Shown piece by piece: positions 1 to 64,000 of a DNA stretch of 64,000 nucleotides (within the stretch, counting starts at the first letter, position 1; the number at the start of each line of letters is the position of its first letter). A program made the position numbers and the translations under genes. The notes below the pieces were generated by a model that was given only the letters and a program-made list of their open reading frames with translations, was not told where the DNA came from and did not search any database. This stretch comes from Pavona decussata (Eukaryota). The stretch lies in the NCBI GenBank assembly GCA_977016875.1, contig CDRNST010000104.1:4340001-4404000 (forward strand), given 5' to 3'.

Positions 1-148
1 CAAAAACATCTTTCGACGGTAGAAATGACGTTCTCCTGTACTGGGTAAAGGAAACAGGGTATAGGCCGAACATAAACCCTAGAGTTTCTTGAACAATCAA
101 CATAAATGTCTAACATAATAGGAGAAAAAATTGAAAAGGTGTAGTTAC

Positions 149-238
149 CTTTTGGTGAAGAATGACCGAGAACTTCCGTTTGAACAAGTCAAGGTCCTTT
201 TCCATCTTCTCCAGCAATTGTTCCTTCAGCGATAATTC
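149..238 (-). CDS. CEP290: CEP290 exon 29 (ELSLKEQLLEKMEKDLDLFKRKFSVILHQK)
   Basis: Matches human RKFAVIRHQQ; AAG/GTAACT. Confidence 0.93.
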
Positions 239-3200
239 CTTTAAAATGGAAGGGATGAAAGTTTTAATGACCTAGGCATAACAATAGTTCTGGACGTGGA
301 GCGAGAGGGGAATGCGGCTCTTTACATCAGAACTTATGCCACATCGAGTATCAAAGGTTTAGCCGTCATAATGCTACAATTGCAACAGTCAATGGTCAAA
401 TCGAGAATTTTTTCTACCGTTGATGGAGGATTAAATGAGAGACAATTCCTGCATCAGAGATGTTTTAACCCTGTTTTCCACTTGGAACATAAGCAGAAGC
501 AGAAGAATAGGAGAGCACCAGCTCAATACAAGCTAAAGGACAATCATATGCTACTTTTCCTGTATTTAAACAATGCTTATGTCGCCGCCTCTTCCTAGTA
601 GTAGATCGTTTCTCTTCTCTTTCTTAATGGTATAAGTCTATATTCGCACAGGTGCTGTTCTGGAAAAAACATTATGTTATGCTCATGCTCTCTCTTCAGT
701 AAAACCATCAAAAGTGAAAGAACCGCCTTTCCTGGCTCCATCTGAGTCATTGGGCGCAGGCTTTTGGGGATAGGGGTGGGGTTTAAGGGGGAGAACGACA
801 GTTAACAAAAATGAAAACAACAATTTTCTGTTTTCTAACCTGAAGGACTTGTATGAGATGCTCATTGAGGCTTGCTATGATCTCTGTTGATGAAGGTGTC
901 ATTCCTTGTGGCAGGGGCATAGGTTGAAGCCTTATTGCTCCCTCACCTACCGTTCAAAAAGCAAATAAAATTTTCCTTCTTGCAATTCTGTTTTCTTAAA
1001 TACTACAACAAAACAAGAGAGATTGATTGCAAAAAAAGTCTATGCTAACATACAGTGTTAATCAGTACCACAGGTCTTACCGATTTCTTTCAAGACTTGT
1101 ACTTGTTTTTCAAGATCCTCAATCTTTTGAAAGGCAAATAAAAACGATTAGACAAGGTAATGCCTTAAAAACAATTGCACATAGGTTGATTTCCTCCAAG
1201 TTTCACAAGGATCACTGTACCTTGGTGTTTTTCCTCTCAACTTGCATAATAGCTTTTGCTGTCTCTTCTCTGGCATTATGCAGCTCATGACGTAGTTCCT
1301 CGTTTCTACCACTCAACTGTTCAATCTATAAAAGAATTACATTTCGAGCATTTTGAATTTCACTTGTGACATCTTTAGAAGACTCCATTGTCGTCTATCG
1401 CTACACCAGTAATTCGTGTTTTCAATTAAATGGAAACTCTTGGTGGAGGCACTTTTGAAGATTAAGGAACCGTTAAGATACTCTTACAAGGGAACGGTTA
1501 GTTCTGTTTCCGTTCTTTGAATGTTGTTCGTTTTCTATCACTGAGTAATAAAACAAAGGTTTTTATCATGTGATATTTTAATTCACTTACTCAATTAGTC
1601 CTCACACTAATTACTCCTATTCCATCACATTCCCACAACCCCACCCTCACGATGAAAGTCCTTATGTAGATAACTCTTCCATTTGTTTGTCCTTCCGTTC
1701 ACTACATTATCATTTGTACGTGTATTCATACCTGAGCTTTTAATTGAAGCGTAGTGTCATACTGGCCAACTGCATTTCTGGATTCAATCATCTAGAGAGA
1801 ACGAAGAAGAAAGAAAATATGTCAACCGAAAATATCTGAAATACGTTTGGAGAAAAAAAAAATAAAAATATAAATTATATAAACTCACAGCCATCAGCTT
1901 TTCCAAGGCTGGGACCTGAACGAGTTTGTTTCCTCCTGCATCTAAAAAGTAACAAAGTTTACTACTCGGCATGCAACAACAACGAATAGGGACTGTAAGA
2001 GGAATTATTGGCAATTTTAGGAAATGCTTTGGATCAGAAAGTTGAGGCACTAATCTAAGAAGGGGTAATATACTCAGTAAACAAAGTAAAAGATTCAAGT
2101 GCCTTTCTTCAAACAATCGTTACCAACCAACTCCAGAAACGTATCATCGTTGTGGGAAAGTTAGAAAAGCAAGTAGAGATGTCATTAAAAAGAGTTTTAA
2201 GTTAGCTTGCCGCCGAAATCACTCACAAAGGAACGAGATAGTCAGTTCGAGGGTTTTCGAATTTCGTTTAATCTTTCCGGGGCTGGACATGACCAATTTC
2301 GATCTAAATGTTTGTATCACAAATGGCGATGCGTTGCACTGCATTCCCTGATTATATTTCTCGTTTGGTAACACGAAGAATTGCCAACTAATCAAAGTTT
2401 TTCTGACATAATGTTCTGAAGAGTTATTCTACCTTCCAAATTGGACAGTTTAGCCATTATTTCTGCCTGTGTGAGCGTTAGCATTTGCAGAACAAGTTCT
2501 TTGCTTACATCTCTGTTTAACAAACCTTCCTGAGCATGTTCTTTTAGCTGGGCTAATATCTCTCTCATTCCTACTTCCAACTGCTTGTTCTCATCCTTCA
2601 GTTCCTACGCCAATATCAAATTCAACAACTTATAATGGCATTGACAAAGAAACCAAACGTTGCTTATGAAACAGCATTTAAGTAAATCGTACAGGTATCA
2701 AGGTTATCCCTTTCAGAGTTAACATATTTCAAACTGAAACTGTACGTCGTGAGAAATTCTTTTGGTAGACTAGTGCAAGCATTGTCACATTTACCTCAGT
2801 AAACGCTAGAGCCTTTGTTAATACTCAGTGCCTAAGGGGACGGTTTTAATCAAAGAAGGCGTTAAATTATTACGAAGCGTTCCTTTGAAAATTTTGTACG
2901 TGAAAGGCCAAATTTACACTACAACAAGGGCTCTTATTTAAGAAACAAGAACAGTTGAACTTCTAAAAGAAATCATGTACGCAAGACCTATAGATCTTCT
3001 TACACACACAAAAAATAATAAATTGTGTCCCAATTGACACTACCCTCTTAACCAAAATAAACACCCTCTCCCTATTAAAAGACTGGGTGTTTATTTCGTT
3101 TAGGAATGTTCATAGCAGCATTTATTAGAGAAATAAGGACAGAGAGAAACGTAATGAAATAGATCATGATACTGATTAGTAATGTGATGTCAATTTACCT

Positions 3201-6200
3201 TATTTTCTGATTCAATTGTCTTCAAGTCAGACTTGTATTTTTCAATTTGTTGTTCATTTTTTTCCACCTCTCCTTCAAGCCTCTTGTTCTAAAACATTTA
3301 AAAAGGAAACGACTAAGTCTTTATTCCCTATATACCTACTATAAAAAGCCAAAGAATATTTGTAATTCAAACAAGTTTATACACTTAAAATCTGATATTC
3401 TGGTAAACATAATTGCCTTTTTCCAACAGAGAAAAAAAATGGGCATTGGCTAGAAATTCAAAAACTACGTAAAACATTTATATCATTAGCAGTAGTGAAA
3501 CAATTCAATTGTTAGAATTGAAGCGAGAAAAAAAAATTGTACAACATTTAATCAGGCAACTAGACTTTCTATTACAACAACTGAACGTCAGCTGTTTGAA
3601 ACTAGTCTGCATCGTGTAGTGCTCTGCTCTAAGACAAGAACCTTTTTTAATCTAAATAATTCCTTACAATATATCAAATTCGGCATGTTTAGTCCCTTTC
3701 TTATGGCCTATTACCAGAAGAACTACCCCTGTCTCATTAACAAATCGAATGTGGTTTGGCGTTGTCTGTACTCTTTCTCGACAACGATATTCGTCATCAC
3801 AGTGGTCAAAATGTTGTGCACGCCGAGTGAGTCCACAACAATTTTGGACCACTGTGATGACGAATATCGTTGTCGATAAGAGTGCAGACAACGCTAAACC
3901 ACATTCGATTTGTTTTTTACCACAATATCAACGTCTAAGAAAATTTTTATAATAACTGTCAAAATTTCCGCGCACTGATTGACGCGAGCAGCGTAGTCTA
4001 GACTCTTATCGACAACGGAAAATTAGCCAATCAGATTGCGAGATTAGAAACAATTGTGGTAAAACATTACTTCAACCCTCGCTTTTGCGCATGCCCAAAT
4101 AAAAAGTAATTATTGTTAGAATTTCAACTTTTCTTCAAAACGAATTCAATATATATCTAGACTTTGCAACAATTTTTTAGAAATTGAAACTATTGCCAAA
4201 CTTTTCATTGCAAAATATAGACACCTAAAACAGAACTTGAAAACACCATTAAAAACTACTGAAACCATTTAAAAAACTTGAAAACATCATTAGATGCTAC
4301 AGAAACCATTGATTGAATTTGAAACAATCATTAGAAACTACTGAAACTATTGACAGAATAGACCATTTTCGATATATTAAAATTCTAGCTTGACTACGGG
4401 GCTTAGGGAAATGTAACAAAATAAATTAATTGTTCATCTCTGAACCTCAATGTTATTTCTATTATTTCGTCCCCCTACGCCTGGTAATATATCGAAACTG
4501 ATCCATTTGAAAACACCATTAGAAACTATTGAAACCATTGACAGAATTTGAACATATATCTAGAAACTATTAACGTCAATGACAGAATTTCAGAATATCA
4601 TTAGAAATTATTTACACTATTGACACAATTTCAAAATACCGTCAAAAACTATTGAAACCATCATTGACAGAAATGAAATTATTGTTAATAACTATTGAAA
4701 CCATTGAAATAATCTGAAAATGTCAAGCTATAGAAACCATTGACAGAATATTACAGATTGTTAGGAACTACTGAAACCTTTGGCAGAATTTGCAAATTTT
4801 CTTTAGAAGCTCTAGAAATCATTCACAGAATTTCCAAAAGATATTTAGAAAATATTGACCCCATTGCTAGAAGAAAAAGTACTGAAACCACTGCTGAGAC
4901 AAAGAAGTATTGTATGCCTTACTAAAAACTCAATTATAGCTTTCTAGAAATAAAACATATGGAAACCAATCAGAACTATTCAGAAATAGTTCGGGAATCT
5001 CCCTTATCAAAAATCTAAATAATATAACATAATAAATAATATAATATAAATGTGTAATTTCCCGTTGTGTCTTGTATCAACAACCAACACGTCAAAAATT
5101 CTAATCTGAACTAGTCAAAGAGGACCTTAATGGCAACCATCTATGAGCGAAGAGGATTTAACCTCTGAGTACAATGATTTTCGTTTATTTAAGGTGAACA
5201 TACAGTATGATTATACAACAGATGTGTTTGAAACGTACCAAAGCCTTGGTAACGTCACTGTCAGAACCAACGATAGGAAATGGTCTTCTGGATGAGGAGA
5301 CAACTTCTTCTTCTTCTGCCATAATCAAGTCTTCTGCCGTAATTCCTAATTCAACAGCTCTGAAGGAACACAGCAACACTGTATGAACACTAAACGTTTA
5401 AAGAAACTCAAACCATTGTTTGCCAAAAGCCTTTAGTTTAACATGACTGGCAACTTAGACGAGAATGGCCAATGTCGTCAGACATGCCATAACAGAAAGG
5501 AGCTACGCTGAAGCAGCCAATGTGGAAAGTCAAAAAAGGTAGTTGGCAACCACCACCATGAACTTCATTAAATGGGCAGGGTGTTCACTGTCAAGACTTA
5601 CCATCCTACTGAAAGCAAGGAACTATTTACTTGACATTACAATGACATCACAAGTTACAAGTTATCACAAGGCAAAGGAAAGCTGTATTTATCTTACCTG
5701 GCACCTCTGTGTAGTGCTTGTTTTCTGAGTTGTCTCTTCAGTTGAAGCCGTTCTTCCTCCAACCTTTCAACCTAAAAACGGCAATGACAATGACTCATGT
5801 CGGCAAACGTTTAGTCACTAAAATCATTAATTTCATTGGACAACAAAGCAGTCACTGCATCACGTCACGGTTTTCCACAGAAAAGAAATATATGGCCATC
5901 AAAACACATTTGCTTGGTTCCGTATTGAATTCTCATCTAATTTAATTGATTAGTGACATGATCTAAGTCATGAATCCTTGTCTACATCTTCAAGATCAAA
6001 CAACCTGAAATTTTTTTAAAGAAAACGTATACGAAAATTATTCAGAAAATAAGTTGCTAAGACAATGACAAAAGGGCACGAGTCTTCTCAGTCAGGAAAG
6101 ACGAGAAAGGGAAACCGATCACCTGTTATAAGAGGAGCCTTCGTTGTGGAATGACTGTTCTAGAAAAAGCCAAGCCTGAATGACTACATCCTGTTGGCTT

Positions 6201-9200
6201 GGCACCTTCTGTTGTCATTTTCGGAAAGAGAAATAGCATTCTCTTTATTTGTCCCTGGTTAGATGAGTGAATGGAATACGGTTTACTTGAAATAAGCCTT
6301 CGTTTTGAAAATTATTCATTTGTCTAAGTTGAGGAACAATTGGGTTTTCACTGTATTCGTTATTCGTAAACCGATGTATCAGTAGCCAAAAGAATGATCC
6401 CAAGGAATCCACGCTGTACAAAGCTCATCGTTCGTCAGGGAATGAGCGTACGTTCTCTTACACAGATTACTTCAAAGATTACTTCACCTCCTTAGTGAGC
6501 GCTCTGTTTAATGCCACTGCTTGCTCTGCTTTCACTATCTTTTTGTGACGGACATCTTCAATGTCCAGTTTCTCTTTTGGATCCATTCCAAGTCGTTCTC
6601 GCAGCTCCTCGTTCTCCATTTCAGTGTCATTTACTTTGATCTCCAAATTGTTAACATGGCTGGTGAGGTCTTCAATATTCCTGAAGTAAACGAAACAAAC
6701 AAATAAATGCATCAGCTACATGTAGAATAATCTAAAAACGCTGCTAAAATGAAGCTTGTCATCCTGAGAAGATAATCTTGTGTGCATCTCATCTTAAGAA
6801 ACACATGTTTCTCAGCTTGTGATGTGTCTTCCTCCAGGAGGCAGGCATGTTGCTATAACTTTGAAAACTATATTTCAAGATCTCATATTTTAACAGTAGC
6901 GCAAAATTTCTGGTAAAAAATTCACCATAGTCACGCTCTCAAAATGAAGATTTCTAATCATCACTTTCGCAACATCTACAACTACTGTACCCTAAGTTTC
7001 ATCTTAGGAAATGGGAGTGTACAGAAGTGAACAAAGCAATAAAAGTAACCACATCTGCAGAACAATTAAAATAAGCGTATGACAATTTCTTACTGATCTC
7101 TGATCCTAATCTGAGCCTTGCAGTCCTTAATTTCTTGCACTGCTTCACTCAAACCATATTCTCCCTGAAACAACAAAGACGTGTATCAGAGCATTGTAAG
7201 TAAGGTTATCACGCATACTGGCTCTTAAGTTTCTGTATATTGGTACCGCATGAATCAGGTCATGCATTTGAACTTCACTACTCTTAAAAACCATTATTTA
7301 GACCGCCTATTTTTTTTTTTTTTTTTTTTTTCATTTTTAGGATTGTACAAACTACCTTNNNNNNNNNNNNNNNNNNNNNNNNNNNNNNNNNNNNNNNNNN
7401 NNNNNNNNNNNNNNNNNNNNNNNNNNNNNNNNNNNNNNNNNNNNNNNNNNNNNNNNNNNNNNNNNNNNNNNNNNNNNNNNNNNNNNNNNNNNNNNNNNNN
7501 NNNNNNNNNNNNNNNNNNNNNNNNNNNNNNNNNNNNNNNNNNNNNNNNNNNNNNNNNNNNNNNNNNNNNNNNNNNNNNNNNNNNNNNNNNNNNNNNNNNN
7601 NNNNNNNNNNNNNNNNNNNNNNNNNNNNNNNNNNNNNNNNNNNNNNNNNNNNNNNNNNNNAGGAATGTAGCTTGCAGTGAGAAAGAAGCTCCACTTTTGC
7701 TGGTACCAAAGAAACGGCGCCAACCTCTAGCTGGTCCTTGACAACATCATAACCAGGGACATGGCCCTTGCACCAACAATTATTATCAACAGCTTAAGGG
7801 TTTGGTTTTATTCTTACCCGTTCATATTGCATCATTCGAGCCAACAAATCATTCAACTGTTTGTCCTTATCAGCTGCTGCCTTTTCTGCCTGTTGCAAGA
7901 AAGAACAACTCTTAGTTAGCTTCAGCAAAACAAGGAAAACACTGCTATATTTGCATTAAAAATCTCTCCAGGTTATCTGTAAATAAGACCATCAACTCTT
8001 ACTTGTGAGTCAACTTTGAATAGTATAATGATGTTCTTACATGTGACGATCTTGCATTACGGTAACCCTTAAAATGAAATCTATTAAACAGTGCTCTCCT
8101 CCAGACGTATTTGTTATGTTTCACTAGGTGGTTTCAGCTATTGAGTCTGCTGATGAAGAACTCCTCAGCGAAAGCAAATGAAAGCCATTGACTTATTCAT
8201 TTCGGTTGAGCTGTTATTGAAGTGATCATGGAGTTCTTTGCTACTCTTAGAAAGTGAAAAGTTTATCCTTGCCATTATCATTCTGTCTTTGAACTGGAGA
8301 ACCTCAAGTTGCTCTCTTTGTAACGTACTGTTCAGCTCTTTGATTCTCTTCTGCTGGTATGCCGATGGAACACCTAAAACCAAACCATGTTACTCAATCA
8401 TTTTCAAAGTTTGGACAAAGCACAGCTCAATTTACAACAACTTAAAGCATTAATATTCCTTTTCCTCGGATGAGAGGCTGATTAATCAATCATCATCATC
8501 ATCATCATCATCATCGCCAGCAAGAAGCTTCTCCAAACAACTTGTTACGATACTAACACTTTACCAACATTTGCTTCCCGTTCAAAATCCTGTCATGGGC
8601 CATCCTCTTTTATACAATGGGCAGAAAACAGCTGTAAGACCCACGTTTTGATAGTTCTGACATTTGTGATCAACGTATAGGGCCAGGTTGTTCGAAAGCC
8701 GTTTACACTAAACCACGATGAAAAGTTAACCAAGGTTTTCATCTCACTCGTCAAAAATGCTTTTAAAGACAAATTTTAAGCCAATGGTAGAAAAGTCTAA
8801 GTCCAAAGAGAGGGTCAAAAATCTTTTTGAAGAATCTTTATTGATTAGAAAGGAAACTTGAATTGAAGTTCACGTTAACCTAGTTTTAGCTTAATCCCGC
8901 TTTGAACAAGTAGGCCCAGATGTATGAATGATGTTGTGAGCCGCAGACACATTCCTCCTTCTTGACATTTTGCGCAGATAAAAGTGACAGATTGTTAGCC
9001 AACCATAAGCCTTGTTAGCTTGCGTCAGCCCAGAGTAGTGCCTTCTTGTTATAGATAACAAATGATTTGCCCTCTTAAATCTCACCACAAATTGTTACTG
9101 TAATGGTTTTGAAAACACTTCTAATTTTGTACGGAATAACTGATATCAAACAATGTAAAAAAAAAGAGATTCCATTTGGCCGTCAGTGTGTACTTTGATA

Positions 9201-11082
9201 GCACAGAGAGGACGTCAAAACATGGTAACAACATCAGTCTCGCTACTTACCTGGGTCTTGTAGTGTGGTTCTTTGCTCTTACTAAGTTTAGACGTCGTCT
9301 GTGCACTATATATACGAGTACACACACAGCCAAATGGAAACTCTTTGCTAAGTATTCTCAAGTCTCGCAGTGTTGACAAGGAAACATTCTACCCTTCTCC
9401 ACCCACCCGCTGAATAGCACCTTCCCCAATAGTTTACAGGAAACCAATGCGAAACAAAGTTTCTTGCCAGGGCAACAACCAAGACTGGAACCACCAATGA
9501 CTAAGTCCCATGCACCATGCCTCAGTAGGTGAATGATTTACACTCACCCTTTTCTGTTAGAGCTTTGACTTCATCTGCATATGAAGCCACTCCATGCATG
9601 TCAGTTGTCGCCTGTAACCAACATATGTAATGAACAGTCTTGCTGAAAAACGTGAATCTCCCATTGTATTGAAACTTAGACACTAATGAATACTTTTACA
9701 TTAAGAACAAAACTTTATTTACATACACAAAGCCCACCAAATTTTTAAAAACGAATCATTGATTGAACCATTGCCCTTATTTACATAACTGTACTGGAAA
9801 CAAATTAGGGATCAGAGAATTAACTCCACAGTGTATGTTAGTGCTAATTGAACCCAAGAAAATTCTACTGAGCGTTGGCCCTAGTAAGTAGATGGGAGAC
9901 CGAATGAGGGGAAAAAACATTTCAGCTCCGCGAGAATTGAGTCCACGACCTCCTGATTTGATCAGCTGTTGCTCTAACAACTGAGCTTCAAGGCCAGAAG
10001 GGAGCAAGATGTAGGTAATAAAGGTAGTGATTGCGCCAAATGTGAACGTGAAAGGTACAAATGAATGTTTGGCCACTAGCACTTGGGACACAAATGACGG
10101 ATCAGAGAATTAACTCTGTTGTCTGTGTATGATGAAGTACTAAATGAAAACATGAAAATCAGACGGAAGCAAGTCGTGAGTGATAATGGTGGCAATTGCG
10201 GCAACTGTAAATGTGAAGGGTACAGATGAATGTTGTGCTGCTAGCACCAAGGATAAATGATGGATCAGAGAATTAATTTTGCAGGATATGTTAAAGTGTT
10301 AAATGAACACAGGAAAATCATACACTACAGAGTAACTTCTCTGATCCGTCATTTGTGCCCTTAGTGCTAGCGGTACAACATGCATTTGTAATAAGTAACA
10401 GACTTTCCCAAACGATGTCACTACATATAAATCTGTAAGGGTTACAGCAAACACTACCTTTTCCAGATCCTTCTTGAGCTTTTCAATGGTTTCATCTTTC
10501 TCAACCACTGCCTACAAGGATTTAAAAAAAAAAAATCGAAATAAAACAATGTATATCGTGAACACAAGCACAAACTTTACCAAAGTCCGGCACCACTGGC
10601 ATTCCACCAATAGATAACATGATGCAGACACTGCTGAGTTATATCGCTAACCCTTCTGGAACAAATAAACATCTTAACTAGCTGAACCTAATAAGTAAGT
10701 AAGTAAGAGACTTTATTTAAAGAGGGTAACACGTGACAGCTTACGCCGATAACCCTGTAGCCCTCTAATGAACAACCAGAACCAGATGAGGCTATTGAAC
10801 CAAATGAAAAGCGAAAGCTACTGAAGCCGGTGAAGAACCACTTAAGGATGGTGCCTATTTTTGTTACTGCGCATACGTTCTGCGCATCTGCGCGGTTTAA
10901 ACTATGCGGAAAAAGCAGAACTTAGCAAGTGCTCTTGGTATCCAAAAAGAAAATTTGGGGTAACCATGCATTTTTCAGAGATAAAAAAGCTTCAACTTGG
11001 AAAAAAACACCAAACATTGCTTTGCATTTTACTGTTTCTTTTAGAATGATTGTTGCTTAATTATCTCTAAAAACTGCCTGGT

Positions 11083-11113
<31 letters not shown>

Positions 11114-14100
11114 CTTGTGTTAAGATCTGCTTTCCCCACATTGTCATAAACCACACAAAAATACTTCCTTATTAAAAGGCACCATCCTTAAACGATGTTG
11201 ATCAACTGAACGATCTCAACCAGCTGAACCTGCTGAACAACCTAAAACAACTACGCGTACAGAGCCACCTTTAATACCAGAACCAGCTGAACGTACTGAA
11301 ATAAAGGAACGAATTGGTCAAACTCAACTAGCAGAGCCTGTTGACCCAACTGAACAGATGCTGAACAAACTAAACAACCTAGACTTACTGAGCCCATTAA
11401 ACCCAACTAAGCCTACTGAACTAACCCAAGAAGCTAAAACAAGCTAAAACTACTTAACCAAATCAACCAGCTTAACTTTAACCTTAGCCCAATAGAACCC
11501 AGCTGAATCTTCTGAACCTACTGAACCACATGAAGCAGCTAAACAAGCTGAGCCAGCTGGGCCTACTGAATCGACTAAACATAACGAATCAACAGAACCA
11601 GCTGAACCTACTCAACCACAAGAAACTTATGAATCAACTGACCCAGGTTTATCGGCTGAATAAACTGACCCCACTGAATCTACTGAACCTGAAACAGCTG
11701 ATGTTACTGAAAGCTAACTCTCTAAACCACTTGAACCACAACAACCTGATAAACCACTAACCCAGCTGAAACTAATGCACCAGCTGAGCCTATGAATAGT
11801 AATTTAATTATTTATTTACTTATATAGAGCCCTTTAACATTAGAATGATTGCTTTACAATCCAAGAAAACTAATATTAACAATAGATATTACAATAAAAA
11901 TGCTATTTGCAATAGATAATTACAATAACAGTACTAAAATAAGTAATAATAATAAATAAATAAATAAATAATGAATAAATTGATGAATGAATAAAAAGTA
12001 AATAAATAAAATACAAAACACCGATAAGATCGTAATGTGAAACTAAAACGCTAGCTTAAAAAGATAAGTCTTCAGAGATTTCTTAAATAGCGCTAGTGAA
12101 TCAATCGTGCGGATGTGCGCAGGCAAGCTGTGCCACAGCACAGGCGCAGAGGTATGAAACGAGCGGGCACCCAAAGTCGTGCGCATAACCCCTTTTGGAC
12201 ATTCTAAAAATATTGTATCATTATTGCTTAATGAATACCTAGACGATGATCTAATACAGATCAGGTTACTTAAATGAACCAACTAAGCCTACTTTAATAA
12301 CCAAATCAAACAGCCCCAACTGTTCAATTAGCTGACCAAGATGACCCAACTAATCCATCTGAACCAACTTAACCCTAGGAAACATGATGGAACGCATCGT
12401 ATGTGCTTTGACTTTCGAAAACTCAACCAGTCCACACAGAAAGATGCCATATCACTGCCAAGAATGGATGATGTCTTAGCCTCTGGCTACTGGCAGATAC
12501 AAGTACACTGCATTCTCAATGTATCGTAGACAATTTCAGTGGAGTGTTATACCATTCAGTTTGACCAATGGACCAGCTAGCTTTACTTAATTGATGAATC
12601 TAGCACTTAGTGGACTCACTTGGACCCACTGTCTTGTGTATTTAGATGACATCATCATCTGGACCCCTTCCTTTGAAGACCATATTTACCATCTACGGTT
12701 TGTCTTTGACAGAATAAGAGCTGCAGGTTTGAAACTAAAGCCAACCAGGTATCAGTTCCTGAGAAATGAAGTTACTTTTCTGAGACATGCAGTTTCCCCC
12801 AAAAGGAATAAAGGCAGATACGGTGAAAGTTAAATTTTGCCAGTGCCACTGAATATGAAGAACTTCAAGGCTTCCATGGCCTCGCTAGTTATTATAGGCA
12901 ATTCATCTCTGGATTTCAATTATTGCCGAACCTCTTTATTAGTTGTGCAGGAAAAATATACCATTTTCCTGGCAACAGGGAGCAAATATCTAGCTTTGAG
13001 GAGCTCAAGCTTCACCTGGTTAGTGCGCCAGTACTAGCATATCCAGATTTCAACCCTGATGCTGGATCTTTCTTACAAGACACTGATGCCAGCCAACACC
13101 TAGGAATTGGAGCAGTTCTCTCACAGTTGCAGTCAGATGGGATGGAACAGGTGATTGTGTATGGTAGTCACTCTTTGAATGAACATGAGAAGAACTATTG
13201 CACAAATCGGTTGGAGATGCTTGCTTTGGTGACCTATGTCGACCATTTCCATTACTAGTCACTGAGCTGGAAATTCTTTCTACGAACTGACCATCATTCC
13301 TTGAGTTGGTTGATGTCCTTTAAAGAAGTACAAGGGCAGGTGGCACATTGGCTGGAATGCCTTCAAGAACATCACTATGAAAAAAAAGCGACACGGAAAG
13401 CTACATGGCAATGCAATCCTTCTCTTAGCGGCCAAGGAGACCCCATGGAGAATGCTCATGTGTGCCTTCCGCAAAACCAAAGTTGTCAGCAGTCACTCGC
13501 AAGTCTCCATCTGGGGAAAGCCAATGAGAAGGAGAGCTGTGGTCACCTGCGAAGGCAGCATGAGCTTAAGGTGATGATCCAGATATTGGCCCAGTAGTAA
13601 AGCAGTTGCTGTGGTAGTGGAAGAAACCAACTACTTAGGAACTTCAGTCATTGAGTTGTGCTACTAGGGGAGTCTGGGCACAGTTTGAACTGCTCAAACT
13701 GCTACAAGGAGTACTCTATCGGCGGCCAGGCGAAGAAACCTTGAAAGCAAGGAGAATGGTGGTTCTACTCAAGAAACTCATCAAAGAAGGGCTCACTGCA
13801 GTTCCAATGGCCCAGCAAGTGCCCACTTAGGAAGAGTGAAGACCTTAAAGAAGATGAAAGCCAGGTTTTTGAGACCAGGCATGCAATGGTTGTCTGGTGT
13901 GTGCTAAGTGCAAGTCTACACCTAACCCAAGAGCACCCCTGCAGCAAATAACATCTGGGAGCCATATGCAAAGAATTCATATTGACATAGTTGGTCCCTT
14001 AACAGTTGTTCAGTGTAGTTTTACAAAGTGGGTTGAGGCATTTGCAACTCCCAGCCAACGCACTACAACTTGTGCCTGACAGCATACACAGTGATCACAA

Positions 14101-28695: not shown

Positions 28696-31058
28696 GTTTA
28701 TTGATATCCCTCTCGCAGCCTAAAAGGCTAGTCAATAGTGCCCTTAATAGAGTGGACCCTCGATTTTACGATATCGCAAGGGGACAACAAAATTGGGATA
28801 TTGTTATAAGAGAACTCCGGATTTATAAATAAATTTTGCCAGGACACAGAATGTTGCTCGTTAAATCAGGCATGTCGTTAGATCGACGATCGTAAAATCG
28901 GGGTTCCACTAGCAGGAATTGCTTTCAGTCAAACGTCTTTAATTTATTTTGCCAGGGATTTAGCTGCTGTCTATATTATTGAGGTGTCCATACCATCAGG
29001 GTGTCCACAATAGCAAGGTGTCCGCAAGGCGAGATTGAGTTGACTGCATTGTTGTTATTATTAACTGAACAATGGTCAGGGGCTCCTTCAAGTAATGAGT
29101 GACAATTCACAGTTACCTTTTGCTCCACCTTCCCCTTTGGTGATTTCCTCTACAGCCACCTCAGCCTGAAGTGATTTAACCTGTCAATCGACACAAAAAA
29201 CAAATGACTGATTTTGGCTAAACAATCAAATTATTGATTACTTTTGGTTGTACAATGAACATTGATTGGGCAGAAAAGTGGTTGCTAAACAAGGTTAATT
29301 TTTATCCCGCACAGCAACTCTATAATTTTTTGTTATTATGAATCCTGGTTACAGTTCTTCTATTTTCTTAGTTACAAAAACCTTCTCTTTAAACGAGCCA
29401 TGCACAAAAATGCTAACATAATAATTATTAGAATTAATTAATTTCCTGATAATCGCCTTGATGTGCTTTGAGGTTCATATTCTTTGGGCAGTAATCCAGT
29501 AATATCAAACGAAGCTAATCAAACAAAACTGAATGTTCAGTCTTGAAAATGGACCAAGTCATGTCAGTCATAGTAGATTTGACTGAGTTCTACAATCTGA
29601 CTCAATAACTGACCAATCAAAAGCAATAAATACATATACTTTACACTGTATAAACTATTCTTACTGACAAAACAAATAAATTATTTGGCTTTACCAACTG
29701 CGTTGAAAGCTAGGTACCGGTAACTTGGCCACTGTAAAGAGATTATTGAGCTGCCGTTTTAAACACTAGCCCTTTCTCAGAGTGAAGAACCATTGACATA
29801 GGGCTAGCACTCAAAGCATCAGGCTCAAGAATCATTGACGCAGCTCCACAGAAACTAGTCCCCTTATCTATTCTGATAACAATTGGCTTTTACAAGAAAA
29901 ATATACCAAGAACACTCAACACAACTGATGTAAATAAATTGACAATCAGCACTTATGCCCGTTTTCGACCAAGCCTTTCAAATTGTTTGCTTACAGATTT
30001 AATTATACAGCTAAAATAATTATCGTTTTGATCAATAATGATTTCTTGAAACATATTAATATGCTAATTTGTAGAGACTGTCGAGTATAGAAATCAAATC
30101 TTTGCATTAAGTTTTCCACTTCCCCTTGAGAATGGTGTCATGATGACGCCAAAACATCTGCTATTAACTTTAATTTTCGCTTGCTTATGTTTCAATAATT
30201 TGTAGTATAATATAAACAGGACCTGAAAAAAATTTTCACTTCTACATGTTATTGTATGTAATAATTAGAAGCAAAAATTATTTCAGGTCCTGTTATTATA
30301 TGTAAATAGTTGAAGGGGGTTGTACACTCAACTCTTTCAGTGGACAGCATTAAAAATAACTAACCAGTAATTTATCATGATCGATTAACTAAATGCTTTA
30401 AAGCTGACCTAAGATGCAGGACTGAGGTTTAGATGTAAAAGTCTTACGTGTACAGATAGCTAGCTGACCGTATTTCATGGTCACTGTAATACTAATACTG
30501 TTCACTCTCTAACTCTCTTACTCTAGAGCTCTAACTGGAGAACTGTGCTACCTCAGACTGAACTAGAGCTTTTAAGTACAATAGGGATCCAAAATGAAAA
30601 CTCTGTTAAGATTAAACTACAGTCAGATCGGAGAAAGAAACCGGACATGCGAAGCTATCTCAAACATTGAACTTGAAAATGACTGTCGAACGTTCGAAAC
30701 GTCGTTTCCCCTTAGCGATTATTTTTATAGTTAAATCTTTCTCCAAGAACTTATTGAGACTACTGATTCGCCTCACCTTCATAACAGCCTTGGTAACTTC
30801 AAACAATTTTATCATCTTGTTCACATCAACAGCTTCTGCCGAATCTGGACTAACCAAACCCTTGAGAAATGATAACATACATCAACCAAATGGCTTCTGT
30901 ATCCAAAAACCGAAAAGCAAGTAAGACGGAAATCCAAACGCATGTTGTAGTTTACGTACCATCTCCAAGAGACCATACATATCGTCGGCTGCATCAGGAT
31001 CTTTTCGAAGCACTTCAATATCTGCACCCATTATCCTTCCCCAGTCTAACGGCGCCAT
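149..31058 (-). CDS. CEP290: Centrosomal protein 290 (ciliary transition-zone protein), 5' part: 29 coding exons, 805 aa, continues beyond left edge
   Basis: Manually spliced exons keep one frame across all junctions (GT-AG, one GC-AG). The peptide follows recalled human CEP290 collinearly, e.g. RRGEDSEFKDKMSKKNKELTEYLDEI, DDQIMLAVNAKVDEWK, GEYGLSEAVQEIKDCKAQIRIRD, LEEERLQLK, QLSGRNEELRHEL. Confidence 0.96.
840..946 (-). CDS. CEP290: CEP290 exon 28 (EGAIRLQPMPLPQGMTPSSTEIIASLNEHLIQVLQ)
   Basis: Matches human LPDGIAPSSASIINSQNEYLIHLLQ; TAG/GTTAGA. Confidence 0.95.
1081..1123 (-). CDS. CEP290: CEP290 exon 27 (IEDLEKQVQVLKEI-G)
   Basis: AAG acceptor, GTAAGA donor, phase 0/1, needed to join exon 28. 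Confidence 0.85.
1221..1325 (-). CDS. CEP290: CEP290 exon 26 (IEQLSGRNEELRHELHNAREETAKAIMQVERKNTK)
   Basis: Strong peptide match; TAG/GTACAG. Confidence 0.95.
1732..1791 (-). CDS. CEP290: CEP290 exon 25 (MIESRNAVGQYDTTLQLKAQ)
   Basis: Matches human IESKNAEGIFDASLHLKAQ; TAG/GTATGA. Confidence 0.94.
1889..1941 (-). CDS. CEP290: CEP290 exon 24 (DAGGNKLVQVPALEKLMA)
   Basis: TAG/GTGAGT, phase 1/0. Confidence 0.9.
2526..2604 (-). CDS. CEP290: CEP290 exon 23 (ELKDENKQLEVGMREILAQLKEHAQE)
   Basis: Matches human ENKQLEEGMKEIL; TAG/GTTTGT, phase 0/1. Confidence 0.92.
3199..3288 (-). CDS. CEP290: CEP290 exon 22 (NKRLEGEVEKNEQQIEKYKSDLKTIESENK)
   Basis: TAG/GTAAAT, phase 0. Confidence 0.87.
3739..3914. 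repeat. ~175-bp near-perfect palindrome (fold-back interspersed repeat)
   Basis: aacaaatcgaatgtggttt...cacagtggtcaaaa pairs with ttttggaccactgtg...aaaccacattcgatttgtt. Confidence 0.85.
4170..4990. repeat. Degenerate ~41-bp minisatellite
   Basis: Unit ~AGAAACTATTGAAACCATTGACAGAATTTGAAAACACCATT repeated with decay. Confidence 0.8.
5239..5359 (-). CDS. CEP290: CEP290 exon 21 (AVELGITAEDLIMAEEEE...DVTKAL)
   Basis: CAG/GTACGT, phase 2/0; GITAEDL resembles human GLTTEDL. Confidence 0.88.
5698..5771 (-). CDS. CEP290: CEP290 exon 20 (VERLEEERLQLKRQLRKQALHRGA-R)
   Basis: TAG/GTAAGA, phase 0/2. Confidence 0.94.
6488..6680 (-). CDS. CEP290: CEP290 exon 19 (NIEDLTSHVN...ALNRALTKE)
   Basis: Part of ORF 6479-6712; CAG/GTGAAG, phase 2/0. 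Confidence 0.95.
7094..7164 (-). CDS. CEP290: CEP290 exon 18 (GEYGLSEAVQEIKDCKAQIRIRD-Q)
   Basis: Strong peptide match; CAG/GTAAGA, phase 0/2. Confidence 0.96.
7359..7660. other. Assembly gap (N run) in CEP290 intron 17
   Basis: 302 N. The flanking exons join in frame. Confidence 1.
7818..7889 (-). CDS. CEP290: CEP290 exon 17 (AEKAAADKDKQLNDLLARMMQYER)
   Basis: CAG/GTAAGA; matches AEADAREKDKEL. Confidence 0.93.
8273..8373 (-). CDS. CEP290: CEP290 exon 16 (GVPSAYQQKRIKELNSTLQREQLEVLQFKDRMIM), probable GC donor
   Basis: TAG acceptor, phase 1. The 3' end is placed at ATG|GCAAGG because this preserves frame and the expected length. Confidence 0.75.
8680..8918. mobile_element. MITE family A copy (GGCCCRGTTGTTCGAAAG-like TIR)
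   Basis: TIRs present; homologous copies at 20996-21241, 54266-54511 and 60936-61600. Confidence 0.75.
9548..9611 (-). CDS. CEP290: CEP290 exon 15 (ATTDMHGVASYADEVKALTEK-G)
   Basis: CAG/GTGAGT, phase 0/1. Confidence 0.85.
9790..10400 (-). mobile_element. tRNA-derived SINE-like repeat with rearranged flanks
   Basis: Degenerate A/B boxes at ~9915-9995; the motif ggatcagagaattaactc recurs, once inverted. Confidence 0.6.
10458..10511 (-). CDS. CEP290: CEP290 exon 14 (AVVEKDETIEKLKKDLEK)
   Basis: TAG/GTAGTG, phase 0. Confidence 0.87.
10846..11187. mobile_element. MITE with TTAA TSD (Kolobok-like)
   Basis: TTAA|GGATGGTGCCT ... AGGCACCATCC|TTAA. Confidence 0.85.
11800..12280 (-). mobile_element. 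3' end of a CR1/L2-group LINE
   Basis: ORF end RSFHTSAPVLWHSLPAHIRTIDSLALFKKSLKTYLFKLAF*, then an AT-rich UTR and (TAAA)n tail. Confidence 0.8.
12375..15565 (+). mobile_element. Degenerate, 5'-truncated Ty3/Gypsy LTR retrotransposon (RT-RNaseH-integrase, PPT, 3' LTR ~15404-15565)
   Basis: Motifs DFRKLN, SGYWQI, CLVYLDDIII, TDAS..GIGAVLSQ, IHIDIVGPL, STAYHLEGNAQVE, WEGPYEI occur in Gypsy order with many stops and frameshifts. PPT agaaggagaatag is followed by TGTAAT...ATTATA. Confidence 0.93.
16294..16416 (-). CDS. CEP290: CEP290 exon 13 (AILAAKEIELEQYKSLVEELKQQVTGLQMDSDKTSLAKLQQ)
   Basis: CAG/GTAATA; matches human QLDADKSNVMALQQ. Confidence 0.94.
17345..17434 (-). CDS. CEP290: CEP290 exon 12 (VQDLRMQFATKTDTDDQIMLAVNAKVDEWK)
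   Basis: Strong peptide match; TAG/GTTTGT. Confidence 0.95.
18365..18433 (-). CDS. CEP290: CEP290 exon 11 (TILQQSDLIIDDMRKERDALRAQ)
   Basis: TAG/GTAAGT, phase 0. Confidence 0.92.
19228..19341 (-). CDS. CEP290: CEP290 exon 10 (ILQEANDELEDRVKSAQRELEESTAEMNKMTDEYTKLK)
   Basis: Matches human LEESVQEMEKMTDEY; TAG/GTACAT. Confidence 0.95.
19720..19900 (+). mobile_element. tRNA-derived SINE (family B)
   Basis: Homologous to the 37660-37990 and 45900-46070 copies. Confidence 0.7.
20336..20434 (-). CDS. CEP290: CEP290 exon 9 (RESMVMRRGEDSEFKDKMSKKNKELTEYLDEIR)
   Basis: Strong peptide match; CAG/GTAAAC. Confidence 0.95.
20996..21241. mobile_element. MITE family A copy
   Basis: Same internal sequence as the 8680 copy, opposite orientation. 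Confidence 0.75.
21750..21803 (-). CDS. CEP290: CEP290 exon 8 (VERSKMDMRDLQRQIEQQ)
   Basis: TAG acceptor, GTATCA donor. Confidence 0.87.
21902..21955 (-). CDS. CEP290: CEP290 exon 7 (LVSKLDVAERENKSLKRD)
   Basis: TAG acceptor, GTGAGT donor; matches human LALRNEEAENENSKLRRE. Confidence 0.9.
22370..22652. mobile_element. Interspersed repeat with terminal hairpin; inverted copy at ~63125-63410
   Basis: Shared gttggatatgagatg..tagccaac hairpin and cttagcggccatgg segment. Confidence 0.7.
23228..23293 (-). CDS. CEP290: CEP290 exon 6 (ALERELNEKEEAFFREKNKNDQ)
   Basis: CAG acceptor, GTAAGT donor. Confidence 0.87.
23622..23687 (-). CDS. CEP290: CEP290 exon 5 (KYDGTGGEDFMREIRQIESRKN)
   Basis: TAG acceptor, GTGAGC donor. 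Confidence 0.85.
23938..25180. repeat. (GACT)n satellite with higher-order CTAATCAACTGAGG spacer
   Basis: Directly visible, ~1.25 kb, in CEP290 intron 4. Confidence 0.95.
25286..25341 (-). CDS. CEP290: CEP290 exon 4 (EQELMDEIAHLEGELQQYR)
   Basis: CAG acceptor, GTAAGT donor, phase 1/0 fits exon 3. Confidence 0.85.
27927..28085. mobile_element. Short MITE (GGCCCCRGTTGTTCAAA TIR)
   Basis: TIRs and internal ttatccactggata repeats. Confidence 0.75.
28345..28635 (-). mobile_element. Penelope-like fragment (GIY-YIG C-terminus) with inverted pLTR piece, flanked by (AAT)n
   Basis: Minus strand RFNVIKKCMNKFDCLVNEMLYIQELKPTLNVQSDSLRAKVFK*; plus-strand CCGAAACGTCGG remnant. Confidence 0.8.
29117..29180 (-). 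CDS. CEP290: CEP290 exon 3 (VKSLQAEVAVEEITKGEGGAK)
   Basis: CAG acceptor, GTAACT donor, phase 0/1. Confidence 0.88.
30777..30860 (-). CDS. CEP290: CEP290 exon 2 (GLVSPDSAEAVDVNKMIKLFEVTKAVMK)
   Basis: Acceptor tttctcAAG, donor GTGAGG, phase 0/0. Confidence 0.88.
30960..31058 (-). CDS. CEP290: CEP290 coding exon 1 (MAPLDWGRIMGADIEVLRKDPDAADDMYGLLEM)
   Basis: AAAATGGCG start context, 99 nt, donor GTACGT; resembles human MPPNINWKEIMKVD. Confidence 0.9.
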
Positions 31059-31255
31059 TTTGAAACGGGATCAAAATCTTTTATCGAGTTGCACAATCTT
31101 CACCAAGATTGCAGAGATATAAAATTGATCACTAAAGTATTTTGTTGTGATGTCTTCCCGCGTCCGCCATTTTTGAAATCTACAAAAATTCCTGATGTAT
31201 GAGATATTACAATGGCTACTATTGGTCAGTCTAGAAGTAATCAGCCAATCACAAT
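31051..31255 (-). promoter_or_regulatory. CEP290 proximal promoter / 5'UTR
   Basis: Two YY1-like AAAATGGCG motifs (ATGs at 31058 and 31170) and two opposed CCAAT boxes (~31221, ~31245). Confidence 0.5.
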
Positions 31256-31506
31256 GGATTTAAGATCAAACGCAGTTTTGCGTAGGTTCATGGGTAATTT
31301 TTCTGAGGGAAAAGTGCGATATATTCCCATGGAGATTTGTATTTAATAGTATTTAAAGAGATTTTCTCAAGCATATGTGAGAAAACTGTCTTCTCCTCAG
31401 AGTTTACTGAGGACTATGCTTGGTCGATTACATCGTTTATCTTCTTCTTGGTCATATTTCTCAGACGAGTGTGACCGATCGAGGACAGTTTACTCAGCGT
31501 TTGAAG

Positions 31507-31912
31507 CCCGGGGGGGGGGGGGGGGTACTTGGTTTAAGTTTTGCTGGGTATGTGCCGCTGGCCTCTCAGAGCCCCTGCCCCATTATAGTCTATTTTGTGG
31601 CCAGTTATAGACCCCATCTTAGTCACTTTTTGGGAAAATGTAATTTTCGCGATCCCAACTAAGTCACTTTCTATTTATGCATCTACTTTCAAGAACGGAA
31701 TGCAATGCGAGGTGATTGTTACATTTAATAAACAACAACTTTCTGAACTTTTTAACCGAGACCATTTTGAATCCCCAAAAATCCGAAAATGTGCAACCCC
31801 ATTCTAGTAACTATTGAAAATGCGACCCCAACCCAGTCGTGAAAATGCGACCCCATCCAGCGGCACATCCTCATTAGCCTCTTATAAGGAAGTAAACCCC
31901 CCCCCCCCCGGG
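31507..31912. mobile_element. MITE with CCCGGG(G)n termini
   Basis: cccggg(g)n-tact ... agta-(c)n-cccggg, with an imperfect 8-9 bp TSD gtttgaag/gttggaag. Confidence 0.8.
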
Positions 31913-32378
31913 GGTTGGAAGTACCCAAAACACCTCGTCAACTCCGCTGCCATCAAAAATTTCGTCCACTCAAAGTTCTGTGACCAGCAGCAGCCTTTAT
32001 CACCAGCTAAAGAGGCAGGTGACACGGTTCGTGTAGTCTTGCCATTTATTTAAAGACCGAATGTCAGCAGAGTACTTACTGTGAGGAATCAACTAAAGGA
32101 ACTGAGCCTAACAGTGCACACCACCATCCAGCCCGTGTTTGTGAGCCGAAAAATTGAACCGAGAGCTAAAAGTAAAGGAAACAAAGCCACTAATTGTAAA
32201 TCAACAGTGTGTAGTTTATAGTTTTCAATGTGACCTGTGTGATGCGGGTTATGTACGGTACACACGCGGACGTTTACATAATCGTGTAGAAGGACATAAA
32301 CGGCAACGGCAACGAAAACGTTACCTGAAAAAATATCTTTATTTCACTATTTGTCTGTGCTACTTCGCGATTATTTCA

Positions 32379-33056
32379 CAGGGACACCCAACGACCAAAA
32401 CTTCCTAAATGCGTCAGAAGTGCTGTATTTGCTTTAGAAGCCTGTTTGGTTAATTTGGAGCTGCCCTAAAAGATTTTATCTGTTCGGATATCTTAGGAGA
32501 ACTTTGGTCGCGTCGAAAGTTTGAGGGGGCTTTTTTGTCTCATCCGAAAACTGAAAGTTTTAGCTTTCCTGATGGGTCTTGCCGAAAGTTCGAGGACACG
32601 TAGTAGCAATGGTTTCATTAGAAAATTTTAGGGGGCGTTTTTCGCTATACCTGTGACAACGAAAATTAAGCGAAAATCTTAGTGAATATAAACTGCTCAT
32701 CCGAATGTTATAGGCGTATAACCTATTCATCCAAAAACGTTAGGGGATAAAATTATACGCTCTGTCAGACCTAAATAATGTAAATTCCTGATAATGCCTC
32801 ATTTTCTCACTGAAAATTTTAGCAGCTTTTAGAATAGTTACGACGGACGAAAGTTTTAGAGAACAAAAACATCATCCGAAAATTATGTGAGTTGTCAAAC
32901 GTATGCACATGATGTCCGAAAATTCTAGGGAAACTTTATGGTTTTCCAAAAAACCTCGAAAAATCTAGGGGATCGCTAGGCGAAAACTTTCAAAATTTTT
33001 AGGGAACCTTCCATCTGAACAGATATTTTACCGAAATATTCCTTTGGGTGCCCTTG
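32379..33056. mobile_element. Non-autonomous DNA transposon, 6-bp TSD ATTTCA
   Basis: atttca|cagggacacccaa ... ttgggtgcccttg|atttca. Confidence 0.75.
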
Positions 33057-33194
33057 ATTTCAACTCGCTCAACTTTTACAAAAATGGCGAACTTTCCAGG
33101 AACCAAATTGGTAGGAGTGGCGTACAAGTTTAAGAAAGCCGGAAAATGAAAAATTTACCGTCGTGCGTTCACGTTCTCCACAAAACCCGCCTTA

Positions 33195-33433
33195 AGGCTG
33201 GTTTCCATATGATCGCGGATCGCAGATCGCAGATCGCAATAAGGTCTGCGATCGTCTGCGATCATATGGAAACTACTTCTGCGATCGTCTGCGATCCTGC
33301 GATCACGATCGCAGACGATCGCAGAAGATAGAACCATGTTCTATCTATAGGCTGGTTTCCATATGATCGCAGACGATCGCAGAACTTATTGCGATCTGCG
33401 ATCTGCGATCCGCGATCATATGGAAACCAGCCT
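33195..33433. mobile_element. PIF/Harbinger-like MITE with GATCGCA subrepeats
   Basis: TTA|AGGCTGGTTTCCATATGATCGC ... GCGATCATATGGAAACCAGCCT|TTA. Confidence 0.85.
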
Positions 33434-34611
33434 TTAAATGTGGTCATTTCACGTTGTTGTTTTGCAGAGGACGGCAAAGAAATGTACCAAAATGTAAAAC
33501 GCACGTGCAGAGCGATTCCTTTTGCTCATTTTAATTAAACCTATTGTTTTGTGGCTTTGTCGTTGCCGTCACCGTCGTCGAAACGTGCACGGGACGGTCC
33601 CTCAGGACCTGCCGTGCCGTTTCGAGGTACTCAAGAAATGTAGAAACAAATTTGACTGTTTAGTGCACGAAATGCTTTTTAAAAGAAACTTAAAGCCAAA
33701 TCTTAACGTGCAATCAGACTCTATTCGTGCGAAAGTACTTTTGTTTAATTTTCGCACCCTGTTATGTTAATTTTCGCGCCAAGATCGCTTTAAATATAAT
33801 TTGCATGATCTGTTACTGATAGTTCCCTGGAGTCATGATCACCCCGAAAAGTCGCTTTTATCGTTCGTTTTTGTTGTTATATGCTTGAGATTTGTATAAC
33901 CGAGATTATTTCCGTCGATAGACGGCGATTATATCGCGTATTTTCCGAATAACACCGAAATATTACTTGAAACTGAACTGAGGCAAACAATAAACTTGTC
34001 AAAGTTTCGCTCTGTCTATATTTGAACTCATCTCGTCACAAATTTAGCAAATATTTGATGAGGGATTACATGTAACAGAGCAAATTACATTTTTCTGCTT
34101 GCTATTCAAGGACTGAAACCAATTAAAAATGTAATTAAAAGTCTAGTGTTCAGTAGGACAATCATCTGATCAGGCAGATAATAAGGCTGCAAGTGTTACT
34201 GGATTAGTTCCACAAAGGGCGAAGTTATTGAATAAAAATAGTTCTCGACTTGCTTTCAAACTGGTGTTAATGGTCAATTTGCTCGATGTAAAAGGCCTAT
34301 ATAACCAACAATTAATTCTAGTGTAGTTCGTTATCCACGGTGGAGGTGTTTCAACTAGAAGTCATTCAGCGTCAGCCGATGGGTCGTAAAGAGAGGTCAG
34401 GTGTTAAGCTGCGCAGCTTCGTTATCTGTTGGAAGAGGTGAGAGTCCTCAAGCTGTTGAAAGACCACGCTGTCTTTAAATCGCGGCCACCGTGTTCAGTT
34501 GTTCTTTCAAAACAGGATACGTTTCCGTTTGCCTTTGTGACAAGCATTGAATCCAGGGCAAGTGATCTAATAAAGTGCGCTAGATTTTCTAATAAGGGAG
34601 TGTTGGTGCTG

Positions 34612-34688
34612 TAGCCTCAGCCCATGCAGTCGTTTTTAAGGGACTCGTATTTTACGAGTCCCCTGAAAAACGACTGCGTGGCAGGCTA
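34612..34688. repeat. 77-bp hairpin mini-element
   Basis: tagcct..gcagtcgttttt..gggactcgta ttt tacgagtccc..aaaaacgactgc..aggcta. Confidence 0.75.
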
Positions 34689-34892
34689 TTGGTGCTGCGG
34701 AAGGACAAGATTTTGGCGGTTTTGTGTTCGACGTAGAATTTATTCAAATTTTTGTTGTTAAACTGAACAAGCACTGCGAAGTTTGAGGGTGCAGGACTTA
34801 GTCAACATTGTACTATCATAATTGGCTCTCTCAGACGAAAGTCAAACAGACATTTCTTTGGCGTATCTTCCTTAAGCTCCCAAGATGCATTA

Positions 34893-35256
34893 CAGTCAAT
34901 CCCTGTCACGCGTGACCGGTATTTTTGAAAATTGAAAGGAGTTTGAAATTTATAGGTCAGTTTGGAGCATCGCCGACCAGATTTCAGAGTTCCCGTAGAA
35001 ATTTCCCTAGTTTTTTTGACGGTATAAAGCTATTAATTTTTCCAGTAACATTACAGCATTAAGTATTTAAAGAATAACAATTGTTTCTCAAGTATTTTGA
35101 ATCTTTCTTTCTTTATTTTTTTTTCAGTTAATGCGTCTTTTTCGGAAAGATTTTCAGAGAAATGTTCAACATTCCATTCAAATGCCGCGGGACATTACAA
35201 AGAGGAATTCGAATATTCATTTTGTTCTCGGAAATACTAATCACGCGTGACGTTTG
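34893..35256. mobile_element. TA-flanked MITE (CAGTCAA TIR, Tc1/mariner-like)
   Basis: An inverted homologous copy lies at 59348-59700. Confidence 0.8.
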
Positions 35257-37659
35257 TAAAGGTATCCAAAATTACATTCATCCTAGATTTGTTGCCGTTC
35301 AAGGAGTTACACTTCTGGGATGCTAATTAATCCATTCTGACGCCCCAACAGTCACCAGCGTCTAACTTCTTCAAGCAATATCGCTACTTAATTAAGAGTG
35401 TAAATCAGGAGAACGAAGGAAGTAATCACAAAAAAAAAAGAAATGCGCTGATGGTCAAGCAGATTCTCCCAACTGATACCATAAGAAATGTATGGGGAAA
35501 CCGATGATTGTATGCATTTTGATACAGTGCTGGGCTGAGATTTAAAAAATATTAATAATTGCTTCACTGATCTCTTTTTAACTAGTTAACTACAACGTAA
35601 AAAAAAAAAACAAGTAAACCTGAAAATTCGACTCGAGAAACACATCGCACATTAATTTTCTGATAGGTTCAGCATCAGTAAGCGCGCGTGCGGTAAACGT
35701 TAAATTTGCGTTTATGACGCGAATTTCTTAGTTTGCTTTGTGTTGCAACCAAGTTCAGATGCGTCGCGCTGATACTATGGAGAAAGTCATTCGTAACAAC
35801 ACGAAAACGAGTGTCTCATTCGTAGTTTTAATCCTACGCTTAATAGGAACTCACATGCTTCAGGGAACAGCAACAAGTCGAAACGAGAAGGGTAAGACTT
35901 TTGAAATATTTAGTGCGAATCACGAGTTTTCGCCATTCGCATGGTGTTAGCTAGCAGGGTCCTGTCAGAGTTCGGGTAAAAGTCATTCTCTAATCCACTC
36001 TGGAAGTTATTTTTAAATTCAGACCAGTAAAAGAATGTCTACTTCTGATTCTTAATATCTGCAACTAATTTGTCGTTTTTAAAATCCGTTTAAGGTTTAT
36101 GATTCATTCAGCTGAAAACTTCCTCGTTTGTTTAGGTCCTGTTGCCATGGTTTCTTTTTCTGTGACACCATTATTCTGTCGCGCGCTATTACTCGGCGGT
36201 TATTTGAAACGTCACTTGGCGTTCTGAGGTGGCTTCCCAGAGCTTTTTACGACGCGCGCGCCCGCTGGCTATATGCGGCCAAAGTAAGTAGTCTGCGCGC
36301 GCAAGATGACGCAAGCTCGTGGCAAAAAGTAAAGCACAGCACGAATTACAGCCCTGGGGAAGCGTTGGTAAAGCATTTCGACATAATACATTCACTCGTA
36401 AATATTCCTGTTCGAACTCAGTTCAAAAACAATAAATTAAATTTGTAAAGTTCATCCAAGGAATTTATATAAAATTTTGAACAAACAAATCCTTTTTTCT
36501 AAGTTCTGACGCATGCTCAAATAGCTACATGTATCTTGACTTATTTCTATTCCGACGTGCACGTTTCTTAATCAGGGTTAGATTATGAAAAAAAATTTGT
36601 AATACCAATTTTCTCAGGACCGCGAGTTAGTGTCCTTAATAGCGAGAGCCCGTAATAGCGGGAGTTGGTTTCAGTCAAACGTCCGTAATTTACTTTGCCG
36701 GGGATTTAGCTGCTAACCGTACTATCGGGGTGTCCGTAATAGCAAGGCGAGAGTTAAATGTATATCAATCAGAGGGTTAGAATTGTTCTTCATTGTTACA
36801 TTTTAGTGGCTTTGAGTGAATTGGCAGAAAGAAAAAAAGGAGAAAATTATCTAATAATGCGTAACAACGCTAGCTCGCGGCCAGTGAAAGCGGGCCATTG
36901 TACGGCACCGCGAGCCAAACAGAAATCGAATAAGCGTACCCAACGAGGAAAAACAAGATAAAGATACGCGTGTTTAAATACTAGTTCACTCGACTACTGC
37001 TTTTACAACTACGGTATAAGTTAATGGTCAGTGTTCTTGTTTCATCACTAAGACAGCAATTATACCTTACAAACAACAAACACACCCGATTCAATTTTAC
37101 TAATTCGGGATTATTTATCCATAGCAAAGAACATCTCTCCAAGTGATTTGACTAAACAAATTACGGGATAAAGGGACAGGACAAGTCCAAGTAAACGTAA
37201 GTGCAAGTATATTTTTACGTAATTATACTTATCATACTCATACATTACTTTGTGGTTATTCTGCGCCTGTACTAGAATTAGCGCCCAACATGTACAGACA
37301 ATATTTGAAACATCTTAAAAATAGTAATATATTCACATTCATTCAAGACTGTCTATGACTTATGCTAATTGAGATATGGGAGGAAAAATTTTCCATAAGA
37401 TATAGAGTGGGAGTATAAATGTAGGGATGGTAGACGTCGCTGAAGCCGGAAGGAGGGTGGGAAAAATCAATCGGTCACACCAAAGAGACAGCGTAGAAAT
37501 GAGAGTGGACGAGTTTACAACGAGAGAACGCTTAAATAGTCTAAGATACACGGCGTCGAGTATGCAATGCGAATTTAGCCAAGTAGACAGGAATGCTTAA
37601 AATATTTTCGCGCCTGATGAATGAATGAGAATAGTAGAAATATCGATAAATGTATTTTT

Positions 37660-38000
37660 CAGACACAGGCATACTCAGGAAAAGAAAATCTGAGTTCTCC
37701 TATCAGGAGTTGAACCTAAGACCTTCCGATTACTAGTTCGGATGCTCTACCACTGAGCTACAGGAGACTCGTGGGAGCTAAGGCCATTAAACTAGAAACA
37801 TGTGATAAACATCCTGCATGCAGACCCATACACCTAAGATTTGAATGTGGAGGAGTGGAATATGTGAAAGAAATGTGATATTGTATTTTAAGCCTGGTGA
37901 CTGAAATGATAGATGATTTTTATTTCAACCGGTGACACAGGCAAATACTTAGAAGAAGAAAATCCGAGTTCTTCCAACACTGAGGAGTCGAACCTGTGGC
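37660..38000 (-). mobile_element. tRNA-derived SINE (family B), one full and one partial unit
   Basis: Minus strand TAGCTCAGTGGTAGAGC...GGTTCAACTCC. Confidence 0.75.
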
Positions 38001-41000
38001 AAAAGACGTAAACGGGAGGGGGTGCAATTAGATAGCATTAAAAAATAAGCTAAAGTAACAAAACAAATACGGTACAATTTGTATTTTATATTTGAAAGTA
38101 CAACTTGCCAATAAGCACAAGCAGCTGGTCGTTTTTATTAACACACATGCGCACTGATCGTACATACTCATAAATATCAAATTTTAACCTTGGTAGAAAT
38201 GCGTTTAAAAATTAATCAGACTTCTCATAATTACCGACTTCAGCTATTTTAAAAGCCAAATTTAACGCAATTGATTTTTGTTAGTCACTCTGACGCTGCA
38301 CTTTGTGCATATTAGCAGCAGCTAGGTTTGATGGGCAAATCATGCTGAGCACTTCAGTGTAAATTACTGGACCGTTAATTGGAGAGAAAAGACATACACT
38401 TGATACCCTAGTTGTTCAAAGAGCACATGACTCTATCTGTTGCGTAAGTCGCTATCGAGGCTATCCAGCGATAAACTATGCAAATATTCTTTTAATACCG
38501 TGAATATATTTTTCTCATAGTACTAGCTGAGAGAATTTGTTTACACATGAAGACATTCTATCTGTAGTGAAACAAGGCCAGTTTTAGGCTGAAAAGTAAG
38601 GCTATTTTAACGAGTTTTCCACAGTGAATTTTCCCGAGAATTGGCTCAATGTTAGGATTTAGCTAGTATTTGTACTCCAAAAAAACCTTAGGAAGAATTA
38701 TACTTGAACAACTGTAATAAATGGCAAAAAAACAAAATTGCAGAAATTGGCCAAACGTATAAGTAAGTGAATTTGTTTTGACTTCTCTCTTCTTTCCACA
38801 AAAAATAGCGAAATTTTACCGCGCAAAATTCGGACAAACCCGTTTTGAAACTTGTTAGGGGTGGAGGAATCAACAGATGTATCATCCGCTGGTTGCCATG
38901 GAAACGGGGTATACCAGTTGTAATGGTGTTTTAAGCAAAGCATAAGGACTTAGGTACTCGAAACTATGTTTGAACCCAGATGTTCAGTGGGCTGAAAGAA
39001 CCAGAACCTCAAGAAAAATATATATCACTACCAGCGAAAACTGAAGAAATGGTATATTCTCGGCCTCGTTGTTGTTGTATTTTTGTCATAATACTAGCTG
39101 GGAGAATTTGCCTACACATCAAGACATTGTATCTCTAGTGATCCTGTATACAGTGGAACTGTTAATAAGGACAGCGGAGACTTCTGCAGAGACTCGAGTT
39201 ACGGACACTGGCATGGTCATCTGCATCACAATGGTTATGAAACCTGACAAACTTCTTTGTTATTTGTTTTTGTTTGCCTTTTTGGCCTTGCCCCTGCACA
39301 AACCAAAGGATTGTGCACGGTCGCGGCCCTTCCAACATAAACTGCAGCACCATTGTTTTCATGGCAAGGTTTCATAGCCAGTCCCTCAAGTAAGTATGTC
39401 TGCATACTGTATAAATTGTCTAATTTTTAGTCCGCCTGGCTGAACCACAAACGAAAAATTTCAGTGCAGAACAAAGTCCCAGACTGTCTTTTAAAAATGA
39501 TTACGTTTAAATCAGTCGCGTTTGAATCTCTAAGAGAACATTAATTTTAGTCCGAGACTATTTAAATGAGCGGAAGTTTTCTTTAGTTTGAACTTTTAAA
39601 AGTTGCAGTTAATTAAGACAACTAACCATCGTTCTGTTGCTTTTAAATTTTATGCTTTAATTAGTCTTTGTAGCGATAATATACGACTGAGTCTTCGACG
39701 TTTATTGTGAGAACCCGTTTAATACGGACACCTGAATAATACGGACACTTTTGCAAGTGCCTTTGGTCCCCGGGTTCAACTGTGGTACAATACTATCGAT
39801 TCGTTTTAACTTTTTTTTAATCACAATTTTTATTAGCCTTATGACACAGAATATTAATAATATTTATAATACTAAACACTACTTACACTACATACGATAA
39901 TTACAATACTAAAAATACTAACAATACTTAAAATGACAATGCTACATTGTAAATATACTTTTTTTTCCTTGAATACAAATTTTAACTGAAACCGCTTCAT
40001 AAACCCCACACCAGATATGATTGTTAAACTCAGTAGAGTGTATACAATGGAAACTTCCCTCTATCTTATTCCTACCGTACAACGTTTCGGTTGATTAATG
40101 CTAACATTTGAACTAATTAGCTTGCAAGGACTTGTAATGGCAAATGTTGCTTTTGATATTTTGAACCAAACTCAATTCTGCAAGTGTGCCCCAGGCAGTC
40201 CGATTGATTCTCCCGTCGTGTTATATGGATTTTTTATTATATTTTGACTAAAGCCATCAGCTATAATTGAAATTTTTTCTTGGCAACAATAGGGTTGCTA
40301 TGATAAATAAAAAATGTTTTTGCTCTTATGCATATAGTCCATTTAATTCTCGAATTACTTGACACCTGTTAGTTTAAATTCTGCTCAAGAGAAAGACGAA
40401 CGAAATATCAGCAGCGATATACAGCAAGTGAAATCTTGAAACGACGCGTGGTACGGTAAGTAGATATAGATAGTATCTCGATTTTTAATAGCCTTTATAA
40501 CAGCAGCCGGGGTGAGTTTTATGAAATTCAGTTGCAGGTTGGGAAGAAGAGTATAATTTGCTCATAAGAGCTGGACTTTGAATTATTTTCTTCTGTGTGC
40601 ACTTCTTATTTAGGAGGTGTTGAGATTCAGTTATATTCTTGTTCAGCTCAATGTCAACAGTAAGACATCAGACTGAGGCATTATTCGTTTGGAAAACAGT
40701 TGGCAGAAATCCCACGGCACACTGAGCCAAAACGAGCGTCGTTTATACCAGTGATGAACTTGGCTTGTCATACCACCCATGTCGAACACTTTCCGAGGAT
40801 TGAATTCTTATTGTCAAGCGCTTTGAAATCATTCACAATCTATTTCGATTTTAATTTTAATTTTTTTTCTCAGTTAAAGCAAATTTCAACGTATAGATGC
40901 TTGATAACGGTTCTTCCGTCGGATAAACGTATCTGCTCTTTGAACGATTGAAGTCTGATGAGATCCATGAGAAATTGTAAAACCGAGTGCCTGTATTATC

Positions 41001-42639
41001 GTGTCAATTTTGCGTCAGGCCGTTTTCCAAATAAACCGGCTTGAGTGATCCGACGCCATACTAATAAAAGTCAGAGAATTTCAAAATATTTTTCAGACAA
41101 TGTGTTCGCGGTTATGTCAGTGGTGAGTTCTTACATGAATTGCAACTACGTTGCAAACATCATCTGAAAAGACTTTAAAGAAAGTCACTGCAATTCTGGG
41201 CTTTTAGGAGACTGAGGCAAATCCTGCAAACTTTCAGCGTTATATCTTAATATCTGTAGCTGAGAAGAAGGGCAAAAAAAGTGTTTCAACCGGTAGCCGA
41301 ATTGTTGCATAATCTTGGTTTTAAGAGTTGCATAACTAACACTTTGCCCTGAAGCATGCGGGCTCTTTGAATCTAGAAAAGCTTGAGTACAATCGCATTG
41401 CAAGACGAGAAAATATGTAAGTATCCAAGTGCAAAAAAAGGTACGAAATTCAGAATGGTTATTTGTTTGGCAATGGTGAATGCTTGTATATATTCGCTTA
41501 GTTCAGAATTACGTAACACTGGATTCCCATTGTTGCGCAAATTTTAAGGGCGTAAGATGGGCATAAGTTAAAATGATTTTATTCATGGCGTAAATTAACA
41601 AAAGAAGGCACTTATGGAACGGCTTACGTGAACGTAAAAAGTTGAGCGCCACTTAAACTGAAATCACGCCCGTATGCACGCTACATAACAGTGGAAATCC
41701 ACTTAGAATATTAACTGACATTGGCACTAAAATTCGAGAGAAAGACGGAGCTGCAACTGCACTGGGTGCATCTCAAGGCTGTCCTGTTTAAATAACAGAT
41801 AAACGGCGAACGGAAAGTTTTTCAGTGGTGAATAGCTGACTTCAGTGCAACTGAATGTAAGTGGTAGGATTGATATTGTAATTTATTTAAGTATCAGAAG
41901 GAGCGTGGAAACTGTCCTATTTTACGTCTTGAGATCTCTTTTAAGGCAAATAAATTATGCTTCCAGGGTTTTGTTCAACCACTGAATAATAAATTGAATA
42001 AGGAAATGTGTTCTGAAAGCTGCAAAATTTTGGATAGGATACGTGAATTCTTATATAATCATTGACAGACGTACAAACGTGTGCACTTGAAAAATTTCCA
42101 AATTCGTCGCTTTTCCAAGATGTATGCAGATCTGTGTAGCTGGCCCGAAAGCACTCACATTCATTGGTTTTGATAATTTTCAAACGAAGTTCTTTCTCGC
42201 ATTATCAATAGCTGTTGTAAAATTCAAAATTTCAAAAAAGTTATGAGCCGAAAGATTTCTTGACAAAGGCTGAGGGGAAACACGATTACAGGAATTTAGA
42301 ATCGAGTTTACGACAAACGGTAAACGTGAAATCCGCGTTTATATTTTCTTGAAAACTGAAAATGGGTACCGATAGATGAGAATAGTACAAAAATAATTCT
42401 GGCCTTCGATGCTAAAGCAAAACTACTGAATTTTATTAAGAACTTGAAAACAGCCAGGCGTAAATGAAGAAGAAACGTGGTCGCTGTCGTAATCCTCAAG
42501 GCTTAGGGCTCAGGAGCTCAGTCTTTGATGTCGAATAAATGACGGTGCCAGCGCGTCGAAACGCTGAATTATTAAATAAACAAAAATATAATTGAAAAAC
42601 TGGATCTAAAAAAAATATCTACGTCGAAAGTTCAGGATT

Positions 42640-42897
42640 TTTGGTTTGTTTATAAAATACGACCAAACCCAGGGTAAAATTGGGGCTAGGTTTCTGGAAA
42701 GAATTCAGTGCCGTAGGCCAGTTGTGTTTCGAAGAAACAGAGCCAGAAGAAAAAACCTAATGCCAAATTTTAATTGCTTTTTTGGTTCTGTTATCTTGGG
42801 ATTGCTTCCATTTCTGGCGTCTTACCTGTGACATTTATTCGAGAAACCTAGCCTCATTTTTTCCGAGTTTGGCTTTATTTCGTAAATAAAAACCACC
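42640..42897. mobile_element. MITE with ~50-bp imperfect TIRs
   Basis: ggtttgtttataaaata..ggctaggtttct ... agaaacctagcc..tatttcgtaaataaaaacc. Confidence 0.6.
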
Positions 42898-44108
42898 GAA
42901 TTAACCTTAAATTCTACATAGGACGTTATGCTCCAGGCTTGTCGACTCGTTCATTCATTAAGGCACTGTACTTGTAAATAGCTTATTAATGATGTATTGT
43001 CTCCATCGCCGATTTGCACAAGCTCGTACTGGTTCAACAACTGATAAAAATTACAGTCAAAATCAGTTAGTATAGACGCCAAAGGGACCCGCAAAAGTTC
43101 CGTATTACGCGGAATCCCAGCATAAACGTCACGTACACATGTTTTATCGAAACAGACTCAAGCATACAATTTAAGAGCAACAGAACGATGTTTTATGTCT
43201 TAACCATAACTTAAGTTCAAAACTGAAGAAACCTTGCACTCATTGAAATAGTCTCGCACGTACTAAAATATTGTTCTCTGTGTGCCTCAAACGCAACTAA
43301 CAATGTAATCATTTAAAATGGTCTGTGACTGTACTGGCAGTTTCATTTTGCACTTCAGCCAGCCGGACTGCCGGAATATTGGACAATTTATAAAGTGAGC
43401 TGATAACCACTGTCCTTAAAGCGAGGTTAACTTTGTATGAGAGCGTGTGACCAGTCGGTTCACTGAAAGGTGTCCGTTGTTCGTATTAACCGGCGGTTTC
43501 CGTATTATTAAGTGGCTAATGTAAGAGAAAATAAAGTGAGCTTTTCGTCGGGACAAACACAACACATTGTCCGTAATAAGCTGAGGTGTTGGCGTTAAGC
43601 TGGTGTCCGTAAAGTGGGGTTTTACTGTTTTTGTGACAATATATTTTCGCCCTGTTGTATTAATTTAGACATGAATTTCTTCCATTGATTATTAAAGAAC
43701 CTTTCGTTCCAAGCGTCGACCAAGGCGGTTTTTAACTGTCGAGTCTGTAGATGAAGTCCTACCGTTCAAACGAAAACGTATATGACAGTGTCTTCCAATA
43801 GTGCCGCTAATCACATCTGTGTCAATTCACCAGTATACAGTAAAATGGTCTTCCATCGAGCCATGTGCTTAGGAATGGAGATGAACTACTACTGTAAGAA
43901 TAACAGGTACTTTGACAACTTATAATGCTCATGCAATTATGCTGTATGAGGTCGTTCCAACTTTTGGGTCGGTGAAATCCTCAAGGATGACCCTTCTTAA
44001 GCTAGAGCCTTCTAAAACCTAGAGCTCAAATTATATATTCAGTACGTGGTTGATAGCAGGATTACAACAATGAATATTTATCTTCATAATCACCTTAGGA
44101 TCAAAGTG

Positions 44109-44527
44109 CACTGTTTTTTTTTTTATAAGAACGTCTAATTTTGGAGCTGAGGCTGTACGTTCTTACATTTGTTTGAGATTTGAGGCTGAAAACGTTCTTA
44201 AGATGTTCTTAAATTACATGGTATACACTACATGTATTTCAATAAGTCAATGCAGAAAACCTATCAAAGTGCATTGCCTGCTGAGATATGGTACTCCAAG
44301 AAATGCTGATTATGACAAACCGAGATGTCTGTCACTATTGTTAATGTTATACAAAACACGCCCTTAATTATTTTGGTTAATTTACACTTGTTACCTTGAT
44401 TTTATATACAGATTAGCAAAATAAAAACGTTCTTAATCGACTCGCAGCCTGAGGAATGTTCTTAATACGTTCTTAAAATTTTGGTTAATCTCAGCCTCGA
44501 CGTTCTTATAAAAAAAAACAGAGTGTA
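44109..44527. mobile_element. MITE (CACTG-T-run-ATAAGAACGT TIR)
   Basis: TIRs visible at both ends. Confidence 0.7.
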
Positions 44528-45604
44528 TTTACTTTCAAAAACACCTTATATTACGGACATTGTTATTTAGATATCTTCATCTTTAAAATGAACATCAACT
44601 GCCACGAATTCGTTAAAAGAACCCTAGAAACTCTACTAAAAATGATTAAAAATAAGAGCAATAGCTATTTCCTGGAAAGGACCGACGAAAGGCCAAGTTG
44701 AGGAAAAACTTATAAAAAGTAAGGTAACAAGGTGTTATCATTTGTAGGAAACTTAATTGAAAATATTTTTACGATCACAAGTGTTTCCGCGGAAACGTAC
44801 AGCTGCTCATACCGAATTCATGACAGGAGAATTTATACATTAATCACACATTAAGAACAACTAAGTCGAACTACAAGGTATTATCTCTGGAGAGCTGCGT
44901 AACGAAGGAAATGAATCAACTAGTCTTTTTCTGTGATATTCCCCAAACCGAAATTTAATTTGTAATAAGTCCCAACACCAAATAAAATTCCTTTAACTAT
45001 TTTAACCTCAAATAATTGCGTTGTAAATATTTTTCATCATTGACAATTTTATCATCTAATATTACTGAGCTTGGGATGCCTGTTGATGGCATCCAAAAGA
45101 CGGGCCATTCAAACTAACTATCATTTCAGTCTGTGGATGAAATCTTCGTGTGAACTTTGATCTCATTTCCTAAGATTTCTGCCCCACTGTTTGACGTAGA
45201 CTTTCGTTACCTTGAAGTTAAAATTACCGTTAAAAAACATGCGCAATGAAAATCTCAGGTAACTGTTAATCGCGGATATACTGATGGATGAGCATTAATC
45301 AAATAAATGAGCATTTCACAGTCTAACACTTTGTAACATGACCTTCGACACACCGCCTCACATGAAAAGAAAACCATGTTGTCCTGAGCGGACAACATGG
45401 CTTCTAAATCCCTAAACGGGATTTAGCATTAATCAGCTTTCTAACAACCGGATACAGCAAATTACGGTGGTGGTGTAAGTTCTTAAGCTTTGTGAGGAAG
45501 TTATGATTACGCTAAAGCTCAGTGTTTGGTAGATGAAATCGGGGACCGACCATTCAAATAAAGTTTGTTAGTACATGCCTGTGGCAATATTCGTTTTAGA
45601 TAGA

Positions 45605-45830
45605 TGACTGACCATCGTACTGAGTTATGTACCCAACTTAAGAAGCTGCGACAGGAAAGCCTGAAAAACATACAGTCTTGAACGGAATTTGAATCCATGA
45701 CCTCTGCGTTACCAGTGCAGTGCTTTACCAACTGAGCTATCAAGCCAACTGGGCCGGGAGCCGGTCATTTTGTGTGAATTATTAATATACCCGTACGGAT
45801 GAAGATATGGAAGTGCATTATATGAAATTC
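45605..45830 (-). mobile_element. tRNA-derived SINE (another family)
   Basis: Minus strand GATAGCTCAGTTGGTAAAGCACTGCACTGGTAACGCAGAGGTCATGGATTCAAATTCC. Confidence 0.75.
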
Positions 45831-45879
45831 ATATAGTTTGTTGTTTTAATAGCTTCTTATATTTGGGTGGGGATGAAAT

Positions 45880-46410
45880 GGTGATATAAAAGCCACTGAG
45901 TAGAACCTTCCTGAGAATGATGCATTATTCAGTGAGTGACACAGGCTTTCACGTTAAAAAAGAAACTAATCAGAGTGCTCCTATCAGGAGTCGAACCTAT
46001 GACGTTCAGAGTAGTAGTTCGCATGCTCTACCACTGAACTACAGGAGATTCGTAGGAGCTAGGCCATTAATAATACTATTCATCCATCTTTATACAATGG
46101 ATTTACATAATTGGATCTAAAGTTAAAAAATACACAATCATAGACAAAGGAGCCTCCTGCCCGCGCCATAAAAGAGTTCGCATGTCTTTTGGTTCTTGAC
46201 CTTGGTATTGCTACTGGTCCTGGTGTTGATCTCAGGTTATAGCTGTAGCTGGTATTTGGCTTTGTAGTGAAAATTTGATTTGGGTGGTTTTTATTATTAC
46301 AATTCTTTCCAATTCACGCTTTGTCGCTACTTTTCGTCTTTCCTCCAACGTCGGGAGGGATGTTCTTGGTATCCCGATGATGTCCAAACACCTGCCATTA
46401 AACTAGGTTT
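45880..46410 (-). mobile_element. SINE family B interrupted by a LINE 3' fragment (46071-46393)
   Basis: TSD GCCATTAA at 46063 and 46394; the insert encodes RCLDIIGIPRTSLPTLEERRK...YNLRS. Confidence 0.75.
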
Positions 46411-46719
46411 TAGAACCTTCCTGTACTGAGTGCAGCTTGTTATTCTTAAGGACTATCAATGAAATGTTTGGGTCATTGGATGAAACCAAAAAGTGTGGCC
46501 ATTCAAAGGAAATCTGTTGACCAGTACTTTCCTTTACCCTACTTTACACTTTTCTGAACCAGCGCATCAAGATTGATTTGTTCCAAGCCGTAGTGGCTCG
46601 CTTTGCGGTACAAATCGTTTTAGGTTTAGGTGAGTAGATCGACGGAAAAGGTTTTGTAAATGAGAAGGAGATCTCATCCGATTAACAAACACTCATTTCC
46701 TCTGTATTATGTTTATGTT

Positions 46720-47430
46720 AATACAAGTTGAGTTTTATAAATACACGCCGTCATCGGAATTAGAACTATGTCATGCAACTGAAAATGGAAAGGGCAAAGT
46801 GGAAAGTGCAATCTGTTTCCGTGATTACTACTAAATTTCTGTTGAAAAGCGCCAAAATCAGGCAAAGAGAAGGGTATATTGTACACAAATTTCGTAACAG
46901 ATATGTTCTATCCTAATGAACGGCTCAGACACCCGTCTTATAAACTTCTGCCCAACGAAAAAGAAGGAGATGAAAGATAAAAAACCACTAATTAGATATA
47001 GTTATCGCTCACAAGCAGATAGACTCCGAACGACTTAAAAGTTAAATTCTAAATATTATGTGTTTTGAAATCGGGAGAGATTTTCAAGGACATTACTGTA
47101 AATTGGTATGAAGTTTTTTGATCTACTTCTTGACTGGAGTTAACATAACGTGCTGAGCCTCGTAATCAAAGGCACGCTCTTAATTTATTTTTCGCCAACG
47201 AGGAGACAAAAGAATTACCGCATTTCCCTAAGTATGCTTCCATCACAGTGACTGGATATCGTCAAAAATGGAGATTACGAGGAAGCCTGCCAGCATATAA
47301 CACACCTCTAACTTTAAATAAATACGTGCAGTTCCTTAAAAAAGGTGCTTTGTATTATGGTGGACCCGCATGCTTCAGAGAACTGAAACTAAATAAGGAT
47401 GTACTTCCTTTTCGTTGAAAGGTAAGTACC
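46720..47430 (+). repeat. Diverged duplicate of the 56230-56960 module
   Basis: Collinear shared words: tataaata..cggaatta(g/c)aactatg; tgatt(a/g)ctact; agatgaaagat; gattttcaaggac; aaattggtatg; tgaaaggtaagtacc. Confidence 0.8.
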
Positions 47431-47441
47431 TTTACATGTTA

Positions 47442-47723
47442 AGGGCGATTTACACGGTAAGACTTTGTCACATGCGACAAGCTTACGACAGGCCTACGAC
47501 ACGAATTGTTTCGTGTAAATCAAACCTACAACTCGCTTATGACTGTCATGTACGTCACAAAAACAATGTCGTAGTTTTAAAATCCTACGACAATCGTAGG
47601 TATAGGCAATGTTGAATGACGGGAGTTGCGTGCGATTTCTTGCATGACGCGAGCAGCGCCCGCTCTAGAAATCGCATGCGACAGTGCAGTCGTAAGCAAA
47701 AGTTGTACCGTCTACATCGGCCT
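47442..47723. mobile_element. PIF/Harbinger-like MITE, TTA TSD
   Basis: TTA|AGGGCGATTTACACGGTA ... TACCGTCTACATCGGCCT|TTA. Confidence 0.8.
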
Positions 47724-48879
47724 TTAGAGAGTGATGGGCAAATGGTATCGGTACATTCTAACTGCTATATCGTCTATTTTCTGCGGTTTGGAGAAACCCT
47801 GTCAAAATTTTAATTTGTCATCATAGAATTCATTAACTCACCGATGTAACGAAACAAAATTGACGCTATAGTATAATTTCGTTTTCTGTGGAGCAGCTAG
47901 GCTAGCCAGTAACCGTACACCGGGCCTGAGTCTATGCAGTTATTGTTTTGTCCATAAACAATTTGGGCATCGAGATAACGTATACCCACTTTTCGTTCAG
48001 TTTCTCAGTTTTAATTGAATTCAGAAATACAAATCGCCTCGCTCTATGGCAACCGAGCACCAACTATAACGACTGTGTGTTGTATTTAGTATTAACAACA
48101 ACCAGGAAACGTCGTGATCCAAAACAAACGAGGAAAATAATTTGCCTTAGGCCAGTTTCTAAAGAATTTTTTGCAGCTTGTCTGCTATTTTAAGCATCCA
48201 AACAACGTGTAAAGGATAATTCCCCTTGAAAGGCTTTGTTTTAACTGCGCAGCCACTCTCAGCGAGTAAACCGCTCTGTTCTCCCAGCTTTGGAGTCTTA
48301 TCCAAAGACAATGGAGGTTTGGGACTTTCACGACCTTTTGATAGGAACAGACAATATTATTGAGGGCATTTGAAGAGTTTCACTGCAATAGAGATTGAAG
48401 CAGAATAACATATATTTCGAGGAAGATTGTTATCAAAAAAAGCAACAACGTGAAGAAAAAAAAATCAAACGGATCGTTCAACTGATATCCGGCAGCAGAT
48501 AAAAGTGTCACTATTGCTGTTGAAGTTGATGAGGAAACTCGCTGAACCGCACTCAATGCAAATCCAATGGTTGACAATAGTAGCAGGTGAACCAAGGTCA
48601 AGTGACAGAGAAAGCTGTCGCTACAATAATTAAAAGACGTGAACGGCTTCTATTGAAGTAGCAGACGAAGCAACTGAAGGGCCGGTTGGTGCAGGAACTG
48701 ATGAAATTAACTGAAAGCTCTGACGACAGTGAATAGACACAGGTCTGATTTAGGACTGAGTTCACTTTTAGAACAAACAAACCCTAAACAATGCAGAAAC
48801 AAGGGTTGAAATTCACTTAGGTTTATTTCAAACTTTGAATACCCATCGAAGCACTAATGAGTCATTACTCACTTAGATG

Positions 48880-49920
48880 TTGATTTTCGTGAACCTTTTG
48901 CGTGTTTTGACTGACTTCTGCCAAGTCATTGATTTATATCTTCTTGCTAATTGGTAAGTTTCAAGACAGTCACGACTTTTTTTATGTACACATGTTTCGG
49001 ATGGAAACTTCAGTACAAGTAACAGAACCCACTAGTAGGTGTGATATAAATGAAAGCAGGATAGAGTATAACTAATTACAACATGACAAGAAAGTAACAA
49101 ATATGGCTAATTACGTGACGATAATAAGGAAACGGAAAAGAAAATATATACTGAATAAACAAACAAAACTAAATAGCCAGTGAAAGATTAACGTGAGAAA
49201 TTTGCCTATTGGGTGGGGGGTTTTCCCCATTGAAAACGCAGCGCCTCCTTGATTTTGAGGTGGAAAGGGTCTCCAAGATGGAAAACAGAACAATCTTCAG
49301 AACATAAAGCTCGCCGTCAGTTTTCCGAGCTTTTAAGATGATATAAAATGTGGGAATTCATGTCAGTGGAAAGGTGCTCCCGGATTCGTGTAGCACACCA
49401 CAGCCTGCGCAAGCGGAAACTTATAAACTACACGAGATTGTAGTGACTTGGATATACTATTTTTCACACTAAACAACTTCCTTAATTGGTAGGGGGAAAA
49501 TCCAACTTCATGTCAAAATTTTTGCAAAGCCGCTGGGTAAAACACCTGATTTTACGTTGAACAGTGTTCGAAAAAGGGCCAAGAAAAGGTACTATATATA
49601 AAATCAGGCGTCTTACTCAGCGTTTATAGTATACTGAGTCACGCCGTAATTAGCTATATACTTTTTTTACTTTTCTTTTTGCGTTGTAATTTAATAGTCA
49701 TATGCTCTACATTTATTGTCAAGTTGTAATTAGCTATATTCTTGCATTATATCACACCCACTAGCGGGTTCTGTTACTTGTACTGAAGATGGATGAGTTT
49801 CGTCCGAAACGTATATAAATTTAAAAAAGTCGTGACCTTCTTGAAGATTATTTCTTGTCTGCTGGTTCTACGGAAAATTGGTAATTGCTGTTGGCAACTA
49901 CTATCCAGATTCAACTATCC
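48880..49920 (-). mobile_element. Penelope-like element of a second family: decayed GIY-YIG flanked by inverted pLTRs
   Basis: Minus 49170-49445 gives frameshifted LQSRVVYKF..CAGC..TRIREHLSTD.NSHI..HL..LKIKEAL..HVNLSL; 48961-49130 is the reverse complement of ~49640-49845. Confidence 0.8.
49778..49818 (+). ncRNA. Minimal type I hammerhead ribozyme in a Penelope-like pLTR
   Basis: ttgta-CTGAAGA-t-GGATGA(gtt)TCGTCC-GAAAC-GTA-tataa: conserved core, 6-bp stem II, palindromic ACGT stem III, 5-bp stem I. Confidence 0.7.
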
Positions 49921-50619
49921 ACTGCGCCTCTTCATAAGCCTAGGAAAAGCCAGTGCAAAAGGTAGTTGAATTGTAACTTTTAAGGAGCTTAATCAAGGAT
50001 CTCAAAGCAATTCCATTAAAAGAATAGGAATAGTAAATTATGGAGCGTCTCAGGAGTTGTAGGCACAAGGCATGACATTTCCGTGTCCTTCAACAACCCG
50101 TACAAGACTTGAGAGACAGGGGTGGACTCAGACAGACACCTTTATTTAGTTATAAAGCTCAGGGTAGTCCCTTCAGGAGCTGAAGTTAACAGCGCATTCA
50201 TCGTCATGTGTTGCTGTTTGAGGCCTTGCGCGTTATCCAAGCAAACAACATAACGCGGGAGCATAACCGATATTGCTGGCTCTGGTTACAGCGCCGTGAT
50301 CTCAAGACGGCTCTGGTCAGTTAGTATTCTCTTGGCTGGCCGAGCACTATTTTTGTCGAGCGGAACACTAACTGTTTTCAGCAACCATAGTTGATAGATT
50401 GTTTATATTTTCTTCCATATCCTCTCTGTCCTCTCACTGTGAAGGATCTCTTGAGCACAATGCAATCAAGGAATCCCACCCCAAATGTCCTTGAGTGCGC
50501 ATGTGAATCTTTGGTTCAGCCATAAAATCAAACATAAAGAAGTCCACGGTGGGCCGGATTCTTGAAACCATACTTGGTTAAGATGTGTCCTCAGCCAGAT
50601 TATCTGAATTCAGAAGTTT

Positions 50620-51300
50620 ATTGTTTAGAAACAACACTAAAGGTTCATTTGAACTTCAGATGGCTTGATGTTACCCCCAAAGATATGTTACTTAATTAGA
50701 GTACGCATTACGGAAACTCGTCTCCATCTTATTCCTGTCATACAGTTGCATTCTTTGTACCATTCTCAGGAAAAACATAATCTTATAATGAATTCGATCT
50801 ATCATAGCTTATGACTGGAACTCGAGCTTCTTTACAATTCCGCTGAATATCCCGTTACAACTGTTGGTCAACGATAACAACGTTACACGACGTTCCCACG
50901 ACTTCATGTCATCATTGTTAAATTAATGTGAGAAAATTAACATAAGTGGTATCATATACGTGCACAGAAATGGAGTGAGAAAAGTTACCTGTAAATTACA
51001 TTCAAGCATGGGGATTTACAATCAAACAAGTGTTCAGCGTCGGTCTTTTCTTTTTAGTGACGAGCATTTCAAAAATTACACACTCAAGCTTACCTCGACA
51101 TTTCCGAAGGATTTCAAAGTTATCATGAAGGCTCAGCCGTCTAACCTTTTAAACTGTTTATCAGAATCGATCCCTAATTATTGGAACTATTGGTGTACTT
51201 ATCACTACTATCTGTTTTTGGAGTTTTTTATTCACTGATGCCAATCTTTGAAGTCATTAACTTGCAGCGTCTTGCTATAGCAATGTGGCGATCTTTGTGG
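50620..51300 (+). pseudogene. Possible highly decayed opsin/GPCR paralogue
   Basis: Short collinear matches to the 63.5 kb opsin: agaaacaacacta; ttacaactgttggtcaac vs ttaccactcttggtcatc; NRSLIIGTIGVLITTICFWSFL/SLMPIF vs NRTFSRKRAICLSVAMWLYALFWSVMPLC. Contains stops and frameshifts. Confidence 0.35.
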
Positions 51301-53194
51301 AACAATTAACCAAGAAAGCGATGTTTTTTATATTTTAAAGAATATTTATCACCTTTCAACGGATAACCCTGCCAGCTTAGAACAGTTATTAATTAAAATA
51401 AATTATTAAAATGTGTAAGTGCACTATGTGGGGGGCACGCCAAATGCTTTCCATCACCAATTTTCCCACCCATTTTTTCTTATGCGAGAATTGGCGACAT
51501 TTTCGTTAATTAAAGAACATTCTAGTTTCATCACAATTGAATTTAAACTCCGTCATTTGGAAATATAAAGAATATCGAGCGCCGTTAGTTGCCGAACGTC
51601 TTTAAATTGGAAATAATAGCTGCAGTTTGAAGCTTTTATTATATTTAGAATAACTCCATCGGCTAATCTTTGATCATTCCTAACAACAATTTGGTTGCTA
51701 TGCGAAACCGAGCAAACTGAAGAATGTTGTTTCGCCAGTCTTTGTATGGGGTATTCACAGTGAAATCACTTGTCGTCTACTGGTTTAAATTGGATTCAAG
51801 GGAAGCTTGAGTGAAACACGTAACAGTGATATACACATGGCAAATGAATTCTTAAGCAAAGCCTGGTAAGCAAATACAGTGTCTGTTTTAATAGCATTGC
51901 CAGTAACAGTGAGATTGTTTGTATGAATTGCAAGTTGGATAGGAGCGAGAGTAGTTAGATTATTTGGGTTTAATTCATTGAATTGTTTTCTTCTGTTAGT
52001 ATCCTCGACCTTACACAGGTAGTGATTTTTGAGTTTATCTCAGTCCAACTCATTATGTAGACACGCAGTAAGACATGAACTGTCAAAAAAACCTTTTGTT
52101 TGAAGAGCATTGAAGAGCATTTGAGTGCAAATCACACTGCAGGAAAACGAGGGCCAATGATGACTCAGTGAAGTCTTACCGAGATATTACAAGTGCTAGC
52201 TGTGAGTGCTAGCTGGCGTTGTCAACTAATTCACGACATGTTTTAATTTCTGCCCGTACCAAAAGCAAATTTGAGCGTTAAATCGTAATGTCTTGATGCT
52301 ATAATGAAGGGTAGAGAATTTAAATTTGTTGCAGATAATGTTTGATGCGCGATCATCTTGGTGAATTCTTATGCAATCGGATATTTCAGAATTGCGTACT
52401 TCCCTGCAAACAACTTCGAAATTCATATGACGGCAATTCTAGTCATCTGGGAGAGGCAAAGGACTCAGATTCATCTACTACTTTTTCAAGGCCTGACACT
52501 TTAAGCGCTATACCTTAACATTTATACTGAGTTGGGAACTGAAAATAGCAGCTAGTGATTTTGAAAACTTTTGCAGGTGTCGATTGGGCAGAAGACAATT
52601 TTTTGGTGGTCCTACGTTTTATAAATTGCGCATGGCTTTTAAAACACGTAAAATATTCGAATCTAATAAACTTTTAGTTACTCAGCCTTGCAGGCTTTAC
52701 AAGGCCTCTAAGTTTACCCAAATGTCTTAATATCTTGGAGGGAAGATAAATTACGTAGCAAATTTCTTAACTGTCGCCTGATAGGGGGCCCGGGCAACGA
52801 ATTCGTGCGTGGTCACTTCAGAATACTGCGAACCACTTGGCAAACACTGTTCACCAACCAAAATGTAAAAAAAATCACTGTTTCCCTTCTGGAAGCACTC
52901 AGATTTACTAGCGTTTGCCAATACTGAAGTGCTTTGTCAAGGTGCATCAATTGGTGCCCGGTGGATGCCGTATTTCAAAAGGTAGAAAGAACTACTGGCC
53001 ACACTGACGAGTTTCTCATCCAGCACATCGTAGAACTGCCCATTCAGTGTTAAGTCTTAGGATCTCCGCTTAGTTAGAATAAAACGGATGACGGTGCTAG
53101 AGCTTTCAACCACCGAAGCACAAACTGGCCAAAAGTAAAGGTACTACAAAAATACAAAATGTTCACAGCCGTTTGAAGGCGATGGCGAATTAAT

Positions 53195-53560
53195 AATAAT
53201 CAATCTTTAACGAGGAAGCCCACATCACAAATTGGTTTTCAGAAAGGTCCTCATTTAAGACCTGAACTAAATCAAGGTAAGACCTACACTAAAATGAAAG
53301 TAACTAGCAGTAGATAAGAATAAATTAAGTAAGGATAGATTAATTACATGCTAAAATTCATGCTAAATATATACTGGAAAAAACTATGGATTAAAAAAAT
53401 GGCTTTGGACAAGCCACGCTTAAATGCAGCTATGGTGGGTGTCTCTCTTAGAGTAATGTCTTGGGTAATCCATAAATCAGCAACGAAGTTTAGAGTAGTC
53501 CAATGTCCCCATCTTCTAGAAGCAAAAGATTAACGGATATTAAGCTTAGATCTAGTATTA
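53195..53560 (-). mobile_element. LINE 3' fragment
   Basis: Minus strand ends ...TPTIAAFKRGLSKAIF, followed by a UTR and (ATT)n tail. Confidence 0.55.
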
Positions 53561-54265
53561 TAATTATGAAAACTGCTATTGAACGAACAGTGAAACGAGA
53601 GCATAAACAGTTTATGAACAGACTTTTAAATAAAAATAGCGGGCTGCCCAGCCCTTCGCCGTTGTAAAGGCCTCCGGTGGAGCATCGCAAGTGCGTCGCT
53701 TGTAGAAGCGCACAGGGGAAGATCTAAAGTGAGTCGCGCAGCCTTATTATGTAGAACTTGTATCGCTTAATTGTAGGAATGATTTAATGCGCCACAGAAG
53801 ACCTAGTTTCGCGTTTCTCTTACGGTAATCAACGTGTTCTTGTAAGATTCTTACTAATAACTAATCCTCAGTATGGAAAAGCCGATTGGGCTTCATCAAG
53901 ATGTTTACCGTTGGTGGAAATAACAAAAAAAGTCGATTTTACTTAGCCTCGCATTACTGATTAACATAAATTGTGACTTCTTGATGTTCAGAGTAAGTTG
54001 ATTCCATCTGGCGTTGCATATGTGTCAGAGGTCCGAGTCCAACTCCGATTCAATTTCTGATATGAGTTTCGAGGAGATTAGCTGAGATTCGTATTTCAGA
54101 ACTGAGTAACGCTTTCCTTCACGCACGCTGAACAATAACTATTCGCTGAACAATATCTTCACATCTGAGAAAACCAAGAACTAAGATAAAATGGTTTTGT
54201 AAGTTTTAAAGTGTGCTGTCTTTCAGGGTTCGTAGAATTCAAATTCCAAATCTATCAAGAGCCGC

Positions 54266-54511
54266 GTGAGGCTGTTGAAAGCCCGATTAAGCTAATCCCG
54301 GGTTAACGCGAACTTTCATTCCAATTTAATTACTAATCAAAGAAGACTCTTCAAAAAGATTTTTGTTCACCTGTTTTGACTTAGACTTAGACTTTTTTTT
54401 ACCACTAGCTTAAAATTAGCTTTAAAACCATTTTTAATGAGCGAGATGAACACCTCGGTTTATTTTTAATCGTGGATTAGCGTTGATCGGCTCTCGAATT
54501 ACCGGGCCCTG
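54266..54511. mobile_element. MITE family A copy
   Basis: Collinear with the 20996 copy. Confidence 0.75.
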
Positions 54512-56245
54512 GGGTGTTGTTTATTGTACTGGATCAAGTGATTCTAACTTTCGAGTCTTGATGAAATTCTGCAGTGTCATCATTCAAATTACAAGGTGTC
54601 AAGTTCGAGACTGCAAAGCATGGTTTAGTGTGTGGGAACAGGTGAGGAGGGGGGTGGATTCAAATCTATCGCGTGGTCTTCGGTCACTTGGGCGATCTCT
54701 TGGCAGTTTCAGCAGAAAATTCCGAGTTCTGAAATGGCTAAGTATGAACTAGAACGGTTAAGCGAGATCTGCGAGATGGAAACGTTCAATACCGAACCAA
54801 AACGTCCCATCAGTGTACGATCAAAGCTACTCAGAGCAGTATACTCCGCCAACAAACTTAGCACATACTACAAAATCAAACTACAACAAGTACGTTTTAA
54901 AATATGCTCATCAAGGTACGGTTTAATTGTACATTTGCGACTGATCATGATATGCGACTGATAAGGAAACGAATTTTACGAAGTAATTATAGTACTGCAG
55001 GCAATCTATCTTCTTTTGTCATAATACCACCAGCACTTTTTGCGAGCAATTGCGTCCGTTCTGGTTAAAAACGGTGAGTGTCAGTGGCCAGATTGCTGAA
55101 GAGCACTTTATTTGTGTTATCGTTATAGCGTTATGGTACTTGTGAGTCTGTGGATGAAATCCTAAAGTGCGACCCTTCCAGTTTCTCTTTGAACATTACT
55201 TCTAAAGAGCTTTCCATTTATTTTTATTGACTTTATTAGGTGCATGGATAAACTGTGATCGCATTCAAATGAAAGCTATTAAGCAGTAGTTTCTTGTGGT
55301 GCTATTTATTCTGCTGTAACCCGGTGGTTCCAACGTTTGAGGGTGAGGGTGAATACGCAAAATGTGACCATTTAAGTATTTTACAACAATGAATGGATTT
55401 GACATTGTAGTAAGACGTTAATTTCATATGTTCCCTTTATGCCACCTAATTACTATACGAAGAGAATACAGCCCAGAAAACAACTTTACATGTTTGGAAA
55501 CCGTTTATAGGATTTTTTTGTTATGCGGTGATTGTATGTGCTTCATTAGAAATCGGCCTTTATGAAGACAGTGTTCTGTTTCTTGTAAAGTACAGTTGAG
55601 AACATGCGGATCTGCATAGTGAATGATCCTGCACACTAACTGGCTGTTACAGTGCCTGTTTTAAAAGAGACATATGTTTTTTCGGTTTATTGTTTCAAAC
55701 TAAATTTACCCTCAAGCCCAGCTAAATACGGCGACCTTATAGCAAGAAATAATTTAAAAACCAGTGAACAATGCCAAATGTATGCCAACTTTGCCGTATC
55801 AATTTGCGGCCAAGGTCTGATCAGTGTTATCAATTTCTCGTAGGGTTCAAGGTCCTGAAGGAAAAGTGTTGTAACGATTACCTGTCAGTGCAATTAGTCA
55901 TGTCTATACAGAGTATAGTGAGCGAGTCACTCGTAGAATATTTCACGGTATACCAATTGAAAGCAATGCATAACTAGTATAAGCAAAAGCGAGAGTGTCC
56001 ATGTTGTATCGGATACAAATTGTGCAGATTACTTTTGAATGTTCGTGCTTATCGACTGATAACTATCCATCGCAGTCTGAGACTTTAAATGAAGTTGAAA
56101 GCTGAAGTTGAAGTCTCCGATACATCTGAAGCATTTTAAGAGAGGTAATAGCAGGAACATTTCCTGTAAATCTCTGTATCCGATTTGCAGATACAATACC
56201 CATGTAACACTCTTAACCCCTATATTCTTTTTATGACTAGAGTGC

Positions 56246-56948
56246 TATAAATAAATGACATAGCCGGAATTACAACTATGCGCCCTGGATTTTGTTTTTT
56301 AAAGTTAAATGCACATAAAGGCTCGCTCTTCTATGATTGCTACTTTAGTGTCTGTCGCCAGGCGACAGCAATGAGTAAAGGCGAGGGTTATTATCGATTT
56401 TAGGAAGATGTATGGTACGACCCCTTCGATTTATCTTCGCCGAACTCACAAACCCTTTTAATAAAATTCTGGGAAAAAAACGAACTAGATGAAAGATGAC
56501 AAAGCTCTAATGAAAGACAATCATCGCCCACAAACCGATAAGGCCTGATTTTGTCCGAGATACAGTTAACAATTGTTAAATGTTTTTTTTTTTCTGTTCC
56601 AGCGAAGAGTGATTTTCAAGGACTGTGCATGCAGCAAATTGGTATGGTAAGTGATTTTGTTTTCTGCCTGTAATTTGTGGTATTCAGACGTACACTCAAG
56701 GCGCCTTCTTGACTTATTTTTAGCTAACAAACCAACATTTTCATATGCTTGTATTACAGAGCTGGAAATCATTAGAGGTGGCCATGCAGCTTTAACAAGG
56801 GCAAGTGGCAGATCTCACTTAGATCTTTTTACGACCCTTGGCAGTAACTGCGTGACTGTTGCAGGAAGTCAAATTTCTTGCTTCATTTGGTTGGGACCTG
56901 CATGCATGCCTGCAGACTAACTAAGAACATATTTCTCTTTGCTGAAAG
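56246..56948 (+). promoter_or_regulatory. Candidate opsin promoter and non-coding 5' exons (TATAAATA 56246; exons ~56603-56646 and ~56760-56948)
   Basis: Poly-T acceptor ...ttccAG at 56602, donor GTAAGT at 56647, branch-like GCTAAC, acceptor tacAG at 56759, donor AAG|GTAAGT at 56949. The block has a diverged paralogue at 46.7-47.4 kb. Confidence 0.45.
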
Positions 56949-58470
56949 GTAAGTACCCTTTGAAAGTGGAAAGTTGACAGTCTTTTCAGAGCGATGAAGA
57001 CTGTTATCGAGCCGGGAAAGCAATATAAATATCAGTTTCTAGAACTACCCGCAACTACCGGGCAATACCAGCGAAAAAGTTAACTACCGTTGCAACCAAC
57101 CATTTCAGGGGACCACAATTGGTATCCACAATAACGCGAACTTGAGTTCTACTAACCTGTCTGTCTTTTAAACTTCAAATTGAACCAGGACTAGAAAACC
57201 TCGACTCCCATCCTAAAACACAACTAGTGGTGCCTGCAAAGTTTAGAGCAAGAGAAAGGCGATTTTGCTAATTCTTCCGTAAACTTTTCATTTCTATTTT
57301 CAACGGAATAACACCGGGGTAAGAAGGGAGATAATTCCTCCATAACAATTATTGGGTGCATTCAAAAAACGCGGAGAACGTGTGAGAGTTTCAAGAGAGT
57401 TGATCACAGGTCAAGGGCTAATCAATGTCCTCTATCTTGCGCATCTTTTGTTCGTGCTTCGAATTCCCTGAAAACAAGCGTTTGCCAAACAGGAGGTACT
57501 CAAAAACACGACGCAATCGATTTAATAAACTCCTCGGAAGAAATGGAAAACAAAGCGCAATTAAGTGTCAAGGGCACTGCTGTGCGATCCGGGTATGACT
57601 TCCTCAATGAGCTGTTGATTCCGATGGCTTGGGCCAGTTGGAACCAGTTCTAGATATGTCCTTTGATATCTTATCTTACATACCTTGTTACGACGCTGTC
57701 ATATGCAATAACATTTGAACAAATGCGAACAAAATGGCAAATACATAGAAGGTGAGAAAAACTCCAGCAGCTCAATAATCGATGGACTAGCATGCTATCC
57801 CGGGTTTCCATCCTATCTTGCATCCCTAGTCTCTTCATTCAAGAACTGAAAAATCAGAGATCAGCGCTCAAGAAGTGATATCTCAGGAGTGTTATGTTAT
57901 CACATCCTGATAATACTCATTAACAACGTTTTCCCTTTTCACCGCTCTGGATAATTAAATACCTCGCTGTTCGGCTACTCGACTGTGAAAGGAGAGAAGA
58001 TGTAGTACTAGGGAACGTTAAACAGTCTTTAACAATTAAGGGGAAATCATTTAAATTTTCACGAGAATCTTTGTAAGCTCAAACTCACTCATGTAAATTT
58101 GTTTCGACTCTCATGCTCACGTACACGATATGCAACCTTTCAGCGCCAAGCCGGTGATCAACATGTAATTTCTCCTTTAAGTGTCACCGCTCATTCAAAC
58201 ACGCATGCCATGATCAGAAATGATCAGCAAAGAAATTCCCCTCACTTCAACTATAAGAAATATGTATATAGAATAGTAAGGAGAGAATGAATCTTCAACA
58301 CTTGCTAGCGGGTTTCAATAGGTATAAAAAGAACTCTTGAATAGTGCAGGGACCACTTATACAAACAGCAGCAAAGTGTAGCCGGATCTTTGTGTAGATC
58401 AGGATCAGCAATGTTGAATAAAACGTAAAATTAAATGCAAGGCTGATCGGACAGCTAAAATAATTTTATT

Positions 58471-58515
58471 GCCCAATATTTCGGTTAGACAATACTACTA
58501 TCCTTCGTCAGGGGC
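58471..58515 (-). ncRNA. Minimal type I hammerhead ribozyme (Penelope-type)
   Basis: Minus strand reads GCCC-CTGACGA-a-GGATAG(tagtattgt)CTAACC-GAAA-TATT-GGGC: intact core, perfect 4-bp stem I, stem II with one mismatch, palindromic AATATT. Confidence 0.7.
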
Positions 58516-59347
58516 TGCAAAAGCTAAGTAAAAATTGCAAATAAAGGGTTGCAATATTTTTAAAAAGATGATACAAATGAAAGTTGAGATGTGATTGGTT
58601 GATAAACAAAGAAAGATGAAACTTGTACAGTCGCCATTATTAAAATAGCAAAAAATAAACCTCTTGCGTACGTTCTCCTCGGGGCATCTCTCGCTTAGCC
58701 AGTTGAGTTAAATGCACGGTCATCGACTCACTTCCACTCTCAAAGAGTTGGAGCTCTCGTGAACTCCTGTCCTCTTGTATTCACTCTCATCAACTCTTAT
58801 GCAAAGAATCAGTCGATCGTTCGACAACTTGTCAACAACGGTTGCCCTTATTTTAGAAAATTTTAATAAAAACCTTATGGTAAATTGCTTTTAGCATCTA
58901 CAAGGAATTATTTTGTTAATAAAAAATGATTGAAAACTCCGCGGGCTTCTTAGTAATGTAAATTTCATGATAACAAAGGTACCAGTGAGAGCTAACCTTC
59001 GTCTACTGTGTTGTCGTGAAACGCAAGTTGACTATTTTCACAACTGATCTTAAACCGTAAGTATGGATCAAATTTTTCTTTGCCTACGGGAGTTGAGAGA
59101 ACAAAATGAAAATGTTAACGTGATCATGAAATATGTGTGATGTTGGAACACTACACACTGTGAATCTTCCATGCTTTATCATAGGGTACGTTAAATCAGG
59201 TGGTAGTATTCATTGATATCTTTTTCAGTTCGGTAGTCTTTATTAGTTAAGGTGCTTTTCATTAGGCCGAAAGAAATTTATGGTCGACTACGTAAAACTT
59301 GACATCTTGTAGATCTCCGGTAAGAACTGGAAAGTGTAATTTATTTA

Positions 59348-59700
59348 CAGTCAATCCAGGTCACGCGTGAACAGTAATTCCAAGAATGAAATGAACATTC
59401 GAATTTCTCTTTGTAATGTCCGACGTGTGAATGGAATGTTGGACATCTCTCTGGAAATCGTTCCGAAAAAGACGCATTAACTGAAAAAAAGATTCAAAAT
59501 ACTTGAGAAACAATTGTTATTCTTGAAATATTCAATTTTGCAATGTAAAGAAAACTTCATAGCTTTATACCGTCAATAAGCTAGGGAAATTTATACCGGG
59601 AACTCTGAAATCTCGTTGGCGATTTTCAAAACTGACATGTAAATTTCAAAACTTCGTTCAAATTTCAAAAATATCGTTCACGCGTGACCTGGGTTGACTG
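59348..59700. mobile_element. TA-flanked MITE, same family as 34893-35256
   Basis: TA|CAGTCAATCCAGGTCACGCGTGA ... TCACGCGTGACCTGGGTTGACTG|TA. Confidence 0.85.
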
Positions 59701-60935
59701 TAAACGTTGAAAACTTTGCCACCTTCCTCTTCATTAAAATATTATAAGTTGGCAAATAATAATGAAATACGGAGTTTGCAAGCCCCGAGGCAGAACGAAG
59801 GCGCTGTTAAAAGTTGCCACACTTGTAAACCACAATTTGAGTCACTCTGAAAGGATTAGCAAAGTTAATGAAACTTTGCCTAGAGCTGACAGCCCTAGAG
59901 GAAGGCTTATACAGACAAATAAAAAGGAACTACAATTAATAAATTTAACTTCAAATCGCTGATAGTACACCGGACACCACAAAATGTAGGTCCAGGAGCG
60001 CATCTTTTTTAGACAAGCAAGTGCTAAATTAACCGTGTTCCGAAGCTTGCATGTCTAAAAATGGCAAAATGAGTGGGAGTGAAGCCAAAAGAGGTGTTTT
60101 GTATGTGAGAGCAAGTGCCATGGAAAAAGAAATACAAAAAAGAAGCTGACTGCAGCAAGGAAATCAGATGGAACTAAACTTTCCTGAATTCAGTTTCTGG
60201 CTTTAGTAACTTAGCGCAAGCCCAGATCGGACTGACCGGCGTTAAATACAGATACACTTAAGGAAAACAGATTTCAAACGCTTTTCATTTTGGACTAGCC
60301 GTTTCCTTATCATGGCGGATAGGTTTCCACTTTGAACAACTACGGACTGTACTTTACAAGTACTTTGGCGCTTGGAAACAAATCCAACTGCAGAACGGGG
60401 AAATTAAACTCAAACGGGCAACTCGCCCACGGGAAAGAGCCGTCACTCTTCAGGTCTAACCGCGAAGTGCGTGGACAACTAGCTGAGACAACTTGACGTT
60501 TGGTTCCGACAGCAGTTTATTCTTTAAACACGTAACAGATATGAGCTTGTGGAGGACTTAACGAAAAACAGTACAAACTGACTAGCTTATATATATATAT
60601 ATGATTCGTACACCTGTTCACTTTAATTAAAGAAGCCACACAAAAGGTGCATATACAAAATTTGTTTGATCTTAGCGAAATTAGAAGCTGTCGTTGGTAT
60701 AAGGCTCTTTTTAAAAGTACAGTATTCTAAATTAAAAATTCCTAAAAAACAATACACTATAATTGATGCAGAGACAGCAAACGGTTCTTGGGGGACGTAC
60801 TGGCGACGAATGAATAGAATTGCAAGCCGGTCAGCGAGTGGCTGTTGAAGCACGTACTAACGCTGTTGAAGGCAGGGAAATTAACCCACATACAATACTA
60901 TTTGGAGAAATGGTAGTTTTAGTAACCATAACAAG

Positions 60936-61600
60936 CAGAGCCCATTTATTCAAAGCCCGGTTAAGCTAATCTTGGGTGAACGTTTGATTGGAGTATATTT
61001 AATCTGTAAGAATTCGTCCAAAAGATTTTTTTGTCGTTTAGTTTTGCCTTAGACTCTTCTTTGCCATTAGTTTAAAATGAGCCTTTAAAATCATTTTTAA
61101 TGAGTGAGATGTTAACCGACACCTAACCCTAAAATTCTTTTTCTCTTAAATAAATCTTTGCACCTGTTCGAAACGCATTGAGCCTTTTTGCGCCTTTTTT
61201 CAACCAAATCTTGACTTTAAAAGTTACGAAATCTAGCCATCATCTGTCCCATGACCGAGCTAGTAAGGGGCATGGGTCTATTCCTTACTTGACGTCACAA
61301 ATGGATTTGCATTGTATTAAGTCTTTGTGAAAATGCATGCAAAGCAGTTTGTGACTTCATGTAAGGAATAGACCCATGCCCCTTACTAGCTCGGTCATGG
61401 GACAGATGATGGCTAGATTTCGTAACTTTAACAGCCTATAAAAAGTCAAGATTTGGTTGAAAAAAGGCGCAAAAAGGCTCAATGCGTTTCGAACAGGTGC
61501 AAAGATTTATTTTAACGAAAAAAAATTTGGGGTTAGGTGCACTTTAACTTTTAATCGTGAATCAGCGTTAATCGGCTTTCAAACAACCCGGCGGGCCCTG
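60936..61600. mobile_element. MITE family A copy carrying a nested ~430-bp palindromic TTAA element (61116-61543)
   Basis: Host halves are collinear with other copies; the insert is almost fully self-complementary. Confidence 0.85.
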
Positions 61601-62651
61601 AACTCAACGCTCCGGAAAGCGCCTCGAGAAAAAGTACTGTTACCTTTCTGTAGAATTATTATTTAGCAAATAGCACGAAATTACGGTTGAATACGGCCAC
61701 ATGTAAATATAGCGAATTATTCCCTTAAAAACTAAATCCGGCTACGGCAAGCAACGATAAAAAGTTAAATCCCCATGTAAAGCTGGATACAAATAAGACG
61801 AACCCTTCAACCTAATTGATCACTTTGACCTTCTCAACCTCAAAAACACATGAACTCGCAAAAAAACACAAATTCTGTACACATTTCCTACCGCTCTTTC
61901 ACTTTATACTGGTCAAACAAAATGAAGATGATTTTTTTCTACAGTACTCGTGTACTGGAACGGGGATGCTCTGGAGCTAACTCGCTAGCGAAGAGGAACC
62001 TTCAGCACTTCGGGATCTTCTACTTACAATGTTGAAGTCGCGATATTGAACTCTCAACTCAACTGTATTTCAAATTAAACTCTCAACTATTACTCCTTTT
62101 ATAAGCTAATTGACAGGAAGCTGCCTAATCAAATTATAGATCGATAATACAAAGTTGAGCAGCTATCACTGTGTGAATTTAACACAGCAGAACCAATGAG
62201 GAATATAACAGATGATAAACAAACAAGAGAAATGAAGTTTGCTAAGTATATGGCTTCATTTAATCCGCTGATCCCTCCCTCTACACTTTAATTCTTCTTA
62301 AACATTATCTCCTTCCTTTGAAACCTAAGCTAGACTGACATTTGGCGTAACACCAAAAATAATCAACAAACTCTTGAGATTGATTAAGGAAACCTGTACT
62401 ACAAAGTTAACAATCAATCATCGTTGACATCAAATTCATGAAATTAGAGTATTTATTTCCAAATATATCCTCCTCCGCAATCTCTTTTAACCCTCAGTAA
62501 GTCCCAATAGTGACCAGAAACTAATTTCTCTCAACAGTATTCTAACTGATGAAGAACACAATTCATGTGAAAAAAGGAATTAGTTACCTAAAGATAAAAT
62601 GTATTAATGATTAAACATTTTCTCCAATCTAGCAACAAGAGTTATCCAGAC

Positions 62652-62908
62652 GTATCTAATCGATGATCAATGACATCAATGAGTAATCGATGGGTAATCA
62701 ATGAGTAATCAACCGATTAGTCATTGATTATTGGCGATGATCAATGGGTAATCGATGACTAATCGATGATCAAAAATTTTGTGGCCTATCGATTACTCAT
62801 CGATGACATCGATTACTTATCGATGTCATTGATTATTCATTGATGCTATTGATTACTCATCGATTACCTATTGATTACTTATTGATTACTCATTGATTAC
62901 CGAATACC
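62652..62908. repeat. Fold-back array of ~11-bp ATCRATGAGTA units
   Basis: Mostly forward units up to ~62770, reverse units after. Confidence 0.8.
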
Positions 62909-63159
62909 ATTTCTTGTGGATCGTCGTTAAGAATATGGGTATGGAGAGTTTTTGTACACCCACCCGGTGGCTTAAGTTCTGTAGACTTTGAGCGAATCAA
63001 TTTTTGAGAATCATTGCATTTAGAAAATGACGGAGAACATGCATGCTAATATTGGCGCTTTAAAAAGGGTTCTAGTCACTTTCCATTTTTTTCTCCGACC
63101 GGCAATGCTTGGATACTGTTACTTGTTGTTATCATTCCACGTGATTCCACGAGCGCACT

Positions 63160-63191
<32 letters not shown>

Positions 63192-63516
63192 ATGTAGCGC
63201 CCAATTAGCTATAATATCCAACAAACGCCTGTGGAATAGCTGAAAGATATATATTGCTAGATCATGGTGATGTCGTTTTGCAAGAAACAACGAAGGCAAT
63301 TTAATGGCCGCTATTTCTCGGGCATGGTGTAATGGCTGACACCCCATGGCCGCTAAGCTAAAGCGATCAAAACTGTTGAATTGCATTATCCAATGATCTT
63401 ATTTTAATAATTGTTAATTATTATAGCGGCAGTTAATGAGCTATGACTGTATATTTTTTACAGGGTTTAATCGCTGAACAGGAGAAAACAACACTAGCAT
63501 AAAGATACAAAAGAGC

Positions 63517-64000
63517 ATGGTTGCCACTATCTATTGTGTTTTAGCTGTCATCACGGCCTTTATCTGTGCAACAAGTGTGCTCTTGAACGGTTTGGTGTGC
63601 GTGGTATTTTACAAAAATAAACAGCTGTTAAACGCTCCAAATATTTTTATCGTTAGCGTGGCGCTCAGTGATCTTTTATACTCAGTAACATCTTTACCAC
63701 TCTTGGTCATCACAAATGCACTTGGAAGGTGGATTTATGGAGACAGCGGCTGTACAACAACAGCGTTTATCGCTACCTGGGGTGGTCTGACTTCTTTGAT
63801 GAATCTCTCTCTTGCCTCGTATGAAAGATATGTTGCGTTGGTTTTCCTTTACAAGAAGAATCGGACTTTTTCGAGAAAGAGAGCGATTTGTTTGTCAGTG
63901 GCCATGTGGTTGTACGCTTTGTTCTGGAGTGTGATGCCATTGTGTGGCTGGTCAGGTTTTGAGCTGGAAGGAATTGGTACGAGTTGTTCAGTGAGATGGA
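63517..64000 (+). CDS. Opsin-like class A GPCR, N-terminal part (TM1 to ECL2), truncated by window edge
   Basis: Open frame MVATIYCVLAVITAFICATSVLLNGLVCVVFYKNKQLLNAPNIFIVSVALSDLLYSVTSLPLLVITNALGRWIYGDSGCTTTAFIATWGGLTSLMNLSLASYERYVALVFLYKKNRTFSRKRAICLSVAMWLYALFWSVMPLCGWSGFELEGIGTSCSVRW. It has the TM1 Asn, ALSD, WxYGxxGC, ERY and the opsin-type ECL2 motif PLxGWxxFxxEGxGTSCS. Acceptor tttttacAG at 63463. The K296 equivalent lies outside the window. Confidence 0.88.
   Translation, partial: MVATIYCVLAVITAFICATSVLLNGLVCVVFYKNKQLLNAPNIFIVSVALSDLLYSVTSLPLLVITNALGRWIYGDSGCTTTAFIATWGGLTSLMNLSLASYERYVALVFLYKKNRTFSRKRAICLSVAMWLYALFWSVMPLCGWSGFELEGIGTSCSVRW

Follow-up and report, generated by a model that had tools for sequence, protein, structure and literature searches.

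Alternative first exons that arose by tandem duplication of a promoter together with its first exon are known from UGT1A and the clustered protocadherins, and duplicated non-coding leaders occur in many vertebrate genes. Retrocopy-type intronless genes can, for their part, acquire a promoter at a distance and an intron in the 5'-UTR. Intronless cnidarian opsins have been attributed to retrotransposition, tandem duplication drives opsin expansion in Hexacorallia, and the non-coding flanks of tandem opsin duplicates in Nematostella are near-identical (>97%) (PMC10512536).

Here we describe an opsin locus of Pavona decussata in which a non-coding block of ~0.76 kb upstream of the gene is present as two collinear homologues, m1 (46688-47440) and m2 (56206-56967), within a window of 64,000 nucleotides (the whole stretch of DNA that was analyzed). 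As in first-exon arrays, the two are paralogous units of the same orientation upstream of one shared exon and its acceptor, and each carries a TATA-like motif and, at its end, a consensus donor, their identity as promoters and exons being read from these motifs. Unlike the UGT1A and protocadherin arrays, there are only two units, which are non-coding and 30-40% diverged, and m1 lacks the internal donor. The locus resembles the Nematostella opsin duplicates in being a local duplication at an anthozoan opsin locus, in a clustered family of which several members have an intronless CDS, but here the gene itself is not doubled, only the 0.76-kb upstream block, and both copies are old. The retrocopy comparison covers the architecture of the host gene, an intronless CDS behind a UTR intron with an acceptor ~50 nt before the ATG that is conserved in coral relatives, and leaves the duplication of the leader region unexplained. 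The features discussed below are the following (a slash marks an exon-intron boundary):

46688-47440, + strand: m1, upstream copy, defined by homology; weak extra homology perhaps back to 46676
46736-46743, + strand: TATAAATA, putative TATA box in m1 (motif only)
47105-47114, + strand: internal donor site of m1 without GT, GGTATG--AAGT, with a 2-bp gap after 47110
47416-47430, + strand: 15-mer TGAAAG/GTAAGTACC, final donor of m1, identical to that of m2; last exon base 47421
47439-47728: MITE-like element, high-copy, ~290 bp, with dozens of genome copies at 86-91% identity
56206-56967, + strand: m2, downstream copy, defined by homology; weak extra homology perhaps back to 56169
56246-56253, + strand: TATAAATA, putative TATA box in m2 (motif only)
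56647-56759, + strand: predicted internal intron of m2, 113 nt, ATG/GTAAGT ... TTACAG/AG, from splice motifs
56760-56948, + strand: predicted second leader exon of m2, ending in the AAG/GTAAGT consensus donor (GT at 56949-56950)
56943-56957, + strand: 15-mer TGAAAG/GTAAGTACC, final donor of m2, by sequence match to m1
63462-63463, + strand: opsin acceptor AG, at the boundary of a transcript contig from run X10; coding exon from 63464
63517-64000, + strand: start of the opsin CDS (352 aa, without intron), which continues past the window to C104:4404575

The original prediction described collinear, diverged copies offset by ~9.5 kb, and this description holds. BLAST aligns 46688-47433 with 56206-56960 at 60% identity over 811 columns (E 5e-24), and the Smith-Waterman local score of 71 compares with 12.8±1.4 (maximum 18) in shuffled sequence. 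In 204 kb of surrounding DNA, including the paralogue regions, the pair scores 103 bits and the next-best match ~30 bits. Both copies lie on the + strand, m1 16 kb and m2 6.5 kb from the opsin acceptor. Homology stops ~50 nt before the TATA box on the left and ~20 nt after the final donor on the right, and the flanks beyond are unalignable, with scores at shuffle level. The MITE was inserted 18 nt past the final donor of m1 (20 nt in the prediction), and m2 has none; similarity had been expected to resume behind it, yet the local score there is 13-15.5, again at shuffle level. A collinear weak match between 45172 and 54356 proved to be a dispersed repeat, of which 60949-61592 is a third copy, and lies outside the duplication. 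As a separate observation, the edges of the block coincide neatly with a promoter-to-donor unit, which may reflect selective retention in both copies and hence a functional m1.

MITEs and other repeats abound in the region, as would suit a block that belongs to an old family of transposable elements or of other dispersed repeats. The genome-wide copy-number check proposed with the original prediction speaks against this: BLAST and two profile searches, which score the best candidates only, so that very old copies could escape, found m1 and m2 as the only copies in the 602-Mb genome, and the block is therefore not a high-copy interspersed repeat. No third copy was found in the paralogue regions (204 kb in all). 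Neither terminal inverted repeats common to m1 and m2 nor TE-like ORFs within the block were found, in agreement with what had been claimed. Capture of m1 by a transposable element was rejected on the ground that the sequences directly beside it are single-copy. With two copies, single-copy flanks and no hallmarks of a transposon in these checks, a repeat origin of the block appears very improbable. The duplication is genuine, old and confined to two copies.

By its sequence, the host gene is an opsin of the rhodopsin-family 7TM receptors, with ASO-I and cnidopsin as candidate subclasses. The protein matches Pfam 7tm_1 (E 2e-49), its translation shows SYERY and AKSSACYNPILY (ERY after TM3; Lys in TM7 before NPxxY), its relatives are named as opsins, and the opsins P0001 and P0002 are 99% and 95% identical to it. 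An in-frame TGA at 63475-63477 precedes the ATG, and a pyrimidine tract with an AG ~50 nt before the ATG is present in 8/8 coral relatives. In run X10, a transcript contig of 1638 nt (record 8, depth 48) aligns with 63462-64000 and continues beyond this match with 28 loose letters, and the run has zero depth in unique intron bins. From the end of the match, the loose letters and the empty intron bins it follows that the run is RNA-like and that the mRNA is spliced at the AG at 63462-63463; the predicted use of this acceptor was thereby confirmed by one contig, which extends for less than 31 letters beyond the junction. The contig has no joint within 58001-63461. On the evidence of this one contig and its short overhang, the exon upstream of the opsin acceptor has AG at its end and is located outside 58001-63461. 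The opsin has a 5'-UTR intron of at least 5.4 kb before its intronless coding exon, and its leader exon therefore lies far upstream.

Since the match reaches 63462 rather than 63461, it fits an upstream exon ending in ...AAG, not ...CAG. Eight donors within 30000-58000 have AG/GT preceded by a base other than C, the best two of the eight being 47421/47422 in m1 and 56948/56949 in m2. By a generic donor matrix, these two final donors score as the strongest that are compatible with the contig boundary, and they are tied. The six remaining compatible donors, also upstream of the opsin, are weaker; two other strong upstream donors end in CAG; and only three donors of AAG/GTAAGT strength occur in 28 kb.

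Both copies were found to share the predicted start, TATAAATA, and the predicted end, TGAAAG/GTAAGTACC. In m1, TATAAATA is followed by a motif common to both copies, CGGAATTA-AACTATG. The TATA box and the final donor said to be kept in m1 are both present, and the final-donor 15-mer, identical in m2, has four occurrences in the 602-Mb genome. The two complete non-coding exons ascribed to m2 agree with its splice motifs, all of which are retained, the exons themselves being predicted from those motifs. The proposed loss of internal splice sites from m1 is correct for the donor, whose GT is gone through the 2-bp gap, but not for the acceptor, whose AG is kept at 47247-47248; a weaker donor, TTG/GTATGA, is still present at 47106. 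As the predicted internal intron is common to m1 and m2, the template of the copy would have been DNA rather than mRNA. Transcription from the TATA box of m2 would give a leader with many upstream ATGs. In predicted exon 1, a short ORF that is conserved without frameshift (ATG at 46970 and 56489, ~20 codons) was considered and rejected, since by hand count the differences fall in all three codon positions.

The leader role of both copies is read from motifs, and TATA-like words are common in AT-rich DNA. Together with the six weaker compatible donors upstream and a decay that is uniform and neutral-looking, this would fit a duplication of neutral intergenic or intronic DNA in which the motifs are coincidental and the true leader is elsewhere, possibly beyond the window. 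We consider it somewhat unlikely that neither copy is a leader. A perfect AAG/GTAAGT within 20 nt of the end of the block is rare (three in 28 kb; four occurrences of the 15-mer in 602 Mb), the predicted 113-nt intron of m2 is complete and well formed, and the X10 contig boundary fits an exon ending in AAG.

The Jukes-Cantor distance of the block is ~0.57-0.65 (0.38 under gap-permissive alignment), and dS between the opsin and its nearest paralogue is 0.52; the block duplication would then be roughly as old as the split of the opsin from this paralogue. Such similar divergence, the presence of three opsin paralogues within 150 kb of this contig and the known part of tandem duplication in hexacorallian opsin expansion could all be accommodated if a whole promoter-plus-opsin unit had been duplicated in tandem, the upstream coding exon and intron being lost by deletion and TE turnover and m1 left behind. 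A relic of this kind was also what the original prediction proposed, and here it did not hold up: tblastn and blastn gave only chance matches to opsins upstream in the window, including the interval between the copies, and there is no collinear homology downstream of m1, where the flanks are at shuffle level and the sole other common piece is the dispersed repeat with its third local copy. Between the paralogues, homology sets in precisely at the ATG and leaves out the flanks, and no copy of the block accompanies either opsin paralogue of this contig. Metagenome loci of coral relatives (L018-L025), which reach at most 4.5 kb upstream, contain no block homologue by blastn or profile search, a null result that is uninformative because even the UTR beside the ATG is unalignable between these genera. 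With no opsin relic and with homology ending at the block edges, duplication of the whole gene is unsupported; we regard it as quite improbable, and m1 is unlikely to be what is left of a second opsin gene. Overall, the original prediction was partly confirmed in its observation and partly supported in its interpretation.

Identity between m1 and m2 is even over promoter, exons and intron, at 0.68-0.73 in every sub-block, and the stretch of m1 matching the predicted m2 intron is conserved as much as the predicted exons. Neutral simulations yielded a 15-nt identical run in 9-25% of replicates, and the full identity of the final donor does not exceed what is expected under neutrality. These results bear on whether both copies are live, as two alternative TATA promoters with leader exons that are each spliced to the acceptor at 63464. 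It is true that m1 keeps the TATA box, the downstream motif, the internal acceptor and the final donor, that this donor is level with that of m2 as the best compatible one, and that the block edges match a promoter-to-donor unit with unalignable flanks. However, conservation is no greater than neutral decay gives, and m1 is missing the GT of its internal donor and has a MITE 18 nt from its final donor. In addition, the X10 contig follows a single path for 30 nt past the junction, whereas similar use of the two copies should break it after the 6 letters common to m1 and m2, if the assembler behaves as we infer. That both copies are in use therefore seems unlikely.

The explanation we tentatively prefer, at somewhat less than even confidence, is a partial, DNA-level duplication of the opsin leader region, in which m2 is the likelier working leader and m1 decays neutrally. 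A block of ~0.76 kb would have been copied at the DNA level inside the opsin upstream region, and it would represent the leader region itself, with a TATA box close to the left end, a donor of perfect consensus close to the right end and a short intron inside. Lying 6.5 kb before the acceptor with all splice motifs intact, m2 would be the likelier working leader. At 16 kb before the acceptor, m1 would most likely be an inactive partial duplicate in neutral drift, because of the even identity across sub-blocks, the neutral-level 15-nt run, the loss of the GT and the adjacent MITE.

On present evidence, m1 and m2 most likely represent an ordinary small segmental duplication, a common kind of event. 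If m2 is the leader, the true opsin promoter would be fixed 6.5 kb from the coding exon, and such a promoter would be useful for reporter constructs and for the reading of ATAC and CAGE data from an animal that has no eyes and depends on light. Were m1 active as well, the locus would offer a simple case of a cnidarian photoreceptor gene whose regulation diversified through duplication of a promoter, and two live copies could provide one opsin with two independent regulatory programmes, for example larval versus adult or light-phase specific.

An open reading frame that begins at 63517, near the right end of the window (C104:4340001-4404000; genome of 602 Mb in 1180 contigs), and extends past it encodes 352 amino acids in an intronless coding sequence. 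The predicted protein belongs to the rhodopsin-family seven-transmembrane receptors (Pfam 7tm_1, E 2e-49), carries the SYERY and AKSSACYNPILY motifs, and is classed by sequence as an anthozoan opsin because its relatives are stony-coral proteins labelled rhodopsin, melanopsin or pinopsin-like. Together with this gene, 150 kb of the contig holds three opsin paralogues with intronless coding sequences, the other two being:

C104:4266884-4267897, minus strand: paralogue pA, 78% protein identity to the window's opsin
C104:4415368-4416414, minus strand: paralogue pB, 65% protein identity to the window's opsin

At the nucleotide level, similarity between the window's gene and pA sets in precisely at the ATG (85% over 872 nt) and includes none of the flanks. 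Such a pattern could result from gene conversion limited to the coding sequence or from copying of the coding sequence alone. Opsin expansion in Hexacorallia has been driven by tandem duplication and retrotransposition, and intronless opsins are numerous among cnidarians (PMC10512536).

Two diverged copies of a non-coding block had been noted upstream of this gene; delimited here as m1 (about 46688-47440) and m2 (about 56206-56967), each of about 0.76 kb, they are truly homologous. Positions 46688-47433 align with 56206-56960 at 60% identity over 811 columns (E 5e-24; 70% over aligned pairs in a gap-permissive global alignment), with a local alignment score of 71 against 12.8±1.4 (maximum 18) for shuffled sequence. 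On both strands of 204 kb of surrounding DNA, the runner-up reaches about 30 bits, whereas this pair scores 103. The shared ends described in the original prediction are seen in both copies: TATAAATA lies about 50 nt inside the left edge (46736-46743 in m1, 56246-56253 in m2), and an identical 15-mer, TGAAAG|GTAAGTACC, with only four genomic occurrences, closes each block. Within m2, two motifs predict a 113-nt intron and then a second exon of 189 nt that ends at 56948:

GT at 56647-56648, plus strand: m2 internal donor motif, ATG|GTAAGT
AG ending at 56759, plus strand: m2 internal acceptor motif, pyrimidine tract and AG

The upstream copy was thought to have lost its internal splice sites; its internal donor indeed lacks the GT (GGTATG--AAGT, 47105-47114), whereas 47247-47248 still carries the acceptor AG. 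Since the homologue of the m2 intron is present in both copies, the block was copied from DNA and not from spliced RNA.

Genome BLAST with m1 or m2 returned only the query itself, a sensitivity too low to recover even the sister copy, and sequence-only profiles were therefore built from the 3' half (R1) and the 5' half (R2) of the block. Each profile recovers only m1 and m2, with all other matches at E of at least 0.17, and an unfiltered profile search of the window does the same; as such searches score best candidates only, a copy number of two is a lower bound. The possibility that the block is a high-copy interspersed repeat was examined with these profiles, which find only two linked copies. 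As noted before, m1 and m2 have no terminal inverted repeats in common, and the sequence directly adjoining m1 is single-copy. An element at 47439-47728 (dozens of copies, 86-91% identity) begins 18 nt past the m1 donor, where a MITE had been noted, and is a MITE-like insertion younger than the block duplication. Similarity was said to resume beyond it; this is unsupported, because the 400-bp and 2-kb flanks outside the block, including sequence past the MITE, score only at shuffle level.

Other repeats surround the block. A further pair at 45172 and 54356, considered as part of the duplication, proved to be a dispersed repeat, unbroken at 54275-54507 and with a third copy at 60949-61592; nested in and interrupting the latter is a palindromic MITE of about 430 bp (61120-61547), which has matching copies on both strands (91-93%, 86-88%). 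At 44700-45060, 1.6 kb before m1, lies a high-copy element of about 360 bp, of which more than 35 copies were scored (90-95% identity). Another, of about 365 bp (59341-59705), is present in the genome in numerous copies of 97-98% identity; it reaches very high depth in contigs from the RNA runs and resembles a transcribed, non-autonomous element with recent activity. In a degraded Ty3/gypsy-type retrotransposon (12923-14778), separate reading frames encode fragments of RT-RNaseH (E 3e-21) and of an integrase C-terminal/SH3 region, and a run of 302 N bases occupies 7359-7660.

Comparison of RNA-run contigs with 58001-64000 bears out the predicted acceptor at 63463. One contig from run X10 (1638 nt, depth 48) aligns with 63462-64000 (98.5% identity), continues beyond the window, and has 28 unmatched letters ahead of 63462, fewer than the 31 required for a bridging record. 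The run behaves as RNA, with zero depth in every unique intron bin; together with the match boundary, this is good, single-contig evidence that the opsin mRNA is spliced at AG 63462-63463. Because the match stops at 63462, the upstream exon ends in AG and not CAG (...GAAAG fits), and as no joint falls inside 58001-63461 the UTR intron spans at least 5.4 kb. A pyrimidine tract and AG lie 49-55 nt ahead of the ATG in each of eight genomic loci compared from other corals, which makes the UTR intron an old trait of this opsin clade. In five such loci (L020-L022, L024 and L025), whose coding sequences are only 72-77% identical to the query, the last 90 nt or so of the intron, about 130 nt before the ATG, are nearly identical and may represent a conserved intronic element. 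Part of the UTR intron (62486-62632) weakly matches L019:355-499, which lies directly upstream of the opsin in a relative (63% over 148 nt, E 2e-6); either a repeat common to both or what is left of an intron might account for this.

Donors were scored with a generic matrix. Only 47422, 54642 and 56949 reach 7 or more in 30000-58000, and widening the scan back to 20000 adds 27492; 27492 and 54642 end in CAG, in conflict with the X10 boundary. Among eight [not C]AG|GT donors scoring at least 4 in 30000-58000, the final donors of m1 and m2 rank joint first, indirect evidence that makes it more probable that the leader uses one of these two.

The block had also been read as the relic of a tandem opsin duplication. 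Searches of the upstream part of the window with the opsin (tblastn) and the gene (blastn) gave chance-level matches only, and the block is absent within 20 kb of pA and pB. In 36000-63500, no reading frame of at least 75 amino acids is coding-like, and two that were tried, one inside the m1-m2 interval, have no Pfam match. The window's opsin has a dS of 0.52 to pA and 1.27 to pB, and the Jukes-Cantor distance of the block is 0.57-0.65 (0.38 with the gap-permissive alignment); the ages are thus comparable, which does not by itself tie the block to the paralogues. A whole-gene tandem duplication is not supported.

Across the predicted parts, m1/m2 identity is 0.73 before the TATA box, around it and in the intron, 0.72 in exon 2, and 0.68 both in exon 1 and immediately past the final donor. 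When neutral decay to similar divergence is simulated, 9-25% of replicates contain an identical run of 15 nt, and 3-15% contain at least four runs of 10 nt or more. Identity by part and simulations match neutral decay and thus give no sign of selection holding the m1 TATA box or donor; the neat promoter-to-donor borders of the block are a mildly suggestive hint of constraint. The pair is a genuine and old local duplication with two copies, and the duplicated block is probably the opsin's leader region. The working leader is more likely to be m2, whose chances in that role we put at roughly even; m1 is probably a partial duplicate in decay, and an active second promoter there is unlikely.
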